This document shows positions 1-64,000 of a stretch of DNA of 64,000 nt, in pieces (the first letter of the stretch is position 1; every line of letters begins with the position of its first letter). The translations under genes were made by a program, and so were the position numbers. The DNA is taken from NCBI GenBank assembly GCA_048320885.1, contig JBLWFJ010000001.1:1413642-1477641 (forward strand), given 5' to 3'. The DNA is from Nannocystaceae bacterium ST9 (GTDB lineage: Bacteria > Myxococcota_A > Polyangia > Nannocystales > Nannocystaceae). Below the pieces are notes generated by a model. The model did no database searches and was not told the DNA's origin. It saw only the letters and a list, made by a program, of their open reading frames with translations.

Positions 1-1091
1 ACCAGGGCGCGGCCGAAGGGCCGCGACTCGATCGCCAGCAGCACGTCGCGAACCAGGATCGATCCGCCCGCGTGCAGCAGCGCGTCGCCGGTCGACATCG
101 AGGCCGCGAGCACTGCGAAGGCCACGAACGCGAACAGCCACGGGTGCCCGGGCTCGCCCTCGAGCAGGTTGACCAGCCAGAGCAGCACGCCGTCGTCGGC
201 CGGGCCGCCGGCCAGCACCGCGACGTAGCCGAGGAAGAGCAGCGGCAGCAGGAAGAACAGGAAGGTCGGATAGAACACGACCGTCTGCTGAACCAGCCGG
301 GCGCTGCGGGCCGTGAAGCACTTCATGAACATGTGCGGCCACATCGAGAAGCCCAGGATCGACATCAGGATCTCCGAGCTGTAGCGCAGCGAGCTGGTCT
401 GCTCGCCGGGGCCGGGCAAGGTCAGGTACTCGGGGTGCTCGGCGACGACCCGATCGAACATGCCGGCGACCGAACCGTAGAGCTTGGTCGGGATCCACAG
501 CCCGAGCACCCACACGACGATCAGCATCGCGACGCCCTGGATCACGTTGGTCCAGCCGACCCCGCGCACGCCCCCGGCCAGCACGTAGATCAGCACGACC
601 GCGTAGACGATCGCCGCGCCGACCAGCGGCGACCAGCCGGTGATCGCCTCCATGACCACGCCCGCGCCCTTGAGCTGAATGACCAGGTAGGGCACGAACG
701 CGACGACCGTGGCCGCGCCCATCATCACGCTGATCGCCGGGCTCTCGAAGCGGGCGGCGAAGAGCTCGGCCTGGGTGACGAAGCCCTCGCGCGCGCCGAT
801 CCGCCGGACCCGCGCGCCGAAGAAGAAGAGCGGGACCAGCCCGACCGAGCCGTAGGCGAGGATGTAGAACGCGTCGGAGCCCTTGGCCATCACCCGCTGC
901 GGCGTGCCGAGCAGGGCGTAGGCCGAGAAGATCGTCGCGCCGATCACGAAGTACATGACCAGCGGGCCGAACGAGCGCTCGCCGGCCACGAAGTCGTTGG
1001 TGTCGCCCTTGCCGACCCGCCCGGCGAGTACGCCGACCAGCAGCGTGACCGCGAGGTAGCCGAACACGACCGCGGTCGCGAGCTCGTTCAA
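1..1091 (-). CDS. Sodium:solute symporter (SSS family), partial; C-terminus lies beyond the window start
   Basis: Reverse-strand translation from a TTG at 1091 (GGAG about 8 nt upstream) gives a multi-TM protein with strong SSS-family similarity (LNELATAVVFGYLAVTLLVG...GERSFGPLVMYFVIGATIFSAYALLG...). The plus-strand ORF 72..1142 is its antisense artefact. Confidence 0.8.
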   Translation of the reverse strand, partial: MNELATAVVFGYLAVTLLVGVLAGRVGKGDTNDFVAGERSFGPLVMYFVIGATIFSAYALLGTPQRVMAKGSDAFYILAYGSVGLVPLFFFGARVRRIGAREGFVTQAELFAARFESPAISVMMGAATVVAFVPYLVIQLKGAGVVMEAITGWSPLVGAAIVYAVVLIYVLAGGVRGVGWTNVIQGVAMLIVVWVLGLWIPTKLYGSVAGMFDRVVAEHPEYLTLPGPGEQTSSLRYSSEILMSILGFSMWPHMFMKCFTARSARLVQQTVVFYPTFLFFLLPLLFLGYVAVLAGGPADDGVLLWLVNLLEGEPGHPWLFAFVAFAVLAASMSTGDALLHAGGSILVRDVLLAIESRPFGRAL

Positions 1092-1333
1092 GAGCCTGCT
1101 CCTTCGTCGTGCTCGCGATCGTCGACCAGGTGCAGCGCGTAGAGCAGCGCGACGGCCAGGAAGTTGGCGATGATCACGATCAGGATCCACGCCAGCGAGA
1201 AGGGCAGGCCGAGGATCCTGGGCTCGATCGAATCGAAGTAGCGCGGGTAGATCGGCCAGACCAGGGTCGCGGTCGCGAGCGCGAACCAGGCCAGCGCCAG
1301 GCGGGTGGCGACGCGGGAGCGATCGGGCGACAT
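1088..1333 (-). CDS. Small membrane protein, DUF4212-like putative small subunit of the adjacent solute:sodium symporter
   Basis: 81-aa C-terminal part of ORF 1088..2266(-), starting at MSPDRS, with two hydrophobic helices. Its stop overlaps the symporter TTG by 2 nt, the usual DUF4212/SSS pairing. Confidence 0.6.
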   Translation of the reverse strand: MSPDRSRVATRLALAWFALATATLVWPIYPRYFDSIEPRILGLPFSLAWILIVIIANFLAVALLYALHLVDDREHDEGAGS

Positions 1334-1338
1334 GCAGG

Positions 1339-2160
1339 CTACCTGGACTTCTTCTTCGCTGCCGGCTTCTTCTTTGCTACCGGCTTCTTCTTTGCTGCCG
1401 CCTTCTTCTTCGCCGCAGGCTTCTTCTTCGCTGCTGCCTTCTTCTTCGCCGCAGGCTTCTTCTTCGCCGCCGGCTTCTTCTTCGCTGCCGCCTTCTTCGC
1501 TGCCGCAGGCTTCTTCTTCGCTGCCGCCTTCTTCTTCGCCGCAGGCTTCTTCTTCGCTGCCGCCTTCTTCGCTGCCGGCTTCTTCGCCGCCACCTTCTTC
1601 TTCGCCACGACCTCCTTCGCGGCCACGTCGATCGCGGGCGGCACCCAGCGCATCGCGACGGCCTCGACGGCGTCGCGCTGCTCCTGCGTCGGGCTCAGCG
1701 GATCCCTCCACCAGGCGTCGAAGGCGGTGGTGCCGAAGCGGTCGCCGACCGCGAGCCCCTCGAGCCAGCGCGGGTCGGTCATGTGCGCGCGCAAGACGAA
1801 GCTGTGCAGGGGATAGTCGCGCTCGGCCTGCGCAGCCGAGAGCCCGCGGCGGCCTTCGTACCAGGCCCGCTCGTCGTCGATGATCCCACGTCGCGCGACG
1901 AACTCGACGCTGGCGACGAACGTGCCGACGTGCTCGCGATGGAACTCCTCGCTCCAGATCGCGACCTCGCCGAGCGCCTCGAGGGCCTGCTGGAGCGGCA
2001 GCTTGCCGCCGTAGGGCATGCCGCTCCACAGCGCGCTCAAGACGAACGAGCGCGAGAACGCGTAGTCGCTGGCTCCTCCGGCGCCGCTCGTTCGACAGAC
2101 CAGCTCGATCGTGTCGCCCTCGATGCCGCAGATCTCGATGTAGTACGTGTCGCTCGACAT
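1339..2160 (-). CDS. Hypothetical protein with C-terminal histone-H1-like Lys/Ala/Pro repeat tail (KKKPAAKKKAAA x ~9)
   Basis: ATG at 2160 (MSSDTYYIEICGIEGD...). A globular N-terminal ~180 aa is followed by about 90 aa of AKKKPAAKKK repeats encoded by the 33-nt tandem DNA repeat at 1342..1610. Confidence 0.6.
   Translation of the reverse strand: MSSDTYYIEICGIEGDTIELVCRTSGAGGASDYAFSRSFVLSALWSGMPYGGKLPLQQALEALGEVAIWSEEFHREHVGTFVASVEFVARRGIIDDERAWYEGRRGLSAAQAERDYPLHSFVLRAHMTDPRWLEGLAVGDRFGTTAFDAWWRDPLSPTQEQRDAVEAVAMRWVPPAIDVAAKEVVAKKKVAAKKPAAKKAAAKKKPAAKKKAAAKKKPAAAKKAAAKKKPAAKKKPAAKKKAAAKKKPAAKKKAAAKKKPVAKKKPAAKKKSR
1342..1610. repeat. Tandem ~33-nt coding repeat (cttcttcttcgctgccgccttcttc...) encoding a KKKPAAKKKAAA tail
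   Basis: Directly visible periodic repetition of ggcttcttcttcgctgccgccttcttc units. Confidence 0.8.
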
Positions 2161-2192
2161 GCGGCCCGACGGTATCACGCGAACTCGGTAGA

Positions 2193-5100
2193 GTGCGGGG
2201 CATGAACGGCATGAACGGCATGACCGTCGACGAGTTGGTCCGACGCCTCGATCGCCTCGACCACACCGAGCGGCTCGCCGAGCTGATCGCCCATGGCCGC
2301 GCCCTCTCGCCGACCGACGCCGAAGCGCTGAGCCGGGCGCTCTTCGCCGGCGACGTGCACCGTCGACTGCTGGCACTTCAGCTCGCCCAGCTGGTCTCGA
2401 CCGGCGCCCGACCGAGCGCGCTGATCTGGCAGGCGCTCGACGATCGCTCGCTCGCGGTCCGCAGCCTGGCCGCCAAGCTGGTCGGCCGCGACGCCGACGC
2501 GGTCCCGATCGCGCTGCTCGATCGGCTCGACGCCGCCTCGCTCTCGGTGTTGTTTCGCCGGGTCGTCCGCCAGGGTCGAGCCGCGATCGCCGAGCCGCTG
2601 GTCGAGGGCCTGATCGCCCGCGAGCGCATGGCCGAGGCTTGCTACCTGCTGCCGGTCTGTCGGGTCGAGGCGATCCTCGGCTGGCTCGACGCGGTCGCCT
2701 GGCCCGAGACGATCTGGATCCGCCTGGCCAAGTACCGCGCCCCCCTGCTGATCGATCGGATCACCGCGGCCTTCGCCGCGACGCCGGAGCGACCCGACCT
2801 GATCTGGCGACGCTTCCACCCGGGCGTGTGGGCCCGGCTGGCCCGACGCGAGCCGGCGACCCTGGCCGCGTGGATCGATCGCCACGCCGACGCCGAGTCG
2901 CTGCCCCACGAGCTGGCCTCCGCGCTGCCCCACCTGGTCCGCTGGTCGCCGACGTGGATCGCCGGCGTGCTCGGAGCTCGCGTCGCCTGGGTCGCGCAGA
3001 TCGGGCTGCCCAAGGGCCTGGCCGCCCGCGCGAGCGAGGTCGACGACGCGACCCTGGCCCCGCTCGTCCGCGGGCTCGCACGCTCGGCCCCGCACCTGCT
3101 CGGCCAGCTGCTCGCGCGCATGCCCTACCCGCGCCGCGCGAGCCTGTTCGCGCTGGCGATCGAGCCGCTCGAGACCGCGAGGATCGAGTGGCCGACCAGC
3201 CTGCTCGCGGTGCTGCCGACGGCGCTGCGCGATCGCGAGGCCGCCCGCATGCTCGCGCTGACCCGAGCCCGCACCGACGCGACCTGGCGGCGCGAGCTGC
3301 TGGGCCTGCGATCGATCGTCGCCGCTCGGCCCGAGCTCGAGCGCGAGGGCCAGTCTGCGCAGGCCAGCGATCGCGCCGAGGCCCACGCCGCGCTGGTTCG
3401 CAGCAGCTGGCGCTCGCGCGCCGGCATGCCCGAGACGCTCGCGTGGCTCAAGCGGATCCGCAACGAGCAAGACCCGGTGCGGCTCGCCGTCATGATCGCG
3501 CTCGCCGAGGCGCCCGGTCACCACTTCGACGATCCCGGCGCGCTCGATCTCGTGGTCGCGCCGATCTTCGACGCCCGCGACACCTCGTACGCCACGCGGC
3601 ACCAGGTCGCCCGGCTCGCGCATCGGCTGATGGTCGCCCGCGCGACCGAGCCGAGCTCGCCGATGTTCGAGTTCGGGATCAGCCTGCTCGAGCGGCTGGC
3701 CGGACAAGCCGGCACGCCCGATCTGCCCAACCTCGAGCGCAACCTCCCGCGCGGCGCCGAGCAGGCGATCGTCGACGCGCTCTTGCCTTGGGCCGAGGCC
3801 GCGGGCGAGCGCCGGCAAGAAGATCACCTGGTCCGGCTGTGGACCTCGCTCGGCAAGCGAGCGTGGAAGGTCGCGGCGCTCGGCGAGCGGATCGCCCACC
3901 TGATCTGGCAGGGCAGCAAGGCCGGCGCGCCCTACCGCGTCGCGCACTGGCTGGCCGATCCTCGCACCCGCGACGCGCGAGTCCGCGAGCTGGTCAAGCG
4001 CGATCGCTCGGCGCTCTACCTGCACCCGGTGTTCGAGCACTGCCACCGTCGCCGCCAGTCCCTGCTCGTCGATCGCTTCGCTACCACGGCCCCGCGCGGC
4101 CGCTTTCACGACGGCAAGGTCGTGCTCATCCCGATCGTCGATCGCGGGTTCGAGCGCTGGCCGAGCGAGCTGCAGCGCCAGTACGTCGAGTTGATCGCGC
4201 TGGCCGAGATCGAGCCCAAGCACTTCTCGCAGACCCGCGCCGCGCTGATCTCGATGCGCGCGCGCGTGCCGATCACGAGGGTCGAGGACTTCGCCGACGC
4301 GCTGGCCTCGAGCGAGGTGCCCGTGCGAGAGGCCGCGCTCGCGGCCCTGGTCTGGACCGACGATCCCGCGCCCGCGCTGGCGATCCTGCTCGATCACCTC
4401 GAGGGCGATCAGGCCAGGGTCGCGATGTATGCGATGCCGCGCCTGGCTCGCCTGATCGCCCGCGACCGCTTCGTCGACGCGCTCGCCGAGCTGCTCGCCC
4501 GGCCCAAGCTCAAGGTCACCGTGCACAAGGAGGCCCTGCGCCTGCTCGGCCAGCTCGCGACTCCCCGAGCGATCGCGCTGCTTCGCCAGACCTGGACGCA
4601 GCCGCTGCATCGCGACGTCCGGATCGCCACGCTGCACGCCGCGCGATCGATCCTCAGCCAGGCCGACGCATGGACGATCCTCGCCGAGGCGGCCCGCGAC
4701 GGCGACGCCGACATCGTCCGCGCCCTCGTCGAGGTCCCGCTGATCACGATCGCCGAGCGCCACCGCGGCCGCTACCTCGAGGTGATGCGAGCGGTCGTCG
4801 ATCATGCCAGCCCGATCGCTCGCGCGGCCCTGTTCGCGACGCTGGTCGGCGGCTGGTCGAGCGTCGATCCACGCGTGGCCGTCGAGATCGCCACCAAGGT
4901 GATCGCCCGCATGGATCCCAGCGATCCTTGGCGAGCGGCCGCGCAGGTGGTGGCCGAGGGCGCGCGCTCGAGCGACGTGCACGCCCGGATCGAAGCGTCG
5001 ATCGCCGAGCTGATCGCGGCCGCCGAGCGAGACGTCGCGCCCGCGGGCGAGCGCGATCGCATCGCGCATCAGCGGCTGGTCGGCGTGATCGAGGGACTCG

Positions 5101-5528
5101 CCAACCAGCGCCACCCGATCGCCACCGTGCTGCTCGAGCGACTCGCCGCCGCGCTGCTGAGTCAGCCACATTGGTGGTGGGCCGGGGCGCGCCTGCGGAT
5201 CGCCGCCGCGAGCAACGAGCGGCTCGCCAGCGTATGCGTCGAGCTGATCCGCGCGGCCCCGAGCGAACGTTCGCGACGCGTGATCGAAGACGCGGCCCGG
5301 GCCGCCGCGCAGCTGGCCCTGCGGGACTGGAGCGCGAGCGAGGCCGAGCAAGCGCTCGCCGACCTGCGCGCGGGCGAGGCCGGGGTCGTGGCGGTCGCGA
5401 TGCTCGCGGTGTTCGGGCCGCGCTGGGGGTGGGGTGCTGGCTGGGTCGCGGAGCTCGGCGAGCTGCGCGAGGATCCGGAGCTCGACGTGCGGCTGGCCGC
5501 GCGGGCGGTGTGGTTGGTGAGTGGGTGA
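2193..5528 (+). CDS. Large alpha-helical HEAT/ARM-like repeat protein (~1100 aa), function unknown
   Basis: Leu/Ala-rich, non-degenerate composition across 1111 aa. A GTG at 2193 is followed by ATGs at 2202, 2211 and 2220 (MNGMNGM), so the true start is uncertain. The opposite-strand and alternative-frame ORFs 2175..5351 and 2639..5548 are R/G/P-rich artefacts. Confidence 0.6.
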   Translation: MRGMNGMNGMTVDELVRRLDRLDHTERLAELIAHGRALSPTDAEALSRALFAGDVHRRLLALQLAQLVSTGARPSALIWQALDDRSLAVRSLAAKLVGRDADAVPIALLDRLDAASLSVLFRRVVRQGRAAIAEPLVEGLIARERMAEACYLLPVCRVEAILGWLDAVAWPETIWIRLAKYRAPLLIDRITAAFAATPERPDLIWRRFHPGVWARLARREPATLAAWIDRHADAESLPHELASALPHLVRWSPTWIAGVLGARVAWVAQIGLPKGLAARASEVDDATLAPLVRGLARSAPHLLGQLLARMPYPRRASLFALAIEPLETARIEWPTSLLAVLPTALRDREAARMLALTRARTDATWRRELLGLRSIVAARPELEREGQSAQASDRAEAHAALVRSSWRSRAGMPETLAWLKRIRNEQDPVRLAVMIALAEAPGHHFDDPGALDLVVAPIFDARDTSYATRHQVARLAHRLMVARATEPSSPMFEFGISLLERLAGQAGTPDLPNLERNLPRGAEQAIVDALLPWAEAAGERRQEDHLVRLWTSLGKRAWKVAALGERIAHLIWQGSKAGAPYRVAHWLADPRTRDARVRELVKRDRSALYLHPVFEHCHRRRQSLLVDRFATTAPRGRFHDGKVVLIPIVDRGFERWPSELQRQYVELIALAEIEPKHFSQTRAALISMRARVPITRVEDFADALASSEVPVREAALAALVWTDDPAPALAILLDHLEGDQARVAMYAMPRLARLIARDRFVDALAELLARPKLKVTVHKEALRLLGQLATPRAIALLRQTWTQPLHRDVRIATLHAARSILSQADAWTILAEAARDGDADIVRALVEVPLITIAERHRGRYLEVMRAVVDHASPIARAALFATLVGGWSSVDPRVAVEIATKVIARMDPSDPWRAAAQVVAEGARSSDVHARIEASIAELIAAAERDVAPAGERDRIAHQRLVGVIEGLANQRHPIATVLLERLAAALLSQPHWWWAGARLRIAAASNERLASVCVELIRAAPSERSRRVIEDAARAAAQLALRDWSASEAEQALADLRAGEAGVVAVAMLAVFGPRWGWGAGWVAELGELREDPELDVRLAARAVWLVSG

Positions 5529-5529
5529 T

Positions 5530-7257
5530 TCAATCGACCAGGGTCTGACGCGCGATCAACTTGCTGAACGCACCGCCGCGAGCGAGCAAGTCGGCGTGCG
5601 TCCCTCGCTCGACGATCCGACCTCGCTCGAGCACCACGATCAGATCGGCGTCGCGGATCGTGCTCAGGCGATGGGCGATCACCAGGGTCGTTCGCCCGCG
5701 CTGGAGGGCGACCAGCGCCGACTGCACGATCGCCTCGCTCTCGGCATCGAGGGCGCTGGTGGCCTCGTCGAGGACGAGGATCTCGGGATCGCGGAGGATC
5801 GCCCGAGCGATCGCCACCCGCTGACGTTGACCACCGCTCAATTGCACGCCCCGTTCGCCGATCGACGTGTCGTATCCCGACTCGAGTTGCGCGGCGAATT
5901 GCTCGACATGGGCAGCGCGGGCGGCGGCCTCGACCTCGTCCTCGCTGGCGTCGAGTCGGCCATAGCGGATGTTCTCGCGGATGCTGCCGGCGAAGAGCAT
6001 CGGCTCTTGAGTCACGACCGCCATCCGGCCGCGGAGCTCGGCCACTCGCAGTGACCGAAGATCCACGCCGTCGATCGTGACACGACCCGCGCAAGGATCA
6101 TGGAGGCGAAGCAACAGGCGCGCGAGCGTGGACTTGCCGGCCCCGCTCGTCCCGACCAGCGCGCACGTCCGACCAGCGGGTATGTCGAGATCGATCCCAT
6201 CGAGCACTCGCTCTCCCCGGCCCGGATAGCGAAAATCGACCGATTCGAACTTCACCGCCCCGCGAATCGAGCCGAGCTGACGAGGATTCGGAGAATCCCG
6301 AATCTCGGCGCGAGCATCGAGCAGTTCGAATATTCGGGTCGTCGCGCCGCTCGCGGCTTGGAGATTGGTCCAGAGCCCCGCCAAGCCCTCGACCGCGCCG
6401 GCGACCAGCATCGTATAGAGCATGAATTCGGTCAGCTCGCCCGGGCTGATTCGACCGGCGATGACCATGCGCCCGCCCATGTAGAAGATCACGGCGACCG
6501 CCGTCAGGCTGGCGAACGACGAGAGCGACAGAAACCATCCACCCGCGGCGATGCGTCGACGCGCGAGCGCGAGCCCACGCGCGAGCGCTTCGGAGTACCT
6601 CCCCAGCTCGTACGATTCACGTGTGAACGCCTGAACGGTCTCGATCCCGACGATGCCCTGCTGCATCTCGGCGTTCGCCTCGGCCAGCGCATCTTGGCCA
6701 GCCCGCGCCAATCGACGAATGGCCCGACCACACAGATTCGTCACCACAATGAGCGGTGGGACCAGGGCCAACATCATCGCGGTCAGCGACGGATTTCGAT
6801 GAATCAGAATCGCCACGCCACCGAGCAGCGCCAGCGAATGGCGGGCGGCGAGCGAGAGATCACCGGACACCGCCCGATGCAGGCGCGCGACGTCGTCGGT
6901 CACGCGCGACATCAGCTCGCCGGTCCGGCGTCGGTGAAAGAAGCCGGGGGAGAGGCTCAACAGCCGCGAATAGACCGCGACTCGAAGATCCGCGACCACG
7001 CGCTCGCCGATCCACGCGACCTGCGAGTGGCGCAGGAACGAGAACAGGGCCTGGACGGCGAACAGCCCGATCAGGGTCAGCGTGATTCGCCCGAGCAACT
7101 CGGCATCCTGCGCGCCGAAGGCAGAATCGATGATCGCCCCGAAATAGTAGGGGTGAAGCAGCCCGATCCCGCTGGCGATGATCAGGAAGACGAACGCCGC
7201 GAACATGCGACGCCGGTAAGGCCAAGCCAGACCGAGCAGCCGCCGACCCTCATTCAC
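5530..7257 (-). CDS. ABC transporter, fused permease/ATP-binding exporter (MsbA-like, no peptidase domain)
   Basis: Six-TM N-terminal half, then Walker A GTSGAGKST, signature LSGGQRQRVAIARA and Walker B ILVLDEATSALD. The GTG start overlaps the stop of the upstream PDZ-protein gene (GTGA). Confidence 0.9.
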   Translation of the reverse strand: MNEGRRLLGLAWPYRRRMFAAFVFLIIASGIGLLHPYYFGAIIDSAFGAQDAELLGRITLTLIGLFAVQALFSFLRHSQVAWIGERVVADLRVAVYSRLLSLSPGFFHRRRTGELMSRVTDDVARLHRAVSGDLSLAARHSLALLGGVAILIHRNPSLTAMMLALVPPLIVVTNLCGRAIRRLARAGQDALAEANAEMQQGIVGIETVQAFTRESYELGRYSEALARGLALARRRIAAGGWFLSLSSFASLTAVAVIFYMGGRMVIAGRISPGELTEFMLYTMLVAGAVEGLAGLWTNLQAASGATTRIFELLDARAEIRDSPNPRQLGSIRGAVKFESVDFRYPGRGERVLDGIDLDIPAGRTCALVGTSGAGKSTLARLLLRLHDPCAGRVTIDGVDLRSLRVAELRGRMAVVTQEPMLFAGSIRENIRYGRLDASEDEVEAAARAAHVEQFAAQLESGYDTSIGERGVQLSGGQRQRVAIARAILRDPEILVLDEATSALDAESEAIVQSALVALQRGRTTLVIAHRLSTIRDADLIVVLERGRIVERGTHADLLARGGAFSKLIARQTLVD

Positions 7258-10159
7258 CCTGGATCACCACGCCGGCCGCCCGCTCGGTGTCGAGCGTGAC
7301 CGACGTCCCGATCGGCGCGATCAGTCGATACTGCAAGACATAGCGGCGACCGATCACGTCGTAGCCGTCGATGGCCGTGATCACGTCGCCGACCTGCAGG
7401 CCCGCGCGTTCGGCCGGACCCCCGGATACGATCGCCTCGACCCGCCCGTCCTGCTCGGCTTGGTCGCCGACGTGATCCCAGCGCGCCAGCGTGAACCCGA
7501 ACGAGGCCCGCGGCTCGTCGCCCTGCACTCGCCGCGAGGGGATCGCCAGATCACCGACCTCGAGCGGATTGCCCGGATCGACCGTCACCGTCAGGTGGGC
7601 CTCGGTGAGATCGGGCGGTCGAGCGTCGAGGTTCTCCGGGATCACGTGCAGCGTCACGCGTCCGGTCGGCGGATCCGAGACCACGAAGTGGCCCTGATCG
7701 TCGCTGACGTTGCGCGCGTCCTCTCGCGTGTAGCGGCTGCGCATCTGGGCCGCGAGCGAGGTCGCGACCACGCGAAACCCGGCCAGCGGAGCGCTGGTCT
7801 CGAGTCGCACGACTCGGCCGGACAGCATCGTGCGATCGTCGAGCGCCACGTCGCCGACGTCGACCTCGCCCTCGGCCTCGACCTCGGCCTCGGCGACGCC
7901 CGCCCCCGCGCTGGCGTGCACTCGAATCGCGTAGTCGCCGGCAGGTAGACCGGTGATCGACCAGCGCCCTTGCGAGCGCAAGAACGCCTCGCGCCGGCGG
8001 ACCTGCGCGTCGGCACGCACGACCTCGACGACCAACATGTCGGGCGCACGACCATCGCTCGAGTAGTGGGCCTTGCCGGTGATCTCGCCCGTGCCATGCA
8101 CGACCAGCTCGACCCGATCGCCCGGCGCGACCTCGGTCTGCCGAGCCTCGCCGCCACCTCGGACTCGCGCGCTCAGGGTGTAGCGATCCGGCTGCAGGTT
8201 GCGAATCTCGAACGAGCCGTCGAGCTCGGTCATCTTCGCCGCGCAGCGCTGACGGGGCAGCGCGCCGCGAGCCGGCTCGCTCGGCTCGGCGCACACGAAC
8301 GCCGAGCTCAGCGGCTCGCCGTCGGCCGCGACCACTCGCCCGGTGATCGCTCCATCGCGCGCCGCGACCACGAACTCGACCTCGCTGCGCCCACCGGCCT
8401 CGACCTTCACGGTCGCGTGGACGGCTTCGGCCCGCTCGGGGTCGACCAGCGACTGTCCGGTCGCACCGATCACGTCGACGCCGTAGTCGCCGGGTGGGAG
8501 GTGCTCGAACACGAAGCGCCCTGCTTCGTCGACGATCGTCTCACCGCGGAATCGCCCGTTGCTCGCGTGGCGCTGGACCAGGACGCGAGCTTCGAGGGCC
8601 GGCGACCCGCCTTGCTCGACCACGCGGCCGACCAACGCCGCGCCAGGACGCAGGCGGACCTCGAGCTCGTCCTCGGAGGGCAGCGTCGACTCGGTCGGCG
8701 TATCGAGCGGAAACCAACCCGGCGCGCTGGCCAGCGCCACGTACTTGCCGGCGTCGAGCCCGGTCAGTTCGAAGCGGCCTTCGTGATCGGCGATCGCGGT
8801 CGCGGCCGGCGTGGTCGCGCGAGTCGAGATCACCGCGACCAGAGCGTCCGGGATCGGCTTCGAGCCCGACTCGTCGAGGACTTGGCCGCGCAGGGTCAGG
8901 CCCTGCTCGACCTCGACGCGCAGCTCGCTTCGATCGTCGCGCACGCCGGACACCCGGACCGACTGCCGCTGCTCGACGGGTCGATGGCCGGCGCAGTCGA
9001 CCGCGACCTGGTACTCGCCCGCGATCGGCAGCGAGAGCTCGACGCGACCCGAGCCGTCGGTCGTCGCCGCGATCGCGAGCCCGATGTCTTCCTGGGTCAG
9101 TCGAAGGTTCGCGCCCGGGCAGCCCTGGCCGGTCTCGCGCACCACCACCTCGACGAGCACCGTGCTCCCGCGGTGAACCAGGATGTCGACGTCTTCTCGC
9201 CGTTCGGCGAACTCCAGCACGATCGCGCCCTCGCTCGTGCCGTAGCCCCAGGGTCCCTGGCTGGTGACCTGGAACGCGCCGGCCGACATGCCCGCGATCC
9301 GATAGCCGCCCGCCGCGTCCGAGCGCACCGAGAAGCGCTCGTCGGCGCGCGCCTGACCATCGTCGTCGCTCCGCCGCGCGATCACGAGGGCGTCGGCGAT
9401 CGGCTCGCGCGTCTCGGCGTCGAGCACCTTCCCGGCGATCACCGACTCGGGCAGGAGTCGGAGCACGACCGGACCGCTGGGCACGATCAATCGCTCTTCG
9501 CTCGCGGCATAACCTTCGGCGACCGCCCGAACCACGACCTGCCCCTGCGCGGCCCACAGCTCGAATTCGCCGCCGGGCCCCGAGTGCGCCGCGGCGAAGC
9601 TCGCCTCGCCGGCATCGACGACGCTGACGAACGCGCCCTCGATCACTCCGCCGGTCGCGTCCTCGATGCGACCGGCGATCCGACTCCCGCCGGGGGTCAA
9701 GATCACGCGAACGAGTCCCTCGCTCGGCTCGAGCTCGCCGAGGCGCGGGATCGAGGCCGGGCGATACCCGGCCGCAGAGACTCCGATGCGCCAGCGCTCG
9801 CCGCTCGGCACTTCCAAGCCGTCCGCGAGCCCGGCGGAGTCGGTGGTCACACAGCGCTGCTCCGCGCTCGAGCGAGCCGGGATCGCCAGACACACGCGAG
9901 CGGACGGGATCGGTGCGTCGGATCGATCGACGACCGCGACCGCGATCGTTCGCGGCTCGGCGCGCTCGATTCGCGACTTGCTGGTTTGGGCTCGGGCAGG
10001 GTCCACGAGCTCGGGCTCAGCTGCGAGTTGCGGCTCGTCCGAGCTCGCGCGCTCGGGCTCGAGACCGAGCCACAGACTCACTCCGAGCACACCGAACGCC
10101 GCGACGAGCAGCGCGAGCAGCCAGGTTGGTCGCGAGTTTCGTGGTTGTCGGATGGTCAT
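7250..10159 (-). CDS. Membrane-anchored protein with many carboxypeptidase-regulatory-like beta-sandwich repeats and a C-terminal PDZ domain
   Basis: The ATG at 10159 overlaps the stop of the upstream gene (ATGA). The N-terminal TM segment is TWLLALLVAAFGVLGVSLWLGL. Recurring ~80-aa units carry the motif G.V.D...G.P...A.V (DSAGLADGLEVPSGERWRIGVSAAGY..., ATTDGSGRVELSLPIAGEYQVAVDCAGHRP...). The C-terminal segment GLQVGDVITAIDGYDV is PDZ-like. Confidence 0.7.
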   Translation of the reverse strand: MTIRQPRNSRPTWLLALLVAAFGVLGVSLWLGLEPERASSDEPQLAAEPELVDPARAQTSKSRIERAEPRTIAVAVVDRSDAPIPSARVCLAIPARSSAEQRCVTTDSAGLADGLEVPSGERWRIGVSAAGYRPASIPRLGELEPSEGLVRVILTPGGSRIAGRIEDATGGVIEGAFVSVVDAGEASFAAAHSGPGGEFELWAAQGQVVVRAVAEGYAASEERLIVPSGPVVLRLLPESVIAGKVLDAETREPIADALVIARRSDDDGQARADERFSVRSDAAGGYRIAGMSAGAFQVTSQGPWGYGTSEGAIVLEFAERREDVDILVHRGSTVLVEVVVRETGQGCPGANLRLTQEDIGLAIAATTDGSGRVELSLPIAGEYQVAVDCAGHRPVEQRQSVRVSGVRDDRSELRVEVEQGLTLRGQVLDESGSKPIPDALVAVISTRATTPAATAIADHEGRFELTGLDAGKYVALASAPGWFPLDTPTESTLPSEDELEVRLRPGAALVGRVVEQGGSPALEARVLVQRHASNGRFRGETIVDEAGRFVFEHLPPGDYGVDVIGATGQSLVDPERAEAVHATVKVEAGGRSEVEFVVAARDGAITGRVVAADGEPLSSAFVCAEPSEPARGALPRQRCAAKMTELDGSFEIRNLQPDRYTLSARVRGGGEARQTEVAPGDRVELVVHGTGEITGKAHYSSDGRAPDMLVVEVVRADAQVRRREAFLRSQGRWSITGLPAGDYAIRVHASAGAGVAEAEVEAEGEVDVGDVALDDRTMLSGRVVRLETSAPLAGFRVVATSLAAQMRSRYTREDARNVSDDQGHFVVSDPPTGRVTLHVIPENLDARPPDLTEAHLTVTVDPGNPLEVGDLAIPSRRVQGDEPRASFGFTLARWDHVGDQAEQDGRVEAIVSGGPAERAGLQVGDVITAIDGYDVIGRRYVLQYRLIAPIGTSVTLDTERAAGVVIQGE

Positions 10160-11916
10160 GCCGCGCTCTCTCGATTCATGAGTCGGTCGATGGAAATGAT
10201 CACGCTCGGCCAATCGCCACGCCCGGTCAGGGCGTCGAGGACACCTTCGTACAGTTCGCGACGCTGCTCGTCACGAATCCGCGCGATGACGAAACTGCGA
10301 GTGACGGAGATCTCCTCGTCCGCCACGGTCGGCCAGTCGGTCTGCGCGGCGAGCCGAATTGCGGCGAGCGTATCGAGGTCGCTGCGGCCCTCGGCGATCG
10401 AGCGTGCACCGACGTACACGAGGACATCGATACACAGGGGGCTGCGACTCCGCTCACCGAGCGCGCACGCCAGCGCGGTCAGCGGGCGCTCGTCTTCGAC
10501 CGGGGCCAGGTACGTAAACAGGTTTCGATGGGCGATCGGCTCGAGCGGTTCGCCCGTGTCGATGTGACCGAGATGATCGAACCGAGCGTCGACCGTCAGG
10601 GCGCGAGCGTCGATGCCCCTGGCGCGGGCCAGCTGAAGCACGTAGTGGCCGAAGCGCTGCTGGGCGTCCGGCACACGCAACAGTGACGACGCGAACTTGC
10701 GCAAGCGATGGTTCCACACCGTGCGCTTGTCGAGCAGCGGATCTTCATCGAACAAGCCGATGGTCTGGTTCCAACCCCACTTGCGGATGCGCCCCTCGCC
10801 GTCCGTCGAGGTCATCACCAGGGTCACCAGCCGCCCGGCGGGCGGGTTGCCCGAAAAGAGACGCCAACGTCGGACCATCCCGATTCGACGAAACAGCGGC
10901 CCGAGCCGCTCGCGGATCACCCTCGACACCAGCGAGCCATGCGGCGGATCCCAATATAGCGCGAACACGACGTACGCGCACGCCACCGATAATCCCAGGA
11001 TCATGCCGAGACTCGTCTGTGGACCCCAGGCGTGGATCGAGATCTCCCCGATCGCGAAGAACCAGCGAGGATCGATGAACACGCACAAACAGCCGAACAT
11101 GATGTAGCTGAACAACCATAGGCTGAATGCATATGCGATCGCCAGATGCAACGCCACGGCGCACACCAAGAGACTCGGCCGAAGTTCGGCGATCCAGAGT
11201 CCGAATCCGAGCGCGAACTCCAGAGCCAACGTGCCCCACGTACCCAGCGCGACCATCGGTCGCGTCATGAAAACTCGCGGAATCGGCAATCGGTGGTTTC
11301 GTATGTCGGCGTTGTTCAAGGGATAGAACACGGCGGTGCCCTCGCGCCAGGCCGCGTGCGCCAGCTTGTACCAGCAGTTGTAGAAATAGAGGACGGCCAA
11401 CTCGATCTGCAACAACCGCATGCCCCAAGGCGGCGCCTCGACTCCGACGCCGAGATCGCCCGCGGTCAGCCAGCGATCCAACGACAACGACGCGGTGCAG
11501 GGCGAGCACGCCAACAGCAGCACGGCCATTCGCAGCACGGCGTCTCCACCATAGAGCACGTAGCGGTTGGCGCGATGGATGCGTCGAAATGTCAGATAGG
11601 CCAAACCGGCGGGGACGCTGCCCCCGAGACCGAGCGCGAGCAAGACCCCGAACCCACAGTGCGCGACGAGATACACCCGTGGCCGCCAGCTCATCTCGAC
11701 GATTCGCCACCACACCCCCGACGCCGAAGGTCGCCGCCGCAGGCCGAGCGCGTCGGGGTTCAGCCAGACGTCGGCGTCGACGAGATGCCGAGCGCCGTCG
11801 ACGACCAACAGCGAGCCGAGCATCGCGCGGGCCATACCCAACCCGAACACCAGGATCGGCGCGGTGAAGAAATCGACCAACCAGGTCGCCAAGGTGGACA
11901 ACGATATCGGCTCCAT
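10156..11916 (-). CDS. Polytopic membrane protein, possible HTTM (vitamin-K gamma-carboxylase-like) superfamily member with a C-terminal soluble domain
   Basis: ATG at 11916 (MEPISLSTLATWLVDFFTAPILVFGLGMA...). About eight hydrophobic helices in the first ~330 aa are followed by a ~250-aa soluble region. The family assignment is pattern-based and unverified. Confidence 0.55.
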   Translation of the reverse strand: MEPISLSTLATWLVDFFTAPILVFGLGMARAMLGSLLVVDGARHLVDADVWLNPDALGLRRRPSASGVWWRIVEMSWRPRVYLVAHCGFGVLLALGLGGSVPAGLAYLTFRRIHRANRYVLYGGDAVLRMAVLLLACSPCTASLSLDRWLTAGDLGVGVEAPPWGMRLLQIELAVLYFYNCWYKLAHAAWREGTAVFYPLNNADIRNHRLPIPRVFMTRPMVALGTWGTLALEFALGFGLWIAELRPSLLVCAVALHLAIAYAFSLWLFSYIMFGCLCVFIDPRWFFAIGEISIHAWGPQTSLGMILGLSVACAYVVFALYWDPPHGSLVSRVIRERLGPLFRRIGMVRRWRLFSGNPPAGRLVTLVMTSTDGEGRIRKWGWNQTIGLFDEDPLLDKRTVWNHRLRKFASSLLRVPDAQQRFGHYVLQLARARGIDARALTVDARFDHLGHIDTGEPLEPIAHRNLFTYLAPVEDERPLTALACALGERSRSPLCIDVLVYVGARSIAEGRSDLDTLAAIRLAAQTDWPTVADEEISVTRSFVIARIRDEQRRELYEGVLDALTGRGDWPSVIISIDRLMNRESAA

Positions 11917-11924
11917 CGGTGTCC

Positions 11925-13172
11925 TCACGCGCGTGGCGCGTCCAGCCACGCGCCCACCCCCTTGCGAACCAACAGCTTGCCGAGCATCAGCTGGTCGTCT
12001 TCGCCCAGTTGGGCGAACGTTCGCACGACCACGGGGCCTTCGGCGCCACAGAGCTGTCGAAGCGAAGCCTCGAACTTGGCCGGCAACAAGAGCGCGTGAT
12101 TGTTGGCCTCGATTCGGCAAGCGGGAAGCCGACCTGGACCCTCGAGCACGCGAATCAAGGGACGGTCGCCCAGCGCGACTCGGCTGTCCAACGTCATCGC
12201 GTCGAGGTCGGCGAGCGCCGCGAGCCGACCCGCGGCCATGCAGTATTGCTGACGCCGGAGATCGTCGTGCAACCGCGCGACACCGGCCTCGGGCTCGAGG
12301 TGCGCCAACGAGCGCTCCAACCCCGCCCGGGTCGCCGCGATGGCGAGCTCGTCCTCGTCGGCCGCAGCGTCGAGGCGAGGCGAAAACAGCGCTCGACGGA
12401 GGGCCGGGTCTTCGGCGATCTCCGCGAGCGCACGATCGAACGCCCGCGAGACCGCGTCGTAGACCGTGAAGGGCCTGACCCCGATCGCCACGTGAATGCT
12501 GACCCCCTCGCTTCGCTCCGCAAAATGAGGAAACCCGCGAGGGATGTAGAGAGTGTCTCCGGGGCCCAACTCCACGTCGAGCACCAGATCGTCGGCGCTG
12601 GTTCGTGCCACACCGAAATTTCGCTGGTGTGGAAGCGGGGCCACGAAGCGCGGTGCGTAGACCTTCCAGCGCTTGCGACCGCGGACCTGCAGGGCGAACA
12701 CGTCGACGATGTCGTAGTGGAGATCGAGCGCCGACTCGGAGGCGGACGTCGGCGTGACGATCACGTGGCCCTCGGTGCAGGAGTTGAACACTCCCGCGAT
12801 CGTCCTGGCGAGCGCACAGATCCGCGGAAAGTTGGTCTCGGTGAAGGTCAACACGAGCGAAGCGCCACGCGCGAACTCGTCGAGCACCCGCTCGGTGTCC
12901 AACTCGTTGGCCAGGTGCTTGTTCGGTGAATAATGACGCGTGGACAGGTACTGTCGTGGTGCGATGGATCCCTCGCGCGACAACCTCAGGGTCGCGCGAT
13001 TGAAAGCGCCAATCAGCAACGCTCGCTCGATCTCGTCGAGATCGACGAGATCACTGAACCGCGAGGGATCGTCGCGGACGATGTGGCGTGCTCGTCGCTC
13101 CCAGAGCGTCGCAGTGAACTCCGCCAAAGTCACCGGCGCCAATAGCTTGGCGATTGCGTCGGCGTCGGTCAT
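11925..13172 (-). CDS. JmjC-domain / cupin-4 family 2OG-Fe(II) oxygenase (RoxA/YcfD-like protein hydroxylase)
   Basis: ATG at 13172 overlaps the upstream stop (ATGA). The motif LDLHYDIVDVFALQVRGRKRWKVY matches the cupin_4 HxD..DVF..Q..G.K.W core. Confidence 0.8.
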   Translation of the reverse strand: MTDADAIAKLLAPVTLAEFTATLWERRARHIVRDDPSRFSDLVDLDEIERALLIGAFNRATLRLSREGSIAPRQYLSTRHYSPNKHLANELDTERVLDEFARGASLVLTFTETNFPRICALARTIAGVFNSCTEGHVIVTPTSASESALDLHYDIVDVFALQVRGRKRWKVYAPRFVAPLPHQRNFGVARTSADDLVLDVELGPGDTLYIPRGFPHFAERSEGVSIHVAIGVRPFTVYDAVSRAFDRALAEIAEDPALRRALFSPRLDAAADEDELAIAATRAGLERSLAHLEPEAGVARLHDDLRRQQYCMAAGRLAALADLDAMTLDSRVALGDRPLIRVLEGPGRLPACRIEANNHALLLPAKFEASLRQLCGAEGPVVVRTFAQLGEDDQLMLGKLLVRKGVGAWLDAPRA

Positions 13173-13954
13173 GGCGCCCCCGCGCGCGACCGAGTCGATA
13201 TCCACCGCGTGCGATCGAGCAATCGATCGACGGCCTCGTCGGTCAGGCGAAATCCACAGCTGACTCGGCGTGTTCGCGTGGTCACGGCATGCCAGAACAA
13301 GGGTGACTCGCTCCTCACCGAGAATAGATTGAGCACACCGGCGCGCTCCGGCATTCGTACGACTCGGGTGCCGTCCCAATAGCGAAAATCGCTGCCCTCG
13401 TCGTCGTCACAATGGACGACGTAGGCTCGCCAGCCGGCCTCCTGGGCTCGATTCGAATGCCAAGGCACGAACCCGCCACGTGGGCACAGGTTCAACCCGC
13501 GAATGCGATCGAAGCCCTCTCCGATGCAGGTCCGCCACGTGGCTTCGAGGGCGCGTATTGCCGGCGCGTGCATGCGGCCGAGCAGGACGCCTCGATACTG
13601 CAACGCCACCCGCCGTCCCCCTCGGCGTAGCTCGCACGCAAACGGATTTGCAGGATCGCTCGCCTGGTGACGAACGACGCCGTCCCACTCGGTCGCTTGG
13701 GCTTCGGCGTACGTGCGTCGACCGGAGTGCCACCAATCACGCAGTTGCTCTTCCACGGTCGCGCGACTCACGTCGACGGCGCCCTGGGTCATGTGACCGA
13801 GTTCCTGGTCTTCGCGGGACAACAGCGGGGCCATGTCGACGATGGGCACGACCTCGCAGAGCGCCTGAGCAATCACCCGAGTCGCCAGCCACGCGCGCGT
13901 CCCCTCGTTCGTCGAACACAGGTCGATCTGATAGACCCACTCACTCATCGACAT
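13169..13954 (-). CDS. Hypothetical protein, 261 aa, possibly a second oxygenase/cupin-like enzyme; first enzyme gene after the precursor-like ORF
   Basis: ATG at 13954 (MSMSEWVYQIDLC...) with non-degenerate composition. Contains WHSN...VVHCDDDEG...FWHAV His/Asp clusters. No family could be recognised with confidence. Confidence 0.5.
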   Translation of the reverse strand: MSMSEWVYQIDLCSTNEGTRAWLATRVIAQALCEVVPIVDMAPLLSREDQELGHMTQGAVDVSRATVEEQLRDWWHSGRRTYAEAQATEWDGVVRHQASDPANPFACELRRGGRRVALQYRGVLLGRMHAPAIRALEATWRTCIGEGFDRIRGLNLCPRGGFVPWHSNRAQEAGWRAYVVHCDDDEGSDFRYWDGTRVVRMPERAGVLNLFSVRSESPLFWHAVTTRTRRVSCGFRLTDEAVDRLLDRTRWISTRSRAGAP

Positions 13955-13983
13955 GCTCGCGGTTCACGAAGGAGGATTGAAGG

Positions 13984-14003
13984 TCCCCGGATCCGTCCGG
14001 GGA
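13984..14003 (-). terminator. Perfect 8-bp stem / 4-nt loop hairpin (TCCCCGGA tccg TCCGGGGA) 6 nt after the precursor stop, a possible partial terminator or attenuator
   Basis: Inverted repeat read directly from the sequence. No strong U-tract follows, so read-through into the enzyme genes is expected. Confidence 0.3.
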
Positions 14004-14009
14004 TTCTCG

Positions 14010-14258
14010 TCAGCCAGACGCGAGATCGTCGGTCAGATCACCAGTGACGTCGTCGGTGTCCGTGGCGTCCGTGGACGTGGACGTGGTGCCGCCGAAGTCA
14101 CCCACCCAATCATTCGATTCGAGTGCAGACACCCGGCCGCCGGCGATTGCGATGAGCCTGGCCTCCCACCACGCGTCGGAGCCAGGTTGGAGTTCGGGTG
14201 TCGTTGGATTCTGTTTATTCTGATCCGATACCGGATCCTGGTCATGTTTCTTGGTCAT
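14010..14258 (-). CDS. Candidate precursor peptide (82 aa): leader ending ...EARLIAIAGG, then an Asp/Thr/Ser-rich acidic core
   Basis: The ATG at 14258 is preceded by GGGAAAA. Codon usage is unusually A/T-rich for this genome (aaa cat gat gta aat aaa aat cca aca gaa caa). Product: MTKKHDQDPVSDQNKQNPTTPELQPGSDAWWEARLIAIAGGRVSALESNDWVGDFGGTTSTSTDATDTDDVTGDLTDDLASG. It is the first gene of the modification/export operon. Confidence 0.4.
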   Translation of the reverse strand: MTKKHDQDPVSDQNKQNPTTPELQPGSDAWWEARLIAIAGGRVSALESNDWVGDFGGTTSTSTDATDTDDVTGDLTDDLASG

Positions 14259-14305
14259 GATTTTCCCATTGTAGCGAAGAGAACACTGCAGCATGCGGCG
14301 CAACC

Positions 14306-14335
14306 TTTGTAGCGCTAATCATTGGCCATGGTCAA
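14306..14335 (-). promoter_or_regulatory. Putative sigma70-like promoter for the precursor operon (TTGACC, 18 nt spacer, TACAAA)
   Basis: Minus-strand reading ...ctcTTGACCatggccaatgattagcgcTACAAAggttgc..., about 50 nt upstream of the ATG, within the AT-richest intergenic stretch of the window. Confidence 0.25.
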
Positions 14336-14497
14336 GAGATATTTACCTCGACAAGCCTGCTGGCCGTAATTTGGATCGAGGTGGCACCCCCACGATGTAT
14401 TCGGCGTTTCGACCACGACAGGATCGACCGAGGATGGCCCAGTCGCCGGGCCGATCACGAGCACGCAGCGTCGCCTCGCGAGCTATCCTCCCCGCCG

Positions 14498-14971
14498 ATG
14501 TCCGAAGAGCCGAGCGACGACCCGACCGACACCCCGATCGAGTACGAGCCGAGCGACGCGCTGATGGACCTCGTCGAGATGGCGATGACCCACGCGCTCG
14601 ACTCGATCGGCGAGGGCGGACCGCTCGTGCCCTTCGTGGTGTTCGTCGCCGCGGGCGAGCGCAAGCTCGAGCGCTTCTTGGTCGGGGCGTCGGACGACGA
14701 GGACAGCTGGGATCTCGGGCTCTCGGTCGAGCAGGCCAAGCAGTTCACGACCACGCTCGCGGGCAAGGCCGAGCTCGCGGCGATGGCCGTCGACGGCCGG
14801 GTTCGCGCCGAGGACGGCTCGCTGCTCGACTGCGTGTTCGTCGAGGCCTTCGAGGCGACCGGGCCCTGCGCGCTGTGTTTTGGGCAGTGTTACCAGCCGG
14901 CGAGCGAGGGCCAGGCGTTCGCGTTGCTCGGCGAGGGCATGCTGCTCGACACGCTCGTACCGATGTGGTGA
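14498..14971 (+). CDS. Hypothetical acidic protein, YbjN-like domain (paralog of 15858..16253)
   Basis: ATG at 14498 (MSEEPSDDPTD...) within ORF 14381..14971. Shares an ...F..(E/D)DEDSW... segment with the downstream YbjN-like gene. Confidence 0.5.
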   Translation: MSEEPSDDPTDTPIEYEPSDALMDLVEMAMTHALDSIGEGGPLVPFVVFVAAGERKLERFLVGASDDEDSWDLGLSVEQAKQFTTTLAGKAELAAMAVDGRVRAEDGSLLDCVFVEAFEATGPCALCFGQCYQPASEGQAFALLGEGMLLDTLVPMW

Positions 14972-15023
14972 GCCCGCTGCCGCTGCGCTTGCGCTCGACC
15001 CAAGGAAGACCAATCCTGTCGTC

Positions 15024-15851
15024 GTGCCCGCCCGCCGCCCGATCTCCGCCGGCCAAGTCGTGCGGCGGATCGTCGGGCTCGACACCGAGGTGCGGCTGCG
15101 CGAGTGGACGGTGTGGATCCCCGGCTTGTCCGAGGCGCACGACGGCCTGCGAGTCGCCCACCTCAGCGACATCCACGTCGGGCTGGTCACGCCCGATCAG
15201 CGCATCCGCAACGCGGTCGAGCTGATCGCCTCGGTCGAGCCCGATCTGTGCGTGCTGACCGGGGACTTCGCCAGCCGGCGGCCCTCGCCGCTCGAGCGGC
15301 TCGGCAAGCTGCTGCGCGGGCTGCCCGAGCCGACCTACTTCGTGCTCGGCAACCACGATCATCGGGTCGACGCCGCCAAGGTCACCACCGAGCTCGAAGG
15401 CATCGGCTACGTCCACCTCGACAACGAGCACCGCACGATCGAATTCGGCGGCCACCCGCTGCACCTGATCGGCCTCAACGATCCGGTCACGCGTCGGCAT
15501 CGGCCCGAGCAGGCGGTCGCCGGGCTGCCCGAGGGCGGCACTCGCCTGCTGCTCGCCCACCAGGCCGAGAGCCTGGCCGAGGTGCTCGCGCTCGGGCAGC
15601 ACGTCGACCTCTGCGTCAGCGGCCACACCCACGGCGGGCAGATCTACCTGCCGGGGCTCACCGATCGGATGATGGCGCGCATGGGCCTGCGCCACGTTCG
15701 TGGGCTTCGCCGGCTCGACGACATCGGGCCCTGGCTGCACGTGACCCACGGGGTCGGGGCCGCGGTCATGCCCTTGCGCGTGGCCTCGCGGCCCGAAGTC
15801 GGGCTGCTGACGCTGCGCCGCGATCGGACCGATCGCGCGTTCGTGGGCTGA
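15024..15851 (+). CDS. Metallophosphoesterase (calcineurin-like phosphoesterase)
   Basis: Motifs LSDIHVG, GDF, GNHDH and GHTHGG in the canonical order. The start (GTG 15024) is uncertain. The upstream part of ORF 14880.. is R-rich junk. Confidence 0.75.
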   Translation: MPARRPISAGQVVRRIVGLDTEVRLREWTVWIPGLSEAHDGLRVAHLSDIHVGLVTPDQRIRNAVELIASVEPDLCVLTGDFASRRPSPLERLGKLLRGLPEPTYFVLGNHDHRVDAAKVTTELEGIGYVHLDNEHRTIEFGGHPLHLIGLNDPVTRRHRPEQAVAGLPEGGTRLLLAHQAESLAEVLALGQHVDLCVSGHTHGGQIYLPGLTDRMMARMGLRHVRGLRRLDDIGPWLHVTHGVGAAVMPLRVASRPEVGLLTLRRDRTDRAFVG

Positions 15852-15857
15852 GCGCCC

Positions 15858-16253
15858 TCAGCCCTCGTCGGTCCCGAACGCCTGATCTTCGATCCCGTCG
15901 GCGAACATCGCCACGCTCCAGATCATCGCCTTGCACAGATCGACGTCGACGCTCTCGAGCGGCAGCTGGGCGCAGGCGTAGGCCTCGCCCTCGGACGCGG
16001 CGATGAAGGCGTAGCCGATCCCGGAGTTGGCTTCGAGCAGCGCCTCGGCGTCGAGCTCGGCGAGCGGGCCGATGACGCTGTAGACGCTCATCCACGAGTC
16101 GCCGTCCTCGTCGTCTTCGATCCCGACGGTCACGAGCTGCGTGCGGCCGTCCTCGAAGGCGACCTCCAGCGCGAACGCATCGTCTCCGACTTGCTTGTAC
16201 GCGACCTCGAATTGCGAGGCGACATCGCGGATCACATCGTGCAGGGTGGCCAT
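15858..16253 (-). CDS. YbjN-like domain protein (putative sensory transduction regulator / chaperone-like)
   Basis: ATG at 16253 (MATLHDVIRDVASQFEVAYKQVGDDAFALEVAFEDGRTQLVTVG...), 131 aa. The remainder of ORF 15858..16814 is R/A-rich artefact. Confidence 0.6.
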   Translation of the reverse strand: MATLHDVIRDVASQFEVAYKQVGDDAFALEVAFEDGRTQLVTVGIEDDEDGDSWMSVYSVIGPLAELDAEALLEANSGIGYAFIAASEGEAYACAQLPLESVDVDLCKAMIWSVAMFADGIEDQAFGTDEG

Positions 16254-16291
16254 CGGCGACGAGGCTAGCAAGACGCTTCGATCGCCGACAA

Positions 16292-17181
16292 CTAGCGATT
16301 CGTCCGCAGCGGGATCAATCCGGCCGAAGATCCGGCCGAAGATCCGGCCGAAGATCCGGCCGAAGTCGACTCGCCGCTCGCTTTCGCGTGCGCCTGCCAG
16401 ACCGCGGCGAGCTCGCGATCGAGCAAGTGACTGGGATGCACGTGCTCGAGCGCCCCGAGCATGCTCGCGCGGATCCGCGGGTTGTCGCGCTCGAGCGTGT
16501 CGAGCAGCTCGCGCATCCTCTCGCGCTGCAGGCCGCTCTGCGATCCACACAGGTTGCAAGGCAGGATCGGATAGCCGGCCCACGCCGCGTGCTCGATCAA
16601 GTCGGCCTCGGCACAGCGGATCAGCGGACGGATCACCTCGAAGCGGCCATCGTCGGTCGTGTAGCGGGCCGGCATCGCCTGCAGCTTGCCGGCGAAGAAC
16701 AGGTTCATCAGCAGGGTCTCGAGCGCGTCGTCGCGGTGATGCCCGAGCGCGATCTTGTTGCAGCCGAGCCGCGCGGCGGTGGTGTAGAGGATCCCCCGAC
16801 GCATCCGCGAACACACGGCGCAGTAGGTCTTGCCCTCGGCGGTCTGCTCGATCACGGTCGAGTAGGTGTCTTCGCGGACGATCTCGAAGGGCGCGCCGAA
16901 GCGCTCGAGCCAGTCTCGCAGCAGGCTCCCCTCGTAGCCGGGCTGGACCTGATCGAGGTGGACGGCGGTCAGGCGAAACTCGATCGGCGCCCGGCCGCGC
17001 AGCTGCCAGAGCATGTCGAGCAGCGCGTAGCTGTCCTTGCCGCCCGAGACCGCGACCAGGATGTGATCGCCGGGCTGGATCAGCGCGAAGTCGCCGATCG
17101 CCTTGCCCATCGCGCGGGCCAGTCGGGCGCTGCAGGCCGGTCGCTCGCTCATCGTCATCGCTGTCATCGCTGTCATCGCTG

Positions 17182-17185
<4 letters not shown>
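16292..17185 (-). CDS. ttcA: tRNA 2-thiocytidine(32) synthetase TtcA (PP-loop ATPase)
   Basis: SGGKDS PP-loop motif plus CAVC and CNLCG cysteine pairs. An N-terminal MTAMTAMTAMT comes from a 9-nt tandem repeat (start ATG 17185, GGGAG upstream). A C-terminal (SAGS)x4 comes from a 12-nt repeat at 16315..16366. Confidence 0.85.
16315..16366. repeat. 12-nt tandem repeat (gatccggccgaa x4) in the ttcA 3' end
   Basis: Direct read of the sequence. Confidence 0.8.
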
Positions 17186-17622
<437 letters not shown>

Positions 17623-17623
17623 G

Positions 17624-17908
17624 TCAGTCCTGCTTGGCCCCGACCTCGAGCTTGGGCCCGGTCTGGTGCTTGGCCTTCCACTCGGCGTAGGGCATGCCGT
17701 AGACGGTCTCGCGCGCGTCGTCGAGATCGAGCTCGACCCCGCGCTCGGCGGCCGCGGCCGCGTACCACTTGGACAGGCAGTTGCGACAGAACCCGGCCAG
17801 GTTCATCACGTCGATGTTCTGGACCTCGGGCCGGGCCTGGAAGTGCTCGACGAGGCGGCGAAACACGGCGGCCTCGATCTCGGTACGCGTGCGATCGTCG
17901 ATCGGCAT
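17624..17908 (-). CDS. DUF1244-like small protein
   Basis: ATG at 17908 (MPIDDRTRTEIEAAVFRRLVEHFQ...CRNCLSKWY...), 94 aa, one nt upstream of the yjbQ start. Confidence 0.6.
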   Translation of the reverse strand: MPIDDRTRTEIEAAVFRRLVEHFQARPEVQNIDVMNLAGFCRNCLSKWYAAAAAERGVELDLDDARETVYGMPYAEWKAKHQTGPKLEVGAKQD

Positions 17909-18003
17909 GGCGCGGAACGTACACCGGCGGCGCGGCTGTGACGATCGGTCGCACGACAATGCGTCGCAGGGGGTTGGGCGCGCGCGGCCTTTACCCTCCG
18001 GCC

Positions 18004-18378
18004 ATGCTCTGGTCCTGGCTGCGCGCCCTCCGTCCCCTGCCCTGCATCGCCCTGCTCGCCCTGACGCTGCCGACCGGCTGCGACGACGGCGACGAGGACG
18101 ACGACCACCATCACGCCGACGAGGCCGACGAGACCGCGGACACGAGCGGCGAGACCGGCGAAGTCGACCTCGCCAACGGCCAGGCGATCCACGAGGGCAC
18201 CTGCCTGACCTGCCACCCCGCCAACGGCATCGACCTCGAGGAGCACATCCCCGAGCACACCGACGTGCAGCTGTTCGACGTCATCGATCTCGGCGAAGGC
18301 GACATGCCGGCCCAGGATCAGCTCTCCGATCAGGACATCCACGACGTGATCGCGTATCTGCGCTCGATCTACGGCTGA
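18004..18378 (+). CDS. Mono-haem c-type cytochrome lipoprotein
   Basis: ATG at 18004. Signal peptide with lipobox LTLPTGC, an acidic His-rich linker (DDGDEDDDHHHADEADE), and a CLTCH haem-binding motif. Only the C-terminus of the otherwise spurious ORF 16141..18378 is real. Confidence 0.65.
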   Translation: MLWSWLRALRPLPCIALLALTLPTGCDDGDEDDDHHHADEADETADTSGETGEVDLANGQAIHEGTCLTCHPANGIDLEEHIPEHTDVQLFDVIDLGEGDMPAQDQLSDQDIHDVIAYLRSIYG

Positions 18379-18399
18379 GCGCAGATACGCGAGCCGCGA

Positions 18400-19167
18400 T
18401 CAGGGCTCGTCGTCGGATCCGCCCCAGCCCCAGAGCTTGCCGATCTGCTTGCAGGCGCGCGCGAGCTGGGCGGTCGCGGCGTGGTTGTTGCCGTACTCGG
18501 GGAACACGTCGACCAGCGCGACATCGGCCGCGAGCGTCGGCAGCAGCTTGAACGCGTCGCCGATCAGCACCTTGACCTTGGGCTTGCCATGCGCGGCGAG
18601 CAGGACCATCGCGCGCGGCATGATCAGATCGCAGAGCTCGCGCGAGCGCTCGACCACGGTCAGCTCGCTGACCGCTTGCCGCTTGCCGACCTCGATCAGC
18701 TGGTGGGCGAGCCCGAGCCCCGCGATGACCACACGTCCGCGCGCGAGCTTGGTGCCCGGCCGCAGCGTCAGCAGCTCGGCCGGGGTCAGGCTCATCCACG
18801 GGTACATGCCCCACTGACCATCGGCTCGCTTCTCGTAGAGCACCGGGATCTCGACGTCGTCGTCGAACACGACCGAGCCGCGCTGCTGGTTGAACCAGGT
18901 CTCCATCAGCTTGCCGCGGCGGTGCAGGCGGATGACGTAGCGAAACTGGCCGCCGGGTGAGTCGATGTATTCGTCGGCCTGCAACTGACCTGCGGGCGCA
19001 TCGCTGGGTACGACCTCGGGAAACAGGCGCGTGATCGGGTAGGTCTTGGCCTGGATGTTGAGCTCGGTCTGATAGCGGAGCTTGCGAGACCAAGGCACAC
19101 ATTGCCCGAGCCGTCGCTCGATGTCGGCCGCCAGGTGGGCTCGCTGTGCAGGGGTCAGCACGATCAT
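18400..19167 (-). CDS. Hypothetical protein with spermidine-synthase-like / class I Rossmann fold
   Basis: VVIAGLGLAHQLIEV...LTVVERSRELCDLI...VKVLIGDAFKLL...VALVDVF resembles the aminopropyltransferase layout but lacks GGGDGG. Confidence 0.5.
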   Translation of the reverse strand: MIVLTPAQRAHLAADIERRLGQCVPWSRKLRYQTELNIQAKTYPITRLFPEVVPSDAPAGQLQADEYIDSPGGQFRYVIRLHRRGKLMETWFNQQRGSVVFDDDVEIPVLYEKRADGQWGMYPWMSLTPAELLTLRPGTKLARGRVVIAGLGLAHQLIEVGKRQAVSELTVVERSRELCDLIMPRAMVLLAAHGKPKVKVLIGDAFKLLPTLAADVALVDVFPEYGNNHAATAQLARACKQIGKLWGWGGSDDEP

Positions 19168-19267
19168 GAGCGAAGATTGTACGCCGCCTCGCGCTCCGGC
19201 CCGAGCGCTTCGCGAGTCGCCGATTTCGAGTGGCGGAGGGCCTGTTCCTTGCTATGTCGGAGCTGCG

Positions 19268-19714
19268 ATGACTCGCGTGCATCCGCCGGAGCTGCGCCAT
19301 CTCGTGCACGAGTCCGTGCCACGAATGATCGTCGCGCTGGGCATGCCGCGATCGCTGGCGCGGAAGATCGCGCAGCGTGGGTGCTCGAGCGCGGCGTCGC
19401 GCGAGCGGCTGATCTACGTGCGCGACGAAGCCTGGTCGCTCGCCAAGCAGCGCTGGCAGGCCGGGCAGAAGCCCGAGGCCGAGCGCGCCGAGCTGCTGGC
19501 GACGATCACCGGCCTGCTCGCGCTGGTGCTCGACGTGCGTGGCCACGACCCCGAGCTGGCCGACGCGATGATCGATCGCGCGCTCGCGCTGTGCACGAGC
19601 TGGGCGATCACCGAGCTCGCCGTGCACACGGCCAAGCCCGAGCGACTGCACGAAGGTTGGGCGCTCTCCCTCGCGCGTTGGTTCGCGGGTCGGCGCAAGC
19701 CTTCGGTCGCCTGA
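19268..19714 (+). CDS. Hypothetical protein (148 aa)
   Basis: ATG at 19268 (MTRVHPPELRHLVHESVPRMIVALG...) with helical, non-degenerate composition. The upstream part of the ORF is junk. Confidence 0.4.
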   Translation: MTRVHPPELRHLVHESVPRMIVALGMPRSLARKIAQRGCSSAASRERLIYVRDEAWSLAKQRWQAGQKPEAERAELLATITGLLALVLDVRGHDPELADAMIDRALALCTSWAITELAVHTAKPERLHEGWALSLARWFAGRRKPSVA

Positions 19715-19732
19715 GCCCTCGACCTGGCCGGG

Positions 19733-21481
19733 TCAGATCGAGATCGAGCCCTTGCGGAACTCGGTGGTCCCGATCATCGCGTTGATCAGCACCGGCTTGC
19801 CGGCCTTGGCCTGCGCCTGCGCGCGCGCGATCGTCTCGCCGATCTTCGCCGGATCGTCGAGCAGCAGGCCCTCGCCGCCGTAGCCCTGCGCGACCACGTG
19901 ATAGTCGCTGCGCCGCAGCACCGTCCCGCACGCGTCGCCGAGCATCTCGACCTGATCGCGGGCGATCTGAGCCCACGATCCATCGTTGCCGACGATCGCG
20001 ATCGGGGCCATGCCGTGGCGCACGTAGGTGTCGAACTCGGCCAGCGAGTAGGCCGACGAGCCGTCGCCGTAGATCAGCCAGACCTCGGCGTTCGGTCGAC
20101 AGGCCGCGCCGGCGATCGCAAAGCCACCGCCGACCCCGAGCGTGCCGAACACCCCGGGGTCGAGCCACGAGAGCGGCCGGCGAGGCTTCAGGATGTACGC
20201 CGCCGTGGCCACGAAGTCGCCACCGTCGACGACCAGCACGCTCTCGTCGGCCATCCGCTGCTCGAGCTGCAAGAAGATGTCGAGCGGGTTGAGGCCGCCC
20301 TTCAGCGTGTCTTTCGACTGCGCGACGATCTCGTGGTCGCGCTCGCGCTCGGCCTGTTGGAGCCTGGAATGCCACTCGATCCAGCGCTCGGGCTTGGCGG
20401 TGAAGCGGCTGGCGAGCTGCTGGATCACCCGGCCCGAGTCGGCGTGGATCCCGAGCGTCGGCTTGCGATTCTTGCTCAGCGCCTCGAGCTCGAGGTTGAT
20501 CGTGATCAGCTTGGCCTTGCGGCCGATCGCCTGGCCGTAGCCGAGCCGAAAGTCGAGCGGGAATCCGCAGACCAGCACGAGGTCGGCGGCCTTGAGCGCG
20601 GCGCTGCGCTTGTGTCGGTATTGCAGCTCGTGATCGCGGCCGAGCAGGCCGCGGGCCATGCCGGCCAGGAACACCGGCGCGCCCAGCCGAGCGAGCGCGT
20701 CGGCGATCGCCCGGACCTCGCCCGCGCGCGCGACCGCCTGCGAGCCGACCACGATCACCGGCCGCTCCGCGTCGCGCAGCAAGTTGAGCGCGCGGCCGAG
20801 CTCGATCATGTTGGCCTGTGGGATCTCGACGCTCGCCGGATCGCTGGGATCGGGCCCGGGCGCGCCCCAGAACTGGCGAGCGAGGTGCTGCTCGAGGTAG
20901 GCCCGAGTCGCGTAGCCGGCCAGGTTCTTGGGCTGCGCTACCCCGCCTTGCTCGATGTACCACTTCCGCACGATCGCCTCGGCGTAGAGCATGTCGACCG
21001 GGACCTCGACGAACACCGGCCCGGGCACGCCCTCGCGCGCGAGTCGAAACGCGGCCTCGACCGTCGGGACCAGCTGGCGGACGGCTCGCGGCGTGAACAC
21101 GTGCTTGACGTGCGGCCGCATCAGCGCGCGCTGATCGATGTCTTGCAGGGCGCCGCGACCCTCGAGCACGGTCGCCGTCTTGCCGCCGAAGATCACCAGC
21201 GGCGACTCGGCCAGCTGGGCGTTCTTGATCGCGGTGATCGTGTTGGTCAGGCCGGGCCCGGCCGTGACCGCGGCGACGCCCGGGATCCCGGTCATGCGCG
21301 CGGTGGCGTCGGCCGCAAACACGGCGCTGGCCTCGTCGCGCACGTCGATCACCGCGATGCCGGCCCGCTTGGCCCCGACCAGGATCGGCGAGATGTGGCC
21401 GCCGCACAGGGTGTAGAGCTGGCGGACCCCTTGCCGGGTCAGCACGCGCGCGATGATCTCTCCGCCGTCGATGCCGGTCAT
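19733..21481 (-). CDS. Thiamine pyrophosphate-dependent enzyme (acetolactate synthase large subunit-like)
   Basis: N-terminal TPP-Pyr domain ([21 protein letters not shown]) and C-terminal TPP-binding GDGS...N motif ([16 protein letters not shown]...GNDGSW). ATG at 21481. Confidence 0.85.
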
Positions 21482-21551
21482 GTCGTCGTCCCCGCTCGAA
21501 CACATAGCAGTCGGCCGGACGCGTGTCGTGGGTCAGGTCCGCGAGCAAGGG

Positions 21552-22258
21552 CGCTAAGATGTGGAAGTCCAATGCCACCCGCGACCCCAGGCTCCACCGA
21601 TACGCCCGATACGCCCGAGGCGGCTGCCAAGGCCCGCTTCTGGGACAAGATTGCCCGCAAGTACGCCGCCGGTCCGGTCGAGGATCCGGCCGGCTACGAG
21701 CGGACGCTGGCACGCACGCGAGAGCTGCTCTCGCCCACGCAGCGGGTGCTCGAGGTCGGCTGTGGGACCGGCACCACCGCCTTGCACCTCGCCCCCTCGA
21801 CCGGGCACATGCTCGCGACCGACGTGTCGCCGGAGATGATCGCCATCGCGCGAGAGAAGCTGGCCGCCTCGCCGCGGCCCAACCTCGAGTTCGCGGTCGC
21901 CGACGCCGACGCGCCCGGGTTCGGCCAAGCCACCTACGACGTCGTGCTGGCCTTCAACCTCCTGCACCTCGTCGCGGATCTCGACGCCGCGCTGAGCTCC
22001 CTCGTGGCGGCGCTCGAGCCGGGCGGGGTGCTGGTGTCGAAGACGGCCTGCATGGGCGACATGAACCCGCTCATCACCCGGCTGGTCATCCCGGTCATGC
22101 GCCTGTTCGGCAAGGCGCCGCCGGTGCTCTGCTTCGACGCGGCCCAGCTGCGAGCCGCGCTGACGCGGCACGGCCTGGAGGTCGTCGCGCTCGAGTACCA
22201 CGGCAGCAAGGGCAAGGACGCGCGGCCCTTCATCATCGCCAAGAAGATCGCCACGTAG
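21552..22258 (+). CDS. Class I SAM-dependent methyltransferase
   Basis: Motif I VLEVGCGTGTTALHLA and a post-I acidic residue (LATDVSPEM). ATG at 21552. Confidence 0.8.
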
Positions 22259-22269
22259 ACTCGCGGCGA

Positions 22270-22689
22270 TCAGCCGCCCGCGGATCGATCGAGCACGTGC
22301 CGATCGAGCACGGCGCAGTTGAAGGTCCCGAGCAGCACGGCCTCGCCCTCGGCCCCTTCGTCGCCGAGCACGAACACCTCGACCTCGACCTCGCGCTTGC
22401 GGCCCGACTCGCGGACCAGCACGGCCCGAGCGCGGACCGACTGGCCGGCGCGGACCGGCGCGGTGAACTTGACGTTGGCCGAGCCGAGCACGACGTTGGG
22501 GTGGTTGACGGCCAGCATCGCCGCGTGATCGGCCAGCCCGAACACGAAGCCGCCGTGAACCAACCCGCGATCGTCGACGGCCATCGCGGGCGTGGTCGTC
22601 AGCACGACGTCGGCCTCGCCGGGCGCCAGCCGTTCGGCCCGGCCACACAGGCTCGTGTCGATGTCGAGGTGCGTCGCGGATCCAGTCAT
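22270..22689 (-). CDS. Hotdog-fold thioesterase (PaaI-like)
   Basis: ATG at 22689 (MTGSATHLDIDTSLCG...GLVHGGFVFGLADHAAMLAVN...), 139 aa. Only the 3' end of ORF 22270..23844 is real. Confidence 0.7.
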   Translation of the reverse strand: MTGSATHLDIDTSLCGRAERLAPGEADVVLTTTPAMAVDDRGLVHGGFVFGLADHAAMLAVNHPNVVLGSANVKFTAPVRAGQSVRARAVLVRESGRKREVEVEVFVLGDEGAEGEAVLLGTFNCAVLDRHVLDRSAGG

Positions 22690-22716
22690 CGCGCCGTCCC
22701 GTGTAGCATCCCCGGC

Positions 22717-23950
22717 ATGGCCAGCGCCACGAGCTTCTGCCCCGAGTGTGGAACCGAGAACCCCGGCGACGCCAACAAGTGCAGCGCGTGCGGACGTTCG
22801 CTCGACGCGATGGCCGAGCTCGAGCGAGCCGGCAAGGTCGTGCGCGGCCGCAAGCTCCACGGGTCGGTCGCCGCGACCGCGGCCGGCGTGTGCGTCGGCT
22901 TCGTGGTGCTCGCCTGGATCGCCGGGCTCTCGCTGCGGCTCGACGTCGAGACCGTGACGCAGTTCGACGGCGAGCAGTTCCGGGCGGTCGAGCTGCTCGC
23001 CGCCGAGGCCGGACTCTGGCAGGTGTTCGGCAACGTGGTCGGGTTCGCGGCCGCCGGGCTGATCGCCGCGTCGGTGTTCGGCGGGCGCTATCTCAAGGAG
23101 GTGCTGCTCGGGGCCGCGGCCGGGCTGGCCCTGCAGGCGCTGATCTGGCTGGCGATGGTCCAGAAGGCCGGCGGCAGCCTCGCCGGCGATCTGTGGATCG
23201 TCGGCGAGGGCTTCGTGATGCGCGGGCCGGCGCCGCTGCTGCTCGCTCAATTGCTGCTGCTCATGCTCTTCGGCGCGATGCTGGCCGCGTTCACCGGCTT
23301 CGTCGTGCGCGAGCTGATCACCGGCAAATCCGAGTGCGTGCACTGCCATCGCAGCCACGCGATCCGACCCCAGCCGCCCGCTCGCTGCCCGCACTGCGAC
23401 GCCGACCAGGTCCGCGACGGCGTGCAGTGGCCCTGGGTGCTGGTGTTCGCGGCCGCCGGCACGCTGGTCTGGGCGCTGGTCTTGGCGTTCGCCCGCGAGC
23501 CCCTCGGGTTCGCGCTCGAGTGTCGCGAGTCGCTCGCCGCCGACACGCTCACGCCGGCCTGCGACGCCGCCTTGCGCAACGACGACTACACGATCTTCGT
23601 GATCGAGCGGACCCGGACCTCGCTGAGCTTCTGGGCGATCGACCAATGGCTCTTCCTCGAGGTCGGCGCGGCCTGGATGTTCATGGGCCCGGTCGCGCTG
23701 ATGTTCGCGGTCAAGCGAGGCGCCCGAGCCTCGGCGGCGGCCCTGATCCCCACCTTGTGGTTGTTGGCCAGCTTCGTGGTGATGGTCGTGCTCGCCGACC
23801 TCGGCGGCAGCGAGCAGGGCTTCTTGTTCCTGATGCGGCTGCAAGTGCTCGCGTTGGTGATCTGGGGGGGTCGCGGGCGCGCTCGGTCTCGCGCTGGCCT
23901 ACAAGCTTCGCTTCCGCAGCGAGGCCGCGTACCTCGACGAGATCGAGTGA
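22717..23950 (+). CDS. Zinc-ribbon (CPECG...CSACG) multi-TM membrane protein carrying a +1 frameshift in a G7 run at 23864-23870
   Basis: ATG at 22717 (MASATSFCPECGTENPGDANKCSACGRSL...). The reading frame becomes R-rich junk after ...LALVIWG at the G7 run, and the frame starting at 23870 completes a clean TM/C-terminus VAGALGLALAYKLRFRSEAAYLDEIE* (stop 23948-50). Either a sequencing error or a pseudogene. Confidence 0.55.
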
Positions 23951-24002
23951 TCGATCGCAGCGAGCGACCCACACGCGCGCGTGGCTCCTGTACGCTGGGC
24001 GT

Positions 24003-27000
24003 GTGGACGTGGACGGGACGCTCGAGTCGACGAGCGATGGCGAAGACGAATCGGAGCTCGAGTCGTCGTCGAGCGACGAGTCCTCGCACGCGTCCTCGAT
24101 CGACGACTCGGGCGTCGACACCTCGGCCGACTCGACCCGCACGCCCCGACCCGACGTGTTCGATCTGCACGTGGGCGAGCTGCTCGACGGCTATCGACTC
24201 GACCAACTGATCGGCGCAGGCGGGATGGGTCGAGTGTTCGAAGCTCGGCACGTCCGCAGCGGCGAGCTGGTGGCGCTCAAGCTGCTCAGTTGCAGCGATC
24301 CCGGCCATCTGGCCCGGTTCAAGCGCGAATTCCGGGCACTGGCCAGGGTCGAGCACGCCAACCTGATCCGGCTCGGGGAGCTGCGCGTGCTGTCCGAGAC
24401 GCGCGCCTACATCACGATGGAACGGATCCGCGGGCGGCCCTTCGTCGACTGGGTTCGCAGGCGAACACCGCCCGGTCGACTGCCCAACTTGCTGCGCCTG
24501 CAACGAGCGATGCGTCAGCTGATCGCCGGTGCGTCGCGACTGCACCACGAGCAGTGTGTCCATCGCGACCTCAAGCCCTCGAACGTGCTGATCACCGACG
24601 AGGGCCGCGTGGTCATCCTCGACTTCGGCCTGATCCGCGAGGCCCAATCCGGGACGCCCACGCTCACGCGCGATGGCCAAGTGTTGGGGACCCCGGCGTA
24701 CATGGCCCCGGAACAGGCCAGTCGCGAGCACGACGTGAGCCCGGCCTCCGACTGGTACGCGGTCGGGGTGATGCTCTTCGAGTGCCTGACCGGCGCGCGG
24801 CCCTTCGATGGTTCGGCGGCGGCGATCATGATCGCCAAGCGGACCCGCGACGCGCCCGATCCCGGCACGATGGTCTACGGGCTGCCCGAGCCGCTGCGCG
24901 AGCTCTGCGTCCGATTGCTGGCCCGCGAGGCCGCCGCCCGGCCGAGCGAGGGCGAGCTGATCGCGGTGTTCGGCGAGGTCTCGGGGCCCTTGCCCGCCGC
25001 GCTCGAGCAGCCCGCCTTCGTCGGTCGCGCGCGCGAGCTCGAGTGTCTGCGCGAGGCGAGGCGCGAGGTTCAGGCCAGCGCGAGCCCGGTAGTCGTGCGG
25101 ATCGTCGGCGCGCCCGGGCTCGGCAAGTCGACGCTGGTCCGCCACTACTTTCGTGAGCTCGTCGATCAGCCCGAGGTCACCTCGCTGCGCTGTCGCTGCC
25201 TCGAGCGCGAGTCGCTGCCCTACAAGGGCATCGACGGGATCGTCGACTCGCTCGCCGTGTTGATCCGTCGGATGTCCGAGGTCGAGGCCGCGGCCCTGCA
25301 ACCGCGCCAGCTCGGCGCGCTCGCTCGGATCTTCCCGGCCTTGGCCGGCGCTTGGGGCCCGCGTCCGCGCACGCTCGACGCCGAGCCCAAGGAGCTGCGC
25401 CGGATGGGTGGCGCTGCGCTACGCGAGGTGTTTCAGCGGCTCGCCGATCGCCGCCAACTGATCGTCGCGATCGACGACTTCCAGTGGGCCGACATCGACA
25501 GCGCTCGGCTCTTGCTCGAGATCCTCGGCCCGCCCGACCCGCCGGCGATCCTGCTGATCCTCGGCCACACCGACGCGCGCGGCGAGGCGCTCGAGCTGCT
25601 CGATCGCTACGACGCGTTCGCCGACATCCGCGTCGACGAGATCCAGCTCGGCCCGCTCTCGCGCGACGAAGCCGAGCAGCTCGTGCATGCCCTGACCCCT
25701 GGCGACGAGCTCGGCGACGAGCAGCTCGAGCAGGTGGTTCGGCGCAGCGAGGGCAGCCCCTTGCTGGTCCACCAGCTCGCGCGTGTCGACGTCGGCGTGG
25801 CGCTCGACGACGCGGCCGATCGCCTGATCGTCCGGCGCGTGCTCGAGCTGCCGGCCGCGCAACGCCAGCTGCTCGAGCAGATCGCGGTGGCCTCGGGGCC
25901 CTTGTCGCGCGCCGCGATCGACTCGCTGATCGAGGCGAGCTCGGTCGACCTCGCGGCCCTGGTCGAGAGCGGCCTGGTCCGCCGCGAGCCGCTCGCGAGC
26001 GGCGAGCAGCTCGAGTGCGCCCACGCCCGGATCCGCGAGCTGGTCGTCGCCGAGCTGACCCCGAACGAGCTGAGCCGACGCCACCGCGAGCTGGCCAAGG
26101 TGCTCGAGCAGCACGGCGCCGAGCCGGAGGCGATCGCCGATCACTGGGAGCAGGGTCGCCGGCCCCAGCACGCCGCCCACTGGGCCGAGCAGGCCGCCCG
26201 GCAAGCCGCGAGCATGCTGGCCTTCGCCCGCGCGGCCGCGGCCTATCGCCGGGCCCTGCGGGCGCTCGGCAACCTGACGATCGGCCCGGTCGACGAGCTG
26301 CGCGAGCAACTGGCAGAGCAGCTGATCGCGCTGGGCGAGGTCCGCGATGCCGCCGATCTGCTGGTCGAGCTCGCGACCCGAGCCGCGCCCGAGCGAGCCT
26401 CGGCGCTGCGTCGGCGCGTGGCCTGGCTGCTGCTCGAAGACGGCCGGATCGAAGAGGCGTTCCCGCTGATCGGAGAGCAGCTCGAGCAGGTCGGCGAGGC
26501 GTTGCCCAGCGAGCGCTGGCGGATCGTGCTCGGGCTGGTCCGCGACCGCGCGGCGCTGGCCCTGCGCGGGCTCGAGTTCGAGCCCCGAGCCGAGGCCGAG
26601 ATCGACCCCGATCGGCTGGCGCGGGTCGACACGCTCAGCACCTTCGTCACCTTGCTCTCGCAGTACGGCCACCACCCGCGCGCGGCGTTGATCACCTCGG
26701 CCTTGCGCGCCCGCCTGCTCCGGCTCGCGCTCGCGGCCGGCGAGCCCGGCCGGGTCGCCTACTCGCTCGCCCACGAGGGCTTGATCCTCGCGGCCTCGGG
26801 CAACACCGAGCTCGGCGATCGCCTGGTCGAGCGCGGCCGTCGACTGCTGCCCGAGCCGAGCGCCGACTCGACCGCGGCGCTGCGAGTCCGCCACGTCGAG
26901 GCGATGCTCTACTTCATGACCGGTCGCTGGCCGCGGGCGAGCGAGCGGATCGACGCGCTGGTCGAGCTCAGCGAGCACAGCGCGAGCGGCTGGCTGCGCC

Positions 27001-27797
27001 CTCAGCTCTTGGCCCGCCGCGCCCAGCTCTGGCTGGTCTGCGGGCGCTTCAACGATCTGCGCCGCAGCCTGCCGCGCGAGCTCGCGGCCATGCGCGAGCG
27101 CGGCAACGTCTACAACCTCTCGCGCCTGGTCGCCGTCGACGTCGAGCTCTGCCTCGCCGAGGGTCGACTCGCCGAGGCCCACGAGCGGCTGACCAAGTTC
27201 ATCGCCGACTGCCCGATGACCTTCCACACCTTCGAAACCATCTGGCTGCAGATGGCCGAGGTCCAAGTCGCGCTGTTTCGCGGCCAGCTCGACCGGGCCC
27301 GCCAATTGACCGAGCGGATGCTCGACCAGGCCCGCGCGCACCAGGTCCATCGAATCGCGATGATGCGGCTCTACTTCGAGAACCTCGAGGCTCGCGTGCT
27401 CGCGGCCACGCTGGTCGAGGATCCACGCAGCCGCTCGCTGCGTCGCGGCCTGCGTCGGGCTATCCGCGCGCTACAAGCCTCGGACAAGCCGATGTTCGTC
27501 GGCATGGCCGCCAGCAGCCGCGCGCTGGTCCGCGAGGCCGAAGACGACCTCGCGGGCGCGCAGCGAGCCTGGCACGCGAGCGCCCACGCGTTCGAGCAGT
27601 GCGGGATGGCGGCCCGGGTCGCGGCCGTGCAGATGCGGATCCCCGCGCGGGTCGGCGAGGGCCACGCCTACTTCGAGCGAGAGCGCGTCGCCGGCTGGCA
27701 TCGCTTCGTCGAGGTGTTCGCCGCGAGCCTCCGCGACTTCCCCGATGACCTCGCCTCGATCAGTCGGGCCTCGTCGACCGACGGTCAACCGCAATGA
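24003..27797 (+). CDS. Ser/Thr protein kinase fused to a STAND/AAA P-loop NTPase and a long helical (TPR-like) C-terminal region
   Basis: Hanks kinase motifs GAGGMGRVFEA, VALK, HRDLKPSN, DFG and APE. P-loop GAPGLGKST with a Walker B (IVAIDDFQWAD). About 700 aa of Leu/Ala/Arg-rich helical repeats. Acidic Ser/Asp-rich N-terminal leader. GTG at 24003 is the first in-frame start after the upstream stop. Confidence 0.85.
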   Translation: MDVDGTLESTSDGEDESELESSSSDESSHASSIDDSGVDTSADSTRTPRPDVFDLHVGELLDGYRLDQLIGAGGMGRVFEARHVRSGELVALKLLSCSDPGHLARFKREFRALARVEHANLIRLGELRVLSETRAYITMERIRGRPFVDWVRRRTPPGRLPNLLRLQRAMRQLIAGASRLHHEQCVHRDLKPSNVLITDEGRVVILDFGLIREAQSGTPTLTRDGQVLGTPAYMAPEQASREHDVSPASDWYAVGVMLFECLTGARPFDGSAAAIMIAKRTRDAPDPGTMVYGLPEPLRELCVRLLAREAAARPSEGELIAVFGEVSGPLPAALEQPAFVGRARELECLREARREVQASASPVVVRIVGAPGLGKSTLVRHYFRELVDQPEVTSLRCRCLERESLPYKGIDGIVDSLAVLIRRMSEVEAAALQPRQLGALARIFPALAGAWGPRPRTLDAEPKELRRMGGAALREVFQRLADRRQLIVAIDDFQWADIDSARLLLEILGPPDPPAILLILGHTDARGEALELLDRYDAFADIRVDEIQLGPLSRDEAEQLVHALTPGDELGDEQLEQVVRRSEGSPLLVHQLARVDVGVALDDAADRLIVRRVLELPAAQRQLLEQIAVASGPLSRAAIDSLIEASSVDLAALVESGLVRREPLASGEQLECAHARIRELVVAELTPNELSRRHRELAKVLEQHGAEPEAIADHWEQGRRPQHAAHWAEQAARQAASMLAFARAAAAYRRALRALGNLTIGPVDELREQLAEQLIALGEVRDAADLLVELATRAAPERASALRRRVAWLLLEDGRIEEAFPLIGEQLEQVGEALPSERWRIVLGLVRDRAALALRGLEFEPRAEAEIDPDRLARVDTLSTFVTLLSQYGHHPRAALITSALRARLLRLALAAGEPGRVAYSLAHEGLILAASGNTELGDRLVERGRRLLPEPSADSTAALRVRHVEAMLYFMTGRWPRASERIDALVELSEHSASGWLRPQLLARRAQLWLVCGRFNDLRRSLPRELAAMRERGNVYNLSRLVAVDVELCLAEGRLAEAHERLTKFIADCPMTFHTFETIWLQMAEVQVALFRGQLDRARQLTERMLDQARAHQVHRIAMMRLYFENLEARVLAATLVEDPRSRSLRRGLRRAIRALQASDKPMFVGMAASSRALVREAEDDLAGAQRAWHASAHAFEQCGMAARVAAVQMRIPARVGEGHAYFERERVAGWHRFVEVFAASLRDFPDDLASISRASSTDGQPQ

Positions 27798-28022
27798 TGC
27801 CGGGCGAGCGTGTCGAGCTCGCTGCGAACGTCGACGCCGATCAGCGTGACCACGTTCGTGCGAGCATCGATCTCGACCTCGGCCGACTCGCGCTGCTCGA
27901 CGACGAGCTCGGGCTCGGGAGGTGGACCGGTCGCGATCGAGTGGCCCGAGCCCGATCGCAGCCGTGATTCGGGGTTGCCGTTCGCGCGGGCCAGCGGGTA
28001 CCCTGCCCCGCGAAGGTCACGA

Positions 28023-29678
28023 ATGAACCAGCCGAAAGAAGAATGGGGCACCCGCCTGGGCGTGATCCTGGCCGTGGCCGGGTCGGCCGTCGGTCTGGGC
28101 AACTTCCTGCGCTTTCCGGGCCAAGCGGCGGCCAACGGCGGCGGGGCGTTCATGATCCCCTACTTCTGCGCGCTGCTGGTGCTGGGGATCCCGATCGGCT
28201 GGGCCGAGTGGACGATGGGCCGCTACGGCGGGCGCAAGGGCTTCCACTCGGCGCCGGCGATCATGGGCACGATCGGCAAGGGCCGCCTCGCTCGCTACCT
28301 CGGGATCATCGGCGTGCTGATCCCGCTCGGGGTCTCGTTCTACTACGTGTTCATCGAGGCCTGGTGCCTGGGTTACTGCTGGCAGTACATCGAGGCGATG
28401 TTCGGCGGGCAGGGGCTGGGCATCGACGCGAACGCGACGATCGACGAGCAGACCAAGGCCTCGTCGGGCTTCTTCGCCGCGTTCACCGGCCAGAGCGCCA
28501 ATGGGGTGATCTTCACCGACTTCGGCGAGACCGCGCTGTTTTGGCTGGCGGTGATCTCGGTCAACGTGTTCTTCGTGTTTCGCGGGCTCTCGAAGGGCAT
28601 CGAGAAGTTCTGCAGCATGGCGATGCCGGCGATGGCCATCTGCGCGTTGATCGTGCTGATCCGCGTGCTGACCTTGCCGGCCAACCCCGAGGCGCCCGAG
28701 CAGAACGTCGCCAACGGGCTCGGCTTCATGTGGAACCCCGACTTCGCCGCGCTGGCCAAACCGCAGACCTGGATGGCCGCGGCCGGGCAGATCTTCTTCA
28801 GCCTCTCGGTCGGGTTCGGCGTGATCATCAACTACGCCAGCTACCTCAAGAAGAAGGACGACGTGGTGCTCTCGGGCCTGACCGCGTCGGCGACCAACGA
28901 GGTGTTCGAGGTCGGGTTCGGCGGGATGATCACCCTGACCGCCTCGTTCGTGTTCCTCGGGCTCTCGGGCACGATCGGCGCGGTCGCGGGCGGCTCGTTC
29001 GGGCTCGGGTTCACGACCTTGCCGGTCGTGTTCGCCCACATGCCGCTCGGCAACCTGATCGGCGCGCTGTGGTTCTTCATGCTCTTCCTGGCCGCGATCA
29101 CCAGCTCGCTCTCGATGTACCAGCCGACCCTGGCCTTCGTGCAGGAGGCGCTCGGCACCGACCGGACCAAGTCGACCGCGCTGGTGACCCTGCTCGGGCT
29201 GGTCGGCTCGGCCTGGGTGGTGTGGTTCAGCGAAGGCAGCGTCGCGCTCGGCACGATCGACGACTGGGTCGGCACCTTCTTGATCGTCGTGCTCGCCGCG
29301 ATCCAGGTCATCTTGTTCGGCTGGGTGTTCGGCATCGAGCACGGCCGCAAGGAGGCCCATGAGGGCGCGCAGCTGCACATCCCGCGCGTGTTCTGGTTCA
29401 TCATCAAGTACGTCGCCCCGATCTATCTGCTGATCACGATCGGCCGCTTCGTGATCGAGACCCTGCCGGGCTGGCTCGACGGCCTCGCCGCCAACCCGGT
29501 CGCGCGCAACACCGTGCTGCTGATCGGCGTGGTGATCCTGATCCTCTGCGCGCTGGTCTACGTCGGCGAGAAGCGCTGGCGCGCGCTCGGCATGGACATC
29601 GACGGCGAGTACCCGCCCTACGACGAAGCGCCACCGATCACGCCGCCAGCGAGCGCCGCGAAGGGAGTCGAGCCATGA
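28023..29678 (+). CDS. Neurotransmitter:sodium symporter (NSS/SNF) family transporter
   Basis: ATG at 28023 (MNQPKEEWGTRLGVILAVAGSAVGLGNFLRFP...), the canonical NSS TM1 motif. About 12 TM helices. Confidence 0.85.
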   Translation: MNQPKEEWGTRLGVILAVAGSAVGLGNFLRFPGQAAANGGGAFMIPYFCALLVLGIPIGWAEWTMGRYGGRKGFHSAPAIMGTIGKGRLARYLGIIGVLIPLGVSFYYVFIEAWCLGYCWQYIEAMFGGQGLGIDANATIDEQTKASSGFFAAFTGQSANGVIFTDFGETALFWLAVISVNVFFVFRGLSKGIEKFCSMAMPAMAICALIVLIRVLTLPANPEAPEQNVANGLGFMWNPDFAALAKPQTWMAAAGQIFFSLSVGFGVIINYASYLKKKDDVVLSGLTASATNEVFEVGFGGMITLTASFVFLGLSGTIGAVAGGSFGLGFTTLPVVFAHMPLGNLIGALWFFMLFLAAITSSLSMYQPTLAFVQEALGTDRTKSTALVTLLGLVGSAWVVWFSEGSVALGTIDDWVGTFLIVVLAAIQVILFGWVFGIEHGRKEAHEGAQLHIPRVFWFIIKYVAPIYLLITIGRFVIETLPGWLDGLAANPVARNTVLLIGVVILILCALVYVGEKRWRALGMDIDGEYPPYDEAPPITPPASAAKGVEP

Positions 29679-29776
29679 CCAGCGCCGGCATCGTGTTCAT
29701 GATCGTCTCGCTCTCGTTCGTGTGGGGGCTGGCGTTCTGGTGCTTCCGCAAGGTGCTCGGCGCCCCGAAGGATTGA
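29675..29776 (+). CDS. 33-aa single-TM peptide, putative NSS-associated small subunit (MetS-like)
   Basis: ATG overlaps the NSS stop (ATGA). Product: MTSAGIVFMIVSLSFVWGLAFWCFRKVLGAPKD. Confidence 0.45.
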   Translation: MTSAGIVFMIVSLSFVWGLAFWCFRKVLGAPKD

Positions 29777-29834
29777 GGCTGCGCGAGCACGGTGGCTCGT
29801 CGATCTTCGGACCAGGAGGACCGACGATAGCCGG

Positions 29835-30428
29835 GTGCTAGCGTTGGCCATGCGCGCGAACGACATCATCCTGGCGAGCACCCTCGTGGTTCTCTTCACA
29901 CTTCCCACTGCGCACGCGGGCGATCCGAAGGCTCCCTTGCCGCCCGACTTGTGCGAAGAGCCAGTCCACGCGGTGACCGGTGAGGTCTACACGGATCTCG
30001 TCGGGCAGACGATCTCGCGGTTCTGCAAGCCGCGGATCGATCCGCCCGTGCTCGACCGCGAGGTCTGCTGCTCGATCGGCGCCTCCGCATCGTGCAAGTT
30101 CCCGACCTCGGTCGGCCGGTGCACGAGCGGCATGAAATTCTGGTGCGAGTATGGGCAGCAGATCGGCACGTCGGTGATCTGCTACCAGCAGAGTCCGGAC
30201 GCTTGCGCACAGGGATACTGCAATGGCTACGATACTGGCACGCCGGTGTTCATCTTCGAGAGCACGAGTTGGATCTGCTGCAACGACGAAGGTGGAGGGT
30301 GTGTCTACGTTGGCGAGGGCGGCATGACCCCACCCGCAGAAGCGTCGTGTGGTGGCTGGCTGACGAGCTGCAACACCGGCAGCACGAACGAAGACGGCAC
30401 GGTCAGTTGTCACGGCGACGCGGAGTGA
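29835..30428 (+). CDS. Secreted Cys-rich protein (about 20 Cys), function unknown
   Basis: Signal peptide MRANDIILASTLVVLFTLPTAHA and a Cys-rich mature region. The 3' end overlaps the convergent kinase gene. Confidence 0.55.
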   Translation: MLALAMRANDIILASTLVVLFTLPTAHAGDPKAPLPPDLCEEPVHAVTGEVYTDLVGQTISRFCKPRIDPPVLDREVCCSIGASASCKFPTSVGRCTSGMKFWCEYGQQIGTSVICYQQSPDACAQGYCNGYDTGTPVFIFESTSWICCNDEGGGCVYVGEGGMTPPAEASCGGWLTSCNTGSTNEDGTVSCHGDAE

Positions 30429-31761
30429 TGGCGCGAGCGCGGGCGCGCAATTCGGTCGCTTCCACAACCTGTGCGACGTTTCCGTTGTCGTCGGCGACCT
30501 CCAATGCCCGAGTGGCGGTGACCTCTGCGAAGATCGCCGCCATCATCGGGTCCGACGAATTCGATTCTCGCTCGGCGGAGTCGAGCAGACCCCTGGAGAG
30601 TCGCAGAAGGTCGGCTGCTTTCAGCGCCACGTTCGCTTCGTTGAGTCGGTGGTACTCCAGCAGCGCTCCCGCGGAGTCACCGACTTCCGCGAGTTCGATC
30701 GCCCGGCTGACGCTCGGCTCGCGCCACTCGACCTGGGACGGCAGCGAGCACACGCCGGCGAGCACGACCGTGCTCGTGACCATCGCCGCCCAGACGACCG
30801 CGATCGCAACTTGGATCCGGGCCCACCGTCGTCGCCGAGCCTGCTGACGGTCCCGCCGTGGTCGCTCCCGCTCGTCGTTCAGCACCTGCTCGAGATTGGC
30901 GAGCAACGTCGACAACGTCGGCCGTCGCTCGGGGTCGTCGTCCGCGGCTGCGGCCAGGAATTCATGAACGCGATCGGGGACCCTGAAGCCGGCCAGCGAC
31001 CACTGGAGCGCGCGCGCATACGAGTACACGTCGCCCGCAAGCGTCCAGACGCCGAGGTCACGCTCGGGCGGAGCAAAGCCCACCGTTCCCGCGACGTCCC
31101 CCTGGAGAGTCTCGCCGCGTGCAATCCCAAAGTCCGCCAACTTGCCGACCTCGTCGGCAATCAGGAAGTTCGCCGGCTTGACGTCGCCATGAACGGTGCC
31201 GCGCGAATGGCAGTGCGCCAGGCCGCGGCCGGCTTCGAGCGCTCGGGCGAGCACGCGCTTCCAATCGCGGCTGTGTCGCGCGTAGCCGTGCAGGCTCCCC
31301 TGCGAGCACCACTCGAGCACGATCGTCGGGTGGCCCTCGCAAACGAGCGTGTCATGGACCGTGACCACGTTGGGATGACTCGCGCCCACGGCGAGTCGCG
31401 CCTCGAGATCGATCGAGCGGCGCGAGATCTTGAGCACGACTGCTCGATCGGCGTAGCAATCGATTGCGATATACACCCCAGCCCAGCGACTCACGCTCAA
31501 CTTCTCGCAGACCAGAAAGCGACGGCGCGGCAGAGAGTTGGCGAACGCGAGCAACTTCTCCTCGTCGATCGCGAGTTCGGCGACGTACTTGGCGAGGTCG
31601 CAATCGAGCGCACCCAGTTGCTGCTTGTCCGCGTCGGTAGTGAGGGGACCCCACCACGCAGGAAGCGATCCGAGCGGCTCCGGCAAGGTTGCGACCCGCT
31701 CGTCATCGCCCGATCGCTCGTCGGGCTCGTCGACGTCGTGCGGCTCGCGGGTGTCGGTCAC
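30403..31761 (-). CDS. Ser/Thr protein kinase (divergent), with a TM segment and a C-terminal extracytoplasmic domain
   Basis: Kinase motifs HGDVKPANFLI, DFG and APPE. TM segment IQVAIAVVWAAMVTSTVVLAGV. Downstream of, and co-directional with, the XRE regulator gene. Confidence 0.8.
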   Translation of the reverse strand: MTDTREPHDVDEPDERSGDDERVATLPEPLGSLPAWWGPLTTDADKQQLGALDCDLAKYVAELAIDEEKLLAFANSLPRRRFLVCEKLSVSRWAGVYIAIDCYADRAVVLKISRRSIDLEARLAVGASHPNVVTVHDTLVCEGHPTIVLEWCSQGSLHGYARHSRDWKRVLARALEAGRGLAHCHSRGTVHGDVKPANFLIADEVGKLADFGIARGETLQGDVAGTVGFAPPERDLGVWTLAGDVYSYARALQWSLAGFRVPDRVHEFLAAAADDDPERRPTLSTLLANLEQVLNDERERPRRDRQQARRRRWARIQVAIAVVWAAMVTSTVVLAGVCSLPSQVEWREPSVSRAIELAEVGDSAGALLEYHRLNEANVALKAADLLRLSRGLLDSAERESNSSDPMMAAIFAEVTATRALEVADDNGNVAQVVEATELRARARAITPRRRDN

Positions 31762-31812
31762 CGTGAGCCGCAGCCTATCTGCTCCGCCTCGGTCGGGAAC
31801 CTGGTCCGAAGG

Positions 31813-32184
31813 TCAAGTCATGGGCCGAGTCGTGGTCTCTGGCGAATCCGACAGACGATCGATCGACGCCATGAGCCGCGCACGGGCTGGCGCAGAAGCG
31901 TTCTCGAGCTGGAATCGAAGCGCCGCCAACCACCGTGTGGTGGTCGAGCCCGCGTGGGGATCGACTACCAGGGTCCACCAACGCGTGTCGAGGGCTCGAC
32001 CGAGCGAGACCAGCGTTCGAAGGGTCGGGCTGTGATGGGTGCCCTGCTCGATCGAATAGATCGTCTTCGCCGACAGCCCGCAGCGCTCGGCCAGCTTCTC
32101 GCGTGTGAGTCGATGATGACGTCGAAGCTCCTTGACGTTCTTGGCGAGCTGCTCCAGCTCGGGCTCGAGGTCTCGGGTGGTCAT
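31813..32184 (-). CDS. XRE-family helix-turn-helix transcriptional regulator
   Basis: ATG at 32184. LTREKLAERCGLSAKTIYSIEQG is a classic HTH_3 motif. Confidence 0.65.
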   Translation of the reverse strand: MTTRDLEPELEQLAKNVKELRRHHRLTREKLAERCGLSAKTIYSIEQGTHHSPTLRTLVSLGRALDTRWWTLVVDPHAGSTTTRWLAALRFQLENASAPARARLMASIDRLSDSPETTTRPMT

Positions 32185-32291
32185 GGTCGCGCCGTGGTCA
32201 GCGTGAACGCGTCGCCGACTCGGTTCCATGGAAAAATTTTACCAAATGATCCGTGTTGACACCTCGCGCGCGACCGCGTGAAGGTCGGATC

Positions 32292-32792
32292 GTGCCGCCT
32301 GGATTCCCCGACGAGCCGACGCTGCGGAAGCTCCACCGCGACCTCCATCAGTTCTTCCATCGTCGACTCCCCAGCGACTGCGACTCCGATGACTACGTTG
32401 CCGAGGTCCTGCTCACGCTCAGGAACTATCGTGGCTCGGCGAGCTCGAGGTCCTACGCGTTCGGCGTGGCACACAGGATGCTGGCCAGCGCCTACCGACG
32501 CCCGCGACGAACAGGGTCGCTCGAGACGGCGATGAACGAGCCCGCCGCGGACTTGCCCTCGCCATCGACCGCGCTGCGGCGGCGGCAGACCGCGAGCATG
32601 CTGCGGAGCGAGGTCGAAGCGATCAACCCCGTGTATGGCGAGGTCGTGCGGCTGCGACTCGACGGTCACGGGCCGGCGGAGATCGCCGAGCGGCTCGGCG
32701 TTCCATCGCACACGGTGCGGTCGAGGTTCGCTCGCGGACTCGCGCAACTGCGCGAGCGGCTCGCGGGGCGACGAGACACGATCGAGCTTTGA
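32292..32792 (+). CDS. ECF-type sigma factor (sigma-70 region 2/4)
   Basis: Region 4 HTH GHGPAEIAERLGVPSHTVRSRFARGLAQLRERL. The likely GTG start at 32292 has GAAGG 7 nt upstream; the ORF-track start (32253) is less likely. Confidence 0.6.
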   Translation: MPPGFPDEPTLRKLHRDLHQFFHRRLPSDCDSDDYVAEVLLTLRNYRGSASSRSYAFGVAHRMLASAYRRPRRTGSLETAMNEPAADLPSPSTALRRRQTASMLRSEVEAINPVYGEVVRLRLDGHGPAEIAERLGVPSHTVRSRFARGLAQLRERLAGRRDTIEL

Positions 32793-33048
32793 TCTGATAT
32801 ATCGATGTGAGTAGAATGCGGCAATCAAATGATTGCCATTTGCGCAGTGTCCATATTCACACTGCGAAATCAGCATGCGAAAGAGATTCGGCCTCGAATG
32901 TCGATCAGGGCATGAGGTCGTGCACCTCATCCACCGCGACCACACCAAAGCACTTTAGGGGTGGCTTGGGGTGGTCATGCCGGATTATGAACGGCGTGAG
33001 GACGAGCTACGGCGGCTCGGCGGCGGTTGGAGTGGTCGCGAAACGAGA

Positions 33049-33495
33049 TCAACGAACCGAACAACCAGAGCCATCCGGTTCCTCGCAGCGAGCAGGTTCA
33101 TCAACCGGGTAGCCGCCGATCATCTCGATCCACTGGCCCTCTTCGTGCCAGTAGGCGCAATCGTTGTCCTCGGGATAGCCCATCCGCGTGGCGTTCTCCA
33201 GACACACCTTCAACGCCTCGTCGTTGAAGTAGTCATCATACTCACCCGACTTCTTCTCTTCGATGGTCAGGCATAGACAGACGGGCGTGTTCCCACCATT
33301 TGGGCCTCCGACCATTTTGACGGGATTTCCTTGCTCGTCATAGACGGAAGCCGCGTTCACGATCGTGCAGATCGTCCAAAGGTCTTCCGCTTCGCCGTCT
33401 GCGAGCCGCTCTTGACATGACAAAACGAGTCCGAGCGACAGGACCAGTGCAACACGTAGCTTGGCGCGGGTGCTCCGGGTGATCATGGTGATCAT
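33049..33495 (-). CDS. Lipoprotein, hypothetical (low-GC islet)
   Basis: MITMITRSTRAKLRVALVLSLGLVLSC signal with LVLSC lipobox. The start overlaps the stop of the upstream frameshifted gene (ATGA). Confidence 0.55.
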   Translation of the reverse strand: MITMITRSTRAKLRVALVLSLGLVLSCQERLADGEAEDLWTICTIVNAASVYDEQGNPVKMVGGPNGGNTPVCLCLTIEEKKSGEYDDYFNDEALKVCLENATRMGYPEDNDCAYWHEEGQWIEMIGGYPVDEPARCEEPDGSGCSVR

Positions 33496-34093
33496 GGTGG
33501 GGGCTCGAAGGGCAGGTCGGGGACCACCACACCACCTTCGTCGGTATCGGTGTCCGTAGTATCGGTGTCCGTAGTATCGGTGTTCGTAGTATCCGCATCC
33601 GTAGTATCCGTGGTGTCAGTCGTGTAGCCGACCTCGTCGACCGCTCCAAACGGAGGGCAGTCTCCGTCCTTGTCTTCGTCGGTCATGTCGCCCACGAACG
33701 GGCACTTTGAAGTCGTGTTCTCGTCCCGGTTGGCGGTCGCTTGGTCGACCTTCGCGGATTCGCAAGGTGTTGGGTCAGCGAGGATCTGGATCGCCAACTC
33801 TTCGCACTGCACACGGGGTGCATGCAGGTGCAACCCGGCGGCGGATCGCCGAACTCGTCGACGATCTCGACCTCGCCCGCGCGGTTGCTGCTGATCACCG
33901 GCTCGAGTCGTGCACAGACTCGGTATCCCTCGTACGTGTAGTAGATGCACTCGAACGGAACGACGCACGCGGACTGAGACGCAGCCACGACCGCGGACAG
34001 AACGAACCCCGAGCTCAACGCGGCAGCCCTCACTCGCTCCGAGTACCGCGGCCCCAGTCGCGCACCCCAGCCCCCGACTGCCCTTCCGGCCAC
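33492..34093 (-). pseudogene. Secreted Cys-rich protein with a Thr/Asp-repeat tail (TDTTD...), split by a 1-nt frameshift at the G4/C4 run around 33815-33818
   Basis: Frame A (34093..33683) gives a signal peptide plus ...GDPPPGCTCMHPV and then junk. Frame B (33968..33492) gives junk and then CEELAIQILADPTPCESAKVDQ...TDTTDTTDADTTNTDTTDTDTTDTDTDEGGVVVPDLPFEPPP. One extra C in cacccc would join them as ...CMHPRVQCEEL.... Confidence 0.4.
33540..33615. repeat. 15-nt tandem repeat (gtagtatcggtgtcc-like x5) encoding TDTTD repeats
   Basis: Direct read of the sequence. Confidence 0.7.
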
Positions 34094-34165
34094 CGAGCGT
34101 CAGCTCACGAACTTTCGCTCGCTCCCGAGTGCATCCGATCCTCGCTACCCAGCGAAGAGGTGGGC

Positions 34166-35065
34166 ATGCCGGCTTTCGAACCGTGTTCGCCGCCTTCTCC
34201 GCCGCCGATCTCGATCGTCCGTCGTGATCGGCCCCGCAAGCCCGCGCGAGCCATCTCGAACCCGAGCTTTCCGGTCACCGACGTGGTCGTTCGAGCCCTG
34301 CGGCGCGCGGGCGCGGGCGAGTTCGGCTCGCTGATCGCGTCGACCGGACAGCTCGAGCAGATCGGCTCGCGCTTCACCGTGCTGGCGCCGAGCGACGCGG
34401 CGCTGGCCGAGCTGCCCGACGAGCTCGTCGGCGATCCGGCGGCGCTGCATCGCCTGCTCGCCTTCCATCTGATCACCGGCGAGGCGCTGGCGTCCCGCGA
34501 GCTGAGCGAGCGCGACTACGTGCCCTCGAGCCACGGCCAGCGGCTCGGCTGCGAGATCGACGAGCAGGGCGCGGTCCTGGTCGACGGCGCCGCGCTGGTC
34601 CACGCCGACTTGCCGGCGGCCGGCGGTGTGCTGCACGTCATCGATCGCGTGCTGCAGCCGGCCGAGCTCGATCTGCTCGAGCTGCTCTGGCTCTCGGACT
34701 CGCACCCTCGGTTGATCACGGCCTGCGAGGTGCTCGGGCTCGAGGATCGCCTGCGCGGGTCGATCCCCTTCACGCTGCTGGCTCCGCGCGGGCTGACGAC
34801 GATGCCGACCTGGCGCTGGCATGCGCTGCTCCAACCGAGCGGGCACGCCAGCTTGCGGGCGCTGATCCATCGTCACCTGATCCCCGGTCGCGTGTACCTC
34901 GACGGGTCGGGCCGCGAGCTCCGAGCCCGCAACCTCGAAGGCCGGGCGCTGACGATCGAGCGCTCGAATGGCCAGACCAGCGTCGCCGGACGGCGAGTTC
35001 GGGCCGGGGACATCGAGGCGCGCAACGGGCTCGTTCACGTGATCGAGGGCATGCTCGGCGCCTGA
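34166..35065 (+). CDS. Tandem fasciclin (FAS1) domain protein without an obvious signal peptide
   Basis: ATG at 34166 with a GAGGTGG RBS. Two FAS1 cores (RFTVLAPSDAALAEL, IPFTLLAPRGLTTMP). The N-terminus MPAFEPCSPPSPPP is not hydrophobic. Confidence 0.7.
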   Translation: MPAFEPCSPPSPPPISIVRRDRPRKPARAISNPSFPVTDVVVRALRRAGAGEFGSLIASTGQLEQIGSRFTVLAPSDAALAELPDELVGDPAALHRLLAFHLITGEALASRELSERDYVPSSHGQRLGCEIDEQGAVLVDGAALVHADLPAAGGVLHVIDRVLQPAELDLLELLWLSDSHPRLITACEVLGLEDRLRGSIPFTLLAPRGLTTMPTWRWHALLQPSGHASLRALIHRHLIPGRVYLDGSGRELRARNLEGRALTIERSNGQTSVAGRRVRAGDIEARNGLVHVIEGMLGA

Positions 35066-35119
35066 AGCCGCTTCGAAGCTGCCAGGACTTTTCGTGCGGG
35101 CCGCGAAAGTGCTACTTCC

Positions 35120-35689
35120 TTGGGCCTGACCACGCCGCCCCAGAGCCTGCTCGGCCGCGTCGCCACGGGGGACCCCGGCGCGGCCCGTCTGTGCATCGCC
35201 GAGTACGGTCCCTTGGTGTGGAGCATCGCGCGGCGCATGGCCCCGAGCTCGACCGAGGCCGAGGACGCGGTTCAAGAGATCTTCATCGAGCTGTGGAAGC
35301 ACGCCGGGCGCTACGACCCGGCTCAGGCCAGCGAGCCTGCCTTCGTGACCATGATCGCCCGCCGCCGCATGATCGATCGCCTGCGTCGGGCCGAGCGCCG
35401 ACCTCGGCTCAAGCCGATGCCGGACTCGCTGGTCGGCGAGCAGCACGACGCGATCGAGCGCTGCGCGGAGGCGTCGCTGGCCGCGAGCGCCCTCGCTGCG
35501 CTCGATCCACGTCAACGCCGGGTGCTGACGCTGGCGATCGGTCACGGCATGACGCATGCCGAGATCTCCGAGCTGACCGAGATGCCGATCGGGACCGTCA
35601 AGTCGCTGGTTCGTCGAGCGCTGGTCGCCGTGCGCAAGCGTGTGTTGGACTTCGGCGAGACCGTCGAGAGCAGGGGTGACGCCGGATGA
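35120..35689 (+). CDS. ECF sigma factor (RpoE-like)
   Basis: Region 2 (VQEIFIELWKHAGRYD) and region 4 (GMTHAEISELTEMPIGTVKSLVRRA). TTG start. Confidence 0.8.
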   Translation: MGLTTPPQSLLGRVATGDPGAARLCIAEYGPLVWSIARRMAPSSTEAEDAVQEIFIELWKHAGRYDPAQASEPAFVTMIARRRMIDRLRRAERRPRLKPMPDSLVGEQHDAIERCAEASLAASALAALDPRQRRVLTLAIGHGMTHAEISELTEMPIGTVKSLVRRALVAVRKRVLDFGETVESRGDAG

Positions 35690-47061: not shown

Positions 47062-49074
47062 GTGACCCCCATGCCCGATCAACACGCTTCGCACGACGAG
47101 CTCCCGCTCACGCCCACCGGCCGCCTCTCGGACGCCTCGCGCCGGCTGGCCGCGCTCGCCCACGAGCTCGGCCACGACGACCTGGCCACCACGATCACCG
47201 ACGACACCCGCCGCCGACTCGACGACGGTCGCGTGCGCGTGGTCGTGCTCGGCGAGATCAAGCACGGCAAGAGCTCGCTGATCAACGCGCTGCTCGGCGT
47301 GGCGCTGCTGCCGGTCGGGGTCACGCCCACGACCGGGGCCGTGGTCGCGATCCGAGTCGACCCCGATCGCGACGCCGCGCGGACCGGCACCTTCATCCTC
47401 AACCCCGACGGCACCCGCGACGCGCTCGAGCGCGAGCGCTTCGACGCGCTCGCGCGTGGGCGACGGGTCGCGATCGAGCCGGCCGCCAACCAAGGCGAGT
47501 CCGAGCCGATCCACGAGCTCGAGCCGGGCGGCGTGCCCGAGCTGCTCGTCGACGACACCCGCCTGCCGGCGACGGTCGAGCTGATCGACACGCCCGGGTT
47601 CAACGACATCGCCCGGTTCCGGGCGGCGATCAGCCGGGCCGAGCTGCCGCGCGCCGACGTGCTGGTCTTGGTGCTCGACGCCACGCAGGTGCTCAGCCGC
47701 AGCGAGCTCGCGCTGATCCGCGACGCGATCGCGGCGGTCGGTGGGCTGGGCGAGAGCGGTGCGCGCTGCGAGCTGGTCATCAATCGGATCGACCTCGTGC
47801 AAGAAGACGAGCGCCCGCGGATCGTCGCCCACCTGCGCGAGCAGCTGAGCGGCGTGCTGCCGGGCGAGCTCGAGCCCTACACGACCAACGCCAAGCTGGC
47901 CCTGCGCGAGCCCGGCGATCCCTCGCCGGCGGTCCAGGCCGTCGCGGCGCTGCGGGCCAAGCTGTTCGGGCTCGCGGGCGAGGGCAAGCAGATCCTCCCG
48001 GCTCGCGCTCGCTCGGCGATGCTCCGCAACGCTCGCCTGCTCGGCTACAACGCGACCATCCAGGCTCGCGCGCTGCACCTCGAGCGCGAGACGATCGCCG
48101 AAGAGATCCTCGCGGTCGAGCGGGCGATGGGCGATCAGGCCCGCGACCTCGAGCTGCTGCGCAAGCAGATCGACGTCGCCGGCACCCGGATCCGCACGGC
48201 CAGCGAGCAGCGCCAGGCCGCGTTCCGCCGCGAGCTCGAGGAGGCCGCCAAGCTGCAGATCGGCAAGGCCGACCTCCACAACCTGACCCAGGTCGTGCCC
48301 GGGGCGATCCAAGACGCGTTCCTCGAGTTCGTGCACGGCGAGAGCGAGCGGCTGCGCGGCGAGCTCGACGAGCTGACCCGCGAGGTGTTCGCGACCCACG
48401 GCGAGATGGCCCGTCGCCGACTCTTCGAGGCCACCTTGCCGCTCGGGTTTCGCGGGCCCGGGCTCTACGTCGAGCCGCCGGCGATCCTGATCGAGGTCGG
48501 CATGCTCGTGCTCGGCCTGGTCGGCACGATCCTCTGGTACTTCGGCAGCGCGATGACCGGGATGATCATGGCGATCGCCTCGCCGATCACCACGGTGATC
48601 CTGCGCGAGAAGACCGTCCGCGACGCGCGAGAGCAGGCCAAGCGAGTGCTGCCCGAGGCGCTCGACGCCGCGGCGCTCCAGCTCGCCAACGCGGTCGCGC
48701 TGGCGATCGCGACCCACGGGCGGGCGCTCGACGAGCACCTGATGCTGGCCGATCGAGCGCTCGGCGAGCAGCTGGTCGCGAGCCTGCGCACGGCAGCCCG
48801 CCGACTCGACAGCCACGAGGCCAAGCTCGAGGCGATCGCGGCTCGCCGTCCACCCGCGCCTGCGCCCGAAGCCGGCGAGCCGACCCCCGACTCGCAAGCG
48901 CCCACGCTCCCGCCCGAGCTCGCGACCCGGCGCCTGCACGAGCGGGTGGCCGCGGCCGCGCAGGCCGAGCTCGGTCGACTCGAGCATCAGCTCGGCGAGC
49001 TGATCGTCGAGCTCGAGGGGCTGGAGCTCGGCGGCGAGCCGAGCTCGGTCGAGGGCCCCGCGGTGATCCACTGA
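47062..49074 (+). CDS. Bacterial dynamin-like GTPase (BDLP), first of a tandem pair
   Basis: G1 GEIKHGKSSLINALLG and G3 DTPG, with a long coiled-coil/helical stalk and a hydrophobic paddle-like segment (ILIEVGMLVLGLVGTILWYFG). Confidence 0.85.
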   Translation: MTPMPDQHASHDELPLTPTGRLSDASRRLAALAHELGHDDLATTITDDTRRRLDDGRVRVVVLGEIKHGKSSLINALLGVALLPVGVTPTTGAVVAIRVDPDRDAARTGTFILNPDGTRDALERERFDALARGRRVAIEPAANQGESEPIHELEPGGVPELLVDDTRLPATVELIDTPGFNDIARFRAAISRAELPRADVLVLVLDATQVLSRSELALIRDAIAAVGGLGESGARCELVINRIDLVQEDERPRIVAHLREQLSGVLPGELEPYTTNAKLALREPGDPSPAVQAVAALRAKLFGLAGEGKQILPARARSAMLRNARLLGYNATIQARALHLERETIAEEILAVERAMGDQARDLELLRKQIDVAGTRIRTASEQRQAAFRRELEEAAKLQIGKADLHNLTQVVPGAIQDAFLEFVHGESERLRGELDELTREVFATHGEMARRRLFEATLPLGFRGPGLYVEPPAILIEVGMLVLGLVGTILWYFGSAMTGMIMAIASPITTVILREKTVRDAREQAKRVLPEALDAAALQLANAVALAIATHGRALDEHLMLADRALGEQLVASLRTAARRLDSHEAKLEAIAARRPPAPAPEAGEPTPDSQAPTLPPELATRRLHERVAAAAQAELGRLEHQLGELIVELEGLELGGEPSSVEGPAVIH

Positions 49075-49098
49075 CGAACTCGAGAGCGACAGCGCGAC

Positions 49099-52000
49099 AT
49101 GGCCGACGAGCAGGACGACGAGCGCAAGACCAAACCCCTCGAGCAGGCGGGCAAGCGCGCGCGCGCGTGGGCCAAGAACCTCGAGCTGCCGAGCATCGAG
49201 CTGCGCTCGGTCGGCGACGCGCTCGGCGGCTTCGCTCGCAAGGTCCGCGATCTCGCGGTCGAGGTCAGCGAGAGCGTCGGCGTGCCCGAGGTGGTCCGCG
49301 ACGCGGCCGAGCAGTCTCGGGCGCTGCGCCTGGCCGGCGAGTTCGAGCGCGCCAACGAGCTGCTGCGTCCCCTGCTCGACGGCCACGCCGGCGAGCCCAC
49401 GCTGCTGACCGCGCTGCTGCTGACCGCGGTCCACGAGCGGCTGGTCGGCGATCGCCTGCCGAGCAAGCTCGAGATCCTGCGCGAGCACGCCAGTCGACTC
49501 GACCCCAAGAAGCCGCTGCCGGCCATCCATCTGCTCGACGCCGTCGAGGCGCTCGCGACCGACGACCGACCCGACAAGGCCCTCGACGCGCTGCGGCGGG
49601 CGACCCGGGCGATCGACAAGCTCGGCTCGCTCGACCTCGCCGAGGGTCGGCTGCTCGGTCACTTGCTCGCGGCGGCGGCCCACCGGCGGCTCGGCTCGCC
49701 CGATCGATCGATCCGCGAGATTCGCAAGGCCGCGGCCGCGCTGCCGAGCAACGCCGGCCCGGCGCTGCGCCGGATGACGCTGACGCTCGGGGTCGATCAG
49801 CTGCTCGCCGACGGACGGATCGGCGAGGCCGAGCGATGGATCCGATCGGCCCAGCAGCAGCGCGCCGATCGGGCCCAGCCGACGATCGATCCCGACGCCG
49901 AGCCCGACGCGCCCGCGAGCGCGCCCCGACCTTCGCCGCCGCAAGAGCCCAGCGAGCTCGAGCGGGCCCTGCTGGCCCGCGTGTTGGCGGTCCGCGGCGA
50001 GCGAGAGCAGGCGCTCGCGCTGCTGGCCACGCTGCCGCGCGAGGGCGAGCTGTTCGCCGAGGTCCGCGTGCGCGTGCTGATCATGGTCGGGGATCCGAGC
50101 GCCGCGCGAGCCGAGGCGCTGCAACACCTCCAGCGCGACGCGGCCCACCCCGAGCGCCTGCGGCTGTGGGCGCTGGCCGAGCAACGCACGTGGCGAGCCG
50201 GCGGCGGGCCGCCGAGCGGATCGAACGGGCCGGTGATCCAAGCCCTGGTTCGCGCGCTCGAGCTGGCGCCCGCGCACGGCCGCGCCGCCCAGGCACAAGA
50301 GCTCGCCCACGTCGCGCTGCTCGCCGACGATCTCTCCGATCCGGTCCAGCGCGTGCTCGCGGCGGTCCGTCGCGACTTGCGAGACGCGATCGGCGAAGAG
50401 CTGCACCTGCATCGGATCCGCGCGGCGCTGGTCCGGGCCCGCGGCTCGGGCGTGCTCGATCCCGAGGTCGCGGCCGAGTTCGTCGGTCCGCCCTTTCGCC
50501 TGCGTGCCCGGCCCGAGCTGACCGAGGTGCTGGGTCCCGACGAGCTCAGCCCGCTGCGCGATCCCTTGCGCCGCGAGGCGCTGGTCGCCGGTCAGCGCCA
50601 GCTCGCCGCCGCCGAGCGAACCATGCTGGCCGGGCCCGAGCACCTCGACGCGGTCGAGCGAGCGCTGGTCGCCGCGCTGATCGAGGATCCCGAGCTCGGC
50701 GTGGCCCGCCGCAAGTTGGCCGCGCTGACCCGCCCGCGCGCCGGCGAGCGGCTCGAAGACCTGCTCGCCCACGCGACCGAGCTGCTGGCCAAGCTGCCCG
50801 ACGAGCTGCTCGGGGCCTCGCTGCGCCCGGCCGGCGAGGCCCTGCGTCGGGTGATCGCCGCGCGCGAGCGGCTGGCTCGGCCGCTGACGATCGCTATCAT
50901 GGGCGAGTTCTCGGCCGGCAAGAGCACCTTCGTCAACGCGCTGCTCGGCGAGGCCGTCGCGCCGATGGGCGTGCTGCCGACGACCAACACGATCAACGTG
51001 TTTCGCCGCGGCACCGGTCGCGGCGCGCGGGTCCACTATCGCGACGGCAGCATCGCGACGGTCAGCGCGGCCGAGCTCGACGCCTACCTGCGCAACCTCG
51101 ACGACAAGGAGGCCGATCGGATCCGCCACCTCGAGATCGATCGGGTCGGCGAGCGGATGGGCGACGCCGCGGTCGTCGACACGCCCGGCCTCAACGCGCT
51201 CGACGACTACCACGAGAAGGTCGCCCGCGAGTTCATCGAAGAGGCCGACGCGGTGGTCTGGATCTTCTCGGCGACCCAGGGCGGGACCGCGACCGAGGCC
51301 GGGATCCTCCGCGAGCTGCGAGCCGGCGGCCGCAAGGTGCTCGGCGTGCTCAACAAGGTCGACGTGCTCGACTCCGACGACGAGCGGCGCGAGCTGGCCG
51401 ACTACCTGCGCGAGCAGCTGGGCCCCGTGCTGGTCGAGGTGCTGCCGCTCTCGGCCAGCGCCGCGCTCTCGCATCGCTCGGGCAAGATCGCCGGCCCGGA
51501 CCCCTTCGCCCACGTCGACGACGCGCTCGAGCGCCACTTCTTGCAGCACGCCCGCGAGCTCAAGGCCGAGCTGACCAAGCGGCGGCTGAGCGAGGCGCTG
51601 ATCCTGGCCAAGACCACGCTCGAGGCCGCGGTCGCCGAGCTCGAGTCGCGCGGCGCCGACGAGCCGCTCGCCGCCGCGCTGGCCCGCGCCACCGCGGCGC
51701 TCGGCAAGTTCTCCGAGGATCTCCACGAGGCCCTGCTCGGGCTCGACGACGTGCTGACCCGCGAGGCGCTGGCGATCGGGCTGGTCGAGGCCGGCGAGGG
51801 CGTGCGCCGCAAGGTCGATCGCCAGGACGCCGAGTACCTCGAAGCCACGCTCGAGGACGTCGCGCTGCGAGTCCTGCAAGATCGCCTGGCCGCGCTGACC
51901 GGCGAGCACGAGGTGCTGGCCGGCCTGCTGGTCGAGCGCCTGGTCCCCTGGGCGCGCGGCTACCTGGCCGGGCTCTCGGCCCGCGGGTTCGCCAGCGATC

Positions 52001-52248
52001 TGATCTCGACCCACGGACGCGCGGCCACCCGCGGCGAGCAAGCCCTGCGCGACAGCCTGCGCGCGGCCGTGCGACCGCTGGCCGACGACTGGCGACTCGC
52101 GACCCGCGAGCTGTTCCGCGAGCTCGAGCGGGCGCTCGCGCGGGCTCGCCAGCGCTCGAGCAGCGCGCCGCGAGCCGAGGCCCTGCGCCTGCGGACCTCG
52201 GCGCTGGCCGGGATCGAGGGCCTGCTCGCTACGCTCGAGCAGCCCTGA
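49099..52248 (+). CDS. Bacterial dynamin-like GTPase, second of the pair, with a ~560-aa helical N-terminal extension
   Basis: G1 GEFSAGKSTFVNALLG, G3 DTPGLN and NKVD (G4). The giant antisense ORF 46615..52041 is an artefact. Confidence 0.85.
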   Translation: MADEQDDERKTKPLEQAGKRARAWAKNLELPSIELRSVGDALGGFARKVRDLAVEVSESVGVPEVVRDAAEQSRALRLAGEFERANELLRPLLDGHAGEPTLLTALLLTAVHERLVGDRLPSKLEILREHASRLDPKKPLPAIHLLDAVEALATDDRPDKALDALRRATRAIDKLGSLDLAEGRLLGHLLAAAAHRRLGSPDRSIREIRKAAAALPSNAGPALRRMTLTLGVDQLLADGRIGEAERWIRSAQQQRADRAQPTIDPDAEPDAPASAPRPSPPQEPSELERALLARVLAVRGEREQALALLATLPREGELFAEVRVRVLIMVGDPSAARAEALQHLQRDAAHPERLRLWALAEQRTWRAGGGPPSGSNGPVIQALVRALELAPAHGRAAQAQELAHVALLADDLSDPVQRVLAAVRRDLRDAIGEELHLHRIRAALVRARGSGVLDPEVAAEFVGPPFRLRARPELTEVLGPDELSPLRDPLRREALVAGQRQLAAAERTMLAGPEHLDAVERALVAALIEDPELGVARRKLAALTRPRAGERLEDLLAHATELLAKLPDELLGASLRPAGEALRRVIAARERLARPLTIAIMGEFSAGKSTFVNALLGEAVAPMGVLPTTNTINVFRRGTGRGARVHYRDGSIATVSAAELDAYLRNLDDKEADRIRHLEIDRVGERMGDAAVVDTPGLNALDDYHEKVAREFIEEADAVVWIFSATQGGTATEAGILRELRAGGRKVLGVLNKVDVLDSDDERRELADYLREQLGPVLVEVLPLSASAALSHRSGKIAGPDPFAHVDDALERHFLQHARELKAELTKRRLSEALILAKTTLEAAVAELESRGADEPLAAALARATAALGKFSEDLHEALLGLDDVLTREALAIGLVEAGEGVRRKVDRQDAEYLEATLEDVALRVLQDRLAALTGEHEVLAGLLVERLVPWARGYLAGLSARGFASDLISTHGRAATRGEQALRDSLRAAVRPLADDWRLATRELFRELERALARARQRSSSAPRAEALRLRTSALAGIEGLLATLEQP

Positions 52249-52277
52249 GCCGAGCCCGAGGTGATAGCGTGGCGGGC

Positions 52278-52937
52278 ATGAGCGACGACCACGACGAAGA
52301 CATCACCGAAGACGAGCTCGCCGACGCCGTCGGCTCGCCCGGTCGGCGGATGTCGCCGGCGTTGATGGTGTTCGGGCTCGGGCTCTTCGCCTGCGCGGCG
52401 CTGCCCCTGACCCCGAGCGGGACCAGCTTCCTCGGCCTGCTGCTCGCCGCGTTCGGCCGCAGCCCGCTCGAGGGCCTGATGATGGCGCTCGGGTTCGGGG
52501 CGCCGTTCTGGTACGGCTTGGTCGTCGCGATCGGGGCCTGGCCCAAGGGTCCGCTCGGCACCCACGCGCTGCGACAGATCCTGATCAGCAACGCCAGCTT
52601 GCTGCACGGTCAGCTCGCCCTGGTCGCATGGTTGCTGTGGCGCGACGGCCTCGGCGTGCTGCCCTCGGCCCTGCTCGGGTTCGCGGTCGTGAGCGGCGGG
52701 TTCTTCATCGTCCAGCACGCCAGCGCGAGCGCGGCCGAAGGCGGCGTCGACGAGCAGGGCCGCCGACACGAAGGCATGGACCCGCGCTGGCTGATCCGCT
52801 GGACCGCGACCGTGCTGGTCGGCGTGTGCGGCTGGCTGCGCCTGCAGCTGCTCGGCGGCCTCGCGTTCGGCTGGGCCGTCGAAGCCGCGCTGGCCTGCAG
52901 CGTGGCGATCGCCGTCGTGCTCACCCGCCGTCGCTAG
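52278..52937 (+). CDS. Multi-TM membrane protein, function unknown
   Basis: ATG at 52278 (MSDDHDEDITEDE...), followed by six hydrophobic helices. Confidence 0.55.
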   Translation: MSDDHDEDITEDELADAVGSPGRRMSPALMVFGLGLFACAALPLTPSGTSFLGLLLAAFGRSPLEGLMMALGFGAPFWYGLVVAIGAWPKGPLGTHALRQILISNASLLHGQLALVAWLLWRDGLGVLPSALLGFAVVSGGFFIVQHASASAAEGGVDEQGRRHEGMDPRWLIRWTATVLVGVCGWLRLQLLGGLAFGWAVEAALACSVAIAVVLTRRR

Positions 52938-53535
52938 CTATGGGAGGCCGTTCCGCCGGCCTCCCCCGTGCCGGCGGAGCCGTCACGGGTCCTCCTCCTC
53001 GCAAGCGCTGCGCGCCTGTTCGCTTCGCCTTCGCTCGCTCATGTCGCTCGATGCGCTGGCTTTGGAAGACCTGACGATCCCCATCGCGCAGCGAGTGTCC
53101 GCCATCGCGCGACAGCCCACCGAGCGACGGGCCCCCAACGATGACAGCAACGGTTCGCGAACCGTTCGCGAAGTGACGCCACCCCATTCCCGAGTTCGAT
53201 CCGAGCGAGCGAACGCGAGCGAACGCAAAGCGAACGAGCGCGATGTCTGGACGGCCCTCGAGCGAAGGAATGCGCGAGCGAACGCGACGCGAACGAGCGC
53301 GGCGCCTGGAAGGCCTCCGAGCGAAGGAATGAGCGAGCGAACGCGAAGCGAACAGGCCCGAAGGGCCTGCGAGGAGGAGGACCCGTGACGGCTCCGCCGG
53401 CACGGGGGAGGGCGGCGGAACGCCCTCCCTCAAACCAACCAAACAGGCCCGAAGGGCCTGCCAGGAGGAGGACCCGTGACGGCTCCGCCGGCACGGGGGA
53501 GGGCGGCGGAACGCCCTCCCTCAAACCAACCCATC
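52938..53535. repeat. Cluster of GC-rich palindromic repeat elements. Copy A (52938-53042, forward) and copy B (~53328-53430, inverted) flank degenerate ~60-nt gcgaacg-rich tandem units; copy C (53441-53522) is a direct repeat of B
   Basis: RC of A aligns with B nearly base-for-base (atgagcgagcgaa.gcgaagcgaacagg...gaggaggaggacccgtgacggctccgccggcacggggga...). The core hairpin is GGGAGG[G/C]CG-TTCCGC-CG[C/G]CCTCCC. All ORFs across this region are spurious. Confidence 0.8.
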
Positions 53536-53609
53536 GGTGATCCCAAGGTGACAGCAGTGTCGATGACCGTCACGGGGTCGTGCCCGCATATTGACGTCGG
53601 GCCAAGCCG

Positions 53610-54566
53610 ATGCTGTTGCGATTTCCAGAGTCCCCCGACCGGCGGACGTCCACCCCGAGCGAGAGTGGCGACGCCACCGCCGACTTGCCGGTGGTCGAGC
53701 GCGCGCTCCAGGTGCAATTCGTCGGGGGCTTCGAGGGCCTCTCGCTGGTCACGATCGCCTGCGATTCGCAGCCGGCCTGGCTGCTCGAAGAGATCGCCGC
53801 GATCCTCGAGATCACCAGCGACGCCGCGCTCGAGCATCTGGCCGCGCGCTGGCACGACCACTGCCCGAGCGACGCGCTGATCCGGCTCGAGGGTGGAGTC
53901 CGCCGCGAGCTGGTCGACAAGCTCGACCGCGCCCACGTCGTGCTCGCGCGCGGCCGCAAGGCGCTGCTGCTGGTTCGGATGCCGGCGATCGACGAGCTGG
54001 TCGCGCGGCTCGACGTGCCGGCCGCTCGCCGGCTGCGGACTCACCTGCGCGAGCGCGTGGTCCCGGAGTTTCACGCCTGGGAGCGGGCCGCGAGGGCGCT
54101 CGAGCAGCCGCTGCTCTCGGCCGACGCGGTGACGATCGCCGGCAACCGACTCGAGTTCGAACGCCGCTGCTTCGAGGCCGCGGTGCTCGAGCGACTGCTC
54201 GATCGACTCGAGCGTGAGGGCTTGGTCGAGAGCGATCGCCTGGTCGCGTTTCGGGTCGTGGCCAGCGAGCTCGCGCTCGGAGCCCGGCTCGCCGACTTCG
54301 CCGAGTCGCTCGCCCACGGCTGGTCGACGCCCACGCAGATCGCCGAGCGCTGGCACGACACCAGCCCGCTGCGGGTCGGTCGGGTGATCGGCTCGCTCGG
54401 GCTCAAGGGCAGCCGCGCGCACTCGCGGGCGCTGCTCAACAAGGCTCGCGGCCACGACCGGACGGTCGTGTCGCACGTGTACAGCCCGGCCGCGGTCGCG
54501 TTGATCGAACGCGAGCTGCGCAGCCGTGGCCATCGCCGGATCGATCCCGAAGACGCGCTCGCCTGA
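53610..54566 (+). CDS. Bro-N domain (prophage antirepressor-like) protein
   Basis: The N-terminus LQVQFVGGFEGLSLVTIACDSQPAWLLEEIAAILEI fits the Bro-N F..F...iR....g.pWF.a.dva..L pattern. The C-terminal part is helical and uncharacterised. Confidence 0.55.
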   Translation: MLLRFPESPDRRTSTPSESGDATADLPVVERALQVQFVGGFEGLSLVTIACDSQPAWLLEEIAAILEITSDAALEHLAARWHDHCPSDALIRLEGGVRRELVDKLDRAHVVLARGRKALLLVRMPAIDELVARLDVPAARRLRTHLRERVVPEFHAWERAARALEQPLLSADAVTIAGNRLEFERRCFEAAVLERLLDRLEREGLVESDRLVAFRVVASELALGARLADFAESLAHGWSTPTQIAERWHDTSPLRVGRVIGSLGLKGSRAHSRALLNKARGHDRTVVSHVYSPAAVALIERELRSRGHRRIDPEDALA

Positions 54567-54583
54567 GTCGAGCAAGTGGACAC

Positions 54584-55042
54584 ATGATGAGTGGCAAGCA
54601 AAAACGCGTTCGCGTGCGCTTCTCGGTCGACGACGACGAGCAAGCCAGCAAGATCACCGCGCTGCTCGAGGCGCTCGGCTACGATCCGGTCCGCGACCTC
54701 GAGCAGGGCTCGCCGGTCTCGCGGCTGCGCTGGGCGGTCGCGCGGCTGTCCAACCAGGCCCACCTGACCGAGCGCGAGCGCGACATCCTCGATCGCGTGC
54801 TGCAAGGCTCGAGCAACCACGACATCGGCGAGCTGCTCGGGATCAGCCGGGCGACGGTGAAGTGGCACATGCACAACATCTTCACCAAGACCGGCTCGCG
54901 CACGCGCGAGGCCCTGCTGCGCGACGCGCTGCAGCTGCGCACGACTCCGGTGCTCGAGCTGGTCGAGGACGAGCCCGAGGCCGGCGACGCCGACCTCGAC
55001 GCCGGCCTCGACCAGGTCGAGCCCGATCTCGACGACGAGTGA
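54584..55042 (+). CDS. LuxR-family HTH transcriptional regulator with an acidic C-terminal tail
   Basis: LTERERDILDRVLQGSSNHDIGELLGISRATVKWHMHNIFTKTG is a canonical GerE/LuxR HTH. Confidence 0.75.
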   Translation: MMSGKQKRVRVRFSVDDDEQASKITALLEALGYDPVRDLEQGSPVSRLRWAVARLSNQAHLTERERDILDRVLQGSSNHDIGELLGISRATVKWHMHNIFTKTGSRTREALLRDALQLRTTPVLELVEDEPEAGDADLDAGLDQVEPDLDDE

Positions 55043-55090
55043 CTCGAGTCGACCCCGCCCGCGCCGCGACTCTGCATGTCCCGACCGGCC

Positions 55091-55267
55091 TCACTTCCTC
55101 GGCGCGAGCCCGGTCGGGACGAAGGGCCCCGGACAGACTTCGGTCTCGGGATCGCAGGGGTTGGGGTTGAACAGGTCACAGGCGGGCAGCAGCGCGGTGA
55201 AGGCCAGCAGGGCGGCCATGACCAGACTCTTGCTCGCGCCACCGAGATTCCATCGATTGTCTCGCAT
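55091..55267 (-). CDS. Small lipoprotein (58 aa), not called as a separate ORF in the track
   Basis: MRDNRWNLGGASKSLVMAALLAFTALLPACDLFNPNPCDPETEVCPGPFVPTGLAPRK has a positive n-region, a hydrophobic core and an LLPAC lipobox. It lies inside the 3' end of the spurious ORF 55091..57052, downstream of dnaB. Confidence 0.4.
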   Translation of the reverse strand: MRDNRWNLGGASKSLVMAALLAFTALLPACDLFNPNPCDPETEVCPGPFVPTGLAPRK

Positions 55268-55398
55268 CGCCACTGAGACCCACGCTCGCGCGGCCGCGGT
55301 TTCGAGATCGATCGTGAGCAGCCCCGAGCGACGATCGGGGATCGAAGGGGAATGCGAACGAGGCAGGAATGTCGGCTGCGCTGCGCCTACGCGTGGCG

Positions 55399-56862
55399 TC
55401 AGAAGTCGCCACCGCCACCACCGGCGTAGTCGGGCGCCGGGTTTTCGAATCGCGTGTGTCGCTTGATGAAGTTGAGGTTCACGGTCCCGATCGGGCCGTT
55501 GCGCTGCTTGCCGATGATGATCTCGGCCTTGTTCTCGACCTCGCGGACCTTCTCTTCCGGCGAGTCGGCCGGCAGATAGCGCTCCTCGCGATAGATGAAC
55601 ATGATCACGTCGGCGTCCTGCTCGATCGCCCCGGACTCGCGCAAGTCCGAGAGCTGCGGGCGATGATCGGCGCGCGAGTCGACGGCGCGGTTGAGCTGCG
55701 AGAGCGCGACGACCGGGACCTTGAGCTCCTTGGCCATCGCCTTGAGCCCGCGGCTGATCTCCGAGATCTCCTGCTCGCGCGAGTCGTAGCGGGCCTTGCC
55801 GCCGCGCGCGAGCTGAAGGTAGTCGACCATGATCAGGCCCAGCTGCTTGTGGTTGGCGGTCGGATCGTCGGGGTCGGGATCGGGGAAGATGGTTCGATCG
55901 TCGCGCCAGCGACGAGAGCGAGCGCGCAGCTCGAGGATGCTCGGCGCGGCGGTGTCGTCGATGTAGAGCGGCGCGTTCGAGATCCGATCGGCGGCCGCGA
56001 TCAGCCCGCGGAAGTCCTGCTCCATCATTCGCCCGCCGCGACGCAGCAGCGAGTAGTCGACCCGCGCCTCGCTGCACAGCACGCGCTCGACCAGCTGGGT
56101 CGCGCCCATCTCGAGCGAGAAGAAGAGCACCGGGAAGCGAGCCGGCCGCTGCTCGGGCGGCGCGTTGGCGAACTTCTGGGGCAGGATGCAGGCGTTCTGG
56201 GCGATGTTGAGCGCGAACGCGGTCTTGCCCATCGAGGGCCGGGCCGCGAGGATGACCAGGTCGCCGGGCTGCAGGCCCGCGGTCATCTCGTCGAGCTGGT
56301 AGAAGCCGGTCGACACGCCGGTGATCGGATCGGTCTGGCGCTGGCGCTCGGTGATGCCCTGGAACACCTCGAGCATCAGCTCGCGCGACGATCGGTAGGT
56401 GCTCTTGCGCCCGCGCTCGTTGACCTTGAGCACCCGCTGCTCGGCCGTGTCGACGTAGGCCCGGGGATCCTCGACCTCGCTCATGCCCTCCTCCGCGATC
56501 TCGCGGGTGACGACGACGAGGTTGCGGATCTGGGCGGCCTCGAGGATCAGCTCGGCGTGGGCCTTGATGTTGTGCGCGGTCGCGTAGCGATCGAGGCGAG
56601 CCAGGCCCTCGATCCCGCCGACCAACTCGAGCTCGCCCGTCCGCCGGAGCTGGGCCTCGAGCGTGATCACGTCGATCGGTTCGCCGCGCTCCTCGAGCAC
56701 GCGCATCGCTCGGAACGTGGCTTGGTAGGCCGGGACGTAGAAGTCGTCCTCGCCGATCAGCTCGAGCACTTCGCCGAGCGCATCGCGGCCGCGCAGCATG
56801 ACCCCGCCGAGCACGGCGGCTTCGGCTTCCTTGCGGTGGGGGAGCGTGCGAGGTTCGGCCAT
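55399..56862 (-). CDS. dnaB: Replicative DNA helicase DnaB
   Basis: N-terminal DnaB domain (EAEAAVLGGVML...). Walker A ARPSMGKTAFALNIAQN, Walker B LIMVDYLQL and the SQLNR arginine finger region. Start ATG 56862 or 56883. Confidence 0.9.
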   Translation of the reverse strand: MAEPRTLPHRKEAEAAVLGGVMLRGRDALGEVLELIGEDDFYVPAYQATFRAMRVLEERGEPIDVITLEAQLRRTGELELVGGIEGLARLDRYATAHNIKAHAELILEAAQIRNLVVVTREIAEEGMSEVEDPRAYVDTAEQRVLKVNERGRKSTYRSSRELMLEVFQGITERQRQTDPITGVSTGFYQLDEMTAGLQPGDLVILAARPSMGKTAFALNIAQNACILPQKFANAPPEQRPARFPVLFFSLEMGATQLVERVLCSEARVDYSLLRRGGRMMEQDFRGLIAAADRISNAPLYIDDTAAPSILELRARSRRWRDDRTIFPDPDPDDPTANHKQLGLIMVDYLQLARGGKARYDSREQEISEISRGLKAMAKELKVPVVALSQLNRAVDSRADHRPQLSDLRESGAIEQDADVIMFIYREERYLPADSPEEKVREVENKAEIIIGKQRNGPIGTVNLNFIKRHTRFENPAPDYAGGGGGDF

Positions 56863-57050
56863 CGGTCCCGGGCGGGGGGACACGGTGCCCCGACGCGCGG
56901 GCCGGGGGCAAGCCGCCCGCCGGCGCTTGTCTGGCCCAGATCATCGAATTGCGGCGCCCGCGATTCCCGCATGGCTCGGTTTTGCGACATGCACGCACTG
57001 GCGGCGCCGGCGATGGGCGCCGACCCCCGCCCGTGATAGGTTCACGCCGC

Positions 57051-58085
57051 ATGGCGCGGGTGCCCGAGAAGATCGGCCATTACGAGGTCAAGGGTCTGCT
57101 CGGCAAAGGGGCGATGGGTGAGGTGTACGAGGGCCTCGACCCCAGCCTCAACCGCCGCGTCGCGCTGAAGGTCCTCGGTCGCAAGCACCAGGAGTCGACC
57201 GAGTTCAAGAACCGCTTCCTCCGCGAGGGCCGAGCGCTGGCGGCGATGAACCACAACAACGTGGTTCAGGTGTACTTCATCGGCGAGTTCGAGGGCCGGC
57301 CCTTCCTGGCCATGGAGTTCCTCGACGGCGACGACATCGGCGGGCTGATCAAGAAGAACGGCCCGCTCTACCCCGGCGACGCGGCCGAGGTCGTGCGGCA
57401 GGCCGCGGTCGGGCTGCTCGAGGCCAAGCGGGTCGGCGTGGTCCACCGCGACGTCAAGCCATCGAACCTGGTCGTGACCAAGACCGGCGAGGTCAAGGTC
57501 ACCGACTTCGGCCTGGCCAAGGCGCTGCAAGAAGACCTGTCGATCACCGCGACCGGCGTGTTCGTCGGCACGCCCGACTACCTCGCGCCCGAGCAGGCGA
57601 TGGGCGAAGAGGTCGACTCGAGCGCCGACGTCTACGCGCTCGGTTGCTCGCTCTACCACATGTGCACGGGCAGCCCGCCCTTCCGCAAGGGCGGCAGCGA
57701 CGACCACTACACCGCCGTCGTCCGCCGTCACCTCAAGGCCGAGCGCCCGGTCCTCAAGCAGCAGATCCCGACCTTCGACGAGCCGCTCAGCGATCTGTGC
57801 CGACGCATGATGAGCCGCCGGCCCGACGTCCGGCCCACGCTCGAAGAGCTGATCGACTGCCTGCCCGAGATCTCCTCGCGACTCGGCGGTCGGATCCCCC
57901 CGCGCCACGCCGCCGTCGAGCTGATCTCGTCGCCGCCGCCCAACCCGGCCGAGCCGGCGCCCTCGAAGTCGGAGCCCGAGAAGCCCGAGAACCCGCTCGG
58001 CGGACGGACGCTCGCGATCGCGATCGGCGTGGGGATCGCGATCGGGGTCGTCGGCTCGTTGCTGGTCATGCTGTTGGCTAATTAG
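57051..58085 (+). CDS. Ser/Thr protein kinase with a C-terminal TM anchor
   Basis: Kinase motifs GKGAMGEVYEG, ALKVL, HRDVKPSN, DFG and APE. C-terminal helix LAIAIGVGIAIGVVGSLLVMLLAN. The upstream part of ORF 56949.. is junk. Confidence 0.85.
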   Translation: MARVPEKIGHYEVKGLLGKGAMGEVYEGLDPSLNRRVALKVLGRKHQESTEFKNRFLREGRALAAMNHNNVVQVYFIGEFEGRPFLAMEFLDGDDIGGLIKKNGPLYPGDAAEVVRQAAVGLLEAKRVGVVHRDVKPSNLVVTKTGEVKVTDFGLAKALQEDLSITATGVFVGTPDYLAPEQAMGEEVDSSADVYALGCSLYHMCTGSPPFRKGGSDDHYTAVVRRHLKAERPVLKQQIPTFDEPLSDLCRRMMSRRPDVRPTLEELIDCLPEISSRLGGRIPPRHAAVELISSPPPNPAEPAPSKSEPEKPENPLGGRTLAIAIGVGIAIGVVGSLLVMLLAN

Positions 58086-58260
58086 TCATAGGGAGGGCGT
58101 TCCGCCGCCCTCCCCCGCTTCGCGGGGCCCCCTCCTCACTGCCCTAGCGGGCCGCTCACTCCGGTTCGCGGTCGGTTGCGGGCGTCTCCTTGCTGCCGCT
58201 CACTCTGGTTCGTGGTCAAGCGCGTCCTCGCTGAATTCTGGAGGCGCTCGCGGGCCGCGG
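58086..58260. repeat. Dispersed copy (D) of the palindromic repeat-element family, immediately 3' of the kinase stop codon
   Basis: The stretch ggagggcgttccgccgccctcccccgcttcgcggggccccctcctcactgccct..cgggccgctcactccggttcgcggtcggttgcgg is about 100 nt near-identical to copy E at 60950. Confidence 0.8.
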
Positions 58261-58291
58261 ACGATCGGCGTGGCGTGATAGCTTCGCGGGC

Positions 58292-59134
58292 GTGAGCGGC
58301 TTCGATCCCAATTGGCATCCCGAGGGGGCCGTGTGTGCCAAGGCGCTGCGCGAGCGGTTGCCTGGGCTCGCGCCGGTCGACTGGCTGATCATCGGTGGCT
58401 CGGGCATCGGGCGGCCGCTGGTCGAGCAGGGCGAGCATGGGCTCGGGCTTCGCGTGCTGCATTCGGTCGCGCTGGCCGAGCTCGGGTTGCCGGCGCCGAG
58501 CGTGCCGGGGCACGGCAGCGCGCTGGTGATCGGCGAGCTCGATCGCGAGGGCGGCGGGGCGCCGATCCGCGTGGCGGTGCAGACCGGGCGCATCCATCCT
58601 TACGAGGGGCACTCGGTCGGCCTGGTCTGCGCGCCGCTCGGGGCGATGTTCGAGGTCGGGGTCGGTCGCGTGCTGCTGACGGCGGCGGTCGGCGGGGTCG
58701 ATCCCATGCTGCGCGTCGGGGCGATCGTCAGCTTCCGCGATCAGATGGCCCTCTTCGCTCCGACGCCGCTGCGTGGGGCGGCGTTCGTCGACTGCTCGAA
58801 CCTCTACGATCGCGAGCTTCGCAAGGCGCTGCGCCAGCAGGCCGGCGATCCCTCGATCCTGCCCGAGGTCGTGTACGGCCACGCTCGCGGCCCGCAGTAC
58901 GAGAGCCCGGCCGAGGTCGCGGCGCTGCGCCTGCTCGGCGCCGACGTGGTCGGGATGTCGACGACCTACGAGGCGATCCTGGCCGCGGCCCATCGCGTGC
59001 CCTGCTGTGGGCTCGGCGTGGTCACCAACGCGGCCGGCAGCGAGGCGCTCTCGCACGTCGAGGTCGAGCGCGAGTCGATCAAGGCGCGCGGGCGCCTGGT
59101 CGCGATCCTCCGCAAGCTGATCCAGAGCGCGTGA
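58292..59134 (+). CDS. Purine nucleoside phosphorylase family protein (PunA/MtnP-type)
   Basis: GTG start. The phosphate-binding N-terminus (LIIGGSGIG) and the C-terminal VVTNAAG signature are typical of the PNP/MTAP family. Confidence 0.75.
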   Translation: MSGFDPNWHPEGAVCAKALRERLPGLAPVDWLIIGGSGIGRPLVEQGEHGLGLRVLHSVALAELGLPAPSVPGHGSALVIGELDREGGGAPIRVAVQTGRIHPYEGHSVGLVCAPLGAMFEVGVGRVLLTAAVGGVDPMLRVGAIVSFRDQMALFAPTPLRGAAFVDCSNLYDRELRKALRQQAGDPSILPEVVYGHARGPQYESPAEVAALRLLGADVVGMSTTYEAILAAAHRVPCCGLGVVTNAAGSEALSHVEVERESIKARGRLVAILRKLIQSA

Positions 59135-59904
59135 TGGGCGACCTCGGCAAGACCACTCGAACCGCGTTGATCACCGGAGCCTCGAGCGGGATCGGGGCCG
59201 CGCTCGCGCGAGCGCTCGCTCGCCAGGGCATCGAGGTGGTGATCGCGGCTCGCCGCGAGGCCGCGCTGCGCGAGCTCGCCTCCACGATCGAGGCCGAGGG
59301 CGGCAAGGCCCGCGTGCTCGCGCTCGACGTCCGCGAGCCCGAAGCGACGGTCGAGGCGATCCAGGCGATCGACGCAGAGCTCGGTGGACTCGATCTGGTC
59401 GTCGCCAACGCGGGCGTCGGTCAGCAGCGCTGGGCCGGCAAGCTCGACTGGCAGGCGTGCAGCCAGGTCATCGACGTCAACGTGCGGGGTGCCGTCGCCA
59501 CCTTGGTCGCGGTGCTGCCGAAGATGGTCGAGCGCGGCCGCGGGCGATTGGTCGGGATCTCGAGCGTCGCGCAGTACCGCGGCCTGCCCAAGAACGCGGC
59601 CTACAGCGCGAGCAAGGCGTTCCTCAGCACCTTCCTCGAGAGCCTGCGCGTCGACCTGCGCCGGACCGGCGTCAGCGTGACCGACGTGCGCCCAGGCTTC
59701 GTCGACACGCCGCTGAGCGCCGCGGTCCCGCGCAAGCCCTTCGAGATCGACGCCGACGCGGCCGCCCGCCTGATCGTCGACGCGGTCGATCGTCGCCGTC
59801 GCGTGCTGGTGTTCCCGCTGCCGATGCGGATGTTGGGGGCGCTGCTGACCGTGATGCCGGCCGCGATCTACGAGCCGATCGTCGGCGGCGCGACCAAAAA
59901 GTAG
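59134..59904 (+). CDS. SDR-family short-chain dehydrogenase/reductase
   Basis: TGASSGIG cofactor motif, NAG, and the YSASK catalytic tetrad. The ATG overlaps the upstream stop. Confidence 0.85.
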   Translation: MGDLGKTTRTALITGASSGIGAALARALARQGIEVVIAARREAALRELASTIEAEGGKARVLALDVREPEATVEAIQAIDAELGGLDLVVANAGVGQQRWAGKLDWQACSQVIDVNVRGAVATLVAVLPKMVERGRGRLVGISSVAQYRGLPKNAAYSASKAFLSTFLESLRVDLRRTGVSVTDVRPGFVDTPLSAAVPRKPFEIDADAAARLIVDAVDRRRRVLVFPLPMRMLGALLTVMPAAIYEPIVGGATKK

Positions 59905-60063
59905 GTGGGGATCGCGCCGGCCCGCCTGCGAGGCCTGCGAGTTCTCTCCTGACGACGCGAGAATTCACTGCTTGCCCGGTTCGGCGGCGCTGGCTATAAC
60001 GTGCACGAGCGTTGAAAACGACTTTCAATGCTTCCTCCAGGTCCGCCGTCCCCGAGAGTCTGC

Positions 60064-60258
60064 ATGCTCGTCTGCCTCTGCAAGGGTGTCTCCGACCGCC
60101 GCATCACCGAAGAGATCCGCCGTGGCGCCTGCACGCTGCAAGCGATCCAAGACGGCTGCCAGGCGGGCACGGACTGCAAGAGCTGTGTTCGGCAGATCCG
60201 TCAGATGCTCGCCGGCCAGGGCCACGCTCGCCAGGACGCCGGCGATCTCGGCGGCTGA
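60064..60258 (+). CDS. bfd: Bacterioferritin-associated ferredoxin (BFD-like [2Fe-2S] domain)
   Basis: MLVCLCKGVSDRRITEEIRRGACTLQAIQDGCQAGTDCKSC carries the C.C...C..C arrangement and lies directly upstream of bfr. Confidence 0.7.
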   Translation: MLVCLCKGVSDRRITEEIRRGACTLQAIQDGCQAGTDCKSCVRQIRQMLAGQGHARQDAGDLGG

Positions 60259-60417
60259 GCCCGCTGGCGCTGGATGAAAGCGACTTTCATCCCCGCGCCG
60301 ACTCGGGCCGAAGCTCGCGAGGCGCCCGCGAGTTGAAAGTGGCAGTCGGCTTCGTTGCGCCGACCCATCGTCACGCAGCGATTGCAGCCGCAGCGTCGCT
60401 TGCCTAGGGTGAGCGCG

Positions 60418-60888
60418 ATGAAGGGCAAGCCAGAGATCATCGATCTGCTCAACGAGGTACTGACCGCGGAGCTCACCGCCATCAATCAGTACTTCATCCA
60501 CGCCAAGATGCTGCAGAACTGGGGCCTGCTGCGTCTCGCGGGCAAGGTCCGCGCCGAGTCGATCGACGAAATGAAGCACGCCGACGCACTGATCGAGCGC
60601 ATCTTGTATCTGGAGGGCATCCCCAACCTCCAGCGGCTCGGCAAGGTCAACGTCGGCGAGACGCCCAAGGAGCAGCTCCAGCTCGACTTGGCCGTCGAGC
60701 ACGAGGCGCTCGCTCGCTTCAATCGCGGCGTCGCGCTCTGCCGCGACCTCGGTGACAACGGCAGCCGCGAGCTGCTCGAGCGAATGCTGATCTCCGAAGA
60801 GGAGCACACCGATTGGCTCGAGACTCAGCTCGACTTGATCGCTCGGCTCGGCGAGGTCCAGTACCTCGCGCAGCAGCTCGGAGGTTGA
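60418..60888 (+). CDS. bfr: Bacterioferritin
   Basis: [36 protein letters not shown]... is the canonical Bfr N-terminus, including the haem-ligand Met region. Confidence 0.9.
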
Positions 60889-60899
60889 GCAGACCCTCC

Positions 60900-61075
60900 G
60901 CGAACGAGCGAGCGAACGCGATCGCGGACAGCCCGAAGCGGTTTTATGGAGGGCGTTCCGCCGCCCTCCCCCGCTTCGCGGGGCCCCCTCCTCACTGCCC
61001 TCTCGGGCCGCTCACTCCGGTTCGCGGTCGGTTGCGGAGGTCTCTGAATTTCTGGAGGGGGTTCCGCCCTCGCTA
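60900..61075. repeat. Dispersed copy (E) of the palindromic repeat-element family, immediately 3' of the bfr stop
   Basis: Contains both the gagcgagcgaacgcga end-motif and the GGAGGGCG-TTCCGC-CGCCCTCC hairpin module. Confidence 0.8.
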
Positions 61076-61081
61076 GCGTTC

Positions 61082-61510
61082 TCACAGCACGCTGTAGCGA
61101 GTGCCGCGAGCCTTGCCGTGCCAGGTGACCAGCTCGGCCTCGATCAGGCGCGCGACCGCCTTGCGAACCTGCAGGGACGTCCCGTTGATGTGGTTGCGGA
61201 TCTCGGTCGCCGACACGGGCTCTTCGGACGCGCGGATGAACTCCAGCACGCGCGCATCGTAGTCGCGCCGGCCGGCGGCGGTCCGCGTGTTGACGTCCTC
61301 CTCTTCGGCCCGGCTGCGCGCCAGCTCGTCCATGTCGGCGTGCAGCGACTCGCGACCGGCGCGAATGACTTCGCCGACGGTCACGCTCGAGAGCAGGCCG
61401 GAGAACTGGCCGCGGCTGAGCTTCGAGAGCTCGGCGAGCGTCATTTCGGGGTGGGCGCGGATCAAGTCGAGGAAGACCGTGCGCTGCACGTCCTTCACCG
61501 CCTCGGACAT
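61082..61510 (-). CDS. Winged-helix DNA-binding protein, hypothetical
   Basis: ATG at 61510 (MSEAVKDVQRTVFLDLIRAHPEMTLAELSKLS...). The C-terminal ATEIRNHINGTSLQVRKAVARLIEAELV is wHTH-like. Confidence 0.5.
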   Translation of the reverse strand: MSEAVKDVQRTVFLDLIRAHPEMTLAELSKLSRGQFSGLLSSVTVGEVIRAGRESLHADMDELARSRAEEEDVNTRTAAGRRDYDARVLEFIRASEEPVSATEIRNHINGTSLQVRKAVARLIEAELVTWHGKARGTRYSVL

Positions 61511-61909
61511 TTCCCGTTCGAAACTCGACACACGGACAAGATAGCAGAGCGCCTGGGTGAGCACTATCCCCCCGCGTGGATCGATGGGGGATATACATAA
61601 CACTCCCAACCCTGGTGATCGGCAAACCGCCGCGAGCGCCCCTGGAACGTTCGATTGCGGCAAACCGACCAGGTGTCGTACATCTCGGCACCTGCTGAAA
61701 TGAACATGATTGTTCGTCGAGCGAGTACCGAGATGCGCCCTGGAAGCCGGCGCCACTGGTCCGATTCGAGCATTGCCGCCGGTTCGCCTGGAGTGTGATC
61801 AATCCCCCGCGCGCGCTTTGGCCCCACGATCACGTGCGTTAGTACACGTATTCACAGTAAGCGGCCCCGGGGTCGGCAGCGCCGCCCCGAGGCCCCGACT
61901 CGCGCTCGG

Positions 61910-64000
61910 TCAGTCCTTCAGGTGCCGGCCGAGCCAGCCCAACACTTCGTCGTGCCACTGCTTGGAGTTGGCCGGGTTCAGCACCCAATGATTCTCGTCG
62001 GGGAAGTGCAGGAAGCGACTCTCGATACCGCGCCGCTGCAGGGCGGTGAAGGTCGAGAGGCCCTGCTCGACCGGGACCCGATAATCGAGCGAGCCGTGCA
62101 CGACCAGCATCGGGGTCTTCCAGGCCTCGACGTGGGCGACCGGATTGAAGCGCGCGTAGCCGTCGCGGTTGGCGAACTCGGGCCCGCCGAACTCCCACTC
62201 GGGGAACCACTGCTCTTCGGTCGAGTAGTACATCGAGCGCTGATCGAAGATCCCGTCGTGGTTGACCAGGCAGCGGAAGCCCTCCGGCCACTGCCCGGCG
62301 ATCCAGTTGATCATGAACCCGCCGTACGAGGCCCCGAGCGCGCAGGCTCGCTCGCCGTCGAGCCAGGGGTAGGTCGCGCGCGCGTGCGCGAGCCCGAGCT
62401 TCAGATCGTCGAGCGGCTTGCCGCCCCAGTCGCCCTGGATCGCGTCGGTGAACGCCTGGCCGTAGCCGGTCGAGCCGTGGAAGTCGATCATGATCGCCGC
62501 GTAGCCGGCCCCCGCGTAGGTCTGCGGGTTCCAGCGAAAGTGGAAGTGATCGCCGAACGAGCCCTGCGGGCCGCCGTGGATCAAGAACGCGATCGGATAG
62601 GTCTTGGCCGGATCGAAGTCGACCGGCTTGACCACCCACCCGTAGACCGTGTCGCCACCGCCACCCGTGAACTGGAATTGCTCGGCCTCGCCGAGCTTGG
62701 TGCGAGCCATCAGCTCGTCGTTGTGGTGGGTCAGCGGGGCCGACTCGCCGACCGGCTGGCCCTGCGCGTCGAGCTGGGCCGACCACAGCTCGGGCGCGTG
62801 GCGAAGATCGTCGTGCACGAACACCAGGCGATCCTTGCCGACTTGCAGGTTGGCGGCGGTGCCCTGCGCGTCGATGACCGTGGGCTCGCCGCTCGCGAGA
62901 TCGACCGTGAAGATCGCGACGTGGCCGAGCTGCTGGGCGAGCACCCAGGCCCGATCGCCGGCGGGCGCGAGCACGAACTGATCGACCGAGCGATCCCAGG
63001 CCGCGGTGATCGTCCGCGGCTCGCCCTCGAGCCCGCCGCCGGTCCACGCCTGGCTGGTCAGCGCGAAGCGGTCGGCCTCGTAGCCCGGGCGAGCCATCGC
63101 CTTCCAGACCAGGGTCTTGCCGTCGGGCGTGAACGCGGGCTCGGTGTCCCAGGCCGGGTTGCTGGTCAGGCGCGTCGGCGGCTTGCTGCCGTCGATCGGG
63201 ACCACGTAGAGATCGAAGTTGGTCGAGAAGGGCTCGCCCGGACCGCCCGCGGCGTCGCGGGCCGCGAACACCAGCTGGGCGCCGTCGGGCGTGAACGTGA
63301 ATTCCTCGGGGCCGCCGAAGGGCTTCGAGGGCGCGTCGGCATCGAGCGCGCGGGTCAGGATCGTCGCGTCCTTGGTCTTGGTCGCGATCGTCAGGGCCAG
63401 CAGCGCGCTGCGTCGATCGTCGGCCCAGGTGTCCCAGTGGCGCACGAACATGCGATCGTAGGCGTGCCCGGTCGCGGGATCGGCCTCGCGCTCGCGCAGG
63501 CGATCGGCCGTGCACTGCAAGGTCTCGCAGTCGGGGAACAGCTCGGCGCCGACGATCAGCGTCTTGCCGTCCGGCGAGAGCTCGAGGTTGCCGACCGGGA
63601 CCGGCAGGTCGCTGATCTGCTCGAGCGCGCCCGCGGCCCGGCTCTCGAACGCCACGCGCCAGACCTGCATCGAGCCCGAGCGCTTGGACAGGAAGTAGAT
63701 CCACTTGCCATCGGCCGACCACAGCGGCGAGTTCAGGCCCTTGGGGTGCGCGTCGAGGCGCAGCGGCGTGCCGCCCTCCGTGCCGATCACCCACAGGCTG
63801 GTCCGGCCGAGGTTGGCCTGCATGTCGGTCTCGCGCAGCACGTAGGCGATCCGGGTGCCGTCGGGCGAGAGCGCGGGCGTCTGCACGCGATCGACCTCGA
63901 GCAGATCGAGGACCGAGAAGGGGTGCTCGCCGGCCGGCGCGATCGGGGCGATCACCACCGGCTCGTCGGACTCGGGCGTGGTCGTGGTCGTGGTCGTGGT
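61910..64000 (-). CDS. S9-family prolyl oligopeptidase / dipeptidyl aminopeptidase (beta-propeller + alpha/beta hydrolase), N-terminus beyond the window
   Basis: The WD40-like propeller half is followed by the GASYGG nucleophile elbow, with Asp/His later. The frame stays open past 64000 (TTTTTTTPESDEP linker), so the gene is 5'-partial. Confidence 0.85.
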   Translation of the reverse strand, partial: TTTTTTTTPESDEPVVIAPIAPAGEHPFSVLDLLEVDRVQTPALSPDGTRIAYVLRETDMQANLGRTSLWVIGTEGGTPLRLDAHPKGLNSPLWSADGKWIYFLSKRSGSMQVWRVAFESRAAGALEQISDLPVPVGNLELSPDGKTLIVGAELFPDCETLQCTADRLREREADPATGHAYDRMFVRHWDTWADDRRSALLALTIATKTKDATILTRALDADAPSKPFGGPEEFTFTPDGAQLVFAARDAAGGPGEPFSTNFDLYVVPIDGSKPPTRLTSNPAWDTEPAFTPDGKTLVWKAMARPGYEADRFALTSQAWTGGGLEGEPRTITAAWDRSVDQFVLAPAGDRAWVLAQQLGHVAIFTVDLASGEPTVIDAQGTAANLQVGKDRLVFVHDDLRHAPELWSAQLDAQGQPVGESAPLTHHNDELMARTKLGEAEQFQFTGGGGDTVYGWVVKPVDFDPAKTYPIAFLIHGGPQGSFGDHFHFRWNPQTYAGAGYAAIMIDFHGSTGYGQAFTDAIQGDWGGKPLDDLKLGLAHARATYPWLDGERACALGASYGGFMINWIAGQWPEGFRCLVNHDGIFDQRSMYYSTEEQWFPEWEFGGPEFANRDGYARFNPVAHVEAWKTPMLVVHGSLDYRVPVEQGLSTFTALQRRGIESRFLHFPDENHWVLNPANSKQWHDEVLGWLGRHLKD

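Follow-up and report, generated by a model that had tools for sequence, protein, structure and literature searches.

The locus raises the question of why closely similar hairpin-rich sequences recur past the stop codons of neighboring genes in Nannocystaceae bacterium ST9: do they form a mobile repeat family of the REP/BIME kind, are they regulatory modules of the host, or did they arise by a duplication confined to this locus? We analyzed the entire 64,000-nucleotide stretch (hereinafter the window) together with related loci from other genomes and metagenomes. The copies probably belong to a repeat family that is non-coding, non-autonomous and propagating and, as far as seen, confined to Nannocystaceae (Myxococcota).

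Architecture of the repeat family

The window contains five heads of one non-coding hairpin-rich repeat family, A (+), B (−), C (−), D (+) and E (+), all located between 52.9 and 61.0 kb. From 5' to 3', a head consists of a T-rich leader (consensus CTRGTYTTTK, often with a TAG within it), hairpins HP1 and HP2, a C-rich spacer (CCCCCTCCTC) and hairpin HP3, followed by one to four tandem tail units. HP1 is near-invariant (GGAGGGCG-TTCCGC-CGCCCTCC, with TTCCGC as the loop), whereas HP2 varies in sequence but retains pairing. HP1 alone is a palindrome of 22-26 nt, but conservation extends over a three-hairpin head of 75-90 nt and the tails, and the whole unit is a three-hairpin composite of 75-110 nt or more with tandem tails.

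The 22-nt HP1 core (GGAGGGCGTTCCGCCGCCCTCC) is present in five copies (52943+, with two compensatory changes; 53407−; 53498−; 58092+; 60948+), compared to 0.03 expected from shuffles, and a covariance model of the head yields exactly five matches in the 64 kb, with zero heads in the remaining 56 kb. The dense occurrence of at least three insertions in 8 kb that had been noted originally is thus borne out, with five heads within 8.1 kb, including the minus-strand heads B and C that had been overlooked. The parts of sites A to C are as follows.

52930-52934 (no strand): GTCGC, left copy of the target duplication of site A, which supplies the final sense bases of the membrane-protein ORF; found once in the L033 and L034 orthologues and twice in the window
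52935-53042 (+): element A, type 1, 108 nt; covariance model match of 94.8 bits
52935-52937 (+): TAG in the leader of A (TAGCTATG), the present stop codon of the membrane-protein gene
52943-52964 (+): HP1 of A, the variant GGAGGCCG..CGGCCTCC
within 52935-53042 (+): long HP2, spacer TCCTCCTCCTCGC and HP3 of A
53017-53042 (+): tail of A, one unit
53043-53047 (+; region 53043-53074): right copy of the target duplication GTCGC, from the alignment with L033 and L034
53072-53074 (+): ancestral TGA, up to which the displaced original ORF end runs in frame; aligns with the orthologues' TGA followed by TCCCCATCG
53203-53351 (−): tail of B, about 2.4 tandem 59-nt units of the type GTTCGCGTCGCGTTCGCTCGCGCAT-TCCTTCGCTCG.., from TRF and motif matches
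53352-53438 (−): head B, type 1, with HP1 at 53407-53428; covariance model match of 98.4 bits
53443-53529 (−): head C, type 1, head only, with HP1 at 53498-53519; covariance model match of 96.2 bits

The TRF array over the tail of B spans 53214-53353 (period 59, 87% matches). Heads B and C are tandem repeats with a period of 91 nt and 98% identity (TRF), and A and B form an inverted repeat of 101 nt at 93% identity. The parts of sites D and E are listed below.

58082-58156 (+): head D, type 2; covariance model match of 68 bits
58083-58091 (+): leader of D, TAGTCATAG, with two in-frame TAGs, the first of which (58083-58085) is the kinase stop
58092-58113 (+): HP1 of D
within 58082-58156 (+): short HP2 CCCCGC-TTC-GCGGGG, spacer CCCCCTCCTCAC and HP3 GCCC-TAGC-GGGC of D
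58151-58250 (+): tail of D, two type-2 units starting at 58151 and 58195
58231-58244 (+): 3' motif of D, CTGAATTCTGGAGG
about 58250 (+): right boundary of D, where homology to the empty sites resumes (GGGCCGCG..)
60897-60943 (−): remnant of a type-1 element in the opposite orientation (reverse-complement tail and part of HP3), aligning with the minus-oriented elements of L034
60938-61012 (+): head E, type 2, with HP1 at 60948-60969; covariance model match of 62.8 bits
61007-61076 (+): tail of E, one type-2 unit (61007-61029..)
61044-61058 (+): 3' motif of E, CTGAATTTCTGGAGG
61054-61076 (+): degenerate HP1-like hairpin with a terminal CTAG, at the end of E

Over 100 nt, D (58089-58188) matches E (60945-61044) with 95% identity, in agreement with the near-identity originally described. 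The division into two subtypes with a common first hairpin is real, with type 1 (A, B, C) combining a long HP2 with a GTTCGCTCGCTCAT-type tail and type 2 (D, E) a short HP2 with a GCCGCTCACTCYGGTTCGYGGTC-type tail, but the C-rich spacer and the third hairpin are common to both types as well. The segment at about 60897-60943, previously assigned to copy E, belongs to the other, oppositely oriented type-1 element; this remnant, with a motif match inside it at 60906-60922, separates head E from the bfr stop.

Among 49 aligned heads, 95.9% of the cells that correspond to the stems are paired, compared to 45-59% in slid controls, with double changes at 14 of the 22 pairs, and the variants of the HP1 stem retain the loop. 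The stems are almost purely Watson-Crick: there are 6 G.U and 4 A.C cells among 978 and, with no excess of G.U over A.C, pairing is equally compatible with selection at the RNA level and with DNA hairpins. The copies may also simply be young. When whole elements are folded, the minimum free energy is not significantly below that of shuffles (z from -0.5 to -2.0).

Dispersal beyond the window

The five heads in 8.1 kb and the lack of any head in the other 56 kb of the window are what one would expect if the copies had arisen by segmental duplication at this locus alone. The family is, however, found on many contigs beyond ST9, in three or more further genomes or metagenome-assembled genomes (MAGs) of Nannocystaceae. 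In MAG ST_AS_metabat.41, HP1 occurs on at least 13 contigs, and in MAG SOY_6_C_metabat_27 on at least 14, with many copies at contig ends; Paraliomyxa miuraensis has it at two or more sites. Further copies of the family are present in metagenomes. In ST9 itself, another contig (2.24 Mb) encodes an ImuB-like protein with an element-derived in-frame segment of 38 amino acids that is lacking in homologs; this copy is the single match of a six-frame pseudo-protein search, which is unreliable as a census. Furthermore, A, D and E lie in unrelated flanking sequences, and syntenic relatives lack these copies. Local duplication is hence almost inconceivable as the origin of the copies, and the original prediction of a dispersed, propagating family holds.

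A hairpin with the same 22 nt and TTCCGC loop forms the center of two unrelated MITE-like families, "B" and "C", of lower-GC organisms (distinct from heads B and C of the window). Rfam gave no match for the loci of these families, and Pfam searches of the ORFs between the copies of family C in L051 gave nothing. The common hairpin could reflect a widespread hairpin-specific factor across phyla, involved in transposition or acting as an RNA- or DNA-binding host protein. A scan of viral contigs returned only chance matches without the hairpin. Literature searches (REP, RAYT or MITE in myxobacteria; strain ST9) returned no description, and the hairpin-rich repeat of marine myxobacteria (Nannocystaceae) is apparently undescribed.

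Filled and empty sites and target duplications

The family is polymorphic at orthologous sites and dispersed over genomes and replicons. Site D is empty in L033, L034, L152 and L154. Site E is empty in L152, where the convergent genes are 1 nt apart; L033 lacks element E but contains a solo hairpin, and L034 carries two elements on opposite strands. Different lineages have independently acquired copies in one and the same spacer. L034 has an element at a peptidase-M24 site where L033 has none, and in the iscS|iscU spacer ST_AS carries one and four relatives do not (4 of 5 loci empty). Tail copy number is variable too: L014 and L122, population variants of a single locus, differ in it. Together with the copies in other genomes and on the second ST9 contig, the empty syntenic sites rule out a restriction of the family to this locus.

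Several copies are flanked by duplications of about 5 bp that often include a stop codon, and several of these duplications contain CTAG. The flanks match at 5 of 5 positions at A (GTCGC), L034:18386, L014 and L122, at 4 of 5 at L018 and L006, and at 3 of 5 at L079. Compared to L033 and L034, the ancestral in-frame TGA at site A now lies about 140 nt further downstream; element A has entered the end of the coding sequence of the membrane-protein gene, within its last codons, and donates its TAG stop. Site D shows no duplication on the right side, and the TAGTC on its left is also present in the empty site of L152, so that target duplication, a specific target and the terminal CTAG are inseparable here. 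The TAGTC 5' of D, found in an empty site too, is the sole hint of an IS200/IS605-type insertion. The elements have no terminal inverted repeats: the 5' leader/HP1 ends and the 3' tail ends have only CTAG in common, in some copies.

Placement relative to genes and stop codons

For 51 non-redundant heads, the coding strand upstream is in the sense orientation in 30 cases and antisense in 7, and the spacers are convergent (14), co-directional sense (10) or co-directional antisense (6), never divergent. Stops within 7 nt of HP1 include 6 TAG, 2 TAA and 2-3 TGA, against a background of about 20% TAG. The original claim that the hairpin lies 0-15 nt past a stop holds for A (5 nt past the membrane-protein TAG, 52935-52937) and D (6 nt past the kinase TAG, 58083-58085) but not for E, where HP1 begins 59 nt past the bfr TGA (60886-60888), behind the remnant. 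Similarly, the 9-bp HP1 stem attributed to each copy is found in A and D, and E has 8 bp. The other end of E is 5 nt short of the stop of the convergent wHTH gene (61082-61084, TCA). The closeness to stops is in part trivial, given that the native spacers at empty sites are very short (1-39 nt).

A copy can insert into the final codons of an ORF and provide its stop, as at site A, or lie in frame within a tolerant protein linker, as in the ImuB-like protein of ST9. Operons also harbor copies, in the iscS|iscU spacer as well as in front of an acyl-CoA dehydrogenase gene and a carboxyltransferase gene. Recoding of the PYLIS or SECIS type after the TAG was considered and rejected since the element follows unrelated genes and orthologs without the element end at the same residue.

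The elements might act as terminators or mRNA stabilizers, as originally proposed. Resident elements would be co-transcribed as 3'-UTR or intercistronic RNA, and HP1 (about -20 kcal/mol), a few nucleotides past the stop, would be expected to hinder 3' exonucleases. E. coli REPs located within 15 nt of a stop reportedly affect translation termination (Liang, Rudd and Deutscher 2015), and HP1 might perturb termination in the same manner. In a terminator scan, no U-run was detected 3' of the hairpins: the bases after HP1 are CCCC, and the T-run is on its 5' side. The scan gave 5 sites in total, against 3.5 expected, and the only match to a terminator-like consensus combines HP3 of C with the T-rich leader of B (53462-53442, minus strand).

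It follows from the sense orientation at gene ends and the positions inside operons (such as iscS|iscU) that one should consider host-evolved regulatory RNA modules (terminators, 3'-UTR stabilizers, intercistronic processing sites) spread by selection rather than transposition. The covarying hairpins fit this scenario, as does the resemblance, read from sequence, of the spacer CCCCCTCCTC to an anti-SD and of the HP1 GGAGGG to an SD. However, the operons of close relatives work without the element (4 of 5 iscS|iscU loci are empty, as are 3-4 relatives at D and E), some copies are antisense (B, C) and one lies in frame inside an ORF, target duplications are present, and the ORF at site A has been truncated. 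Moreover, the hairpins have no U-tract 3' of them, and Rfam gave no match for the window, at the gathering score or even at E<=1. Such an origin is therefore very unlikely, and propagation by insertion remains our preferred reading.

Mobilization

We infer that insertion would be catalyzed in trans by a staggered-cut (DDE-like or similar) enzyme that recognizes the hairpins, and the surviving copies would be those in tiny neutral spacers past stop codons. No mobilizing gene was found in the DNA sampled: there is no Pfam-bearing ORF inside the elements, no tnpA/tnpB-type ORF beside any head, and the search for an autonomous partner downstream of the variant heads in L012 and L070 yielded only a common 140-nt non-coding module. 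An IS200/IS605-derived PATE or a TnpB/IscB guide-RNA scaffold was rejected given the lack of adjacent tnpA/tnpB and the duplication at site A.

A rival reading is that the copies are genuine REP/REPIN elements, moved by a REP-associated tyrosine transposase (RAYT, HUH/Y1) via single-stranded hairpin intermediates. RAYTs are single-copy genes, and a rough tblastn search with an approximate RAYT query detected none in about 330 kb (the window and the loci), which weighs weakly against this scenario. HP1 is a hairpin of the imperfect-palindrome type, with a covarying stem and a retained loop, the near absence of G.U pairs fits DNA hairpins, the inverted cluster of A, B and C recalls a BIME or REPIN, and the extragenic 3'-end distribution is that of REPs. 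The position of D directly 3' of a TAGTC that is present in an empty site would fit target-specific HUH insertion without duplication, and donation of TAG stops has already been described for the termini of GTAG REPs (PMC3733652). On the other hand, GTAG precedes HP1 in only one of the 49 heads (L018), the rest having TTTG, TTTT, TATG, ATAG or TTAG, and CGTC in none; the unit is the three-hairpin composite with tandem tails rather than a palindrome of 20-40 nt; and the short target duplications, namely the clean 5-bp one at A and several that contain CTAG, are unexpected for HUH enzymes and argue against a RAYT/HUH mechanism. We consider mobilization by RAYT unlikely. REP/BIME-like behavior, as originally predicted, thus stands with respect to the 3'-end placement, the mostly sense orientation and the avoidance of divergent spacers but not with respect to the GTAG tag or an accompanying RAYT in the DNA sampled.

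It is quite unlikely that the repeats represent a distinct hairpin-guided class without inverted repeats, moved by an unrecognized enzyme, that targets stop regions and duplicates or donates the stop, with CTAG serving convergent genes on both strands. A mobilizing enzyme outside both the RAYTs and the classical DDE transposases would be of wider interest.

Implications and comparison with known systems

The repeats matter for annotation, where element-borne TAGs truncate or end real genes (such as the membrane-protein gene at 52937) and copies also lie inside ORFs, and for assembly, with MAGs broken at repeats of this family and many copies at contig ends. Variation in the number of tail units could be used for strain typing. 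Nannocystaceae, under-studied myxobacteria with large genomes, gain a REP-like system, and hairpins a few nucleotides past stops offer a test case for how mRNA decay and the termination of translation are affected in a high-GC host with terminators that lack U-tracts.

In its behavior, the family resembles both REP/BIME elements and MITEs but is a canonical member of neither. The REP/BIME elements of Gammaproteobacteria (E. coli, Pseudomonas, Stenotrophomonas SMAG, including GTAG-tagged ones) are likewise GC-rich hairpin repeats in extragenic 3'-end spacers, convergent or co-directional but not divergent; they too cluster in direct or inverted orientation, fill one spacer differently in related genomes, and have termini that can supply a TAG stop (PMC3733652). 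The Nannocystaceae repeat differs in the lack of a conserved GTAG/CGTC tag, in its 75-90 nt three-hairpin head with tandem tails as opposed to a single 20-40 nt palindrome, in its short target duplications and in its host phylum, Myxococcota. REPs usually exceed 100 copies in a genome; for HP1, the lower bound is 13-14 contigs per MAG.

Like the MITEs Correia/NEMIS, ERIC and RUP, the repeat is non-coding, 100-300 nt long, dispersed and insertion-polymorphic; short duplications flank MITEs and several copies of the repeat, and both are co-transcribed with neighbors (in the case of the repeat, presumably) and may overlap ORF ends or sit in frame within ORFs. Unlike MITEs, it has no terminal inverted repeats, its ends being dissimilar (a hairpin head and a repetitive tail), and no known parent IS.

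Finally, the BOX elements of Streptococcus pneumoniae and the MIRUs of Mycobacterium are similarly modular, with one module in variable number (boxB or MIRU units being comparable to the tail units), intercistronic with an orientation bias relative to transcription, and variable in copy number between strains, as L014 and L122 are here. Neither is related in sequence to the Nannocystaceae repeat: MIRUs have no dyad symmetry and, by way of small ORFs, overlap both a stop and a start codon, and BOX elements reside in low-GC Firmicutes.

Copies in the window and gene order

The window contains five matches to the hairpin core GGAGGGCGTTCCGCCGCCCTCC vs 0.03 expected, and a covariance model of the repeat head (leader, hairpins HP1 to HP3 and a C-rich spacer), searched against the 64 kb, recovers exactly five copies, A (+), B (-), C (-), D (+) and E (+), and zero partial ones. 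D and E are 95% identical across 100 nt, which bears out the original prediction of near identity over about 100 nt; A and B form an inverted repeat (101 nt, 93%), and C is a tandem copy of B (91 nt). The genes around the copies were called by GC3 periodicity and Pfam; the GC content of the window is 69%.

Hairpin cores and neighboring genes in the window
Two dynamin-like genes, the second at 49099-52248, +
52935-52937, TAG stop of a membrane-protein gene
52943, +, hairpin core
53407, -, hairpin core
53498, -, hairpin core
53610-54566, +, unknown gene
Between the unknown gene and the kinase gene, -, DnaB-like gene
56949-58085, +, Ser/Thr kinase gene, stop TAG
58092, +, hairpin core
58292-59134, +, purine-nucleoside phosphorylase (PNP) gene
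Between the PNP gene and bfr, SDR gene
60418-60888, +, bfr, stop TGA
60948, +, hairpin core
61082-61756, -, winged-helix gene, convergent to bfr

Elsewhere in the window, an ORF encoding DUF222 and an HNH endonuclease (43972-45681, +), with REP13E12-like architecture and lower local GC (~0.61-0.66), contains ~120-nt inverted repeats inside the coding region (44175-44294 and 44962-45084, 87% complementary). An 18-nt tandem array (1312-1628, 13 copies) encodes the Lys/Ala-rich (AAKKKP)n C-terminal tail, a histone-H1-like repeat, of the ORF at 1339-2376 (-). The 98-nt 'tRNA-???' with a two-base anticodon reported by ARAGORN at 26500-26597 is probably a false positive.

Modular architecture and covariation

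Aligned with copies from other genomes and metagenomes, those of the window reveal an element of modular build. The head consists of a leader of ~10 nt (CTRGTYTTTK), HP1 (stem of 8-9 bp, loop TTCCGC), CCC, HP2, the spacer GCCCCCTCCTCGC and HP3 (stem of 4-5 bp, TTC-type loop); HP2 occurs in at least seven sequence versions with a 10-bp stem, in which a central C.T mismatch is frequent, and in a short form of 5-6 bp. One to four tail units follow in tandem 3' of HP3. The two subtypes differ in HP2 and in these units, which are TGTTCGCTTCGCGTTCGCTCGCTCAT(GACGGGTTTCGGGGGGCGTCTTGGG) in type 1 (A, B and C in the window) and GCCGCTCACTCYGGTTCGCGGTC... in type 2 (D and E). The tail of B comprises ~2.4 units of 59 nt, and that of D two type-2 units.

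One locus was recovered as two population variants, L014 (~4160-4457, -) and L122 (5203-5490, +), with 3 and 4 tail units, respectively, and different leaders (CTAGTCTTTA vs CTAGCCTTCA), a VNTR-like variation. A further head variant (L012:102-240 and L070:44-181) has a distinct conserved module on its 3' side (..CCCCAGCTCAACCAAYCGGGYGTGAGCGYGTGTTCTGGGG..GGCGTGCCAAC), which lacks ORFs and is common to these two different genomes.

The pattern of substitutions in 49 heads argues for all three helices: 95.9% of the cells are paired vs 45-59% with slid partners, 14 of the 22 pairs show double changes, and the observed covariation score was reached by none of 500 shuffles, with lineage-specific master copies making up part of this signal. 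The HP1 stem variants GGAGGCCG/CGGCCTCC, GGAGGCCC/GGGCCTCC and GGAGGCCA/TGGCCTCC retain the pairing and, essentially, the loop. The stem pairs are almost purely Watson-Crick (932, with 6 G.U and 4 A.C) and are therefore compatible with constraint on either an RNA or a DNA hairpin. Whole-element RNA folding is no better than that of shuffles (z = -0.55, -0.98 and -2.03), and HP1 is predicted in every such fold.

The same 22-nt hairpin (GGAGGGCC-TTCCGC-GGCCCTCC, or exact GGAGGGCGTTCCGCCGCCCTCC) forms the middle part of two other conserved repeat families, B and C, whose contigs have a lower GC content (60-66%) and include peat/bog Ga01815xx contigs; neither has a match in Rfam. Family B is MITE-like, measures ~215-300 nt and has long terminal hairpins made up by its ends CTWAGTRCAGCATTTC..; a 16S gene is present at 8129-9691 in one of its loci, L097. 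The likeness to the Nannocystaceae family may reflect coincidence or ascertainment, the latter since the search pattern prescribed the loop.

Loci of the two other repeat families
Family B: L041, L043, L049, L055, L057, L064-L078, L087, L092, L096-L099, L103, L104, L111, L125, others
Family C: L035, L042, L047, L051 (three copies, at 4398, 5725 and 7550), L059, L105, L109, L114, L120, L129

Dispersal beyond the locus

A genome scan detected the hairpin on contigs of two MAGs, at least 13 in the Nannocystaceae MAG ST_AS_metabat.41 and at least 14 in a second MAG, SOY_6_C_metabat_27, with many copies located at contig ends, and at two sites in Paraliomyxa miuraensis among the matches listed; a metagenome scan yielded ~25 more Nannocystaceae-type copies. 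Within ST9, six-frame translations of the elements used as queries returned one protein, P0121, an ImuB-like Y-family polymerase encoded on a 2,242,935-bp contig and not on the 6,975,145-bp contig of the window, so that ST9 comprises two or more large contigs or replicons. The variable linker of P0121 (residues ~438-500) contains an in-frame insert of ~40 aa that is missing in homologs and holds ERANAKRTGAQRLRGGGPGTAPPARGRAAERPPSKP, a type-1 head read on the reverse strand. Because copies are present in other genomes, in metagenomes and on a second ST9 contig, a local duplication restricted to this locus is excluded, and the dispersed family originally proposed stands.

Filled and empty sites

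We compared the window with three syntenic relatives, namely two metagenome contigs (L033 and L034, PNP identity of 83% and 79%) and a locus of the SOY MAG (L152), as well as with a more distant Pseudenhygromyxa locus (L154). At the insertion site of D, the relatives have a kinase|PNP spacer of 13, 39, 26 and 5 nt, and the element is present in none of them. The kinase ends in ...N-TGA in L033, L034 and L154 and in ...N-TAG-TC in L152; in the window, ...N-TAG-TC is followed by the element, and homology to the relatives resumes at ~58251.

At the site of E, the stops of bfr and the convergent gene are 1 nt apart in L152 (TAG C CTA). L033 (12583-12616) has a solo perfect minimal hairpin, AATGGGAGGGCG-GAA-CGCCCTCCCATT, in which the HP1 stem encloses a shortened loop and all other modules are missing. 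This hairpin may be either what remains of an element or a minimal version of one. L034 carries two type-1 elements on the opposite strand, the first one 7 nt past the stop of the convergent gene, and the window has a minus-strand element remnant (60897-60943), after which comes E, a type-2 element on the plus strand. Thus, this spacer is occupied in at least three different ways.

At the site of A, the orthologs of the membrane protein end in ...SRRPTFG-TGA and ...SRRSTRA-TGA, each followed by TCCCCATCG, and the window protein ends in ...TRRR-TAG. Directly 3' of the 108-nt element A are a second GTCGC, eight in-frame codons, TGA and CGATCCCCATCG; therefore, element A inserted into the final codons of the ORF, where it duplicated 5 bp, and it provides the present stop codon of the membrane protein.

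The 3' end of a peptidase-M24 gene is filled in L034, with CTAGTC flanking the element on both sides, and empty in L033. The iscS|iscU spacer is filled in the ST_AS genome, where the ancestral TGA+CCTTTGGGG is shifted to the right junction, and empty in four relatives (13-30 nt).

Junctions and placement at stop codons

The 5-bp flanks match in 5/5 positions at A, L034:18386, L014 and L122, in 4/5 at L018 and L006, and in 3/5 at L079, with no match at D. CTAG is infrequent in these loci (1 per 3.9 kb). Four of the six elements with CTAG in the leader have a second CTAG at the far end, 115-206 nt downstream, and this far-end CTAG provides the TAG stop of the convergent gene on the other strand. 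The simplest reading of the junctions is a ~5-bp duplication that often spans the stop codon; they may instead reflect a specific target, CTAG(TC), or CTAGs at the element termini.

The flank strands of 51 non-redundant heads were called by periodicity, a heuristic under which the upstream flank is sense in 30 and antisense in 7, and the spacers are convergent (14), co-directional sense (10) or co-directional antisense (6, including B, C and one tandem artefact), with none divergent. Stops within 7 nt of HP1 are TAG (6), TAA (2) and TGA (2-3); in the background, TGA accounts for roughly 75-80% and TAG for 20%. Placement immediately after stop codons, as originally noted, is seen in that a co-oriented ORF directly adjoins ~15 heads, but a more mundane factor contributes to this proximity: where a site is empty, the native spacer measures just 1-39 nt, so any tolerated insertion is necessarily near a stop codon.

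Possible function

No U-run was found 3' of any hairpin, and a terminator consensus scan gave 5 terminator-like sites vs 3.5 expected in 10 kb, of which just one is within an element, on the minus strand, where HP3 of C is followed by the T-rich B leader. The scan found no sigma-70-like promoter. Some elements are located inside operons (iscS|iscU; upstream of genes for an acyl-CoA dehydrogenase and a carboxyltransferase subunit) and therefore must be transcribed through or into. By analogy with REPs, a putative role as a 3'-exonuclease barrier is plausible, and so is a putative interference with translation termination by hairpins no more than 15 nt from the stop; Liang, Rudd and Deutscher reportedly described in 2015 such interference by REPs within 15 nt of a stop. 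Relatives lack the elements at the same sites and manage without them.

Comparison with known repeats

The original observation is essentially correct. The original prediction of REP/BIME-like elements fits the behavior of the family, including the location at extragenic 3' ends and the donation of TAG stops; the function as terminators or mRNA stabilizers is putative. The termini of GTAG REPs also donate TAG stops (PMC3733652). Unlike REPs, the present family has the GTAG tag in just 1 of 49 heads, a unit that is a three-hairpin composite with tails, and flanking duplications; a rough probe, which makes for a weak test, detected no RAYT in the window and loci. The elements resemble MITEs in size, non-coding nature, polymorphism and short duplications but have no terminal inverted repeats, and the modular tail of variable copy number (3 units in L014, 4 in L122) is reminiscent of BOX elements and MIRUs. 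No Rfam family matches the element, and the literature that was searched contained no description of such repeats in myxobacteria. The family is ordinary in kind, REP/MITE-like intergenic hairpin repeats, and apparently undescribed; its instructive features are the donation of stop codons, the insertion into ORF ends and a protein linker, and the independent re-occupation of one spacer.
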